DNA from: Candidatus Tenebribacter mawsonii
GTDB taxonomy: Bacteria > Cloacimonadota > Cloacimonadia > Cloacimonadales > TCS61
Direction: 5' to 3'
Assembly: GCA_030765665.1 (NCBI GenBank)
Contig: JAVCCD010000339.1
Coordinates: 1 to 40,838 of the forward strand
Length of the DNA stretch: 40,838 nt
In this document: positions 1 through 40,838 of the stretch, piece by piece
How the letters are laid out: every line of letters starts with the position of its first letter
Numbering within the stretch: position 1 is the stretch's first letter
The notes under the pieces: model-generated
The model's input: the letters and a program-made list of their open reading frames with translations, nothing else
What the model was told of the DNA's origin: nothing
Databases searched by the model: none
Made by a program: the position numbers and the translations under genes

Positions 1-46
1 GAAAGTGGTGGACATGAATTAGTGTCAAAATAAATTTACATAATGA

Positions 47-123
47 GCGCCCGTGGCTCAATTGGATAGAGCATCTGACTTCGGATCAGAGGGTTTGGGG
101 TTCGAGTCCCTACGGGCGTGCCA
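47..123 (+). tRNA. tRNA-Arg, anticodon TCG, 3' CCA encoded
   Basis: Cloverleaf folded by eye. Acceptor GCGCCCG/CGGGCGT (G1-U72 wobble). D arm GCTC-AATTGGATA-GAGC. Anticodon arm TCTGA-CTTCGGA-TCAGA, giving anticodon TCG. T arm TGGGG-TTCGAGT-CCCTA. Discriminator G followed by CCA. Confidence 0.9.
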
Positions 124-126
124 TTT
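94..126 (+). repeat. attL core: 33-bp direct repeat covering the 3' end of tRNA-Arg
   Basis: TTTGGGGTTCGAGTCCCTACGGGCGTGCCATTT is identical at 94..126 and 11679..11711. Confidence 0.85.
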
Positions 127-188
127 TACATGCATAACCCATTACTAACACGTATTATAACTAACTTAAATAAAATGTATATTTCTGA

Positions 189-200
189 AACGTTGTGAGA
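189..200 (+). repeat. AACGTTGTGAGA 12-mer, left-arm copy
   Basis: Exact 12-mer 63 bp inside attL. The same 12-mer occurs twice in tandem at the right arm. Confidence 0.5.
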
Positions 201-434
201 TTAGTTGTGGTTTTGACTGTTAATTCGTCAAATTTGTTGTAAATTCACCTCGAATAAAATTTGTTATTTTAAAATGAGTGTTTATGAAGTTTACAGTACT
301 AAAATAACAATATATTTTCGTTGTCTTCAAAAACTACGTTTGCCTGAATTGGAGATTCCTTAATCTCGCCACCACTATGAAAATATTTCGCATTCATAAA
401 TAAAAGTAATAAATCTGATAATTATCTTCATTGT

Positions 435-662
435 TTATTTAGGAATTTCATACTCTTCAGGTTTACCTTTTGTGATTCTTTTAATCTCATTGACGTAATT
501 TTTCCAATATATATCGTAATTATTCCTGACTTCTGTTTTTACTTCTCTAACTAAATCGTTACGGTATTTTTTTATCTCCGTATTACAATTTTTGCATTTG
601 TAACCAATTTGTACACCGTCTATTTGCCAACTTCCATGTATAACCATAGTTACCTGTATCAA
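435..662 (-). CDS. Hypothetical 75-aa ORF (doubtful)
   Basis: Open frame with a TAA stop and no recognisable family. Its 5' part overlaps, out of frame, the decayed T9SS C-terminal-domain remnant at 583..801. Confidence 0.2.
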
Positions 663-801
663 ACTCTTTAGACTCTATCAATTGTCCTCTCAAATTGAAT
701 ATTGTGACCACCCCTCTTTCGCCTTCTCTTATTTCAAAGCTTATTGTCGTAGCGGGATTGAAAGGGTTTGGATAGTTCTGTAGAGAAAAATTAGCACAAA
801 T

Positions 802-1755
802 TCAGATTCTGTTTTTTATTATATGTAATCCTGTAGATGTTACCAAATATACATAAGGATCTTCCACATGTACGTTTTGTTCTTGACCCTCTGTTTCCAA
901 CAAATCAACTATAAATGCATTGGTAGGATCACTTATATTAATCATACGAAGTCCCGCCAAACCATCAGCTACATAAGCATAGGAACCAGAAACGAAAACG
1001 CCATGTGCGTATTCTGCATAAACTGAATCTATTAAAACTGGGTAATTTGGATTACTTACATCTATAATCTTGAGACCACCTTGTAAATCACAGACGTATG
1101 CATACGAATTTGAAATAGATATATCTTCGGCATAATGTGTATCAACCGTACCAACTATTTGTGGATTTGCAGGATTACCAACATCTATAATTTTAAGACC
1201 AGAAAAACCATCGCCTATATAAGCATACGAATTATCAATTTGCACTCCAAATGCATCATCAGTTTCAACTGAACCTATAATTATTGGCTCTGCTTGGTTA
1301 CTAATATCTACAACTTTAAGTCCTTCAGATCTATCAGTTACATAAGCATAAGAACCAGAAACATAAACCTCGTAGGCATAATGTGTATCAACCGAACCAA
1401 CTATTTGTGGATTGTAGGGATTACTTATATCTATAACCACAAGTCCACTATATGTATCAGCTACATAGGCATAAGAGCCAAAAACATAGACATTTATGGC
1501 ATTTTCGGGTGTATCTACAAAACCAACAATTTCTGGATTAATGGGGTCACTTATGTCTATCACGTAGAGACCTTCTTCTTTACTCGCCACATAGGCATAA
1601 GAATCAGAAACATATACACCCCAAGAATTTCCAGGAAGCTCTACAGAAGCGATTAAAGAAAGTTTAGGATTAAATTCTTGTATGTCATTATCTGGCTCAG
1701 TAATACAACTAAACAATATCATACAAAACAGTATTAATAAAATAAATAGTTTCAT
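802..1755 (-). CDS. LVIVD-repeat beta-propeller lipoprotein, ending at a TGA that is followed in frame by a T9SS C-terminal-domain remnant
   Basis: Signal peptide with a lipobox (ILFSC). About 8 tandem units of SYAYVA..GL.VIDISNP.NP.IVG, the LVIVD-repeat type. RBS AAGGGGGA. Possibly a truncated or decaying gene. Confidence 0.7.
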   Translation of the reverse strand: MKLFILLILFCMILFSCITEPDNDIQEFNPKLSLIASVELPGNSWGVYVSDSYAYVASKEEGLYVIDISDPINPEIVGFVDTPENAINVYVFGSYAYVADTYSGLVVIDISNPYNPQIVGSVDTHYAYEVYVSGSYAYVTDRSEGLKVVDISNQAEPIIIGSVETDDAFGVQIDNSYAYIGDGFSGLKIIDVGNPANPQIVGTVDTHYAEDISISNSYAYVCDLQGGLKIIDVSNPNYPVLIDSVYAEYAHGVFVSGSYAYVADGLAGLRMINISDPTNAFIVDLLETEGQEQNVHVEDPYVYLVTSTGLHIIKNRI

Positions 1756-1854
1756 CTTTCCCCCTTATTTTTATCTTACAAATTTATATCATATAAAGTT
1801 CCCATATAATAGATTCTACTTACTGATCCTTTCAGTAGTGTTCAAACAACTTCT

Positions 1855-2301
1855 TCATTTTAAAAGCAAACATTTCTTAACAGCTTTAGTTTTACCGTTA
1901 ACATTTAATTTATAAAAGTACAAACCAGAACTCACAGATTTTCCAGATTCATCATCTCCATTCCAGATTACTGAATACTGACCTGCTGAAAACTGTCTGC
2001 TGACAAGTTTCTTCACCTTCTGACCTTTCAGATTATAAATTTCTAGCTCAGCGCTCTCAGCGTGCTCTGCGGTGATATTAAAAGAAATTGTCGTAGTTGG
2101 ATTGAAAGGATTTGGATAGTTAGAGATTGTGTAATGTTCTAATGACACTTGAACATCTTCTGCAGAAACGGGGTTATATATCATTTCAACATACTCAGGA
2201 TGATCTATAAATGGATTCCTGTTCTCTTGATAATCTTCATAAATGATATCATTTCTGTTTTCTCCGAATTCATCTACTGGGTCTTTTACATGCCACTGCA
2301 T
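1855..2301 (-). pseudogene. C-terminal fragment of an endonuclease I family nuclease, plus a T9SS C-terminal sorting domain
   Basis: WHVKDPVDEFGENRNDIIYEDYQENRNPFIDHPE matches the C-terminal motif of the endonuclease I family. It is followed by [14 protein letters not shown]...IYNLKGQKVK...SGLYFYKL...LLLK. It is out of frame with the upstream fragment. Confidence 0.7.
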
Positions 2302-2717
2302 TAGTGTAGAAAATACACCATGAACGGGTTCACTGAAATGTCACATGGTCGTAAATTATGAACATCAGTACCCGCACCTATTGCAGTACCAAAATCACCA
2401 TGAGATTTAGCCCATACATGCTCTCTGCTCCAACCTTGCCCATTATTATATTCCTGTGCTGCATCGACTGACCAACCAGTGTAAATGAGAATTACATTAT
2501 CAGGATTATTTGGATCTCGATCGGTTTCTTTGAGAATATCCCATGTATCAGTGCTTGTACTCGTATAGGGGAACTCAACATGATCATCGATGATATCATG
2601 CAAAGCGGATTTCAGATCTTCTCCGGAAAGACCTGCAGCTGAATAGTAGTAGCCTTCCGGGATGTCAGCATGAAGAGAGCTGAAGATAGCTAATACTATT
2701 ACAAATATAAATTTCAT
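2301..2717 (-). pseudogene. N-terminal fragment of an endonuclease I family nuclease
   Basis: Signal peptide, then YTGW...WSREHVWAKSHG...DVHNLRPCDISVN motifs. The reading frame breaks right after VN, and the central part of the family domain is missing. Confidence 0.7.
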
Positions 2718-2732
2718 AAGAAAGCTCCTTAA

Positions 2733-3230
2733 TTATTTCAATATAGATTCATAAACGCTAAGTGAGTCCCATGTCAGTATATTAATATCCTCTATTCTTG
2801 TGTCTACATTTTGAGGAGATCGTTTTTTCACAATCGCATCCAGTTGTGGTTTCCAAGCACTCGATAACTTAATCCGGTTATTAAAATCAAAATGGAACTG
2901 ATGGAGTACAAGCCCCATATATCCAAGCCAATCTGGGAATGTACAATTATTAGAAATAAACTCAATCGATGCATTAGATAATTCTGAGATGAATTTCTCT
3001 GTCATCTCATCTGACCAATCTTGGGACATTGCTCGTTTAAGCTTACTATGCTTTATATCCCAATCTAAACTTGATGGTTGGGGGTGATAACCTTTAGCTA
3101 TCATCGTGAAACCTGTCCTTATATCCATTGCGCCGCATGTTGTACAGTATAGAGTCCAACAGGAGTGTCTCTTTGATGCTAACACGCATAAAGCTTCAAA
3201 TGGATTAATGATGTCTTTTTTGTCGTTCAT
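2733..3230 (-). CDS. Hypothetical 165-aa protein with an H-x-C-x4-C-x2-C cluster
   Basis: ATG at 3230 preceded by AGGAGG (3235..3240). The longer start in the ORF track lacks an RBS. No family recognised. Confidence 0.6.
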   Translation of the reverse strand: MNDKKDIINPFEALCVLASKRHSCWTLYCTTCGAMDIRTGFTMIAKGYHPQPSSLDWDIKHSKLKRAMSQDWSDEMTEKFISELSNASIEFISNNCTFPDWLGYMGLVLHQFHFDFNNRIKLSSAWKPQLDAIVKKRSPQNVDTRIEDINILTWDSLSVYESILK

Positions 3231-3262
3231 AATACCTCCTGAACTTTCAGTAACCATAATCA

Positions 3263-3291
3263 AACATAAGATTATTGAGTATGTGTGTCAA
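3263..3291 (-). promoter_or_regulatory. Sigma70-like promoter candidate for the 165-aa gene
   Basis: On the minus strand: TTGACA (3286..3291), a 17-nt spacer, then TATGTT (3263..3268). Confidence 0.3.
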
Positions 3292-3442
3292 TATGTAAAT
3301 CTATTTGACAAACAAAATGCAATTTGGAAGATGTATTTAATCTTTTGTATATGATTTAGTTCTTTAAGAAGATAATGTCGTTTCTTAATGGTTTTGCCTT
3401 GAAAATCCCCAATTTTTTAGACCAACAGAATCTTGAGAAATG

Positions 3443-3532
3443 GTACCCGAATGGGTGCTCTTTCTTTTGTTTTGTTGGCAAGCATGGGGATGCTTCAAGG
3501 CTGGACATTTGATTGTAGCACCCTCTTTTTTT
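3443..3532 (+). promoter_or_regulatory. Attenuator/leader-like structured element ending in a terminator-like stem and T-run, 12 nt before the 333-aa ORF
   Basis: GGGTGC(T) at 3453..3459 can pair with GTACCC (3443..3448) or with AGCACCC (3517..3523). The latter is followed by TCTTTTTTT. An inner hairpin AAGCAT-GGGG-ATGCTT sits at 3480..3495. Confidence 0.3.
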
Positions 3533-3543
3533 AATAGGATATT

Positions 3544-4545
3544 ATGAAAATATTTGAGAGCTGGAAGTTTATAAGTGCTGATAGTATTAAGGAAGTCTTA
3601 GCGGGTATTATTTTATTCAATATCTTTATAATATTTGTTATCGGAGCTTTCATTCCTATATTATTTATTATACTCCCAGTTATGCTTGTCAAGGTGATCT
3701 TGATTATTGTTATTGTTTTACTTAATATACTACTTACTGGAGAAATTATCATAACACAAATACGAAAGGAATATCCTTTTTTAATTGATTTAAAATTATT
3801 AAGTTGTAATTTTAGAGATACTGCATATACAGATGTTGAAGTTCATGATGAAATCAATGAAATAATATATGCAAAAACAAAAGAAGTTTACGAAGTTTAT
3901 GAAGAAAAGAAAGTTTTAGAGATAGAGAAGAAATTTACAAATAATGAAATAATACAAATAGATACAAAACTTAACAAATGTTACAAATATAAGTATAATA
4001 ATAAGAGAGTGTTTATTGTGATAAAAGATGAATACTTGAATGAACGTAAACATCATGTTGATCTTGAAGGTGTGAAATTTGGTTCTAATGGATGGTCAAC
4101 AGTTGTTTATGTGGAAAAAGAATTAAAAAACCTACTTTTATTAGCAAATGCTAAAGTCATACTATATTTATTTAAAGACAACAGTAAATTTGATAGCATA
4201 TATAGAATAGTTAATCCAGAAAAATGTGGAAAAATTTATTTTCATGAGACATTTCAATCAGATTTTCTGAGTTTCGATAATGATCTTGATGATTACTTAG
4301 TTAAAGAAAAACGAAAGATAAAAGAAAGAAAGTCAATGGTGAAGAGATCTATTAGATGGCTATTGTTTGGGATTGGATTATATTTGTTTTATTTATTCAC
4401 AGAGTTTTTACCAATTGAGGAAATATATAATGCGCATTTAGGAAATTCTCTTATTGACAATTTTATTTGTCAATTTCTTGAATCCGTAACTGTATTTTCT
4501 TTTTTTGGTGTTGCTTTTATTTTATATAAGATATTAAAGTTGTAA
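3544..4545 (+). CDS. Hypothetical membrane protein, 333 aa, with N- and C-terminal TM segments around a soluble core
   Basis: Long ORF. Hydrophobic helices at residues ~20-70 and ~275-330. Extremely AT-rich. No family recognised. Confidence 0.6.
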   Translation: MKIFESWKFISADSIKEVLAGIILFNIFIIFVIGAFIPILFIILPVMLVKVILIIVIVLLNILLTGEIIITQIRKEYPFLIDLKLLSCNFRDTAYTDVEVHDEINEIIYAKTKEVYEVYEEKKVLEIEKKFTNNEIIQIDTKLNKCYKYKYNNKRVFIVIKDEYLNERKHHVDLEGVKFGSNGWSTVVYVEKELKNLLLLANAKVILYLFKDNSKFDSIYRIVNPEKCGKIYFHETFQSDFLSFDNDLDDYLVKEKRKIKERKSMVKRSIRWLLFGIGLYLFYLFTEFLPIEEIYNAHLGNSLIDNFICQFLESVTVFSFFGVAFILYKILKL

Positions 4546-4555
4546 GGAGATTAAT

Positions 4556-5047
4556 ATGAACAAACAGCAAAAGGTTATTATATTGTGTATGTTGTTAGCG
4601 ATTTTTCTATTATTAATATTTCCACCATTTAATAAAATAAGATATCGAGATGGAGAAAAAGAATTTATTGGGCACAGAATTATTTCTACTTCAAAGGTTT
4701 ATGATAGTGAAAGGAATTATAGAAGAGCCGAATTAGTTTATATTGATTCAATAAGACTTGTCATCTATGTATTTATTGTTATTATTATGGCTTTTGCTCT
4801 TACTATAATTACAAAAAATAAAAAACTAAACTTCAATAAAGGTTTTTTTAGAATGACCCTTATCCTATCACTAATTATTGGATTAATAGCATTATTAACG
4901 GAATTCGCTCCAGAAAATATCTTTCAAGTTCTGGTTATTATTTTAGGATTTGTTATATTATCTTTAATGATCTTCGTTTTTGTTAAATATATAGTTATAA
5001 AAATACTTAAATATATATTGGATGGTTTTACAAAAATAAAAAAGTAA
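4556..5047 (+). CDS. Hypothetical 4-TM membrane protein, 163 aa
   Basis: RBS AAGGAG upstream of the ATG. Starts 10 nt after the previous stop, which suggests an operon. Four hydrophobic helices. Confidence 0.6.
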   Translation: MNKQQKVIILCMLLAIFLLLIFPPFNKIRYRDGEKEFIGHRIISTSKVYDSERNYRRAELVYIDSIRLVIYVFIVIIMAFALTIITKNKKLNFNKGFFRMTLILSLIIGLIALLTEFAPENIFQVLVIILGFVILSLMIFVFVKYIVIKILKYILDGFTKIKK

Positions 5048-5052
5048 AGTTT

Positions 5053-5156
5053 GTGCATGGGTGGCGAAAATTAAAGACGCTGCCAGATTGGTCACCTCCG
5101 GTCTGGTTGGATAACCCGCAAGGAATCCGTGTGGGAGAATACCCCATCCCATGCAC
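5053..5156 (+). ncRNA. Candidate structured RNA of unknown class
   Basis: A GC-rich island in AT-rich DNA. The termini form a perfect 9-bp stem, GTGCATGGG/CCCATGCAC. Internal hairpins include CCAGATTGG-TCACCT-CCGGTCTGG (two G-U pairs valid only on the + strand) and a GCAA-capped hairpin at 5109..5128. The overlapping minus-strand ORFs look spurious. Confidence 0.35.
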
Positions 5157-5607
5157 CATAATTAGGAGATGAGATGAAAGATTCTGAATTAGAAAAAATT
5201 CGTAATAAACATAATCATTATGATCCTGATGAAGTACCGCATATAGATTACAGATTGAACCTGACCTCACGGCTCTCAAAATCGGTGCGAAAAAGCTTGG
5301 GGTTAATATATCACAGGCTCAAATTGTTGAAAATCCTAAAATAACAGATGAGATACATTTAGCAGGTCTCTTTGCTAAAGCGATCAACAGAAGGAGTTAT
5401 AGATGAAAGATTCAAAGATACCACCAAACGAGATGCCACATTTCTATCCGAGGAGAAGCAAAACCTCGCTGCTCTTAAGAAACGTGCGGATACTACTTGG
5501 AGAAAATATACACAAAGCTGTATTGGTTATTTCATAAAAGGTAAATAATATAGTAGCTAACATTCTGGGATATAAGGGATTGAAGTAGTTTTCTTCATAA
5601 TACTAAA

Positions 5608-5703
5608 ACTAAGAAATACTAAGAAATTTAAGAGAATTGAATATTACGGAAAACTACGAAAAACTATGTATTTTGAAATTTAGTAAACTTAGAAAAACTT
5701 AGA
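5608..5703. repeat. Cluster of short tandem repeats downstream of the primase gene
   Basis: ACTAAGAAAT x2 (5608..5627). GAAAACTAC/GAAAAACTAT (5649..5667). AAACTTAGA x2 (5685..5703), which is the inverse orientation of the CTAAG core. Confidence 0.4.
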
Positions 5704-5787
5704 TTTTTGACAATTCCTTAGCGATTTGTTCATCAGTTAGGCTTGTATCATGATTAATGATATCGGTCATACATATTCTCCTTCTAT

Positions 5788-6930
5788 TCATTCTTGGATT
5801 AATAAAAGAGCTTTTTGCTCTGCTCTTTCTTTCGATAAGCCACCTTCGAATTCCATTATAGCAGCACGTTCTTCAAAATCTTCTCTTTGCTCAGGATTTA
5901 ACTGATTAAGCTGTAATGATTGATTATTCTTTTTTCTATATTGAACCAATACTTCATTCATATCTTTACAAGGTTCTATATTGCATTCATCGAATACACA
6001 ATGCCAGTTAAGATGTGAGAGATTTTCGATTTCATTTTTAAATTCGAGTGTCTTATTGATACCCGCTTCATCATTATCAAAGGCAAAGACAATATTTTTG
6101 TCCGGATATTCTGTAATAAGTGAATTGTAATTTTTAATCCTTAGTGAATTAATTCCATTAATTGAAATAAATCCATCTCCAAAAAGTTCATAGTTTGAAA
6201 GTCCATCAATTATACTTTCAAAAATATAAATGTTTTTTTCATCATTGAATGCATAATAATATTTTTGTTTTATTCCATTAAGTTTATAACTTTTTATGTC
6301 CCCGATTAGATTTCTGCTTGAAAAATAAACAGGACTTCCGTCTTTGAAATGCGTAAATATGATTGCAGGTTGCCAAAATACAAAATAATCATTTCCTTTT
6401 TTTGAAGTTCCTATTAATCCTGCTTTCTTTAGAACATCATTATCAAATTGCTGTTTAAGTTTGCGGAATACTTTGTTTGGTTCATCTATGCTTTTAATTC
6501 TGAATTTATTTATAGTGCTATCCGACAATCCACGTTGCTGCATATACTTTTTGCCTTTATCTGTTAGGCTTATGATATCAAAAAAATATTGATAAACTGT
6601 CTGAATTTTCAATTTGGAATAACCAGCTTTATTATCTTTTATTTTGGTTTTCTTGTGTGTTTCTGTTTCGGTTATATGGTAAAGATCTTCTAAATAATTT
6701 ACTGCTTCAATAAAATTTTTATGTTGCATTCTCATTGTTAAATCAATTACTGATCCGCTTGCGCTGCATCCAAAACAATGGAAACTGTCAGTTTTCGGAT
6801 AAAATGTTAAACTTGCATTTGTATCTTCATGGAATGGGCAGATTGCTTTGTTATTCTTAACGGAAATACTAAAATGATTTGCAAGATCTATGATATTGAT
6901 CTCCTGTTTTATTTTATCCAGATGTTTCAT
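5788..6930 (-). CDS. DNA primase with a CHC2 zinc finger and a Toprim domain
   Basis: CPFHEDTNASLTFYPKTDSFHCFGCSASG is a CHC2 zinc finger. YIFESIIDGLS and FAFDNDEAG are Toprim acidic motifs. The C-terminal AAIMEFEGGLSKERAE motif is common in mobile-element primases. Confidence 0.85.
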   Translation of the reverse strand: MKHLDKIKQEINIIDLANHFSISVKNNKAICPFHEDTNASLTFYPKTDSFHCFGCSASGSVIDLTMRMQHKNFIEAVNYLEDLYHITETETHKKTKIKDNKAGYSKLKIQTVYQYFFDIISLTDKGKKYMQQRGLSDSTINKFRIKSIDEPNKVFRKLKQQFDNDVLKKAGLIGTSKKGNDYFVFWQPAIIFTHFKDGSPVYFSSRNLIGDIKSYKLNGIKQKYYYAFNDEKNIYIFESIIDGLSNYELFGDGFISINGINSLRIKNYNSLITEYPDKNIVFAFDNDEAGINKTLEFKNEIENLSHLNWHCVFDECNIEPCKDMNEVLVQYRKKNNQSLQLNQLNPEQREDFEERAAIMEFEGGLSKERAEQKALLLIQE

Positions 6931-6946
6931 TAATACCTCAAATAAT

Positions 6947-7124
6947 CAGTATCATTTCTGATTATCTGATACATGATTAGTGTCATTGAATAGTATCATA
7001 GATTGATACTGATTTAAATGATTACAAATGAATGACTTAGTAACCTTATGAATTGGATTAGTTGCACATTGTTGAAAATTGGTATCAGTGTCATCTCCTA
7101 TATAGGGCAGTGATACTGATACCA
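6947..7124. repeat. Iteron-like cluster of about 8 TGATAC/GTATCA hexamers between the ATPase and primase genes
   Basis: GTATCA at 6949, 6993 and 7082. TGATAC at 6967, 7004, 7111 and 7117. A 10-nt inverted repeat: TGGTATCAGT (7080..7089) and ACTGATACCA (7115..7124). Confidence 0.5.
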
Positions 7125-7132
7125 TTTCGATT

Positions 7133-8242
7133 TTATCCGAGTAAGCTAACATAAAATTTTTCCCTTCCGGATTGATCTTTTACTTCAACAATTTTGATGA
7201 AGTTATATTCTTCAGACATGCGCTTTATGTATCTTTTAGCAGTAGCTTCAGACATCCCGGTGAATAGTATAATCTTACTTACAGCATCTTTATGATTAAT
7301 AGGTTTATCTGAGAAAACCTCCTTTGCGATTTCCTTGAATATTGCGGGTTTGTCATTTTGTTCATCCTTCCTATCCTTTATACCTGCGTAGGTATGATAT
7401 TTCTTATCACTATCATATTCGAATTGCAATATTGGGACATCCATACTATTGGCATTACGTAGTAGGTATGGTTCACAATAGCTGATTCCATCTTCACTTT
7501 TCTTAATCTGTAATACCGATTCTGCTTTCCTTTGCAACTGACTACCTAAATGCCCACGTTCTTTGTTACTGTTTGGGTTTAAATGTAGAATTGCGATAAT
7601 TGGACAGTCATATTCAATTGCTAATGTCTCAAAGAAATGTACAATAGAATTTGCTTGTTCTTCTTTGTTTACAGATGATATATAATCTGCTATACTATCT
7701 ATCACTGCTATATGAATTCCATTCGAAGATTTTGCTACCTCAGTAAATAAATCTCTTGTCCATTCCTGCATGTCTTCTAATTCCATTCCCCTGATGTTGT
7801 AACTGTAAAAATACTCTGGAGACTTTTCAATCCGTGATCGTTTGATTATTGCATGGATCATATTCTTGAAATGGTCATGCTTTGCTTGTTCAGTATCAAT
7901 ATGAATCACTGCTTTTTTTTGTTTGTTCCCATCAATGTAAAGAGGTTCAAATCCATCGTAACCATCGTCATGTCCTCTTATTACTCCTGCAAGAATGACG
8001 CTGCAGAATGCACTTTTCCCAGCTTTACTGCTTCCGGATAACATAGTAAGATTCCCTGCAGTTGATATAATATTTCCATTAATGCTAATTATTGGATATG
8101 GTTCAGGAATATTTATTTCTGATGTAATTCTCAAATTGGCATACTTACTTAAAAAAGTTTCTTTTTTTTCAGTTGTTGTATGATCCTCGGTTTTCTTAAC
8201 TAAGCCTGGTTTCTCATCTATATGCCCGTCTATTGTATTCAT
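7133..8242 (-). CDS. RecA-like P-loop ATPase (AAA_25/RepA-type replicative ATPase) with a C-terminal winged-helix-like tail
   Basis: Walker A GSSKAGKS. Walker B-like IAVIDSI. ILHLNPNSNKERGHLGSQLQRKAESV resembles RepA/DnaB-C-type helicase loaders of mobile elements. Confidence 0.7.
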   Translation of the reverse strand: MNTIDGHIDEKPGLVKKTEDHTTTEKKETFLSKYANLRITSEINIPEPYPIISINGNIISTAGNLTMLSGSSKAGKSAFCSVILAGVIRGHDDGYDGFEPLYIDGNKQKKAVIHIDTEQAKHDHFKNMIHAIIKRSRIEKSPEYFYSYNIRGMELEDMQEWTRDLFTEVAKSSNGIHIAVIDSIADYISSVNKEEQANSIVHFFETLAIEYDCPIIAILHLNPNSNKERGHLGSQLQRKAESVLQIKKSEDGISYCEPYLLRNANSMDVPILQFEYDSDKKYHTYAGIKDRKDEQNDKPAIFKEIAKEVFSDKPINHKDAVSKIILFTGMSEATAKRYIKRMSEEYNFIKIVEVKDQSGREKFYVSLLG

Positions 8243-8480
8243 TTATCACTTCCTCTTCAATTTTTTCAATTAGTTCTTCATTCATTTCAATTGCTTTTTC
8301 ATAGTAATGACCACCACGATCAACCCAGTGCAATAGGGGTACATCAACTCTTAATCCATTATTCAATTGAATAATTCGCATTTGATTGATTATCATTCCG
8401 TAAATTTTAATTGATGCTGTAGCGATCAGATTGCCTTTGTTGATTACCTTCATTCCTATTATTTCAATTTCATCATTCAT
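8214..8480 (-). CDS. SpoVG-like small protein
   Basis: IATASIKIYGMIINQMRIIQLNNGLRVDVP resembles the SpoVG core (KAxASITxDxxFVVHDIRVIxGxNGLFVAMP). This is similarity by eye only. Confidence 0.45.
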   Translation of the reverse strand: MNDEIEIIGMKVINKGNLIATASIKIYGMIINQMRIIQLNNGLRVDVPLLHWVDRGGHYYEKAIEMNEELIEKIEEEVINEYNRRAYR

Positions 8481-8491
8481 TTGTTTTTCCT

Positions 8492-8842
8492 TTAATTTAT
8501 TATTGGTTTGAAGGGAATTATCAGGTGCCCTAATTTTCTTTCCCTGGATTTTAAGAATTTCCCTTTTTTGTGTATTCTCCTTTTAGGTGCTCCACATTGA
8601 ATTAAAACATCCAGATTTTCATTTCTAGTGTCAAATTGATATAAACCATCAGCTGTTGCCCATTCGTTGAAAATTATACCTTTTGAACGTAACTTAACAA
8701 GGGTTTTGTAACTCCAGCATGTACAACCTAATGTTGTTTTTGATTTCCTGTAGATTTCCATGAATTTTGTGATCAGAAATGTATCTCTGCATTTGTCCCG
8801 ATAGAGAAGATGCTTGTATTCTGAAGATATTAATTTTCTCAT
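8492..8842 (-). CDS. Hypothetical basic 116-aa protein
   Basis: ORF tightly packed within the element's operon. No family recognised. Confidence 0.5.
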   Translation of the reverse strand: MRKLISSEYKHLLYRDKCRDTFLITKFMEIYRKSKTTLGCTCWSYKTLVKLRSKGIIFNEWATADGLYQFDTRNENLDVLIQCGAPKRRIHKKGKFLKSRERKLGHLIIPFKPIIN

Positions 8843-8849
8843 AATATCC

Positions 8850-9107
8850 TCACTTTCCAGCTATGATGTTGCTAATTGCTTCGGATTCAATCTGTAGGGA
8901 ACTCTTAACAAGACTTGTATTATTGAGAATGAAATTGTCTAAATCTACTTTTTTGTAATATACCTTGCGACCTCTTCGACGGTGGAACGGAATTGTTCGG
9001 TAATAATTGTAACTATAAAGCGTTGCAGGTTTCAAGTTTAAGTATGCACAAGCTTCAGCAAGAGACATGAAAACGGATTCAATCTGATTTTGTTTTTTTT
9101 GTACCAT
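8850..9107 (-). CDS. Excisionase/AlpA-like helix-turn-helix DNA-binding protein
   Basis: MSLAEACAYLNLKPATLYSY..IPF...GRKVYYKKVDLDNFI fits the MerR-superfamily Xis (HTH_17) pattern. The start is placed at the ATG at 9107, 8 nt after AAGGAG. The track start at 9140 lacks an RBS. Confidence 0.7.
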   Translation of the reverse strand: MVQKKQNQIESVFMSLAEACAYLNLKPATLYSYNYYRTIPFHRRRGRKVYYKKVDLDNFILNNTSLVKSSLQIESEAISNIIAGK

Positions 9108-9216
9108 GAAAAAACTCCTTATTCTTATTAAGGTTTTCACCTTTCGAATAAGAAGTCCGACTTCAAGAGTCGTTTAAGAACTTAATAGGTCGTTTATAAT
9201 AAATAATATGAATTAA

Positions 9217-10407
9217 TTAAAACCAATCTAATTCACAGGAATATGATATTTTGCCATTTCTCCATTTAATATATGAGTTTATATGCTCATAGAATTCAGG
9301 GTATCCTCTTTTGCAATGTGACATAGCAGTTCTGCATGCTTTTGTAACACTATCAGAAATTCTCTTATCGTTTAAAGTAGTATTTGAACTTGATAGCCTA
9401 ATTTGTTTGATATTATTGTAAATTGTGTTAATTTCAGTTTCAATCTTTTCAATTTTCACTTCATAAGCTGTTGGATCAACTTCTATCGTATTTTTTAAAT
9501 AAATAAGTTCATCTTCAAGGCTTCGTTGATTTTTTCTTAAATCATTAAGTTCTGTTTTGAATGGTAAATCATCTAAAATCCGGGACTCTAAGTTATGTGC
9601 ATTGGCTAATTCCGAATAAAGAAATTTTGTATCAGGAGATTTTAAACATTTTGAAAAATAATAAATCCCAAGCAGATCTTGTAGTATTTTTCTTTTTCCA
9701 TTATAAACAACTTCCCATCCAGCACTAATTCTATTAATTGAGTATCTATGTATATTTGGATATTTTCTTTTTTCTAATTCTTTAAATTTTACTTCCAAAC
9801 CAGTTATGTCTACCGCTTGCCTGCAAATTGTATTATCCATGGTACTAATAGTTTTCGAAATAGAATTTATTTGATTATATTTTTCAATTACATATTTCAT
9901 GTACAATTCAAAATAACGTGCGTATCCGTATTCTTTTATCTCTTCATTTTCCATTAACAAGTTATCAATTAATGGCCAACATGCTGCTCCTTCGCAAAAA
10001 TAAAATAAAAATAAACCATATAAATTTAATGGGATGCTTAACATTTGCATAGTGTCAGCTAATGAATCTTCGAATAATTCTGATTTTATTGCATGAAGAA
10101 TCTTAAAAAAATGATTTTCAATAAAGTGAGTATATGCATGAACAAACATATTAGAAATCATTTCTAGCCTTTCAGGATCTGAAAACAGCTGTTTTCTGTT
10201 ATTGAATAAATCATTACTGATGTAATACGATTCAATTTCGTTTAAAATTCTATCCTTAACTTCGATAAAATCTTTTTCAATGTCGTTTGAATCAAAAATA
10301 TTCTCAATCATTATCATCGAGTAATCGGAGATATTTTTTTCGTTGGAACTAATTCTGTAAGTTAACCCATTTTTTAAAAGTTCAAGGTATTCATAAGTTT
10401 CATTCAT
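9217..10407 (-). CDS. Hypothetical 396-aa protein, translationally coupled to the integrase
   Basis: Its ATG (10405..10407) overlaps the integrase TGA (10404..10406) as ATGA. The C-terminal third is coiled-coil-like. No family recognised. Confidence 0.6.
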   Translation of the reverse strand: MNETYEYLELLKNGLTYRISSNEKNISDYSMIMIENIFDSNDIEKDFIEVKDRILNEIESYYISNDLFNNRKQLFSDPERLEMISNMFVHAYTHFIENHFFKILHAIKSELFEDSLADTMQMLSIPLNLYGLFLFYFCEGAACWPLIDNLLMENEEIKEYGYARYFELYMKYVIEKYNQINSISKTISTMDNTICRQAVDITGLEVKFKELEKRKYPNIHRYSINRISAGWEVVYNGKRKILQDLLGIYYFSKCLKSPDTKFLYSELANAHNLESRILDDLPFKTELNDLRKNQRSLEDELIYLKNTIEVDPTAYEVKIEKIETEINTIYNNIKQIRLSSSNTTLNDKRISDSVTKACRTAMSHCKRGYPEFYEHINSYIKWRNGKISYSCELDWF

Positions 10408-11516
10408 TTCGACTCCCAATTCAAATCAGGTAACTTATCAATCGCATCATCTCTTTTTTTATCGATTATCTTAGCATAGATCTGTGTGTGTTTGATGTCT
10501 TTATGCCCTAAAAGCTTGCTGACAGTGTAAAGGTCAATGTCATATGTTAAGCACAACGTCGCAAATGTATGCCGTGCACAATGGAATGTAATATGTTTAT
10601 CAATGCTATTTCGATGAACCCATCTTTTGATGTGCTTATTAATTGAATCTTCACCTGGAAGTCCGAAAATAAGATCAAATAGTTTATTTCCATTTCTCTG
10701 ATCTGATAATATATTCTGTGCAGAGCTTGATATCTTCATTCTTAATGTATCTGATGTTTTCTTCTGTAACACTTCAAGATTCTCTTCTTTAATGTTCTTC
10801 CATGTTAACGATCTTATATCTGAAATTCTTAATCCAGTGAAACAACTAAACAGGAAGGCATTTTTTATATCCTTATCAATTAATTTATCAGTAGAAATCT
10901 TTATTATCTCATCTTCAGTGAGAAACTCTCTTCTGGCATTCACTCCTGGGTTCAATACGAATAATGCAGGATTTTTTGATATATAGTTCTTCTTTAGCGC
11001 AATATTTAGCATAGCTTTGAAGTTTGAGAAATATGTACTGGTCGTATTTGGAGATACTACTGTTAGCAAGTATTCTCTATAGCTTTCGCATAATGGTAGT
11101 GTGATTTTCGAAAATTTCAAATAACCATCATTGAACTTAGTAAAATGTTTTAGGGCATTAGTCCAAACATTATAAGTATTTCCGGTTTTCTTGTTTTTGA
11201 CTTCTTCATAAAATTCAATTACATTAGAATCACATAATTTTTCTTTCTTTAAGGACTCGTTACCATGAAGCTTATACTGGAACTCATATTTAGATTGTTC
11301 TTCGCTTGCTTTCTGGATAATTTGTTTATCATGGGTAAGATTTGAGATTTTACCAGAAATCGTTAATCCCTTAAGATTAATTGTTTTCCGAATGTCTATT
11401 CTTTGAATCTCTAAATATAAGGAATAGTCATGCTTCTGTTTCCTGTATTTAATTTTGAATTTACTGTGATGATTATAAGTTCTTATTTCTTTTATCAATT
11501 TTTCATTCATTTTCAC
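10404..11516 (-). CDS. int: Tyrosine recombinase / phage-type integrase
   Basis: Catalytic signature: LRISD (Arg), HCARHTFAT (H-x-x-R), LLGHKDIKHTQIYAKI (His and Tyr). The N-terminal arm-binding and SAM-like domain layout resembles Bacteroidota-type integrases. Confidence 0.9.
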   Translation of the reverse strand: MKMNEKLIKEIRTYNHHSKFKIKYRKQKHDYSLYLEIQRIDIRKTINLKGLTISGKISNLTHDKQIIQKASEEQSKYEFQYKLHGNESLKKEKLCDSNVIEFYEEVKNKKTGNTYNVWTNALKHFTKFNDGYLKFSKITLPLCESYREYLLTVVSPNTTSTYFSNFKAMLNIALKKNYISKNPALFVLNPGVNARREFLTEDEIIKISTDKLIDKDIKNAFLFSCFTGLRISDIRSLTWKNIKEENLEVLQKKTSDTLRMKISSSAQNILSDQRNGNKLFDLIFGLPGEDSINKHIKRWVHRNSIDKHITFHCARHTFATLCLTYDIDLYTVSKLLGHKDIKHTQIYAKIIDKKRDDAIDKLPDLNWESK

Positions 11517-11529
11517 TACCTTTTAATAA

Positions 11530-11553
11530 AACGTTGTGAGAAACGTTGTGAGA
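11530..11553 (+). repeat. Two perfect tandem AACGTTGTGAGA 12-mers just upstream of the integrase start (candidate arm-type or operator sites)
   Basis: 11530..11541 and 11542..11553 are identical to 189..200. They lie 14-37 nt upstream of the integrase ATG at 11516 on the minus strand. Confidence 0.5.
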
Positions 11554-11678
11554 TTTCATGCAAATCATTCAAATCCATTACAACCTAATATTAGTTCACA
11601 TTCTCTTAGTTCACTCTATGCAAGCGTTATGTCTAACGCAATCCAAATAAATCAAAGGTAATCAAATTGTCAACTGAA

Positions 11679-11711
11679 TTTGGGGTTCGAGTCCCTACGG
11701 GCGTGCCATTT
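11679..11711 (+). repeat. attR core: second copy of the 33-bp tRNA-Arg 3' end, with no tRNA 5' half
   Basis: Identical to 94..126. The upstream sequence does not fold into the rest of a tRNA. The integrase gene lies ~160 bp inside this copy. Confidence 0.85.
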
Positions 11712-11983
11712 ATACTTTGGCTTGTGAGGAACGAACAAACGAAGTTAAAACAAGATTTGGCTTTGCGAAGCAAAACACATCGGTTTGATTAATTACGAAT
11801 TTCAAATTACGAAATAATAATGAAAATAAGATATTCATGGATACAATTTATAACATAATTGGTGAGAATCCCTTCTTCTTGCTATGGTTCGACCACATAT
11901 ACTCCGATTTGTGACAATCGAGCAAACGAAGTCATAAAACTATAATGATATGAAAATTTTACGTCGTTTTTAATAATTTGAAT

Positions 11984-12748
11984 TTAATAGAGATTAAAAA
12001 AACTCAGATATAAACTAATTAACGTATTGCCTGCGAGAATGTAAAATATTGATCCCACAACGAGAAACGGTCCAAAAGGAAAGTGTTTTTGGCGATCATG
12101 TTTTAAAACTAATAGTGTTGCTAGAGCTATTAATGACGAAAAAAGTATTGTGAATAATGTTCCCCAAATTCCCAGAAAAGCACCAATTGCAGCAATAAGT
12201 TTAATGTCACCACCACCAAGGCTGTCTTTATCAGTAATTTTTTGGAAGAAATAAGCTGTGAATAAAAATAATAGAAAACCAGACAGAGCACCTATTCCAG
12301 CTGATATCCAGTTAACATCGGTATGTGGCAAGATTGAGAAGATGAATCCAATTATTATAAGTGGTAATGATAGTTTATTTGGAATTATGTAATGAAAAAA
12401 ATCAATAAAAAAGATGATCAAACCGAAAGAAATAAAAATTGCATATTTGAAAAAGACAATTGAGAATTGTGCTTCTAGGCTTATAAAAAGGAGAATCAGC
12501 AAAATAGGTGTTAATATTTCCACAAGAAAGTAATGAATATTGATCTTGGTGCCACAATATGCACATTTACCCTTGAGTAAAATATAACTTATTATTGGAA
12601 TGTTGTGATAAGGTTTAATTTTTGTTTTACATACTGGGCAACTTGAATCTGGGTATACAACCGATTTTTTTATGGGAATTCTGGAAATACAAACATTGAA
12701 GAAACTTCCAAAAACCGTTCCAAATATAAATATTATTAAATAGAACAT
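11984..12748 (-). CDS. pilD: Prepilin peptidase (A24 family)
   Basis: N-terminal CPVC...CAYC zinc motif, a polytopic membrane region and GGGDIKLIAAIGAFLG. Confidence 0.9.
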   Translation of the reverse strand: MFYLIIFIFGTVFGSFFNVCISRIPIKKSVVYPDSSCPVCKTKIKPYHNIPIISYILLKGKCAYCGTKINIHYFLVEILTPILLILLFISLEAQFSIVFFKYAIFISFGLIIFFIDFFHYIIPNKLSLPLIIIGFIFSILPHTDVNWISAGIGALSGFLLFLFTAYFFQKITDKDSLGGGDIKLIAAIGAFLGIWGTLFTILFSSLIALATLLVLKHDRQKHFPFGPFLVVGSIFYILAGNTLISLYLSFFNLY

Positions 12749-12777
12749 AATAAAAATGCCCGGATAAACCGGGCATT
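12749..12777 (-). terminator. Terminator-like hairpin between pilC and pilD; its U-tail runs into the pilD start codon
   Basis: A perfect 9-bp stem, AATGCCCGG-loop-CCGGGCATT (12755..12777). On the minus strand it is followed by UUUUUAUUAUG. Confidence 0.4.
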
Positions 12778-12784
12778 AATTAGT

Positions 12785-14038
12785 TTATTTCATTCCTGAA
12801 CTGATGGCCAGTCCCAGATTGAATATCGGCAGATATATGATTACGATAATGTAACCGACCAATGCTGCCATAATAATTATCATCATCGGCTCTATAAGTG
12901 AAGTGAGCCTTTCTATTACAGAGTCAACCAACTTCTGATGAAATTCTGCTGCTTTTTTGAGCAGACTATCCATTTCACCAGTCTCTTCACCAGTTGATAT
13001 AAGTTGAAGAAGAGTTGATGGGAACACTTTTGTTTTCTTAAATGCTCCTGCAACGGTATAGCCCTCTTTCACCAAATGTCTGGCCTGCTTACAAGCTCGT
13101 TCAATAATTGCATTTTGAACAACTTTTTCAACCAGCTCCATAGTATCCATAATGGGAACACCTGCGTACATAAGTATACTAAATGTTCGTGCAAATTTGC
13201 TCATGATAGAGTTTTCCATCAAATTTCCAATCACAGGCATTTTCAAAATGATGCTATCTATAACTAAATGTCCTCTTTCTGAGATATAGAATAAAAAGAA
13301 AGCCATTAAGAATGCTAACACACCTAAGCCAGTGAAGAATACATTCTCACGAACAATATTACTGATAGCAATAGCGGCAACTGTAGGTGCTGGAAGATCT
13401 GCATTGAAACTTTCATAAACACCAGCGAACATAGGTATTATATAATAGAACAAGCCCCAAACCACAAATGCCAGGAAGGCAAGAATGAATATTGGGTATG
13501 AAAGTGCAGACCATACTTTACGACGCGTATCTTCTATTTTCTCTAGATAGGTTGCAAGTTCATCAAGTACTGTATGGAGCGTACCAGAAACCTCACCTGC
13601 TTTTACCAATGCAATAAAAAGTGAATTAAATACACCCGGATGCAGTTCCATAGATTCCGATAAACTGTATCCCTTTTTAATGTCGTTTGATAACTTCAGT
13701 AGAACTTTCTTAAAACGCTTGTTCTTCTCTTCTCTAGCCAAATTAGTTAACGACTTCTCAATGGTTAGACCCGCCGAAAACATTGTTGCAAGCTGGCGTG
13801 TGAAGAATACAAGAATTTTTAAACTTATACCCGTTCTTATTTTATAGATAGTAAGCATTATTTTATCGAGCATTGATAGCTGTCCGCTGAACGCTCCTTC
13901 TTTTCCCGGCTTCACCGAGATAATAATGCTACCTTCTTTAGTTAACTTATCAACAGCTTCGTCCATAGAAGTAGCTTTTAAAGTTCCCTCTACACGAAGC
14001 CCTTTTACGTCTTTTATTATATATTGAAAAACTGCCAT
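12785..14038 (-). CDS. pilC: Type IV pilus platform protein (GspF/PilC family)
   Basis: Two T2SSF-type repeats with three TM segments. Position lies between pilB and pilD. Confidence 0.9.
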   Translation of the reverse strand: MAVFQYIIKDVKGLRVEGTLKATSMDEAVDKLTKEGSIIISVKPGKEGAFSGQLSMLDKIMLTIYKIRTGISLKILVFFTRQLATMFSAGLTIEKSLTNLAREEKNKRFKKVLLKLSNDIKKGYSLSESMELHPGVFNSLFIALVKAGEVSGTLHTVLDELATYLEKIEDTRRKVWSALSYPIFILAFLAFVVWGLFYYIIPMFAGVYESFNADLPAPTVAAIAISNIVRENVFFTGLGVLAFLMAFFLFYISERGHLVIDSIILKMPVIGNLMENSIMSKFARTFSILMYAGVPIMDTMELVEKVVQNAIIERACKQARHLVKEGYTVAGAFKKTKVFPSTLLQLISTGEETGEMDSLLKKAAEFHQKLVDSVIERLTSLIEPMMIIIMAALVGYIIVIIYLPIFNLGLAISSGMK

Positions 14039-14063
14039 ATTATATCCTTCTTAATTAGAGAAT

Positions 14064-15773
14064 TTATTCATCAGAAACTGTTAACTTAACAACCTCACTG
14101 ATCGATGTTAAACCTAGTTTCATTTTGTCTATACCACTAGCATGTAGCGAATGCATTCCGTTTCTAATTGCTGCTTCACGAATAACATCCTGATTTTCAC
14201 CTGCAAAGATAAGCTTCCTAACTTCAGAGTTAACTTCAATAATTTCAAAGATACCTGTTCTTCCAGAATATCCAGTGTTGTCACAATGAACACATCCTTT
14301 ACCTTTTTTAAAGTTAATTTCCTTTGCTTGTTCATGTGTAATACCAGCTGCAACAAGTTCCTGTTCTTTTGGAGTGTAATCACCGATGCAATTTGAACAG
14401 ATCTTTCTAACTAATCGCTGAGCCAGAACAAGATTCAATGAAGAAGCTACAAGATATGCAGGGATACCGATATCAACAAGTCGTGTTATTGTTGAAGGGG
14501 CATCATTTGCATGAAGTGTAGTGAATACAAGGTGACCAGTAAGTGAGAACTTGATGGCGATATCAGCAGTTTCTTCATCACGGATCTCACCAATAAGAAC
14601 GATATCGGGGTCCTGACGAAGAACAGAACGAAGAGCCTTTCCAAAAGTTAGGCCAATTTTCTCTTTTGCTTCGATCTGTGTAATACCATCGAGTCTGTAC
14701 TCAACAGGGTCTTCAACGGTCACAATATTATTTTCGATATTCTTTATCTCTTTCAATGCAGCGTGTAGCGTTGTTGACTTTCCACTACCTGTAGGTCCGG
14801 AAACAATTGTTATTCCATAAGGACGTTTGATCCACTTATGGAAGATCTGAAGATCTTCTTTAGAGAAACCCAGAGTAGTAAGGCTAAAACCAAATTCCCC
14901 TTTGTCCAAAAGACGCATCACAACTTTTTCTCCAGTAACAGTTGGTGTAATAGAAACTCTCACATCTACACTTTTTTGTGATGTTTTAAGTGAAATGTGA
15001 CCATCTTGGGGCAATCTTCTTTCTGCAATATTCAATTTTGACATCACTTTAACAAGTGACACCATACCCCCATGAAGCCCAATAGGTGGTGACATCACTT
15101 CACGTAAAGCACCATCAATCCTAAATCTAACACGTGTATTATTTGTGAGAGGTTCAATATGAATATCCGTTGAATTTGATTTGATAGCTTCTGTAATAAT
15201 AAGATTAAGAAGTTTCACAACTGGTGCATCAGCATCACCTTTGCTATCAACTGTTATCTCATTTTCATCATCATCAACAGCTACAAATTCAAAATTACCA
15301 ACCGCATCTTCCATTTGAGTAGAAGTACGGATACTCTTGTAGTATTTTTCAAGAGTATCCGTTAACATGGAGTCACCAATAAGCATTGGAACTATATTTA
15401 ATCCCAAAAGCTTCTGCAGACTATCATGAATGACAATGTTATCTGGATCTGTCATTGCCACGATCATAGTGTTATCCTGTTTACGCAAAGCAATAACCCT
15501 ATTTTCCACTGCAAATGGTTCTGGAATAAGTTTCACTATTTCAGAATCAAGTTCAAGAAGTTCATCTTCTTTAATTACATCGTATTCTAGCTGAAGATGT
15601 AGCGCATCCAGCAAATCTTTCTCAGAAATAATACCGAGTTTTAATAATGTTCCCCCGATTTTAAGTCCAAAACTCTTCTGCTTTTGTGCTGCTTCACTAA
15701 TTTGCTCTTCATTAGCAACACCAAGATGAACTAATACTTCACCTAACCTGGCAAATTGAGGATTAAAACTCAT
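14064..15773 (-). CDS. pilB: Type IV pilus assembly ATPase (GspE/PilB family) with an MshEN-like N-terminal domain
   Basis: Walker A GPTGSGKST, Asp and His boxes, and a tetracysteine CSNC...CVHC motif. The N-terminus has two RLGxxLxxxGxxxxxxLxxALxxQ-like motifs. Confidence 0.9.
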   Translation of the reverse strand: MSFNPQFARLGEVLVHLGVANEEQISEAAQKQKSFGLKIGGTLLKLGIISEKDLLDALHLQLEYDVIKEDELLELDSEIVKLIPEPFAVENRVIALRKQDNTMIVAMTDPDNIVIHDSLQKLLGLNIVPMLIGDSMLTDTLEKYYKSIRTSTQMEDAVGNFEFVAVDDDENEITVDSKGDADAPVVKLLNLIITEAIKSNSTDIHIEPLTNNTRVRFRIDGALREVMSPPIGLHGGMVSLVKVMSKLNIAERRLPQDGHISLKTSQKSVDVRVSITPTVTGEKVVMRLLDKGEFGFSLTTLGFSKEDLQIFHKWIKRPYGITIVSGPTGSGKSTTLHAALKEIKNIENNIVTVEDPVEYRLDGITQIEAKEKIGLTFGKALRSVLRQDPDIVLIGEIRDEETADIAIKFSLTGHLVFTTLHANDAPSTITRLVDIGIPAYLVASSLNLVLAQRLVRKICSNCIGDYTPKEQELVAAGITHEQAKEINFKKGKGCVHCDNTGYSGRTGIFEIIEVNSEVRKLIFAGENQDVIREAAIRNGMHSLHASGIDKMKLGLTSISEVVKLTVSDE

Positions 15774-15793
15774 TTATTTTCTCCTACTTATCA

Positions 15794-17266
15794 TTAATTT
15801 ATGTATCTTCTCAGTATGATAGTAACCTGATTTGTTGTATTCGTTCCAAGAATCTGTGCTGTAACAGTACCAGTAGTTGTTCCTGGTGGATCTATACCTG
15901 GAGCAGGGCATTCTACATAATAGTATTCAACTTCCTTACTAAGACTTCCATGCTCACCGCTTACAATAGTTGTAAGACCAGTATATGGGTCACCTGTATC
16001 TGGTGGATATGGTTCTAGTGGACTACCAAGTGATGTTGAAAAAACAACAACTTGATTGTCTATAGGATTATTCTGACCATCCAATACCGTAATTCTGATC
16101 TCTGTTGTTTTATATTGTGGATCTGGGGGAATTGCCCACCAGTCAATATGAAGTGGAACAGCTACAATATCTATAGAAGGGAATTGGATTGGAAGGACCA
16201 ACTCACCTTCAAACATATCACCAAGGCCTGTTTCAATTCTCACAAGAACTGTGTCATTTGTGTGAGATCCATTATAATTTAAATATGAATAAGCAACACC
16301 TGGTAAGGAATCTCCCATTGCATTTTGATTATTAACATAAGCTGCTGCAACTACAGATGCCCATTCTGGCTCTTCTGGAAGTGAGAAGAATACAGCAGTT
16401 CCAGAAGCAACTGGGTTACCTTCTATATCATTAAGCAGAGATGAAATTTGTACTCTCCACATACCACTACCCATATCTACACCGCTGCTATGACCACCAA
16501 TTCCAAATTCTACTGTATGAGTAAAACCGCTGGCTACAACGATATTTGATTTTGTTGCAAAGATATTTGCACCACTTAAAGTTTGAGTAGAAACACGACA
16601 GGTAACAATTCCTGAGTGCTCGCCACTGTTTATATTTACAGAAGCCTTTCCAGCAATCGATGTTGCTGTATCAATCGGACCAATATTGTTTATGTTCGTT
16701 CCATCAGGAGCATATAATAATTCAAACACAACATCTTTTGGTTGTGATATTAACTGACCTGAATTATCATAAAGACTTGCTACAAGTTCAAAAGTTTCTT
16801 GACCACCTGTTCCCTGAACACTAATCTCAACTTGTTCTGAAGTATCAAAACCTATTGAGCTTACATCTTGAGGTGGAACACCATCAATATAAATATCAAG
16901 TGTTTCTGAAATACTTCCTACTATTGCTTCGATTGTTGCACTACCAAACGCATTTCCATCATGGAACTTAACAGTAGCAATACCACTACTATCTGTAATA
17001 GCCTCTGCTGGAGTTAAGTAACCAATGTTAGTTCTAAATTTAACTGGTTGCTCAAAAACAGCAAAATTGTCACTATCTTTAACCATAACCTGAATAGTTG
17101 CAAAAGTCATGTCATCACCATCAGAATAAATTACTGATGTATTTGAAGTCATACTTGCAATTGTGTAATCTAAAGGATCTACTATTCTATTATCACAGGC
17201 AGTAAGTAAAAGACCTGTAACTATAATAGCAATCGAGAGTAATAAAATCAGTTTTGTATATTTCAT
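15794..17266 (-). CDS. Lipoprotein with bacterial Ig-like (Big_1-type) domains, coupled to the secretin gene
   Basis: Lipobox LLLTAC. Repeated segments such as ATIQVMVKDSDNF...TDSSGIATVKF...GSATIEA are Big-like. Its ATG overlaps the pilQ stop as TAATG. Confidence 0.6.
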   Translation of the reverse strand: MKYTKLILLLSIAIIVTGLLLTACDNRIVDPLDYTIASMTSNTSVIYSDGDDMTFATIQVMVKDSDNFAVFEQPVKFRTNIGYLTPAEAITDSSGIATVKFHDGNAFGSATIEAIVGSISETLDIYIDGVPPQDVSSIGFDTSEQVEISVQGTGGQETFELVASLYDNSGQLISQPKDVVFELLYAPDGTNINNIGPIDTATSIAGKASVNINSGEHSGIVTCRVSTQTLSGANIFATKSNIVVASGFTHTVEFGIGGHSSGVDMGSGMWRVQISSLLNDIEGNPVASGTAVFFSLPEEPEWASVVAAAYVNNQNAMGDSLPGVAYSYLNYNGSHTNDTVLVRIETGLGDMFEGELVLPIQFPSIDIVAVPLHIDWWAIPPDPQYKTTEIRITVLDGQNNPIDNQVVVFSTSLGSPLEPYPPDTGDPYTGLTTIVSGEHGSLSKEVEYYYVECPAPGIDPPGTTTGTVTAQILGTNTTNQVTIILRRYIN

Positions 17267-18672
17267 TATTCCTCCAATTCCTGAACATCATCAGAATTTT
17301 TTTCTTTGATCAATCTTTTTTCAAGTTTTTCATCAATTTCTATTTCATAATCATCACCATCAAATGTAACTACGCGAGGTGTGATTTCTATAATAAGATC
17401 TGTTTTTTCCATCAAATTAACTTTATGCTGGAATAATTTACCTAAAATTGGAATAGAACTAAGAAGTGGAACTTTGTTTACAGTTGTAGACATTGTAGTA
17501 TTCAACAAACCGCCAATAAAAATTCTCTTTCCATCTGGAACTGTTACTGTAGTAGTAATTTTTCTAACCTTAGTTCTTGGAATATATCCACCAACTAATT
17601 CTAAAACAGAACTAACTTCAGGTTCGATTCTTGTTGTGATCTGACCTTCGGAATTAACTGTAGGTTTTACTTTAAGTTTAATACCAACTTCTTCACGTTC
17701 AACTTGAATTTGCTTTTCATTATCTTCTGCGATATAAGGAACAACTTCACCAATATGAATCTCTGCTTCTTCTCCATTTAAGGCAGTAATTCTCGTATCT
17801 GTTAGTAGTTTTGCAGCGTTATTTTGCATTAACCAATCTACAGTTATGTCAAATGCTGTAAGTTGACGACTAAAGTGACCAACATCACTGATATCTTCCA
17901 TTCTTTGGAAATAAATATCTTCAGGGATCTGACCGAAAGGAGAAAGATCTCCATATGGTGTTTCACCAGTATCATCAGTAAAATTATATGGTAATCCTGT
18001 GCCTGATGCAGTTTTTGGATTTTCCGCAAGAATTGTTGTTAAACTGTTGAGTTTAGCCCAATCAATTCCATATTTTTGAGCTTCAGTTACAGAGATCTCT
18101 ATTAAACGAGCCCTGATCTCGATCTGCTTTTGAGGAACATCAATCTCTTCAATTCTGTTACTTATTTCAGCAAAAGTTTCTGGATTTGCTCGTATAAGAA
18201 TTGCATTTTGACCTTCAATTGCAATAGATTCTCCAGGCATGATAGAAAGAGCATTGACTATTTTGTTAACATCAACATAATTTAACTGCATTACATAAGT
18301 TCTTTCACCAATCTCTTCATCGATTCTAGCTCTTTCACCAACTATAAATGTCTTTTCACCGATTAGGCGATAAGATAATCCGATAGATTTTACAACAAGT
18401 GATAAAGCTTGTTCTATTGGAACTTCTTTAATGTGGATAGTGATCTTCTTTTCTTCTGCTTTTTCATCTTTAGCTTCTGTTTCCATCGCTAATACGATAT
18501 TACAGTCACTCAATCTTGCCATTGTAGAAATAATCGTTGCTACTGAAGCATCTTCTGCATCAAGTGTGATTTTCTTTGTTAGCAGATCTGATGCCTCTGC
18601 TGCAAAAACATTCACAGATAACAATATCATTACAGTTAATGACAACAATAATAATTTGCTGTTAATTTTCAT
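17266..18672 (-). CDS. pilQ: Type IV pilus secretin
   Basis: Signal peptide, secretin N domains, and a C-terminal secretin domain with VPLLSSIPILGKLFQ. Confidence 0.85.
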   Translation of the reverse strand: MKINSKLLLLSLTVMILLSVNVFAAEASDLLTKKITLDAEDASVATIISTMARLSDCNIVLAMETEAKDEKAEEKKITIHIKEVPIEQALSLVVKSIGLSYRLIGEKTFIVGERARIDEEIGERTYVMQLNYVDVNKIVNALSIMPGESIAIEGQNAILIRANPETFAEISNRIEEIDVPQKQIEIRARLIEISVTEAQKYGIDWAKLNSLTTILAENPKTASGTGLPYNFTDDTGETPYGDLSPFGQIPEDIYFQRMEDISDVGHFSRQLTAFDITVDWLMQNNAAKLLTDTRITALNGEEAEIHIGEVVPYIAEDNEKQIQVEREEVGIKLKVKPTVNSEGQITTRIEPEVSSVLELVGGYIPRTKVRKITTTVTVPDGKRIFIGGLLNTTMSTTVNKVPLLSSIPILGKLFQHKVNLMEKTDLIIEITPRVVTFDGDDYEIEIDEKLEKRLIKEKNSDDVQELEE

Positions 18673-18687
18673 ACATTCTCCTTTATA

Positions 18688-19236
18688 TTACCAATTATAT
18701 TTTCTTTCTGTTGAAAGTTCATTATCGTTTTGAATTTCTTCTGGTTTGTCCGGAAGCTTCTGAAGAGTAAGAATATTCTCTCTTCCTTTATAGGAATAAA
18801 CTATCTCACCCTGACGAATATCTTTAATGATCCCATAAATGAAATCATCACCAATTGAATAGAGCTTTGTTTTACCTTTGTGAGATATTGCTGCTCTTTT
18901 CTTGCCAACTTCCGGCATAATTGTTGATTCAAGTCGAACCATATTCTCAACTTCTTGTCGCCATTGTTTTTCCAAATCCTGGATAGTTTTTACGATCAGA
19001 TTTTGTTCTAGTGGATCTTTTGTTACTGTAAAAACAAACTCCTTTCTATCTTGAATAGACTGTTCTATATTTTGGATCTGGTTAAACAGTTTGTCACTTA
19101 AGGCTAATTTTTCATACTTAGATTCCACTGGAACAACTCTAATATCTCTATAAAGGCTGTTACACTTTACACCAAGTACAATAAGGAGAATAACAATTAA
19201 TGCTATTACTAGGTCTTTTAAATATTTTTCTTCCAT
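18688..19236 (-). CDS. Single-TM pilus alignment protein (PilP-like by position)
   Basis: N-terminal TM helix. Sits between pilO and pilQ. Its start lies 2 nt after the pilO stop, with an AAGGAGG RBS. Confidence 0.35.
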   Translation of the reverse strand: MEEKYLKDLVIALIVILLIVLGVKCNSLYRDIRVVPVESKYEKLALSDKLFNQIQNIEQSIQDRKEFVFTVTKDPLEQNLIVKTIQDLEKQWRQEVENMVRLESTIMPEVGKKRAAISHKGKTKLYSIGDDFIYGIIKDIRQGEIVYSYKGRENILTLQKLPDKPEEIQNDNELSTERKYNW

Positions 19237-19237
19237 A

Positions 19238-19795
19238 TTATGCCTCCTTGATGATCATAAAGACAGATAATTCAAATGTAACTTTGTACCTTGTCTCTAT
19301 TATTTCTTCGAAAGAACTATTCTTATCTTCTTTCATTGGTCTTACATCAAGAGTATTAATCTTTATAATATGATCGAAAGATTCTAGTTCAGACAGGAAT
19401 TGTCCCATCTGGACAAATGTACATGCAACTGAAAGAGTATATTCTTGTTCAACGAGATACGATTTATCAGAAGCTACAACTTTAGGATAAACTGAATCAA
19501 TGGAGATCTTGTATTTATCTGTTAAAGCAGCCAACTTTTGTACGAAAGTGTTAACTTCATTAATGGCAAATTCGGTTTCGTTTGTCATACTTTTCTTTAT
19601 AACTTTAGAAACACCTTGAAGTTGATCATTAAGCACCTTAGCACTATTTAGTTTTTCCTGATCTTCTTTTATTGCCTCATCATATTGTTCGATCTTACTG
19701 ATCTTTGTTTTAACACTGTTTGTGCTGAAATAGAAGAAACAAAGTGTACTTAATATCATCACAAACAAAAGAAGTAGATATCTTTGCTTTATCAT
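19238..19795 (-). CDS. pilO: PilO-like pilus alignment protein
   Basis: N-terminal TM helix, a coiled coil and an alpha/beta C-terminal region. Has a 4-nt overlap with pilN. Confidence 0.55.
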   Translation of the reverse strand: MIKQRYLLLLFVMILSTLCFFYFSTNSVKTKISKIEQYDEAIKEDQEKLNSAKVLNDQLQGVSKVIKKSMTNETEFAINEVNTFVQKLAALTDKYKISIDSVYPKVVASDKSYLVEQEYTLSVACTFVQMGQFLSELESFDHIIKINTLDVRPMKEDKNSSFEEIIETRYKVTFELSVFMIIKEA

Positions 19796-20391
19796 TTTCT
19801 ACCTCCTTTTCCAGTGTAACTTTTAGAAATACAATCGATCTGGAAACGGAGAATATCCACATCCTTTTCCTTATCTTTACTAGATTTTACAAATTGAATT
19901 TTTGGAAAGTCTGAACTGATCTGCTCATTATTGTTAAGTTCAACAATGAATTCATTAATCAGATCAAACTCTTTTTGATTTCTATCAAGACGGGTAATTC
20001 CAAACAGACTTAGTTTATTACTCTTGAAAGAGAAATGTGTGATAGCAATCTTATCGGTTGTTTTTTCTGATAAGGCTACCAGTTTCTGTGTCCAGAAGAT
20101 CCTTTCGGAACTTATATTGTTAAGTCTTGCCAGATCGTTAGATGATAGGAATTCTCCACTCACTTTGTAAGTTTTGATCTCATCACGGATACTGTTAAGA
20201 AGTGCACTTCGGTTCTTTATCTTACTGCTTAAATTACTACTCAGTACTATCGCAATAATAGAAGCAATAATAAATATTGCAGCATAACTGATAGCAGCAA
20301 TTCTAAATGTTCTCCTTTCCGCTTCAGCTTTTTGCTTCAATTCACCGAATTTATTAAGATTTATTTTAAAATAAAATGTTTTCATAGTCAC
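19792..20391 (-). CDS. pilN: PilN-like pilus alignment protein
   Basis: N-terminal KINLNK resembles the INLLP PilM-binding motif. Single TM helix. Position is immediately after pilM. Confidence 0.6.
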   Translation of the reverse strand: MTMKTFYFKINLNKFGELKQKAEAERRTFRIAAISYAAIFIIASIIAIVLSSNLSSKIKNRSALLNSIRDEIKTYKVSGEFLSSNDLARLNNISSERIFWTQKLVALSEKTTDKIAITHFSFKSNKLSLFGITRLDRNQKEFDLINEFIVELNNNEQISSDFPKIQFVKSSKDKEKDVDILRFQIDCISKSYTGKGGRK

Positions 20392-20395
20392 CCCT

Positions 20396-21466
20396 CTATT
20401 CCGGTCTCATTGCCAGACCTAAAGCAATAGCAAATTGTGGGTCATTTGTTGTACCTGGTCTGTCTGAATCGTCCAGATTAACGAAGGGATTGAATACTTC
20501 AGTTGGAATTTGAAGTTGCTCAGTGATAAATTCGGGAAGTCCTTTTAGACTGGCGCTTCCACCAGCTAACAAGATCTTCTTGAAATCACTGTTCCCTGCC
20601 TCTTTCACATAGAATCGGAGAGATCTTTTCACTTCTTGAGCAATAAGTTCTGCCGTAGTCTTTTCTGTAATATCTAAAGCAATGATAGAAGATTTATCTT
20701 TCTTGACATCAGCTTCTTTTATGCCATGCTCGATTTTATACCTCTCTGCTTCTTCATAAGATTTTTTTTGCTTTTTCATAATGTCTTTAGTGAAATTGAA
20801 TCCACCATAGGCGATATCACGAGCAAAAAACTTAGAAGCAGTGCTGTATATAACCATATTTGTTTTAAATGCTCCAATATTAAGAATAATATACACTCCT
20901 TCTTCTTCTTCACTATTAAGAATGTAGCTGTTAGCTACAGCCAAAGATTCCAGATCTACAATACCTGGTGCTAACCCGGCACTTGATAATGCGTTGGAAT
21001 GATCTGTTAATAATGCTTTAGTAGATGAGGCAAGTAAGATATTCATATTATTGGTTTTCTCTTCTACATTTAGAACTTGGTAATCAAGATTCATCTCTGC
21101 ACCGCTAATTGGTAAGTGCTTCTTAGCCTCAAAGAACAAAGCAGATTCCAGTTCTTCATCTGGTAAAAATATTGTCTTTATCTGCTTTATACTTGTATTA
21201 TCTCCACCTATCGACGAAACAAGATGCTTAAACTTTTTAGGTTTCAGCTTCATTGTTCTGATAAGTTGAGCTAATATAGGACCATAGCGGTCTGGAGATA
21301 GATCTGAGAATACTGGTTCTATCCCTTCCGGAATTGTTGATAGGCTTTCACAATTTAGTAGTTTGTATCCATGATGTGTTTTCTTTAGATGTACCATCTT
21401 GATGCTGTGATTACCTATGTCCAATCCGATAGACTCTTTGAATTTAACTGTTTTCGTCTTAGCCAT
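20396..21466 (-). CDS. pilM: Actin-like ATPase PilM
   Basis: Begins with IGLDIGNHSIKMV, the phosphate-1 motif of actin/HSP70-fold PilM/FtsA. Has LLAGGSASLKGL near the C-terminus. Confidence 0.85.
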   Translation of the reverse strand: MAKTKTVKFKESIGLDIGNHSIKMVHLKKTHHGYKLLNCESLSTIPEGIEPVFSDLSPDRYGPILAQLIRTMKLKPKKFKHLVSSIGGDNTSIKQIKTIFLPDEELESALFFEAKKHLPISGAEMNLDYQVLNVEEKTNNMNILLASSTKALLTDHSNALSSAGLAPGIVDLESLAVANSYILNSEEEEGVYIILNIGAFKTNMVIYSTASKFFARDIAYGGFNFTKDIMKKQKKSYEEAERYKIEHGIKEADVKKDKSSIIALDITEKTTAELIAQEVKRSLRFYVKEAGNSDFKKILLAGGSASLKGLPEFITEQLQIPTEVFNPFVNLDDSDRPGTTNDPQFAIALGLAMRPE

Positions 21467-21510
21467 GTAACCTCACATTTTTAGTCATTTTTTTATCTAT
21501 CTATATTTTT

Positions 21511-23808
21511 TTAATGAGTAGTTTCTACAAAATTTTCAGGTGGAGTTTTATAGAACCACGATTGTTTTTCAAATGCTGTTAGAGTTGTTTCTCCCCAACC
21601 TTCATATATTTGTGGAAAATCCGGTGGTTGCACATGCATCAAACGCTTGTCATAATGGTAATCTTTATCATATCCAGTAGAAACGTGCATACCATCGTAA
21701 TGATATTCATCCATTTCCCATTTATTATCTCCGGGGTGATTATACGGATCACTTCCTGAACGATGAATAAATCCTCGTCGTCTCTGAGCTATAGCCCCAA
21801 AAATTGTAAGAGTTCCTCTTTCATAGACAATATCATTCAAAGACTCTGGCCAAACGGGATTATACCAGGGATAATCTGTTCCATTAGGATAAACATATCC
21901 AGGTCCATTGTTCGGATAAGAATTTATATATGCAACACTCTCAAAAGGAAATCCACAAGGATCATTACTACCATGAAGTTCAAAACCATCAATACTTGGT
22001 GGAGAAGCTCCATTTGGAGGGAATATAAATTTATGCAAATCAACATAAGTATATGTAGTGTCTATAACTGGCAGCTCTAAGAAAACCTGATATATAATTC
22101 CAGGACCTGGATTAGGACCATCAGCGAAAACGACATTCATATCCGCATCTAATACTTCATATAAATTCTCACCTTCATTTGTACCAGCTGTATAAACTGT
22201 TTCGATAACATCACCATGATCAATGTTGAAAGTATGAGTACTTAAAGCAGCATTGCAAGTCTCATCTTCTATAATAAGCTCACCATTAAGATATAAATCA
22301 ATTTCTGCTCCTTCCCAACCATTACCGCCAGTATCCAAAAGTCTTAATGTAAACTCCTCGGAAATAAATGGAGTCATTGCCACAAAATCGGGAGTTGAAC
22401 CGTGCGGATGTTGATATTGAAATGAAAAAATACCATCAGAATGACATGACATAATTCCTTGAAGGTTCGGATCACCTTCTCCAATTGCAGCATATGCACC
22501 GTAAAGCATTACATCAATACAATTACCTTCTCGAAGTTCCATATTTGCAAAAGGATCTTTATGTTTATACCTGATCAAGATCTTCTTCTCTGAAACCAAA
22601 CCGAAATAATCTGTAAAATTAATATTACCTTCATCATCTGGTGGTTCTCCATGGGTTGTACCCTGATAAATAATATCATCAACTATAAATACCGTGTCTG
22701 CACTAGCCCAAGTTTGCGCTCCATAAACAGAGCCTTCTATCCAAAGTTCGGCTTCATCAACCCAAACAGATTGGCCAATTACCGGGAATGGGGCTCCCGC
22801 CGTCCATATTGTATCGTGAACTGTTATGTAATTTGTCCAAATATGTTCAGAATCTTCATACCAGTTACCACCATTGGTTACAACATTATTCGCAAGTGTT
22901 GTGTTATGCGGGAACCAGGAATAAACACCAAAAGTATCTACACCTACAGTTTCAATTGCTCCAAATCTAGCATCGAAACTACCGTTACTAAGCACGACGT
23001 AAACTATGTCCGTATCATCGTCACCCAGGGTAAGACCATTTTCCCTGATAAGATCTGCATTAGGGCTAAATATAATTGGTGGTACTTCTTCGGCATAACC
23101 ACCAAGAAATATTTGGTCCATCGGTGCACTTTGAATAGCAGGAGCACCAGTAGCAAAGTCCATGATCCTGCCAGATGTAGTTACAAAATCGTGAAATGTT
23201 GGCCATCCACCTTGATTTTGGATCCAGATATCATCATTGGAGTGTACAGGACCATATAGATCATCAGCACCATAGAATTTTACTAATGCAGCAGCAAATC
23301 CACCATCTGCGTTCTCGGAAGCCTCTATATCTGTAAAGTATTGATACTCTGCCAGACTCTTATTCTTTATAAGGCGTTCTGAGTACCTTTTAATCGGTGA
23401 CTTATAAGATTGAACTATCCAGCGCTCTCTTTTGGCAGTTATTAAAGATTGAATAGCATAAGCTTGTTCTGTAGCAAGCCCCATAAAACTATTAATAACA
23501 ATATGCTGCCCTCTGCTGGAAATGTAATACGTTGTTCTTCTATCCGGCTCTAATACCTCAATAATCCGTCCAGGTAATCGACGTGCATCATCATGTTCTA
23601 TTGCAAGATGCAGTCTTGTAGCTTCACTACGTAAAAACAATTCTTCCTGGATCTTATCATGAGAATATTGAGTCTGTAATTGGTTATGTCCACACACTAC
23701 CATTAATGAAGCGGAAGAAGCAACTGCAACCACACTGAGCATAACAGCCACAACCATTACGAGAACACTACCATTATCACTAAGTAAATTTTGTAATAGT
23801 TTCTTCAT
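21511..23808 (-). CDS. Large (765-aa) PilX-N-like pilus-associated protein, a putative tip or adhesin component
   Basis: The N-terminal DNGSVLVMVVAVMLSVVAVAS hydrophobic segment is PilX_N-like and is not a canonical G/F-x-x-x-E prepilin. Position lies after the minor pilins. An internal GGNGWEGAEIDLYLNG module is present. Confidence 0.5.
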   Translation of the reverse strand: MKKLLQNLLSDNGSVLVMVVAVMLSVVAVASSASLMVVCGHNQLQTQYSHDKIQEELFLRSEATRLHLAIEHDDARRLPGRIIEVLEPDRRTTYYISSRGQHIVINSFMGLATEQAYAIQSLITAKRERWIVQSYKSPIKRYSERLIKNKSLAEYQYFTDIEASENADGGFAAALVKFYGADDLYGPVHSNDDIWIQNQGGWPTFHDFVTTSGRIMDFATGAPAIQSAPMDQIFLGGYAEEVPPIIFSPNADLIRENGLTLGDDDTDIVYVVLSNGSFDARFGAIETVGVDTFGVYSWFPHNTTLANNVVTNGGNWYEDSEHIWTNYITVHDTIWTAGAPFPVIGQSVWVDEAELWIEGSVYGAQTWASADTVFIVDDIIYQGTTHGEPPDDEGNINFTDYFGLVSEKKILIRYKHKDPFANMELREGNCIDVMLYGAYAAIGEGDPNLQGIMSCHSDGIFSFQYQHPHGSTPDFVAMTPFISEEFTLRLLDTGGNGWEGAEIDLYLNGELIIEDETCNAALSTHTFNIDHGDVIETVYTAGTNEGENLYEVLDADMNVVFADGPNPGPGIIYQVFLELPVIDTTYTYVDLHKFIFPPNGASPPSIDGFELHGSNDPCGFPFESVAYINSYPNNGPGYVYPNGTDYPWYNPVWPESLNDIVYERGTLTIFGAIAQRRRGFIHRSGSDPYNHPGDNKWEMDEYHYDGMHVSTGYDKDYHYDKRLMHVQPPDFPQIYEGWGETTLTAFEKQSWFYKTPPENFVETTH

Positions 23809-23817
23809 AATATCTCC

Positions 23818-24483
23818 CTATTCCGTAGCCGCATGTGAATTACCTAAAAATACAGCAGTTTCATAAGTAATTGTTCGTGTGTTTTTTCTTACGTCATCCT
23901 CATTAGATTGACGACTCTCTTTCTCACGGAATCTAACTTGTCCAACAAGTTTGATCTTCACCATTGTGGCGTTTCCTTCAGCATCTCTATGAATTACATC
24001 CCAGATCTGATTAGGATTTGTAATCCTGAATTGAGCCTGGTTGCCAATGTATTTAGCTGGTGAAGATGGGAATATTGTCTTTCTCTCAGGAAAAGATGTT
24101 AACCCATATTGTCCGTTTATCTCTAACTGACTATCATCGTTAACAGCATAAGTGACCCAGTAGCGTTCTTCCAGATTAAGGTTCAGTACAAGAGGAGTAA
24201 CTTTAATGGAATTCCGTGATGTTCCTATTACCGCTTTTTTTGCAGTAGTTAACCCTATAAGACCTTCGTCGTCAGTTACATTTTCATACATATAACCATG
24301 TCTCATGATTTCAATTGCGTCAAAGAGATCTTGCTGCAATTGAGTGTATAATTTTACTTCCTGAAAAGTTGTAGTAAAATGGATAATTCCAATGCCAAAT
24401 ATAACGAATACAAGTGTTACAAGCGGAAGTCCTGCAATTATCTCTATAAGGGAATAGCCATTATTATTTTTTAATATTTTCAT
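23818..24483 (-). CDS. Minor pilin (prepilin-type N-terminal cleavage/methylation domain)
   Basis: NNG/YSLIEIIAGLPLV, with Glu at +5, followed by a hydrophobic helix. Confidence 0.75.
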   Translation of the reverse strand: MKILKNNNGYSLIEIIAGLPLVTLVFVIFGIGIIHFTTTFQEVKLYTQLQQDLFDAIEIMRHGYMYENVTDDEGLIGLTTAKKAVIGTSRNSIKVTPLVLNLNLEERYWVTYAVNDDSQLEINGQYGLTSFPERKTIFPSSPAKYIGNQAQFRITNPNQIWDVIHRDAEGNATMVKIKLVGQVRFREKESRQSNEDDVRKNTRTITYETAVFLGNSHAATE

Positions 24484-24485
24484 AA

Positions 24486-24959
24486 CTATCCATCATCCTT
24501 CGTTCTATAAAAATAATCTTCACGCAAGATCAGAGTTCTTTCTTTATTAAGAATACTATTCAGGAAGTACTCGGGTCCATCACGCCAGGTTATTTTAATA
24601 CTTATCTTGTCGTAATCTACATATTGAGAGACTGCAAGATCTGTTGTAGTACCCATTAAGACTGGATGTATAAGACCATAAACCGGCACATCATTAACAT
24701 CATCAATCAGAAAGTTTCCAGATGTTATAGAGTTTGTATAGGTTACGCCTTCGTTATATCTGTTTAAGTATTTTACTTCTTCTAATTTCTGATGTGCTTT
24801 TAAAAGTACAACTCTATAGTGGTAATTTCCAACTGCGCTATGCCATGCATAGTACGAACTCAGGAATAATCCACTAAGAGCTATGGTTACGATTATCAAA
24901 CCAGCAAGAGCTTGAATAATACCAAAACCATCATCAGAACTTAATATCTTTTTCAACAT
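24486..24959 (-). CDS. Minor pilin-like protein with Gln instead of Glu at +5
   Basis: DDG/FGIIQALAGLIIV followed by a hydrophobic helix. Its start overlaps the pilT stop. Confidence 0.65.
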   Translation of the reverse strand: MLKKILSSDDGFGIIQALAGLIIVTIALSGLFLSSYYAWHSAVGNYHYRVVLLKAHQKLEEVKYLNRYNEGVTYTNSITSGNFLIDDVNDVPVYGLIHPVLMGTTTDLAVSQYVDYDKISIKITWRDGPEYFLNSILNKERTLILREDYFYRTKDDG

Positions 24960-26014
24960 TAGAATGCCGTCCCCGTAGCAAACATCTTTGGATTATCTGC
25001 CACTTCTTCTGCTACTTTTCTATCAACATATCCATTCATTACATGATTATATAATGATTGATCTTTAGACTGCATACCATCCTTGTTTCCAGATTGTATT
25101 ACAGAAGGTATCTGATATGTTTTTTCCTCACGAATAAGATTCTTAACAGCATTATTGGCTATCATTATCTCAAGAGCAGGTATTCTATCACTTTCATCTT
25201 TCATTGGAAGCAAGGTTTGTGCGATAACTGCCTGCAATGATTCAGAAAGCATGGAACGAACTTGAGCCTGCTGTTCTTGTGGGAACATATCAATTATCCT
25301 ATCGATAGATTTTGTAGCACTGCTTGTGTGAAGTGTAGCAAGAACAAGATGACCCGTTTCTGCAGCTGTTAATGCCAAAGAAACCGTTTCTAGATCACGC
25401 ATCTCTCCCACCAATATCACATCGGGGTCTTCACGTAAAGCAGAACGCAACGCAGCCTTAAATGACCAGGTGTCGTGTCCTACTTCCCTTTGATTCATCA
25501 GTGAGTTTTTACTTCTATGCGAAAATTCTATAGGATCTTCAATTGTAATAATATGGCAATGTTTATGGTCGTTTATGTAATCGACCATTGTAGCCAAAGT
25601 AGTAGATTTACCACTACCTGTTGGTCCGGTTACCAAAATAAGACCGCGCTGCCTCATAGAGAGTCTTGCAAGAATCTCTGGGAGATGCAGATCTTCAAAA
25701 TCTTTGATAACATTAGGAATAACACGGAATGCCACGCCTAATCCGTTTACCTGATGGAAAGCATTAACACGAAAACGTGTCTCGTCATCCAATTTTGTAG
25801 AAAAGTCGATCTCTAATTTTTCTTTAAAGATCGCAATCTGTGAATCATTCATTGTGCTGAAGATAAGTTTTTCAACTTCCTCAACATCCATCACAGGTAA
25901 ATTTAATTTTTTCATCTGGCCCAAAACTCTAATCATTGGTATTGAGCCAGCACTGATATGCAAGTCAGATGCACCGGCATCTGATGTAAATTGTAATAAT
26001 TCCTTAACAGTCAA
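24959..26014 (-). CDS. pilT: Twitching-motility retraction ATPase
   Basis: GPTGSGKSTTLA, ALREDPDVILVGEMRD, GHLVLATLHT and a PilT-size protein (351 aa). TTG start preceded by GGGGGTG. Confidence 0.9.
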   Translation of the reverse strand: MTVKELLQFTSDAGASDLHISAGSIPMIRVLGQMKKLNLPVMDVEEVEKLIFSTMNDSQIAIFKEKLEIDFSTKLDDETRFRVNAFHQVNGLGVAFRVIPNVIKDFEDLHLPEILARLSMRQRGLILVTGPTGSGKSTTLATMVDYINDHKHCHIITIEDPIEFSHRSKNSLMNQREVGHDTWSFKAALRSALREDPDVILVGEMRDLETVSLALTAAETGHLVLATLHTSSATKSIDRIIDMFPQEQQAQVRSMLSESLQAVIAQTLLPMKDESDRIPALEIMIANNAVKNLIREEKTYQIPSVIQSGNKDGMQSKDQSLYNHVMNGYVDRKVAEEVADNPKMFATGTAF

Positions 26015-26035
26015 AAAAGCACCCCCTAATTAACT

Positions 26036-26467
26036 TTAATCGAGGAGTTCTTCATCTTCGCTGCCCTCATCATCAATTCCATAACCATGATAAGATGCAT
26101 CTTCTACATCATACCAAACTGTTTTTCCTTCACCTTCAGGGAAATCTGCTGTAGAAGTAGCCATATATTTCTTTGGTGGATTACCTACAACTTCAAATTC
26201 CCAGTTTTTCTCTGTTCTGTTACCAAGATTAGTATCTTCTAAAGCGGACTCAACATCGTAATCTGCAGTAGATCCGTAAGTTTGATATTGAACTCTGAAA
26301 GTTTGGCGTAAGGCGGCAATAGCAGATTGTGCTTCGGTTGATCTTGCCTGGCGCACATAACTCATGTAAATTGGAACCGCAATAGCTGCCAAAATGGCAA
26401 TAATAACAACAACAACTAACAACTCAATGAGACTAAATCCTTTTTGATTTTGTAATTTTTTAAACAT
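26036..26467 (-). CDS. pilA: Type IVa major pilin
   Basis: KG/FSLIELLVVVVIIAILAAIAVP class III signal. RBS AGGAGG. First gene of the operon. Confidence 0.9.
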   Translation of the reverse strand: MFKKLQNQKGFSLIELLVVVVIIAILAAIAVPIYMSYVRQARSTEAQSAIAALRQTFRVQYQTYGSTADYDVESALEDTNLGNRTEKNWEFEVVGNPPKKYMATSTADFPEGEGKTVWYDVEDASYHGYGIDDEGSEDEELLD

Positions 26468-26502
26468 TGTACGTCCTCCTAGATTATTTTCGTTTCTTTA
26501 TT

Positions 26503-26520
26503 ATGCAAATTCTGTTCCGA
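26503..26520 (-). promoter_or_regulatory. Sigma54-like -24/-12 promoter candidate upstream of pilA
   Basis: The minus strand reads CGGAACAGAATTTGCAT, giving GG-N10-GC spacing and a TTGCA -12 box. The GC lies ~37 nt upstream of the ATG. Confidence 0.45.
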
Positions 26521-26644
26521 GAAATTTATTCCTTTCATTTTTTTGCAAGTATTATTTTAATTAATTATTTAACATATTGTCATTAAAAAATATTTTTATA
26601 TAAAAACATTTTCTTTGTAACTTTCAATTTGAGTTTCCTCATCT

Positions 26645-26680
26645 AAAAAAAACAGGTTCCTACAATTTATTACAAGAACC
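26645..26680 (-). terminator. Intrinsic terminator of the 1012-aa gene
   Basis: An 11-bp stem (26655..26680) with three G-U pairs that are valid only on the minus strand, followed by U8. Confidence 0.6.
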
Positions 26681-26707
26681 CGTTTAGCTTAAAAAAGTGA
26701 TGAGGCT

Positions 26708-29700
26708 TTATTTAAGTAATAACATTCTCTTACTATCAATAATTTTTCTATCACTAACCAAGCGATAGAAATAAATACCGGAAGACACACCTTTATTATC
26801 ATCATCTGTACCATTCCAAACATATGAAAACTGCCCAGCCGGGAGTTGACCTGTGAATAGTTGTTTCACTCGTTGCCCTTTCAAATTATAAATGATCAAT
26901 TCTACATTCTGTAAGTTCTCATTGGCTAAAGAGAAAGAGATGGTTGTTGAAGGATTGAAAGGATTTGGGAAATTTGTATGAAGTACAGTTTTTAAAACAG
27001 GTATGTCATCAGCTGAAGCTGAAGTTTTTGTGATAAGTGCCGAGTAAGCTGGAATTGATTCAACACCATTTGTATACACAGATCTTATGGCAAATTGATA
27101 CGTAGCATTAGGAAGCGATATCCAGCTTTGATCAACATAAAATGTATCTGCAACTCCTTGGGCAACAAGTTCCCAGTCTTCAGGATTATTGTGTTGACTT
27201 TCATAAAACCTGTAAACGTTGTATGCTTCAAATTGTCTGTTACTTACAATGCTATTTTCAGATTTCTGTATAGTTTCTTGTTCCTCTGCCAAAGTGTTTC
27301 CCATATTAATACCATAAGCACGAATCATGAAATTACGTTCATAGTTTGGACCGTAAGAACCCAACTCTTCCCAAAGCCCTGCTGCTGTCCAATCCTCTTT
27401 AAGGAATTGCGTTCCACTCTGGAATTCCCATGGTTCACCGGTTCCATCATCCAATCCAATTGAAGTATATTCATTTGGTGTTGAGACTCCGACAAAGAAT
27501 CCTTCAAACGCTTCGATAGATTCTTCAATTTCATGAGTATTCCATTCATCATCAACGTTGTTTATCAAACCAGATTCGTAAAGTACAACATTAGCATTTG
27601 GACCATCGTTTTCATCTAATCCAAATAAATATAGTTTTACCTGATTATGCGTACCGTAATCTGAACAGAGATACCATTGAATTTCCTGAATAATTGAGAT
27701 ATTGGGATGAACAGCGCCAAATACAGCATTTGCCGGTGTTGAATTTAAACCAAATAAGAAACTCTGATCCCCATCATCGTAGCGAAATTCTCCACCACCC
27801 TGACCTGGTGATGTCCATGAAAGAGCTACTTCCATGCCAAATGGATCTTGTATAGCTTGAATGTTACCAGGAGGGAAAGCGATTTCATTCAATGTTATCG
27901 TTCCAAGATCTAAAGAAGTGCTTCCAACTGCTATCTCTTCAATATAACTATCATACCCTTCGTAGGTAATTTGTAAATCATAGGTAATGTTTGTGTAAAC
28001 TCCGCTTATAATAAAGTCACCATTTTCATCTGTTGTTGTCTGGTAATTTTCAAATCCTGTAATTTCTACAGTAGCATTCCCTAATCCTATTGCTGGGAGG
28101 TCACTCCCTACAACATGACCAGAAACAGAAACAACACCAAGCGGAATAAGATTAAAATCGAGTTCTGCTACTTCATCTTCAATAACTTCTTGAGTAATAG
28201 TTTGAGGAGAATATCCTACCAATTCTGCTGTAAAATCGTAAACATCTGCTATTACATTGCCAAAATGATAAAATCCCAGATCATCTGTATAGGTAACTGT
28301 TTGTGTCTCTTCAATAGTAACCTGTGCACCTTCCAAAGGGTTACTCTCTTCGTCATAAACATAACCTTCTACTTCTCCCATTGCACCAAGAAAGAATGTA
28401 AACGTAGTATTGGCAAAATATTCATTTGAATAGCTAATTTCCGGTGGATTTGCAGGATCAAATACTATTGTATTATCCCGCTCATATCTTGTTCTATCTA
28501 TATGCTCAAGTGTTGTAGTGTGCAAAAAATAATCAGTTGTTCCATAATTCTGAGTATCCATCGGACGATGAGACATAACAACAAGATTACCTCCATTATA
28601 AAAATATGGCGTAGTAAGCTGAATAGTAACATTGTTCGTTCCGGAAAAATATGAAACGTTTCCATTGAAAGCTTCTGTCAACGAAGTTGACGGTATCCAA
28701 CCATCAGTTAGATTAGTTTGAGTTGTCTCTCCGATCCAGATTGCTGTTGGCTTATTAAGCAGATTACTTGTAAAATTATTGTAATATGTAAGCGCTGTTA
28801 TCATTCCTTCACCGCCTGCAAGTTCATCTGCAAAATAAATAATCTCTGAAAGACTGTTTTTGTGTTCAAAACAAACTGGCGTTCTATTATTATTATCAGT
28901 TTCTTCTCCAACTGTAATTTCAATAATACCCGGAGGGAAAACTTGTACATTAAGAGTATTCGTTTCATCGTTATTGCTATTCTCATCTCCTGTAAGAAAA
29001 ACTTTTCCATAGACGTCAACTTCACCAGCCGGCTCATCTGCAGGAACGTTCCAAACAAGACTATGAACAACTGTTTCATCAGGAGCAATTGCTTGGCTAA
29101 CATCTATAGAACTTAACTCTGTCCCATTATTTTTATATAATTTTACTGTATAATTGTCTTGAGAATTGTTTCCAACATTCTTAACTGAAATATCATAATT
29201 TTCTGTGTTACCAGCATTAATTATTGAATTCCCTGTTATGCTCATGCCTGCAAGATCATTATCATAAGTAACAGTGGGTGGGAAAGTTATGCTGTCTATC
29301 CAACCCGTATCCAATCCAGTTGAGACACTTCCGTCTTTATAGTACTGCCATTTGAAAGTGCGTGATCCAGATAAAACATTTGATGTAATTTGAGTCCAAC
29401 CAACGGTTCCGGATATTTCATCAATTAAATTTCCATCAAGATAAAATCTAAGATAGTCATAATTACTCTCACTATTTACTTTCCAATAAAAACTTATGTT
29501 TCCATTATCAGTTATATCAAGTGTAACTTCTAAAGATGATGTTTGGCTATGAGTAATAACCCCACTTTGTGCACAGAAGCTTCCACTATAAGGATCACTA
29601 CTGGTAACAAACCAGTCAGCATTTCCACTTAACTGCCATTCAAAGGCAGAAAAATCTCCTGTCTCAAATCCTTCAAAATCTTGAGCGTAGATCAATGAAG

Positions 29701-29746
29701 ACATTGATATCAATATTATAAATAGTACAATTTCCTTTTTAAACAT
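26708..29746 (-). CDS. Large secreted multidomain protein with a T9SS C-terminal sorting domain
   Basis: Signal peptide. A CARDB-like segment (NAGNTENYDISVKNVGNN...). A carboxypeptidase-regulatory-like fold (GYVYDEESNPLEGAQVTI...). C-terminal FPNPFNPSTTISF...IYNLKGQRVK...SGIYFYRL...MLLLK. Confidence 0.8.
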   Translation of the reverse strand: MFKKEIVLFIILISMSSLIYAQDFEGFETGDFSAFEWQLSGNADWFVTSSDPYSGSFCAQSGVITHSQTSSLEVTLDITDNGNISFYWKVNSESNYDYLRFYLDGNLIDEISGTVGWTQITSNVLSGSRTFKWQYYKDGSVSTGLDTGWIDSITFPPTVTYDNDLAGMSITGNSIINAGNTENYDISVKNVGNNSQDNYTVKLYKNNGTELSSIDVSQAIAPDETVVHSLVWNVPADEPAGEVDVYGKVFLTGDENSNNDETNTLNVQVFPPGIIEITVGEETDNNNRTPVCFEHKNSLSEIIYFADELAGGEGMITALTYYNNFTSNLLNKPTAIWIGETTQTNLTDGWIPSTSLTEAFNGNVSYFSGTNNVTIQLTTPYFYNGGNLVVMSHRPMDTQNYGTTDYFLHTTTLEHIDRTRYERDNTIVFDPANPPEISYSNEYFANTTFTFFLGAMGEVEGYVYDEESNPLEGAQVTIEETQTVTYTDDLGFYHFGNVIADVYDFTAELVGYSPQTITQEVIEDEVAELDFNLIPLGVVSVSGHVVGSDLPAIGLGNATVEITGFENYQTTTDENGDFIISGVYTNITYDLQITYEGYDSYIEEIAVGSTSLDLGTITLNEIAFPPGNIQAIQDPFGMEVALSWTSPGQGGGEFRYDDGDQSFLFGLNSTPANAVFGAVHPNISIIQEIQWYLCSDYGTHNQVKLYLFGLDENDGPNANVVLYESGLINNVDDEWNTHEIEESIEAFEGFFVGVSTPNEYTSIGLDDGTGEPWEFQSGTQFLKEDWTAAGLWEELGSYGPNYERNFMIRAYGINMGNTLAEEQETIQKSENSIVSNRQFEAYNVYRFYESQHNNPEDWELVAQGVADTFYVDQSWISLPNATYQFAIRSVYTNGVESIPAYSALITKTSASADDIPVLKTVLHTNFPNPFNPSTTISFSLANENLQNVELIIYNLKGQRVKQLFTGQLPAGQFSYVWNGTDDDNKGVSSGIYFYRLVSDRKIIDSKRMLLLK

Positions 29747-29774
29747 TCAAACTCCTAAATTTCTTTTTTATTTA

Positions 29775-29794
29775 GTATGCAAATATTATTCCAG
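29775..29794 (-). promoter_or_regulatory. Sigma54-like -24/-12 promoter candidate upstream of the 1012-aa gene
   Basis: The minus strand reads CTGGAATAATATTTGCATAC, with GG-N10-GC spacing. Confidence 0.4.
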
Positions 29795-29927
29795 CATAAA
29801 TTCTAAAAACCATTATTAACTAGTATAACCAGAAATGAATGTTTTGGTGTCAAGCGCATAGTTAAATCCAAATAAAATTGTTTGACAATAATGTTTGATA
29901 TTGCATCTGTAAAAATGGGGTGAGTAC

Positions 29928-32900
29928 ATGAGAAGATTACTAATGCTAGTTACAATCCTATTAATTTGCGCAAATGCAATTTCAATAATTGTAGAGACTG
30001 CATCTTTCACAGAATTTCTGTATGGGGTTACCGAAGATTGCGAATATGATAACTGGGTTTCTCATGTTTCAGAAGGGATTGCAAATGAAGGATATAATCT
30101 TTACTCCCCGTGGGAAGTACAAGCTGATAGTTTTGGAACATTTGTACTTCCTGATGATGTTATGCTTAACCAATGGCAAAATGTTGTTGATGCATTTCTT
30201 TTGCAAGATTATATTGCAGTTCAAGCTTGGCTGAATATCTACGATTTTCCATATAATATTGTTGAATTCCATGATACAGATAGCGGAAACATCTACTACA
30301 TGTTGCGTGAGATACTAAATCCAGAATATTATGATTCTAATGGAACAATCTCTATTCATGATGATGAAATAGGTTCTTTTGATTATGGATGGGGACTTTT
30401 TGTACACAACCCCCAAGCGATCTCTCCAATTATTGTAACTGTTCCCCACCCGAATGATGATTTTATAACTCCTGTAATTGGCTATAAATGTTTCAGTGAC
30501 TGGGATGCAAAATTTTTGTTGATCTCTGGTGCAGGAAGAGAAGTATTTTGGGATGGATATGGAAGTTATACTAACTCCCATTCTCTATGTGATCCATCAA
30601 GAAATAATGATGTTGCATTTAATACAGCTTATAGATCATTCTGTGATGACATAAGGGATGAATATGGGCAAAGAGAATTTTCTGCTCAGATTCATAGTTA
30701 TGATTGGAACAGGCATGATAATCATCCTGATTGTCAGATATCTGCAATGAGTGATTGCCCGAACTTACCAATCAGAGATCTTTCTAATCTGCATCTCGAT
30801 ATGATAAATGCTTCACAACACATCACAATCCCACAGAATACAATAGGTTCCAATAATGAAGTTTTACTTAACGATTATTACTCTGCTAATTATTCAATTT
30901 ATGATTTCCTCTTCTATAATTGGGATGGGGAACCATATGAAGTTAATGACAATGTTGATCTTCCTGGTTATAGTGGAAATAAACAAAGGTTATATTCATA
31001 CCAAGATTGGAACGAATTTGATGTTTTTGATCCTTTCTTTCATATAGAGATGGATGAACTTCCAGGAAGTTATGACGAAACCCAAGATAATTATAATTGG
31101 TTTTATGGTTTTGATCCTGAAAGCAATTCATTCCAAATGGATAGGCTTTTTGATAATACACTGGAATATTATTCAATCTGGGTAGATGCAATGACGGATA
31201 TAGTTCATGAAGCTATGGAACTTGATGATGGTTTAACGCCTCCTACTCCGCGAAATTTTACTGCATCATATATTGACCATAATTCAATCGATCTAGTATG
31301 GAATGCTGTTTCATCTTATGATTTTCATACATATGAGCTCCTTTTTGCTGATAATCCAATTACACCTGTAAATCACACTCTGATCAATAGAGAAAATCTT
31401 GATACTTTTGCTAGTCCTCTTAATAATACATATTCTTTAACTTCACTTAATATGAACGACAACTATTATTTTCAGATTCGCTCTATTGATAAAAATGGCA
31501 ACTCTTCTATCTTAACTGAGCAACTTGAAGTGTTTACAGCACCAGCACATGTAGATGACCTTACAGCAATCGGTCTTGATTCTGAAATTAACATTAAATG
31601 GACTGCAGTACAACAAAATGGCAACATGGGATTTAACATTTATAGAAAGCAACAGAATGATGAGTTTGTTCTGATAGATAGTTGGACAAATAATTTTCTC
31701 TTATCAGGTACGCAAAATCTTTTGGAAGAATACTCTTACATTGATAATAATCTTGATAATGGAGTAATTTACACTTACAAAATTTCATCTGAAAATGAGA
31801 ATGGAGATGAATTTCCTTATGAACAACTTCAAAGCTGTTCCCCAAGTAATTACTTTAATATTTTTGTTTCAAACTCCAGTTTTACTATTGTAGACTCAGT
31901 AACATTTGCAAAAAATCAATATGCTCATAGCTGGCAAGATCCGGAATATGACATTGTAAAAAATATGGAGCTTCCAGATGAATATGTTTTCTCTGCCTTT
32001 TATGAGAGCAGCTGGATTCCTGGAGGTATGTATCTGCAGCAGGAAGTTCACGGAGATTTCTCTCCACGTGAAAGTTACCGAATCTGGAACTTGCGAGTTA
32101 AAACAAATCAACTTGATCAACCAATAGAAATATTTGTAAATCCTGAATTCATCGGCAATAATGGGAATCTATTTCTTCAAAATTTGCAAACTGATCAATT
32201 CACTAATATGGTAGATGGAAGTTATATTTTCTTTGCTGAAGATTCAGTTTATTACGATTTTAAGCTATACTGGGGTAACCTGCATCCATACGTAATTTCT
32301 GTATATTCACAAACTAAATTAAATCGTGGTGGTGATGAAATGACAATAGTATGGAATCCTCAGATTCAACAACTTATAGAATATTTTGATATTTCCTTGC
32401 AGAATGAAGATACTTCAATTTTGATTTCTGACCATGTAAACAGATTTGATGAAGAGTTTATTTGGGAAATACCTGAACAAACTGAGATCGATAAAGCTAA
32501 AATTGTAATTCGTGCTCATGCAGTTGATGGACAAATATTCGAAAAACAATCTAACGAGTTTTATGGAGTAATTCCACTAGAATATACACTCGAATATACT
32601 CAAGGCTGGCAGTTGATAACAAATCCTTGGTGTAGTGATGAGTTGTTTTTAACTTCAGATGTATTCAGCGCTAATTCAGAACTATTGGAGTTTGATCAAC
32701 ATCTTGGTTTTAGTGATAGTGATGAGTTTCAATTTGGAAATGGATACTGGCTCAATGCATCATCAGAAGGTTCTTATACAAATTCTGGATCTGTTATTAC
32801 ATCAGACAATTATAACATCCCTTTACAATCTGGTTGGAATTTGATTCCAAATCCATATTTATGTTCATATGAACCACATAATTTAATTATTATAAATTCT

Positions 32901-33851
32901 GGAGAGTATAGTTCATATAGAGATGCCGTTTTAGATAAATTAATAGCAAATGTGGTTTATGTGTACAGAGACAACAAATTTATGGTTACCAATGTAATTA
33001 AACCACATGAAGCATTTTATTTTTATGTAAACAACGAATATTATGATAATATGGAAATTAGATTCACGCCATATTTTGTAGGATACTATAATATCCCTGA
33101 AGTAGATTGGAAAGTTACCCTTACAGCTTTTCAAACTGATGGTGATGAGATAATTGTAGGATGCAGTGAATTTGCTTCTGATAACTTTGACAATGAATAC
33201 GATGTACCTGAGCCTCCAGCAAAACCGGTTCAGAACGGGATAACGATGTATATTCCCAAACATTCACCTGCTGATTCGCTTTTTCTTTATCCTAACTTGA
33301 ATTGTGAGATCAAATCATCTCTGGAAACAGGGATCTCAGAAAGTAAATTGTGGAATTTCATTTTGGAGGTACACACTTTGGATGCAGTAACACTAGAATT
33401 CGATATGTTGAATTTACCGGAAGGATATCATGCAGACATACAAATTGATGGTAATAGTTGGAATCAGTTAACAAACGAGAATTATATTTATTCCTTTATT
33501 CCTTCTCAAATTGGCATGATAGATGGCTACATTGAAATATGTAATAATGTTGCATCTGCTGAGGAGATTATTTCTAAAGCATATGATTTTGTTAACTTCC
33601 CAAATCCATTTAATCCTTCCACAAAAATTCGTTTTAATGTTCCCCAAGAAGGTAACGTAGAGTTATCTATTTACAATATCAAAGGACAAAAAGTAAAAAC
33701 TCTATGTGATCAAATTCTATCTTCTGGTAATCATGAATATGTATGGGATGGAAAGAACAACTCTAATAGTGTAGTCGCTTCCGGTATCTATTTTTTAAAT
33801 TTGAAAACTCACGAAGAAACAAGGATTAAAAAAGTATTATTGTTGAAATAA
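29928..33851 (+). CDS. Very large secreted protein with FN3-like domains and a T9SS C-terminal sorting domain
   Basis: RBS GGGGTGAG. Signal peptide. FN3-like units (PPTPRNFTASYIDHNSIDLVWNAV...; APAHVDDLTAIGLDSEINIKWTAV...). C-terminal FPNPFNPSTKIRF...IYNIKGQKVK...SGIYFLNL...VLLLK. Confidence 0.8.
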   Translation: MRRLLMLVTILLICANAISIIVETASFTEFLYGVTEDCEYDNWVSHVSEGIANEGYNLYSPWEVQADSFGTFVLPDDVMLNQWQNVVDAFLLQDYIAVQAWLNIYDFPYNIVEFHDTDSGNIYYMLREILNPEYYDSNGTISIHDDEIGSFDYGWGLFVHNPQAISPIIVTVPHPNDDFITPVIGYKCFSDWDAKFLLISGAGREVFWDGYGSYTNSHSLCDPSRNNDVAFNTAYRSFCDDIRDEYGQREFSAQIHSYDWNRHDNHPDCQISAMSDCPNLPIRDLSNLHLDMINASQHITIPQNTIGSNNEVLLNDYYSANYSIYDFLFYNWDGEPYEVNDNVDLPGYSGNKQRLYSYQDWNEFDVFDPFFHIEMDELPGSYDETQDNYNWFYGFDPESNSFQMDRLFDNTLEYYSIWVDAMTDIVHEAMELDDGLTPPTPRNFTASYIDHNSIDLVWNAVSSYDFHTYELLFADNPITPVNHTLINRENLDTFASPLNNTYSLTSLNMNDNYYFQIRSIDKNGNSSILTEQLEVFTAPAHVDDLTAIGLDSEINIKWTAVQQNGNMGFNIYRKQQNDEFVLIDSWTNNFLLSGTQNLLEEYSYIDNNLDNGVIYTYKISSENENGDEFPYEQLQSCSPSNYFNIFVSNSSFTIVDSVTFAKNQYAHSWQDPEYDIVKNMELPDEYVFSAFYESSWIPGGMYLQQEVHGDFSPRESYRIWNLRVKTNQLDQPIEIFVNPEFIGNNGNLFLQNLQTDQFTNMVDGSYIFFAEDSVYYDFKLYWGNLHPYVISVYSQTKLNRGGDEMTIVWNPQIQQLIEYFDISLQNEDTSILISDHVNRFDEEFIWEIPEQTEIDKAKIVIRAHAVDGQIFEKQSNEFYGVIPLEYTLEYTQGWQLITNPWCSDELFLTSDVFSANSELLEFDQHLGFSDSDEFQFGNGYWLNASSEGSYTNSGSVITSDNYNIPLQSGWNLIPNPYLCSYEPHNLIIINSGEYSSYRDAVLDKLIANVVYVYRDNKFMVTNVIKPHEAFYFYVNNEYYDNMEIRFTPYFVGYYNIPEVDWKVTLTAFQTDGDEIIVGCSEFASDNFDNEYDVPEPPAKPVQNGITMYIPKHSPADSLFLYPNLNCEIKSSLETGISESKLWNFILEVHTLDAVTLEFDMLNLPEGYHADIQIDGNSWNQLTNENYIYSFIPSQIGMIDGYIEICNNVASAEEIISKAYDFVNFPNPFNPSTKIRFNVPQEGNVELSIYNIKGQKVKTLCDQILSSGNHEYVWDGKNNSNSVVASGIYFLNLKTHEETRIKKVLLLK

Positions 33852-33859
33852 GAATTAGT

Positions 33860-34441
33860 CTACAAACTAAAATTAAACGAAATGCCCAATAAAACAATGT
33901 GCTCACTAAAATCTATTACATCAACGTTTTCTACTTCCTTATTGGCATATAAATATTTGTAAATTCCATAAAATCCAATTTTCCAAAAAGCTCTGATATT
34001 GATTCCCCCCTCCAGATCAAATACTGTTCCACTATGGGTTTTATCTTCGCTACCATCTTTAGGAACTTTCAACCAACCAAGTCCACCACCAGCAAAAAAA
34101 TTAATTTTGTCAGTTTTGAATGGCTTTTTCATATAAAGAAGATTTATTATTGTCATATCAGAAATTTCGTATGTGTGAGTAGGACCTGCACTGTTAGTGT
34201 AGTATTCACCGGAAAGCGAAATAGCTATAGGGCATTTGGTAAGTTTTACATCAATAGCTATCTGACCTCCACCTAATTTGTCAATCTCAGATCTTGCATC
34301 CTTAAAACCTCCCTGCCCAAATCGAATTATGAAATTTACTTTTTTCTCTTTGGCAATAAAAGTTTCTTGAGCATTAAGTTTAATATAGGGAATTGTAACA
34401 AGGCTGAACAGTAAAAAAGAGAGAATAAAGTTTCTTATCAT
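33860..34441 (-). CDS. Small outer-membrane beta-barrel protein (OMP_b-brl-like)
   Basis: Signal peptide, alternating hydrophobic and Gly/aromatic-rich strands, and a C-terminal ISFNFSL. RBS AAGGAG. Confidence 0.5.
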   Translation of the reverse strand: MIRNFILSFLLFSLVTIPYIKLNAQETFIAKEKKVNFIIRFGQGGFKDARSEIDKLGGGQIAIDVKLTKCPIAISLSGEYYTNSAGPTHTYEISDMTIINLLYMKKPFKTDKINFFAGGGLGWLKVPKDGSEDKTHSGTVFDLEGGINIRAFWKIGFYGIYKYLYANKEVENVDVIDFSEHIVLLGISFNFSL

Positions 34442-34644
34442 AACAAACTCCTTTTACAAATCTTCGAATAATCGCGGAAGTATCAAAAAAAACCATCGGA
34501 TCCAGAAATGCCTAAATTATCAAATCTAATACTTCTTTATCTGCAACTCCTAAGAAGCTTCACATAATTTACGATGTCAAACGTTTTTTTTGTAGTTTTT
34601 AGAATTAACGCTCGTACAGTATTAAATTTAATTCAAGATAACCA

Positions 34645-34675
34645 ATAAAAAACGCTTCGAAAAAATCGAAGCGTT
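34645..34675 (-). terminator. Intrinsic terminator
   Basis: A perfect 10-bp stem, AACGCTTCGA/TCGAAGCGTT (34651..34675), followed on the minus strand by UUUUUUAUU. Confidence 0.75.
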
Positions 34676-34698
34676 AAGATATCAATAATTATTATGAA

Positions 34699-36363
34699 TT
34701 ATTTAAGAAGAATCATCTTCCGGGTTTGTTGAAAATTGCCAGCTTTTAATTTATAGAAATATATTCCTGATGAAGTTGGTGTATTATTCTCATCGGTTCC
34801 ATTCCAAACAATTGAATGTGTCCCGACTGAAAGCTGATCATTAACAAGTTGCTTAACTTTTCTACCCTTTATATTGTAAATTTCTAATGTAACCAGTGCA
34901 GAGGTTTGTGTAACACTGAATTCAATTGTAGTAATTGGATTAAATGGATTAGGATAATTGCCAATAAGTTTATTTGTAGTCGAGACAAAATCATCATCTG
35001 CATCAGTTAAACTAAGAGTCATTGAGATTGGAATTATTAACTCTTCTTGTGAAGGATCATTATTATATATCACTAATTCAGTAGAATATTGACCATTCTC
35101 AAGTCCATCAGGATTAAAGAAAATTAAAATTTCTTCTTCTCCTCCGGGTTGGATTGATAAAAATTCCTGATCCACTTCAAGCCAATCAGTATATTGTGAT
35201 GAGTCATTTATTACTAACTCACAATTGAGGTCAACCCCACCACTATTTGATATAGTTAACATCTCTTGATGGATATCATTAGATATAAGAGTTACATCTA
35301 TAAAAGATGGATCACAAAGAATTGAGGGAGGAAGAACACATTCTGCTGACAATTGAACGATCAGTTCTGGTGTATCTGGGTCATTACTTGCAATTATTAA
35401 TTCTCCTGAATAATCTCCTGTCTCATCAATCATAAATCCAACTTCTACAATTTGCTGTTCAGAAGGATTTAACTCAAATTCAGTTAGATCATCATAAACA
35501 AAACCATCACCAGAAATTGAAATATTATTTATTATTAAAGTATCTAAACCAGTATTAAAGATTTCTAATTCAAGAGTGTAAAATATTTCAGGAAAGGTTA
35601 ATTCAAAAGTAAGTTCATCTTCTAACACATATATATTTGGGATTGGATCACCCATAAGAAAGCTTAGATATTGTGTCATAATAGCAGCTTTAGTATTTCC
35701 AGTCGAGCCGTCCGCCATTGCTCCAAAAAAGGCAGAAGAAGCAATTGTTCTATACTCTCCAGAGTCGTAAAAAATCCCTCTTATCGCATCATCTTGAGAA
35801 TGTGAAAATGGGGTACCCAAGTCTGCATCTAAAGCATCTATACCGTAATCAGCATTTGACCCATAAAGATAACTCATCGAAAATTCATTAAAAGTTTCAG
35901 TACTATCGGCAATAATAGTTTCTATTCCCGCATATAAAACGCAAGGTGTGGAATGTTCTCCTATCCCAAAATAAGGGAGTAGCTCTGCATGATCTCCAGT
36001 ACCCAAAATAGCACTCTCTAGGTATACAGCTTTTCCATCTTCTAAAAAATCAATTATACTTTGCATATCTTCAGATCCGACCGGATCTGGTGGAGTCCAT
36101 CCTCAACCACCACACCAAATACCAGCTGTAGCAAAAATTATATCGTACTCCGATAAATCATCAGCTAGCATAGAATCAACAACCGCGATAATCCCATTTT
36201 CTGATAATGCTGTTTTTATGCCTGCTTCCAATCCTACATATGACCATGGATCTTCTGGATTCGATATTTCGGAACCATGATCTCTATCCCAGAGAAAAAC
36301 ATTCTGAGCTGATAATATTGACAAACCTAAGATCATCAATACAAAAATGATATTTATTTTCAT
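34699..36363 (-). CDS. Secreted T9SS-CTD protein interrupted by a single in-frame TGA (36103..36105): candidate selenoprotein, or a nonsense pseudogene
   Basis: ORFs 36103..36363 (signal peptide) and 34699..36066 (C-terminal [14 protein letters not shown]...IYNIKGRKVK...SGIYFYKL...MILLK) are in the same frame, 12 sense codons apart. The junction reads GIWCGG-TGA-GWTPPDP. Confidence 0.55.
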
Positions 36364-36392
36364 TTACAACCTCTAATTAATTTTATTTAACA

Positions 36393-36412
36393 CTATGCAA
36401 TAAACGTACCAA
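36393..36412 (-). promoter_or_regulatory. Sigma54-like -24/-12 promoter candidate upstream of the UGA-containing gene
   Basis: The minus strand reads TTGGTACGTTTATTGCATAG, close to the TGGCACG-N4-TTGCW consensus with exact spacing. Confidence 0.45.
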
Positions 36413-36465
36413 AAACCTTTTCATTATGATATTTTATCTTATAGAACCTAATTCTAATTTACTAT

Positions 36466-36490
36466 TAAAAAAGCCCCAGCATGCTGGGGC
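36466..36490 (-). terminator. Intrinsic terminator of the C25 peptidase gene
   Basis: The palindrome GCCCCAGCATGCTGGGGC (36473..36490), followed on the minus strand by UUUUUU. Confidence 0.75.
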
Positions 36491-36568
36491 AAAGTATTTA
36501 TCAATAAGCAGTAACAGATAAATGTTTTTTAAAATCAAGACATATCTGTTACAGTTTTTAAGCGACTG

Positions 36569-39500
36569 CTATTTTAGCAGAATCATTTTTCTAGTGGAGG
36601 TGTAAGATGCTGTTTTCATCTTATAAAAATAGATTCCCGATGAAACAGATTTGCCACTGTCATCTTTTCCATTCCAAACAACTTGATGATTTTCTGCTGG
36701 TAGATTTGCATGTATTAGAGTTTTCACTTTCTGACCCTTTATGTTATAAACATCGAGATCTACATTTCCAGCTTCCTTTAGTGAGAAAGAAATTGTAGTT
36801 GTCGGATTGAAAGGGTTGGGGAAATTTGCATGTAGTTTATTCATGATTGGAGTTATTGTTTCATCATTGCTACCGGAAGTATTTGAATAATGCACATCAT
36901 CAATATACCAGCCTTCACCAGTTATTAAACCGGCACTACCAAATACAAATCTTAATTGTGCAGTTCCTGAATATGCAGAAAGATCAAGCACAACTTCTTC
37001 CCAATCTATCTCGCCAGCAAATACAGGTGTCCCTTCTGCAAATGGCGTGGTTGGAATATTCATAATTGTACATGGATAACCACCAATAGGTTCAACTTGT
37101 TCCCATTCTCCTCCATCAACTGAAATCTCTATAAGTCCACCATCCCATGTAATTGAACTGGTAGATCCTACATCCATCCAATGATGGAAAGCTACTTGTG
37201 CGCCTGGAAAAACTTCAACCTCCGGCATCACGAGAGCTGCATGGATAAGGTTAGAATAACTAGTTTCGCCAATTCCTCCGCATTTCATTGAGTTGCTTCC
37301 ATCAATAGTATGATTACGATAATCTTCCAGGTGCCATTCATCTAAAAAATCATCTGTAAGTATCATATGTTCCCAACCTGCATCTTCACTTTCAAAATCG
37401 TAAGCAAAAAATCCAATTGGCAATCTTAGAATAGATTGGAAAGTAAACTCACTACTGTCGATAGCATATACATTCAAATCAGAAAAATATTCAACTGGGC
37501 TATCCGCTGAGATATCTATAATGAAAGGAGTTGTTGTATTTCCAATAGCATCTGGTGCAATAGAAGGAATAACGTCTACGCCAGTTACAGTAACATAGTC
37601 ATCTGTTGAGAATAAAAAAGATTGAGACTCATAGGCGTAACCATCTCCAATATTATGAAAACTTAAATATAATTCTCCCTGTTCACCAGGGTCTAGTATT
37701 TGATCTGAGCCTGTTACAACATTGATATCAAAATTATAATACTCTAATATGGGAGCATTACAATTAAGTTCAAAACTACTTGTCCAGCTTGCACTACTTG
37801 ATGTCACTTCAATTTCAAACTCAATTATTGTGTTATCTTCTATTAAAGGAAGCAACTCGATTGTGAATGCATCTGAATATGTCATTGTAGATGAGGCAGG
37901 AATTTGTGATCCACTCATTGTATCATTAATTATTACAACTTGATCTGAATTAGTAGAAAGAACCGCAGATACTGTATTCCCAGTTGGCTGCATTCCGATA
38001 TTCTGTAGAGTTAAGTCTATCTGCAATGTATCAAGAGACTGATATGAATCATCTGCATGAATTCCAAGTTCAACATAATCAGCTTCATAATAAATAACAT
38101 ACATGTCTGGAGATATTATTGCAACTTCCGCAGAATAACGATAATGATTCTGTTTTGTAACTGTTACCTTCATTGTATTGTCAGGAACTTGCAAAGGAAT
38201 TTCAATTGCTTGTGCAGATCCAGTTGCTACAACAGATGCAATAACTTCACCATTAACCGTAAGACCTATCAAAGCACCTTCATCAGCTGTCATTTCGAAT
38301 GAATCTAATCCGGATAAAAGTTCATCAGCATGATTAACAGTTAACTGCTCTGGCATTTCGGAATGAACTGTTGAAAATGCACAACCGTGATGATGAAATA
38401 GGTTATAAGTTACTGCCTTGTTATTTGTGTTATATGGCCATGAAGATTGTTGAAGGAAATATTTACCTGCAGCATTTGCAAAAGCCGGTCTTATCCAATC
38501 CGACTCCGAAGGATTCCCACCAAATTGTGGTAAAAAGTCCTTCCACATATTATCATACATTCCCCAAACAAAAGTGTCATTTACAAAAGAATAGGAAACT
38601 TCTGAGGCTGCGATAAGCCCAAGGGCACCTTGATCATGCCGGTGAAAAAGTTCTGCCCATGAATTTTGTGCAGCATTATATTTACCTGTTAAACAGTTTA
38701 TAGAAAATACGAAGACTAGGTCTTCATTATTTAAACCATTTAAATTTCCAGTATCATAATCTGGTTCACCCCAGCCGGTAATTCCTCCATGATCTCTGTG
38801 TTGAAGCATAAAAGCACCACTGTTTACAGCGTTGTTAACATCTGTTGCATTTCCACCGGACCACCCTTCCAATTCGGAAGGTGAAGCTGGAATATAGCCA
38901 AGACCATTCGGTCCAAATACATTCAATACAGCATAAGTATTTGTAGCAGTTGACCAAGGATCGACAGCAGGATTTCCATCATAAATGGCATTTATCCTAA
39001 CTTGATCTTTCCCTAGTTCATTTTGCCAAAAACCACCTACAGTTTCAGAACAGATTTGGAACCAACGTTCAGTCTGCCATCCCAAAGCTGTTATTGGGTG
39101 ATCATAAAAGTCTTGATTAGTAGTAGGATTTCTTTCATAATCTAGAACTTTCTCGATCATAATTGCAAGCTGATCTTCGTTCTGAGCAGTCATTCTTGCT
39201 AAAATAACGTCTGGCATATCATTATTATTTACATCTGCGTATATGTTATCAGAAACACAATAGTTATTCCAAATTGGTGAGACTACTGAACTTCCGGTAG
39301 TTCCATAATCACCGAGTAACAAAACAGCAGATGGTGGAATGTCCCAACTAGTATATGCGTCATCAATATAATCTTCAATTGCACTTGCTGTATTTCCACC
39401 AACTTCGGTAGTTGTAACGACACCAGTACGTATTCCCTGCTCATTTCTGAAGATGCTAAGAGAATCTGCCCATTGTATAAAAACTGGATCATCCGGAGTT

Positions 39501-40228
39501 ATGATTATATAGTCGTAATCGTCTGTTCTGCTCAAAGAATTTGTTGGTTTACAAGTTGATAATGATTCATAGTTTAGAAACACATCACTTAAGATACTAT
39601 CCCACCAGATGCTTCGTAATCTATCTTCACCAAATTTTCTTGAACCACCTTTGAAACTAATTTTAATTCTGATATCTTTATAGACCATTAGTTCTCTTGT
39701 AATCGGATTATATTGGAAGGGTGTAATACCAAGAATTGCAGCATCTACACCTCTAATTTTCGTAATATCAGAAAGCTGAATTGGATTATCAGGGTAGAAG
39801 GAATTAGTAGTGTAAACTTCTTTATTTACTGGATATGTTAAGGGACCAGTTTCAGTATCTAAAGGTATTCTTGGAGCAGGTGCAATATTAACATCTCTAA
39901 TTATTTCAACTTGTTTATCAATAATTTCCAATTCAAGATTTGCATCATTTGGTATAGCAAAGAATCGGCCAAGACCTGGCAGGTCTGGCATTCCTTCATC
40001 GTTTGGTAACAAATTACCCGTAAGTGATGGTTTCAACATTTTGATACCGTTAACTTCAATTTCTTCTAATGCGAATTCATGTATTGAGTACTCAACAATT
40101 ATCTCAGTCTCTGATGCATTTATCAGATTCAATCCTTCCTTATTCCAATTCTCATCAAATTTTATAATAGTAGAATTTAGAAAACTAACAATACTCACGA
40201 CCATAAAAACAAAAATTAATTTTTTCAT
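36569..40228 (-). CDS. Peptidase C25 (gingipain-like) family protein with a propeptide, Ig-like/CARDB-like domains and a T9SS C-terminal sorting domain
   Basis: Start placed at MKKLIFVF, with GAGGTG 4 nt upstream. C25-type core: YIIITPDD...LLLGDYG...DNIYADVNNNDMPDVILARM...HRDHGG (His)...FSINCLTG (Cys). C-terminal FPNPFNPTTTISF...VYNIKGQKVK...SGIYFYKM...MILLK. Confidence 0.75.
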   Translation of the reverse strand: MKKLIFVFMVVSIVSFLNSTIIKFDENWNKEGLNLINASETEIIVEYSIHEFALEEIEVNGIKMLKPSLTGNLLPNDEGMPDLPGLGRFFAIPNDANLELEIIDKQVEIIRDVNIAPAPRIPLDTETGPLTYPVNKEVYTTNSFYPDNPIQLSDITKIRGVDAAILGITPFQYNPITRELMVYKDIRIKISFKGGSRKFGEDRLRSIWWDSILSDVFLNYESLSTCKPTNSLSRTDDYDYIIITPDDPVFIQWADSLSIFRNEQGIRTGVVTTTEVGGNTASAIEDYIDDAYTSWDIPPSAVLLLGDYGTTGSSVVSPIWNNYCVSDNIYADVNNNDMPDVILARMTAQNEDQLAIMIEKVLDYERNPTTNQDFYDHPITALGWQTERWFQICSETVGGFWQNELGKDQVRINAIYDGNPAVDPWSTATNTYAVLNVFGPNGLGYIPASPSELEGWSGGNATDVNNAVNSGAFMLQHRDHGGITGWGEPDYDTGNLNGLNNEDLVFVFSINCLTGKYNAAQNSWAELFHRHDQGALGLIAASEVSYSFVNDTFVWGMYDNMWKDFLPQFGGNPSESDWIRPAFANAAGKYFLQQSSWPYNTNNKAVTYNLFHHHGCAFSTVHSEMPEQLTVNHADELLSGLDSFEMTADEGALIGLTVNGEVIASVVATGSAQAIEIPLQVPDNTMKVTVTKQNHYRYSAEVAIISPDMYVIYYEADYVELGIHADDSYQSLDTLQIDLTLQNIGMQPTGNTVSAVLSTNSDQVVIINDTMSGSQIPASSTMTYSDAFTIELLPLIEDNTIIEFEIEVTSSSASWTSSFELNCNAPILEYYNFDINVVTGSDQILDPGEQGELYLSFHNIGDGYAYESQSFLFSTDDYVTVTGVDVIPSIAPDAIGNTTTPFIIDISADSPVEYFSDLNVYAIDSSEFTFQSILRLPIGFFAYDFESEDAGWEHMILTDDFLDEWHLEDYRNHTIDGSNSMKCGGIGETSYSNLIHAALVMPEVEVFPGAQVAFHHWMDVGSTSSITWDGGLIEISVDGGEWEQVEPIGGYPCTIMNIPTTPFAEGTPVFAGEIDWEEVVLDLSAYSGTAQLRFVFGSAGLITGEGWYIDDVHYSNTSGSNDETITPIMNKLHANFPNPFNPTTTISFSLKEAGNVDLDVYNIKGQKVKTLIHANLPAENHQVVWNGKDDSGKSVSSGIYFYKMKTASYTSTRKMILLK

Positions 40229-40402
40229 ATTCACCTCATTTTTTATTAAAAACATTTTTTTTTTGAGAACATTAAGTCAATAGAATATTGGAAAGTTCTA
40301 ATCTGACTGTTAGTATATGACATTTAATTCAAAATAACCTAACAAATCTCCTTTTTACTTCTCTTAATAGTAGGTGTTCTAGTATTTTTCATAATTTATT
40401 AA

Positions 40403-40789
40403 TTATTGTGCTTCAACAATGTCCTCATCAAAAGCATGGTCAATTGTATTTAAAAGTTCACGATTACTGAACGGTTTTGTAAAGTATGCGTAAGCTCCCA
40501 TATCCATGATTTTCTTTTCAGTGTTATAGTCACCATACGCTGTTATCAATATTATTTTCACATCGGCATTTTGTTGTTTCACTTCTCTTATTATTTCCAA
40601 ACCATCTTTACCAGGTAACCACATATCAAGTATTATAATTTCCGGATGTGTTTGTTCATAGATTTTCAATGCATCAAAGCTATTGTAAACAGAAGAAGTG
40701 TCATATCCTGCATCTTGAATTATATTCGATAATAAAAGATGCATATCAGCATTATCTTCAACTATTAATATTCTGCTTTTTTTATTCAT
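40403..40789 (-). CDS. Stand-alone response-regulator receiver (CheY-like) protein
   Basis: ILIVEDN, the phospho-acceptor context IIILDMWLPGKDG, then TAYGD and KPF. At 128 aa it has no output domain. Confidence 0.85.
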   Translation of the reverse strand: MNKKSRILIVEDNADMHLLLSNIIQDAGYDTSSVYNSFDALKIYEQTHPEIIILDMWLPGKDGLEIIREVKQQNADVKIILITAYGDYNTEKKIMDMGAYAYFTKPFSNRELLNTIDHAFDEDIVEAQ

Positions 40790-40838
40790 ATTACACCTAT
40801 TTAATTTGCGTTTACAATTATTATTGCAAATAGTGTGC

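Follow-up and report, generated by a model that had tools for sequence, protein, structure and literature searches.

A hypervariable cargo slot between a terminator-bearing leader and a structured RNA in a satellite-like element of Candidatus Tenebribacter mawsonii

Comparison of an integrated element in a 40,838-nt stretch of Candidatus Tenebribacter mawsonii DNA (hereafter the window) with related metagenomic loci revealed that two adjacent genes for membrane proteins occupy a hypervariable slot, in which, as judged from these loci, they form one cargo set among at least seven that replace one another behind a conserved leader. The region as a whole is best read as the boundary between core genes and slot of a satellite-like element, composed of a leader bearing a terminator, exchangeable cargo and a structured RNA; we estimate the probability of this reading at about 0.62.

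Results

The element spans 127..11678 (11.6 kb) and is inserted in the 3′ end of a tRNA-Arg(TCG) gene (47..123, plus strand), recognized by ARAGORN and as an Rfam tRNA (64 bits). A perfect 33-nt direct repeat of the tRNA 3′ end was found by repeat search at both edges (100% identity), as attL at 94..126 and attR at 11679..11711, the latter also delimited by empty-site contigs and adjoining a tyrosine integrase gene (10404..11516, minus strand; Pfam Phage_integrase and Phage_int_SAM_5). The empty site is represented by metagenome contigs of runs X2 and X3, which join position 93 to 11679 through the common 33 nt at depth 136 and 202, versus roughly 0–30 for most of the element interior. Direct repeats derived from the tRNA, a tyrosine integrase and unoccupied copies of the site in the population identify the region as an integrative element, and the earlier placement of the interval inside an integrated mobile element is borne out. 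The att site does not, as had been supposed, lie next to the three ORFs described there, since genes for an LVIVD beta-propeller protein and an endonuclease I intervene. These two left-arm genes encode T9SS sorting domains and are both disrupted in this copy. Genes for type IV pilus/T2SS components lie in the flanking chromosome, together with one for a protein with a weak, sub-threshold PorU-like T9SS C-terminal match.

Pfam searches of the element identified Phage_integrase, HTH_17, a SpoVG-like protein, an AAA_25 ATPase and a DnaG-type primase (Zn_ribbon_DnaG with Toprim). A core of PICI/VEIME type is present, namely the integrase, an AlpA/excisionase-type HTH_17 protein and a replication module, and no virion structural family was matched among the element ORFs scanned with Pfam; in gene content, the element corresponds to PICI- or VEIME-like phage satellites, and it probably is one of them. 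The affiliation with P4-like satellites suggested in the preliminary description was not upheld: no Psu, Sid, Delta or alpha primase-helicase family was detected in the Pfam scans, and the DnaG-type primase is accompanied by a separate AAA_25 ATPase, unlike the P4 alpha-type primase-helicase. A related element, L001, has the same backbone (integrase 75% and SpoVG-like protein 91% identical to those of the window) plus DnaB and TerS, the latter encoded by an intact Terminase_2 gene. This packaging-hijack gene has been lost from the window copy, which retains a 51-nt remnant (5700..5750, minus strand; 86% identity to L001 1974..2024, within the Terminase_2 gene). The TerS proteins of L001 and contig L019 share 45% identity. 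Contig L019 comes from the same samples, and its phage-like nature is indicated by TerS, an O-like replication initiator and exonucleases; L019 and the elements have only TerS and the structured RNA in common, not the membrane-cargo genes. All relatives derive from a few related marine and salt-lake metagenomes, and searches of IMG/VR viral contigs with the RNA pattern, the leader pattern and the SpoVG-like and TerS profiles gave no match.

To the left of the slot, a gene with a GGAGG ribosome-binding site (2733..3230, minus strand) encodes a Cys-rich, all-alpha protein of 165 aa and heads a leftward operon. Its six homologues share 36–95% identity, with invariant C15, C24, C29, C32 and C96 and the motifs FEALCVLAS and FPxWLGY. 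The HxCx4Cx2C cluster previously noted stands in part: the string HSCWTLYCTTC is present in the protein, but the His of HxC is not conserved among the homologues. The gene is kept in every relative found, and a co-directional gene, Endonuclease_1 in the window, follows 16 nt 3′ of it both here and in L008-L011 and L012/L013. The three ORFs do not therefore form one module, as had been proposed; the 165-aa protein belongs to the core, in a separate leftward operon with a secreted endonuclease I, and by gene order and conservation it is neither cargo nor a partner of the membrane pair. A 302-aa protein of relative L012 has an N-terminus that resembles a lipoprotein signal by inspection. An AF2 model of the 165-aa protein of moderate confidence (pLDDT 69.5) retrieved nothing below E = 3 from the PDB with Foldseek, and its sequence profile matched nothing significantly among PDB sequences. 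Identification as an ADDT amino acid:DNA transferase (PF18724) was rejected, as the score was 14.4 bits against a cut-off of 26.2 and only two of seven family members matched, at E 0.03 or worse. Among GTDB species-representative genomes, only three distant matches were obtained, all in unrelated contexts; the contig of a 74%-identical homologue also holds a GmrSD_N gene and a PIF1-type helicase.

Upstream of this gene lies a conserved divergent intergenic region with presumed promoters (3231..3405; 96–98% nucleotide identity in L021, L008-L012, L004 and L002), followed by the conserved leader (3406..3532, plus strand), whose identity and terminal T-run mark the left boundary of the slot. Together, these approximately 300 nt are 96–98% identical in 10 further loci (11 when L023, a second L001 copy, is counted), and the leader has 97% identity, compared with 86–88% for the adjacent gene. 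In particular, five cargo variants do not differ at all within 3453..3531, and their similarity breaks off at the T-run. The leader ends in an intrinsic-terminator-like helix (GGGUGCU...AGCACCC) followed by a U run and pointing towards the cargo; an alternative hairpin (GGUACCC/GGGUGCU) uses the same GGGUGCU strand, and the two folds have nearly equal energies (-27.9 vs -28.1 kcal/mol). A single A-to-G change among the leader variants keeps the hairpin-1 pair. The only sigma-70-like sites detected belong to the minus-strand gene; none was found on the plus strand upstream of the leader. We discarded the small ORFs within the leader as gene candidates, since variants differ by a 1-nt indel that shifts the frame on both strands.

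The preliminary description had pointed to GC-rich, foldable segments on both sides of the membrane genes. Their composition is indeed distinct (GC 0.44 for 3443..3532 and 0.55 for 5053..5156, vs 0.25 for the genes), but the left segment is not unusually stable (z = -1.4), and its support comes from extreme conservation and the terminator rather than from fold stability. There is too little variation in the leader to reveal covariation; it may thus be a site in DNA instead of an RNA, and its near-identity could partly result from recent recombination. Overall, its organization suggests a candidate transcription attenuator or terminator gate.

The first cassette gene (3544..4545, plus strand) starts 12 nt beyond the T-run and encodes a 333-aa membrane protein with an N-terminal transmembrane (TM) hairpin, a charged core of ~198 aa and a C-terminal TM pair. 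The hydrophobic blocks, at aa 12–74 and 273–333, agree with the earlier assignment of TM segments to both ends. The second gene (4556..5047, plus strand) encodes a 163-aa protein, the profile of which displays four hydrophobic segments, as expected from the four TM helices assigned to it before. The 10-nt gap between the two genes contains GGAG, consistent with a ribosome-binding site of its own for the second gene, and at GC 0.238 and 0.252, vs 0.34 for the window, they are, as stated earlier, its most AT-rich coding DNA among ORFs of at least 120 aa. A spurious-ORF reading of the pair was ruled out by the chance probability of a stop-free run of 333 codons at this composition (about 1e-15) and by a divergent metagenome allele, in which both frames are open, substitutions are conservative and indels form a compensating -1/+1 pair. 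The lack of any recognizable family was likewise confirmed: PADLOC 2.0 (at E up to 1, with RexAB, Kiwa and Abi families among its models), Pfam and PHROGs gave no match for the 165-, 333- and 163-aa proteins, with sub-threshold noise in Pfam and PHROGs only. The 333-aa protein retrieved only itself among 5.8e9 proteins, and again by full phmmer among 1.84e9 representatives, and matched no PDB sequence; its single-sequence AF2 model was unusable (pLDDT 51.5, pTM 0.24). Its gene is found in identical form on contigs L026-L028, and a metagenome allele matches it only from 4256 onward, corresponding to the C-terminal TM module. The 163-aa protein has one homologue, P0009 (54% identity), whose gene takes the equivalent position in L001; its partner there is a 90-aa TM protein unrelated to the 333-aa protein.

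The view that the membrane pair is accessory cargo at a position of gene turnover was supported by the comparative loci, in which the one leader precedes at least seven different gene sets, each starting 12–60 nt beyond the U run. Besides the pair found in the window, these comprise the same pair followed by 136-aa and 161-aa genes; the 90-aa TM protein and a 168-aa homologue of the 163-aa protein in L001; a chimeric allele whose only part in common with the first gene is the C-terminal TM module; an ankyrin-TM protein; a TPR protein with a signal peptide and, after it, three small genes; and a protein of ~206 aa with an N-terminal anchor. Most of the cargo is thus predicted to be membrane-bound or secreted. 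Ank and TPR domains occur in two of the alternative cargos, and against PADLOC, the alternative cargos together gave no more than generic ankyrin and TPR matches and a single marginal one. The extra cassette of L026 is bordered by mosaic scars and by duplicated junctions, among them TAGGAGATGAGATGAAAGA.

Downstream of the cargo, 5053..5158 (plus strand) encodes, according to its predicted fold and comparative evidence, a new structured RNA of ~105 nt, which is also carried by the phage-like contig. It consists of a closing helix and four hairpins, including an invariant GNRA-loop hairpin, with a ribosome-binding site and start codon directly 3′ of it. The right-hand foldable segment noted earlier is thus real: the MFE z-score is -4.1 on the plus strand vs -1.9 on the minus strand, and compensatory changes were detected. 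Covariance-model matches were obtained in the window, L021, L026, L001 and L019/L022. In an alignment of five distinct sequences fitted to the model, the fold is kept in all five variants, with 96% of cells paired and 7 compensatory pairs; 0 of 500 shuffles reached this level and slid controls gave 30–43%. The helices, which include G-U pairs, are kept despite three unrelated hairpin-2 sequences. Divergence of the flanks sets in exactly at 5055 and 5158, and the depth of the core reaches 890, compared with 31–52 for the flanks. In the phage-like contig, from the same samples, the RNA lies near the head of a rightward gene block.

Only the tRNA reached the gathering score of Rfam 15 in the window, and a search of 3200..5800 at E up to 10 produced only chance snoRNA/miRNA matches outside the leader and the RNA, with no C4/CI match. 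A metagenome scan with an exact RNA pattern, which missed the L026 variant (TCGGAT), returned nine loci, five of them chance matches in coding sequence of unrelated contigs, one of which is labelled human gut metagenome. An antisense role resembling that of P4 CI RNA was rejected, as the RNA-leader duplex energy was no better than that of shuffled controls.

The structured RNA is followed by a conserved slot companion, a gene for a small basic 56-aa protein (MKD..DPxExP..; 5174..5344, plus strand) with homologues in L001 (42% identity), L003 (an in-frame variant), L008 and L026 and no family match in the Pfam, PADLOC and PHROGs scans. Further downstream, 5424..5624 is 86% identical to L001, and a second small-ORF copy of L001 type (5403..5537, plus strand), out of frame with the L001 protein, is a frameshifted recombination scar. 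Finally, TRF identified 10-nt iteron-like repeats, ACTAAGAAAT, TACGAAAAAC and AAACTTAGAA, at 5608..5703, which form the right limit of the slot and are a candidate replication origin; similar AAACTTAGAAAAACTAAGAG repeats occur in L001 and L008.

Discussion

The element resembles PICI satellites and marine VEIMEs (PMC10085698, PMC9618062) in its small size (7.5–11.6 kb here), its integration at a tRNA gene, its tyrosine integrase, AlpA/excisionase-like HTH_17 protein and primase/helicase-type replication module, the lack of capsid, tail and lysis genes, and the similarity of the L001 TerS to that of a co-occurring phage-like contig. In marine satellites, AlpA regulators, excisionases and primase/helicases have been found, along with TerS homologues whose closest relatives are those of co-occurring phages (PMC9618062). 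The present element differs from PICIs and VEIMEs in that its best-conserved backbone gene encodes the SpoVG-like protein, no Stl-type or other recognized master repressor was identified and the window copy has the TerS remnant only; its helper dependence, induction and encapsidation are putative. Variable hotspots of anti-phage cargo have been described in P2 phages and P4 satellites (PMC9122126, PMC13586616), and there, as here, unrelated gene sets are swapped at a fixed position between conserved flanks. Unlike those hotspots, the present slot has no occupant that is a recognized defence system, its flanks are non-coding (the terminator leader and the structured RNA) plus a small ORF rather than core genes, and the element has no recognizable P4 hallmark genes.

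Transcription presumably reaches the cargo by reading through the terminator of the leader, which would therefore be a conditional gate, opened via antitermination or attenuation. The cargo proteins would act at the cell envelope, and for the pair in the window, the first protein could be a variable membrane-anchored sensor or adaptor and the four-TM protein a membrane effector. For the cargo function, we tentatively prefer interference with phage; because no cargo protein matches a known defence family, we can only infer a defence role. Terminator-gated control is known from lambda PR'-tR' with Q antitermination and from P4, in which CI RNA confers immunity by premature termination. The present arrangement is similar to terminator-gated phage operons in having a short conserved leader with a terminator directly upstream of the gated genes, and to P4 CI-type systems in having a structured RNA in the same, here predicted, satellite transcription unit. 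It is unlike the former in that no antiterminator or Q-like protein was identified, and unlike the latter in lacking a C4/CI Rfam match and in an RNA-leader complementarity no higher than in shuffled controls. It is improbable, although conceivable, that the leader and the 105-nt five-helix RNA form a new RNA-based circuit linking satellite to helper phage. In such a circuit, the leader would be a bistable terminator silencing membrane-active cargo, the RNA would be a new regulatory or processed class common to phage and satellite, phage infection would open the gate via the RNA, or the satellite would tap phage early-gene control, and the slot would store membrane-acting anti-phage effectors of wholly unknown kinds.

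Four other explanations of the region were weighed against this reading. The preliminary description considered the layout compatible with a membrane-acting abortive-infection, exclusion or toxin-type module. If the pair were a dedicated abortive-infection or superinfection-exclusion system, the 333-aa protein would sense infection, the 163-aa protein would depolarize or block the membrane and the leader terminator would keep both silent until infection. This explanation is possible, if doubtful. Lambda RexA/RexB and Kiwa are two-gene membrane defences, and the layout of the pair, with a protein of ~300 aa followed by a four-TM protein of ~150 aa on a mobile element, recalls them; the likeness is in layout only, since there is no similarity to PADLOC models and the first protein is here anchored in the membrane at both ends. 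Consistent with a defence system are also the hypervariable position in a satellite-like element, the P4/P2 counterparts of which hold defence genes (PMC9122126), the variation of the N-terminus and core of the first protein between alleles that retain the TM module and the partner, and the GmrSD_N and helicase genes on the contig of the 165-aa homologue. Neither the pair nor any alternative cargo was recognized as such a system, however, and the searches of 5.8e9 and 1.84e9 proteins provided no homologues for an analysis of co-occurrence in defence islands. The occupants of the slot, among them the ankyrin-TM, signal-peptide TPR and N-anchored proteins, fit remodelling of envelope and secretome equally well, as do the LVIVD and endonuclease I genes with T9SS sorting and the lipoprotein-like N-terminus in L012; the slot would then carry moron genes of lysogenic-conversion type instead of immunity. 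We consider this rather unlikely: the LVIVD gene and the endonuclease gene are both disrupted in the window copy, neither protein of the pair can be linked to any envelope pathway, and turnover this extreme would be more typical of conflict genes.

The pair might also serve lysis or release, as a holin and its antiholin or regulator, either the satellite's own or borrowed from a helper phage. In favour of this, the proteins of 163 aa in the window and of 90 and 168 aa in L001 are small, have several TM segments and end in basic C-termini, and the adjacent RNA is also carried by a phage-like contig. Against it, and making it very unlikely, no holin family was matched in Pfam or PHROGs, no endolysin gene is nearby, L019 does not share the pair genes and the Ank and TPR alternatives do not suit lysis. 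Finally, the conserved flanks might act as DNA, as pac/cos sites, operators or recombination sites for cassette exchange, with the structures as by-products. The homology edges are sharp (3532, 5055 and 5158), mosaic scars and duplicated junctions surround the L026 cassette and the leader is almost invariant, as such sites would predict; still, we regard this as quite improbable, given that 7 double changes and three unrelated hairpin-2 sequences leave the helices of the right element intact, that its good fold, with G-U pairs and the invariant GNRA-loop hairpin, exists on one strand only, and that the leader ends in a canonical helix and U run facing the cargo.

Satellite hotspots are known sources of new anti-phage systems and have been mapped mainly in PICIs and in P4 and P2 of enterobacteria. 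The exchangeable slot described here belongs to an uncultured lineage from marine and salt-lake samples, is bounded by non-coding elements instead of core genes, and all of its occupants are unknown, predicted membrane or secreted proteins. The leader and the RNA are two sequence probes with which more cargo could be collected from metagenomes, and at the same time two candidate regulatory RNAs, one a putative terminator gate before the cargo and the other absent from Rfam and common to a phage and putative satellites. If the cargo is defensive, it would add new membrane effectors; if it is not, satellite slots would also trade envelope genes.

Mobile element at the tRNA-Arg gene

The window carries a mobile element, spanning 127..11678, at the tRNA-Arg(TCG) gene (47..123). 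The last 33 nt of the tRNA-Arg form the attL repeat copy (94..126), which perfectly matches the attR copy (11679..11711) adjoining a tyrosine integrase gene. In two marine metagenome runs, empty-site contigs link position 93 straight to 11679 via the common 33 nt, with depths of 136 and 202; the depth of the element interior is mostly ~0-30. The element is therefore mobile, and most of the host population lacks it. By their labels, the source runs are metagenomes of marine and salt-lake origin. The right half of the element encodes HTH_17 (AlpA/excisionase-like) and SpoVG-like proteins, an AAA_25 ATPase and a DnaG-type primase, and the left arm an LVIVD beta-propeller protein and an endonuclease I, with T9SS sorting domains. 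A 7.5-kb relative, L001, shares the backbone and terminates in a similar att sequence derived from tRNA-Arg, with DnaB and a small terminase (TerS) replacing the primase and the AAA_25 ATPase; TerS is reduced to a 51-nt remnant in the window (5700..5750). Integrases of the two are 75% identical and SpoVG-like proteins 91%. No other backbone protein in the family is as well conserved as the latter, an 88-aa protein in the window (8214..8480(-); L001 4106..4387(-)), which is unusual as a core gene of a satellite-like element. In predicted gene content, the element matches PICI-like satellites (PMC10085698) and marine virion-encapsidated elements (PMC9618062), and not P4.

The endonuclease I gene of the left arm (1855..2717(-)) is broken into two ORFs. 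The N-terminal one covers positions 2-108 of the Pfam profile and stops shortly past DVHNLRPCDISVN, and the C-terminal one covers positions 201-235, followed by FlgD_ig and T9SS sorting domains; since ~90 profile positions are absent, this copy is probably a pseudogene. At the corresponding place, L029 has a 265-aa ORF. The LVIVD gene (663..1755(-)) stops at an in-frame TGA, with a T9SS sorting-domain motif directly onward in the same frame, so that the TGA could be a nonsense mutation or be read through. This gene is deleted in contigs linking 777 to 2138 or 2143, the deletion lying between two 35-nt repeats, 91% identical, that code for the sorting-domain motif. The host chromosome beyond the element (11984..40838) contains a type IV pilus/T2SS cluster (PilB/GspE, PilC/GspF, secretin-like proteins), a 1228-aa protein with a PorU-like T9SS C-terminal match that is weak and below threshold, and a 254-aa ORF (11984..12748) resembling, by inspection only, a prepilin peptidase.

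Conserved leader and exchangeable cargo

Within the element, an exchangeable slot lies behind a conserved, terminator-bearing leader (3406..3532(+)). From the start of the neighbouring 165-aa gene to 3531, identity across 10 further loci is 96-98%, against merely 86-88% nucleotide identity in the protein gene beside the leader. The segment 3453..3531 is without variation in an alignment of five variants, and homology ends with the T-run. The 3' part of the leader has two folds of equal energy (-27.9 and -28.1 kcal/mol), namely a hairpin GGUACCC/GGGUGCU, lengthened by AGAAA/UCUUU, and a long-range helix GGGUGCU/AGCACCC, followed by UCUUUUUUU. The sole stem substitution observed, an A-to-G change in L012, leaves the pairing intact. 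The distance from the T-run to the start codon is 12 nt in the window and ~25-60 nt in other variants, and no sigma-70-like promoter was found on the + strand upstream of the leader. The simplest reading is that the cargo is transcribed by read-through of the leader terminator, in which case the leader would act as a gate.

Seven cargo configurations occur behind one and the same leader, which bears out, by comparison of relatives, the earlier proposal of a cargo position. The window (i) has genes for 333-aa and 163-aa proteins, a structured RNA and a 56-aa ORF; in L026 and L027 (ii), the same pair and RNA are followed by 136-aa and hydrophobic 161-aa proteins and then the 56-aa ORF; L001-L005 (iii) have a 90-aa TM protein that is not related to the 333-aa one, a 168-aa protein homologous to the 163-aa one (54% identity), the RNA and a 57-aa ORF. 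In runs X2 and X3 (iv), a divergent 163-aa allele follows a first gene whose match to the window begins at 4256 and covers only the C-terminal TM module. L021 (v) has a 512-aa ankyrin protein with hydrophobic segments at its C-terminus; L008-L010 (vi) a 463-aa TPR protein whose N-terminus resembles a signal peptide, the small ORF, and proteins of 50, 174 (Cys-rich) and 150 aa (hydrophobic); and L012 (vii) a ~206-aa protein with an N-terminal anchor. The cargo thus consists predominantly of membrane or secreted proteins, none of which is identified by PADLOC, Pfam or PHROGs beyond generic Ank/TPR repeat models and one marginal hit.

Recombination scars are frequent at the slot: in the window, a frameshifted duplicate of the small ORF (5403..5537); in L021, a 3' remnant of TerS joined to a 3' piece of the 163-aa gene; and, in L026, the junction TAGGAGATGAGATGAAAGA flanking the extra cassette on either side. 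This cassette (L026 2046..2943), encoding the 136-aa soluble and 161-aa hydrophobic proteins, lies between the RNA and the small ORF, is bordered on both sides by an identical RBS-start junction, and occurs in contigs that otherwise hold an identical 333-aa/163-aa pair. Contigs of runs X1-X3 with depths like the host's (136 and 212) seemingly link 3440 to 4960, but the shorter side matches over only 22 nt; this is probably chance resemblance over a short stretch.

The membrane gene pair and the 165-aa core protein

All three ORFs of the preliminary description are present, and its details largely stand. The 333-aa ORF (3544..4545(+)) has hydrophobic segments at both ends (aa 12-74 and 273-333) around a charged, soluble core; the 163-aa ORF (4556..5047(+)) has the four hydrophobic segments expected of four TM helices and starts 10 nt past the 333-aa stop, behind its own GGAG. 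With GC contents of 0.252 and 0.238 (window 0.34), they are, as had been noted, the most AT-rich coding sequences, the lowest two among window ORFs of at least 120 aa. The chance of a 333-codon open frame at this composition is ~1e-15, and both frames stay open in a divergent allele in metagenome contigs, whose substitutions are mostly conservative and which also has an in-frame 3-nt deletion and two indels (-1/+1) that compensate each other; both ORFs are therefore real genes. No homologue of the 333-aa protein other than itself was detected, either among 5.8e9 proteins or, by full phmmer, among 1.84e9 representatives.

What did not survive is the grouping of the three genes into one orphan module. 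The 165-aa gene (2733..3230(-)), with an ATG start behind a GGAGG RBS, adjoins every slot variant wherever the contig extends far enough, and belongs to the core of the element, not to its cargo. Six homologues were found, four at 75-95% and two at 36-37% identity. Distant homologues lie in unrelated gene contexts. Of the HxCx4Cx2C cluster originally described, the string HSCWTLYCTTC is present, and the His varies among homologues; C15, C24, C29, C32, C96 and the motifs FEALCVLAS and FPxWLGY are invariant. With five invariant cysteines, this cytoplasmic helical protein may have a metal site. Its AF2 model is all-alpha (pLDDT 69.5), with no fold match in the PDB, whose sequences also gave no match; an assignment to ADDT was rejected, the hit being weak and not common to family members. 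A co-directional gene follows 16 nt downstream in the window, where it is Endonuclease_1, and in L008-L011; in L012 and L013 the gene for a 302-aa protein, whose N-terminus looks by inspection like a lipoprotein signal, intervenes. The homologue P0005 (74% identical) lies on a 13.4-kb JGI contig with a PIF1/AAA_30 helicase, a TPR protein and a GmrSD_N (DUF262) gene, which looks like a defence-island or mobile-element context, and P0007 (36-37% identity; L006 4670..5248) within a cluster of a VIT-VWA protein, a sortase and unknown genes.

A structured RNA common to the element and a phage-like contig

The right-hand structured RNA of the preliminary description was confirmed at 5053..5158(+), with a closing helix and four hairpins (-45.1 kcal/mol); it is more stable on the + strand (z = -4.1) than on the minus strand (z = -1.9). 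Five distinct versions came from a pattern scan of metagenomes and from later look-ups (window, L021, L026, L001 and L019/L022), and all keep the helices. In their alignment, comprising five sequences only and fitted to the model, 96% of cells are paired and seven pairs show double changes, reached by 0/500 shuffles; slid controls pair at 30-43%. Hairpin 2 has three unrelated sequences, each hairpin-forming, and the hairpin with a GNRA loop (GGAU..CCGNAAGG..AUCC) is invariant. The RNA matches no Rfam family, and its complementarity to the leader is not above shuffled controls. Read depth reaches ~890 over the RNA core versus 31-52 in the flanks, and the points at which contigs part are exactly 5055 and 5158, beyond which there are at least four contexts, each with an RBS and start codon within ~15-20 nt. 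The RNA is missing from variants v and vi, and so travels with particular cassettes or with the phage.

Copies lie at 4221..4323 of L019 and 351..453 of L022. L019, one of the contexts, is a 13.8-kb phage-like contig encoding TerS, an O-like replication initiator, exonucleases and a 590-aa protein without a family hit; leftward replication and TerS genes lie on one side of its RNA site and a rightward gene block on the other. In run X1, the RNA-bearing contig of L019 has a depth of ~347 versus ~30-115 for satellite parts. L019 is a candidate helper phage. We read the RNA as a 5'-leader or processed regulatory RNA common to phage and putative satellites.

Possible function of the cargo

The functional reading that we favour, with a probability of roughly one-third, is phage interference by a variable membrane-anchored first protein and a four-TM effector. 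It is favoured because variable slots of this kind in P4 and P2 contain defence genes (PMC9122126, PMC13586616), and because the first gene is swapped in its N-terminal and core part while the TM module and the partner persist. The cargo proteins would act at the envelope, and their expression would need read-through of the leader terminator. An envelope or secretome 'moron' role, which the Ank, TPR, LVIVD and endonuclease companions fit equally well, is possible if somewhat doubtful, and a role in lysis is highly improbable. That the flanks are DNA sites rather than RNAs is unlikely; of the two, the leader is the better candidate for such a site.

The idea of a cargo position is, on comparative sequence grounds, well supported, and a satellite hotspot is a known kind of feature. 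New here are the lineage, the non-coding boundaries, the putative terminator gate, the RNA and the unrecognised membrane cargo, which make the element worth following up.

Follow-up and report, generated by a model that had tools for sequence, protein, structure and literature searches.

Exported and outer-membrane selenoproteins have already been catalogued, among them DsbA-like and DsbG-like proteins and a thiol:disulfide interchange protein (PMC13188914). The same catalogue also holds an FCYXU-type TonB-dependent receptor and the MtrB/PioB-type barrel GSU2204 (PMC13188914). The consensus for the bacterial SECIS element (bSECIS) describes a hairpin with a loop of 3 to 9 nt, a stem of 4 to 16 bp, and a G in the first two loop positions, located 16 to 37 nt from the UGA and folding with an MFE of -7.5 kcal/mol or lower. 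In E. coli fdhF the SECIS hairpin lies inside the coding region, 3' of the Sec-UGA. For the phylum to which the locus described here belongs, a "Cloacimonetes type" of tRNA-Sec has been described at the phylum level (PMC5330540).

The locus lies within a 40,838-nucleotide stretch of DNA from Candidatus Tenebribacter mawsonii (Cloacimonadota), which was analysed as a whole and is referred to as the window. Comparison with related loci makes it very probable that positions 36363..34699 of the minus strand make up one gene and that its product is a secreted selenoprotein, with an internal UGA that would be read as selenocysteine. The family to which this gene belongs is widespread in Cloacimonadota and has been missed by current selenoprotein catalogues and annotation pipelines.

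A single reading frame with one internal TGA

The database annotation of the locus consists of two neighbouring open reading frames (ORFs) of 86 and 455 amino acids. The sequence-only reading that drew attention to the region had stated that these ORFs (36363..36103 and 36066..34699) share one minus-strand frame and are separated by just a TGA (36105..36103) and 12 sense codons, and this arrangement was confirmed. The complete gene proposed for the selenoprotein precursor (34699..36363, minus strand) is thus a single frame of 554 sense codons, the proposed Sec-UGA among them, which ends at a true TAA stop codon (34701..34699). The internal UGA is codon 87 (36103..36105, minus strand). Read through, the junction is DIIFATAGIWCGG*GWTPPDPVGSEDM (IWCGG-UGA-GWTPPDP), which bears out the CxxU arrangement that had been suggested. 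The first residue of this C-x-x-U motif is Cys84, encoded by TGT (36112..36114, minus strand).

In 32 related loci the gene is built in the same way, with a single internal TGA. Of 33 related loci from Cloacimonadota, at 35 to 86% identity, 32 had TGA in the codon-87 column, among them the distant members L018 (chromosome OY762964.1) and L019. Four more distant members (L034, L037, L038, and L039) likewise carry TGA, so that all 36 of the stop-carrying loci, down to an identity of about 35%, have the same codon at this position. Six homologues have Cys there. The column holds either Cys or the proposed Sec-TGA, and the two halves of the protein are always fused (36 TGA loci and 6 Cys forms), as the selenoprotein proposal had required of homologues. 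The Cys84 column contains Cys in every Cys form and in every TGA-carrying locus except L029, which has Tyr. Among 1.84 billion representative proteins, a search recovered 17 short fragments of the N-terminal part, roughly 13 of them terminating in Cys-x-x, along with 62 C-terminal fragments that begin just past the UGA column.

Elsewhere in the window TGA functions as a normal stop, as had been noted from the sequence, and terminates 5 of the 30 large ORFs. This result indicates that there is no global reassignment of the codon. Codon 87 is the sole in-frame TGA in the window that lies inside a coding region with long open frames on both sides. Another in-frame TGA flanked by long ORFs, which would have pointed to Sec use in these organisms, was looked for across the window and some 300 kb of loci, and the search yielded antisense noise only. 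A same-frame pair of genes in locus L004, HdrA-like, was also considered as a possible case of Sec read-through and was rejected because the pair is separated by TAA stops.

The hairpin downstream of the UGA

The UGA is followed by a SECIS-like hairpin, CAGAUCC-GGUC-GGAUCUG (36072..36089, minus strand), with a perfect 7-bp stem and a GGUC loop. As claimed when it was first pointed out, the hairpin begins 13 nt past the UGA and its loop starts at the 21st nt. All of the published bSECIS criteria are satisfied by its 4-nt loop, 7-bp stem, GG start, and 20-nt spacing, and by the MFE of -9.3 kcal/mol that was calculated for the hairpin alone. The sequence-only reading had also given GGUC as the E. 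coli fdhF loop, and this was correct, with E. coli K-12 fdhF having the UGA, 18 nt, and then GGUC. The apical loops are therefore identical. The loop starts 19 nt past the UGA in fdhF versus 21 nt in the window, and both elements fit the bSECIS consensus. However, the upper stem of fdhF contains a bulged U, whereas the stem in the window is a perfect 7-bp helix without a bulge, and, unlike in E. coli fdhF, the window hairpin does not continue into a long lower stem that extends to the UGA.

In the single sequence the hairpin is at chance level. Its folding z-score was -1.41, with 18 of 200 shuffles folding equally well, and the window contains 31 perfect 7-bp hairpins versus about 34 in shuffled sequences. 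The significance of the hairpin comes from cross-sequence comparison only. Across 25 sequences, 95.4% of the cells in the hairpin were paired (9 to 49% in slid controls), and compensatory double changes were found in three of the seven base pairs. The observed score was reached by none of 500 shuffles. The hairpin is therefore retained, with compensatory changes, in the TGA-carrying orthologues, a point on which the selenoprotein proposal had been made to depend. Synonymous diversity reaches its minimum over the hairpin, at codons +2 to +16 past the UGA. In distant members the hairpin is found at the same place with wholly different stems (GGUGUC/GGCACC, AGGAGU/ACUCCU, and CGGAAUC/GAUUCCG). 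In L032 its register is moved by 1 nt, and in the distant member L039 no typical hairpin was found past the TGA. A scan of the window with Rfam at gathering thresholds detected a tRNA-Arg only and gave no match at the site of the UGA and hairpin.

The six homologues with CxxC in the matching columns (P0028, P0029, P0030, P0037, P0039, and P0066) come from the same phylum, share the motif C-x-x-C-G-x-T-P-P, and include Ca. Cloacimonas HCX73176.1 and MCD4829333.1. The Cys codon is UGC in loci L040 and L041. Both of the Cys-form genes that were examined retain a GGUC-loop hairpin past the Cys codon, and thus UGA forms are not alone in having the hairpin. Its retention in Cys forms is in line with the remnant SECIS elements proposed in the literature (PMC1794560), but a function that has nothing to do with selenocysteine would be compatible with it as well. 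Because the hairpin is common to the Sec and Cys forms, one base change, from UGA to UGC or the reverse, may switch between them.

The proposed sequence of events is that a ribosome would arrive at the UGA at codon 87, where the hairpin, whose GGUC loop caps a stem that begins 13 nt further downstream, would function as a bacterial SECIS element. The hairpin would recruit SelB with Sec-tRNA(Sec), selenocysteine would be inserted, and 467 more codons would be translated. The product would consist of, in order, a Sec-type signal peptide, a glutamine-amidotransferase-like N-terminal domain, two Ig-like domains, and a sorting domain for the type IX secretion system (T9SS).

Predicted protein and genomic context

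The putative N-terminal signal peptide, as read from the sequence, is MKINIIFVLMILGLSILSAQ (36304..36363, minus strand), with cleavage likely near the boundary between SA and QN. It has typical n, h, and c regions ending in SAQN, and A-Q-N is invariant across the alignment of orthologues. In the AlphaFold model of P0001, an orthologue that is 70% identical and has Trp at the site in question, residues 2 to 17 form a helix ahead of the domain that follows.

This domain of about 230 amino acids (35614..36303, minus strand) has, according to Foldseek, a class I glutamine-amidotransferase-like (flavodoxin-like alpha/beta) fold. Two AlphaFold models were used, those of P0001 and of the natural Cys form P0028. 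Both predict one compact domain across the UGA position, with pLDDT values of 91.5 (P0001, full length) and 97.3 (P0028, N-terminal domain), and the CxxU loop directly follows the central beta-strand of the domain. Fold searches with the full-length model were swamped by matches to Ig domains, and therefore the search was repeated with the N-terminal domain alone. The matches included 2gk3, 5fms, 2d7j, and 4e5v, with TM scores of 0.53 to 0.64, and the fold was not thioredoxin-like. Sequence-based searches of the N-terminal domain gave no Pfam match and, for residues 1 to 260, no NCBIfam match, and neither Pfam scans of 32 members nor a profile search of PDB sequences returned anything meaningful for it. 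There was no match to a GATase model of Pfam or NCBIfam among the 32 members, and the likeness to glutamine amidotransferases is at the level of the fold rather than of family membership.

The remainder of the protein was assigned by profile matches. Residues 263 to 337 (35353..35577, minus strand) form a first Ig-like domain of the HYDIN/VesB/DUF1573-like type (PF22544, 44.2 bits versus a cut-off of 25.5). Residues 362 to 446 (35026..35280, minus strand) form a second, Cep192 D3/D4-like, Ig-like domain (PF22067, 29 bits versus a cut-off of 27), which is missing in shorter orthologues such as P0001. The T9SS type A C-terminal sorting domain at residues 470 to 551 (34711..34956, minus strand), which had been recognized from the sequence, scores above the curated cut-offs of both PF18962 (34.7 bits versus 27) and TIGR04183 (40.6 versus 23). 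The putative signal peptide, together with the sorting domain, leads to the expectation that the protein is exported, putatively by a T9SS, and displayed or released outside the cell.

The gene upstream encodes a 1228-amino-acid, gingipain-like C25 peptidase that is itself a cargo protein. The possibility that it encodes the T9SS sortase PorU was rejected because the only match to the corresponding model was through the C-terminal domain, at 76.9 bits versus a cut-off of 420. A C25 peptidase gene is immediately upstream in 16 related loci. In the window, a terminator-like hairpin (36473..36490, minus strand) follows the peptidase gene and sets the proposed selenoprotein gene apart as a transcription unit of its own. 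Another terminator-like hairpin, with a T-run, is located directly past the true stop codon (34651..34675, minus strand). Three further genes in the window encode proteins with T9SS sorting domains, and no gene for T9SS machinery was found in the window.

Proposed decoding of the UGA and relation to known selenoproteins

It could be argued that the TGA is a real stop and that there are two genes, one for an 86-amino-acid secreted peptide and one for a 455-amino-acid protein that starts at the ATG at 36066. Gene callers do annotate the locus, and almost every homologue of it, in this way, and other TGA codons in the window serve as ordinary stops. However, the downstream ORF has no conserved start codon among orthologues, and gene callers place its start at Met, at Val, or later from one orthologue to the next. 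Few codons in the gene are as well conserved as the 12 between the TGA and the ATG. A separate downstream ORF would have a T9SS sorting domain without a signal peptide, both halves are needed for the fold that the models predict, and the Cys-form homologues are uninterrupted. Furthermore, a real stop would be expected to vary among TAA, TAG, and TGA. The true stops of the aligned orthologues do vary in this manner (TAA in 11, TAG in 9, and TGA in 1), but all 25 have TGA as the internal stop. Two separate genes are thus highly improbable. Slimmer still is the chance that the locus is a pseudogene, that the TGA is a sequencing error, or that the organism has reassigned TGA to Trp or Gly, a reading that the comparative data contradict. 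Some database entries do give W at this position, and loci L029 and L026 contain extra stops and have a degraded look. Yet the three entries with an uninterrupted W are code-4 translations of short contigs in which the DNA reads TGA, the same TGA recurs in dozens of independent assemblies and lineages, and TGA ends 5 of 30 ORFs in a window that contains one plausible in-frame TGA in 40 kb.

A further alternative is that an amino acid other than selenocysteine is inserted at the UGA. A near-cognate tRNA for Trp or Cys, a Cys-charged Sec-like tRNA delivered via SelB, or a suppressor tRNA would produce a CxxC or CxxW protein. The sequence data show a translated codon and an important hairpin, whichever amino acid is inserted, and Cys forms carry the same hairpin. 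Moreover, ARAGORN scans of the window and of 23 related loci (about 300 kb, with flanks of up to 10 kb) gave no tRNA-Sec. Against these considerations, the column in the CxxC/CxxU subfamily holds only TGA or Cys codons, as is classic for a Sec/Cys position, the hairpin matches the SelB-type bSECIS consensus, and the phylum has a known tRNA-Sec (PMC5330540). A plain UGC would also serve better where Cys is needed, as it does in the paralogues. Decoding as another amino acid is therefore improbable, although less so than the other two alternatives. The conserved UGA, covarying hairpin, Cys homologues, single predicted fold across the UGA, and sorting domain together support the earlier suggestion of an exported T9SS selenoprotein candidate.

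In a selenoprotein of this kind, the Cys/Sec pair outside the cell would most likely be a redox or metal-binding centre that acts via a selenenylsulfide. A more far-reaching proposal, which we regard as unlikely, makes this gene the founding example of a large selenoprotein family of Cloacimonadota, so far uncatalogued, whose members are secreted by the T9SS and sit at the cell surface. The Cys/Sec loop, set on a glutamine-amidotransferase-like scaffold, would be an extracellular selenol redox partner, possibly keeping the catalytic cysteine of the neighbouring C25 peptidase reduced or activated. The recurrent pairing with a gingipain-like cysteine peptidase suggests such a hypothesis for the role of the protein.

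Cloacimonadota are anaerobic and are abundant in digesters and sediments. If the assignment is confirmed, selenium chemistry would take place at the surface of these anaerobes, and the protein would represent a new selenoprotein family with a non-thioredoxin fold. It would also be the first selenoprotein with a T9SS sorting signal, judged against the catalogue in PMC13188914. The locus further exemplifies a systematic annotation error, in which an 86-amino-acid fragment and a protein truncated at its N terminus stand for the gene in dozens of sequence clusters, and other entries are translated under the wrong genetic code to give Trp. As a result of these split and mistranslated entries, domain and family definitions for the protein are missing. 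The family is a good natural system for the study of Sec/Cys interconversion.

Neither the motif, the fold, nor the sorting domain appears in the listed descriptions of the 119 selenoprotein families in the 2026 review (PMC13188914), among which there was no match. The NCBIfam selenoprotein models yielded only OS_HP2, at 18.9 bits versus a cut-off of 100 and inside an Ig-like domain. A literature search for selenoproteins with T9SS signals, or for selenoproteins of Cloacimonadota, found nothing relevant beyond the tRNA-Sec (PMC5330540).

The catalogued exported selenoproteins resemble the window protein in that they leave the cytoplasm and in that several have CxxU or UxxC motifs with a presumed redox role. 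However, none of them is a T9SS cargo or has this fold, and the window protein matches none of their NCBIfam models. The sequence-only reading had considered it unusual for a selenoprotein to combine a signal peptide with a T9SS sorting domain. This view holds for the sorting domain, and extends to the fold, but not for export as such, because exported selenoproteins are already catalogued (PMC13188914). One catalogued selenoprotein is built on a class I glutamine-amidotransferase-type domain (NF004836) and thus belongs to the same broad fold class as the N-terminal domain. Its motif is GxUxG, in contrast to CxxUG-TPP in the window protein, which has no sequence match to NF004836 and adds a putative signal peptide and a T9SS domain.

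The best structural matches are non-catalytic glutamine-amidotransferase-like members of the GIFT, STM3548, and ThuA-like type (5fms, 2gk3, and 4e5v), with TM scores of 0.57 to 0.64 and Foldseek E-values of 1e-5 to 4e-7. They are only 9 to 14% identical in sequence to the N-terminal domain, do not have the six-residue CxxU/CxxC insertion, and include no T9SS cargo. The Cys-form paralogues of Cloacimonadota (HCX73176.1/MDN5355058.1, annotated as "large repetitive protein," and MCD4829333.1, annotated as "T9SS type A sorting domain-containing protein") have, like the window protein, the N-terminal domain, the C-x-x-[C/U]-G-x-T-P-P loop, and the T9SS tail. They differ in that UGC replaces UGA, in that they contain additional middle domains, and in being about 35 to 45% identical to the window protein.

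Reading frame across the UGA codon

The gene under study (minus strand, 36363..34699) comprises 554 sense codons in one frame, in which the sole internal stop is the TGA at 36105..36103, within DIIFATAGIW-C-G-G-[TGA]-G-W-T-P-P-D-P-V-G-S. This agrees with the sequence-only reading, which had placed a single frame across a C-G-G-[TGA] junction and had held that TGA is an ordinary stop elsewhere in the window. TGA terminates 5 of the 30 large ORFs in the window (G+C content, 34%), and the TGA at 36105..36103 is the only one flanked on both sides by long open frames within a coding region. Terminator-like hairpins lie at either edge of the gene (36490..36473 and 34675..34651, both minus strand), indicating that it forms its own transcription unit.

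The N-terminal 257 residues, used as a protein query, recovered 26 relatives, 24 of which start past the TGA column with a start codon that differs in each. The other two cross the column with a tryptophan; the DNA underlying both is TGA, and thus the tryptophan reflects translation of short contigs with genetic code 4. Three public entries (P0001, P0002, and P0032; loci L001, L002, and L037) derive from short low-GC contigs on which TGA was read as Trp. These are artefactual sequences that mask the stop codon; the gene caller evidently picked code 4.

A scan of genome and metagenome collections yielded 28 further loci; those with named genome records belong to Cloacimonadota or to "uncultured bacterium" MAGs. 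TGA occupies the same column in 32 of 33 loci, in the pattern C-x-x-TGA-G-[W/V]-T-P/A-P (Tyr replaces the first Cys in L029), and is kept even at 35% identity, in L018 (from a complete chromosome) and L019. The one exception, L020 (27% identity), lacks both the Cys and the loop. Every locus with enough sequence continues past the TGA for ca. 250 to 470 sense codons up to the true stop. The internal stop was TGA in all 25 aligned orthologues, and the true stops were TAA (11), TAG (9), and TGA (1). Three loci look degraded or rearranged: L029:3001-3732, with its Tyr and an extra TAA; L026, with an extra stop at about codon 203; and L035:4001-4370, in which the N-terminal fragment runs to a TGA and, immediately beyond it, into a short sequence reminiscent of a T9SS sorting-domain terminus.

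HMMER, run exhaustively against 1.84 billion cluster representatives, returned 149 relatives, including 17 N-terminal fragments of ca. 66 to 194 residues, about 13 of which terminate in Cys plus two residues (...GIWCDG, ...GIYCVG), and 62 C-terminal fragments beginning VTPPG, MTPPG, or slightly later. TGA was found at the junction in all four distant members whose DNA was read. Thus, the split is a trait of a large family rather than a peculiarity of the window.

Genuine selenoproteins have as their standard signature the pairing of Sec and Cys forms inside a CxxC motif. The proposed CxxU arrangement is supported in this respect, since six full-length relatives carry Cys where the loci carry TGA: P0028 (GIWCTGCGSTPPG), P0029 (GVWCIGCGDTPPG), P0030 (LWCLSCSATPPG), and, with an equivalent motif, P0037, P0039, and P0066. 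P0028 and P0029 correspond to records at NCBI, drawn from "Ca. Cloacimonas" and Cloacimonadota MAGs, in which they are labeled hypothetical or T9SS proteins. More distant relatives have neither cysteine and are missing a six-residue stretch, which identifies the CxxC/CxxU loop as a subfamily-defining insertion.

The hairpin 3' of the UGA and its occurrence in Cys forms

The hairpin CAGATCC-GGTC-GGATCTG is present at 36089..36072 (minus strand) as previously described, beginning 13 nt past the TGA with its first loop base at the 21st nucleotide. Taken singly it does not stand out from chance (folding z-score, -1.41), and the window holds 31 perfect 7-bp hairpins versus ca. 34 in shuffled sequence. 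The case therefore depends on comparison across sequences. A gap-free alignment of 25 TGA-carrying orthologues shows pairing in 95.4% of the cells of the 7-bp helix, with compensatory double changes in three of the seven pairs (A-U to C-G, G-C, or U-A; U-A to A-U) and the remaining four invariant. None of 500 shuffles reached the observed covariation or pairing, and sliding the partner arm by 1 to 3 nt reduced pairing to 9 to 49%. Within the N-terminal domain, synonymous-site diversity is at its minimum (0.32 to 0.38; typically 0.55 to 0.70) at codons +2 to +16 past the UGA, the stretch spanning the hairpin.

Other loci vary the structure. In L032 a one-base shift of the 3' arm still leaves a perfect hairpin, with GUU as its loop. 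Unrelated stems occupy the same place in the distant members L034 (GGUGUC-GUU-GGCACC), L037 (AGGAGU-AGUU-ACUCCU), and L038 (CGGAAUC-GUU-GAUUCCG), with the loop starting 21 to 22 nt past the UGA. In L018 and L019 the hairpin is GGCUC-GGUC-GAGCU, 9 nt farther downstream, and no typical hairpin was found at the site in L039.

A GGUC-loop hairpin also follows the UGC codon in both Cys-form genes that were read, L040:118-2454 (encoding P0028; GGCUC-GGUC-GAGC, sharing the L018/L019 register) and L041:10001-12847 (encoding P0029; CGGUGC-GGUCG-GCACCG, in the register of the window). The hairpin thus occurs outside the TGA forms as well, which leaves some room for a function independent of Sec. SECIS-like remnants 3' of Cys codons have been reported where a Cys homologue arose from a selenoprotein (PMC1794560), and the most economical reading is that the Cys-form hairpins are likewise remnant SECIS elements. 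As remnants, they would imply recent Sec-to-Cys conversions via one base change. Exchange of Sec and Cys through single base changes within the family is suggested.

Predicted protein and neighboring genes

The N-terminal end of the precursor has the appearance of a signal peptide, and the C-terminal 80 residues score above curated thresholds as a T9SS type A sorting domain, with two Ig-like domains between the latter and the N-terminal domain. Confident AlphaFold models of a full-length orthologue (70% identical; pLDDT 91.5) and of the N-terminal domain of the Cys form P0028 (pLDDT 97.3) bring residues from either side of the UGA column into one alpha/beta domain, with the CxxC/U motif as a short helical turn right behind a central beta-strand. 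No Pfam, NCBIfam, or PDB sequence profile recognizes the N-terminal domain. Foldseek comparison with the PDB places its predicted structure in a class I glutamine-amidotransferase-like fold, with matches at TM 0.53 to 0.64 to STM3548 (2gk3), the IFT52 GIFT domain (5fms), GATase subunits (2d7j, 1wl8), a ThuA-like protein (4e5v), and GH42 trimerization domains. Three residues are invariant superfamily-wide, including members without the Cys/Sec loop: those aligned with Y114 and E116 of the window protein, which belong to a Y-x-E-G motif, and with D176. This hints at a conserved site separate from the redox loop.

Directly upstream lies a gingipain-like gene (36569..40255, minus strand; 1228 aa) with a C25 propeptide, Peptidase_C25, and T9SS sorting domain; its identification as PorU was rejected. 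The same arrangement occurs in 16 related loci with enough flank (L003, L004, L006 to L009, L011 to L015, L022, L025, and L027 to L029), with 69 to 92% identity in the catalytic domain across these and the window. A terminator separates the two genes. The cysteine peptidase and a redox selenoprotein may be functionally linked.

Two further T9SS cargo genes lie downstream. The stretch 26708..40255 holds four large genes in succession, each ending in a T9SS type A sorting domain, that together form a cargo cluster: a 1012-aa protein (weak S-layer-glycoprotein-like match), a 1307-aa protein, the candidate selenoprotein, and the C25 peptidase. The minus strand at 11984..26467 carries a type IV pilus/type II secretion-like cluster encoding a prepilin peptidase (A24), a T2SSF platform protein, a secretin, PilM, an N-methyl pilin, and two T2SSE ATPases, one PilB-like with an MshEN domain. 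A tRNA-Arg(TCG) at the window edge (47..123), followed by a DnaG-like primase (5788..6930) and a tyrosine integrase (10404..11516), may mark a mobile element integrated beside the tRNA gene.

Proposed selenocysteine insertion and known systems

Assignment of the locus as a real selenoprotein gene is well supported by these comparisons, and Sec is very probably inserted at the UGA. The identity of the residue inserted, secretion via the T9SS, and any activity of the product are inferences. Recoding would follow the ordinary bacterial mechanism. Neither a tRNA-Sec nor a second selenoprotein gene was found in the window or in ca. 300 kb of related-locus flanks; support comes at the phylum level only, from a "Cloacimonetes type" tRNA-Sec described in the literature (PMC5330540). 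The hairpin (minimum free energy, -9.3 kcal/mol) matches the bacterial SECIS consensus (PMC13188914) in all four features: a 4-nt loop, a 7-bp stem, a loop opening with GG, and a 20-nt spacing from the UGA. The likeness to fdhF put forward in the sequence-only reading holds for E. coli K-12, in which 18 nt separate the UGA from GGUC. The window shares this loop exactly and has a spacing 2 nt longer, but the upper stem of fdhF has a bulged U, whereas the window helix has no bulge.

The selenoprotein family appears to be new. The protein matches no NCBIfam selenoprotein model, nor any of the 119 families that a May 2026 review (PMC13188914) tabulates, nothing relevant on a selenoprotein with a T9SS signal was found in the literature searched, and NCBI annotates members as a truncated "T9SS type A sorting domain-containing protein." The sequence-only reading had called an exported T9SS selenoprotein unusual. 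Because there is precedent for selenoproteins that are exported or sit in the outer membrane, export alone is unsurprising; what is new is the T9SS tail, together with a fold other than that of thioredoxin and the large number of overlooked family members.
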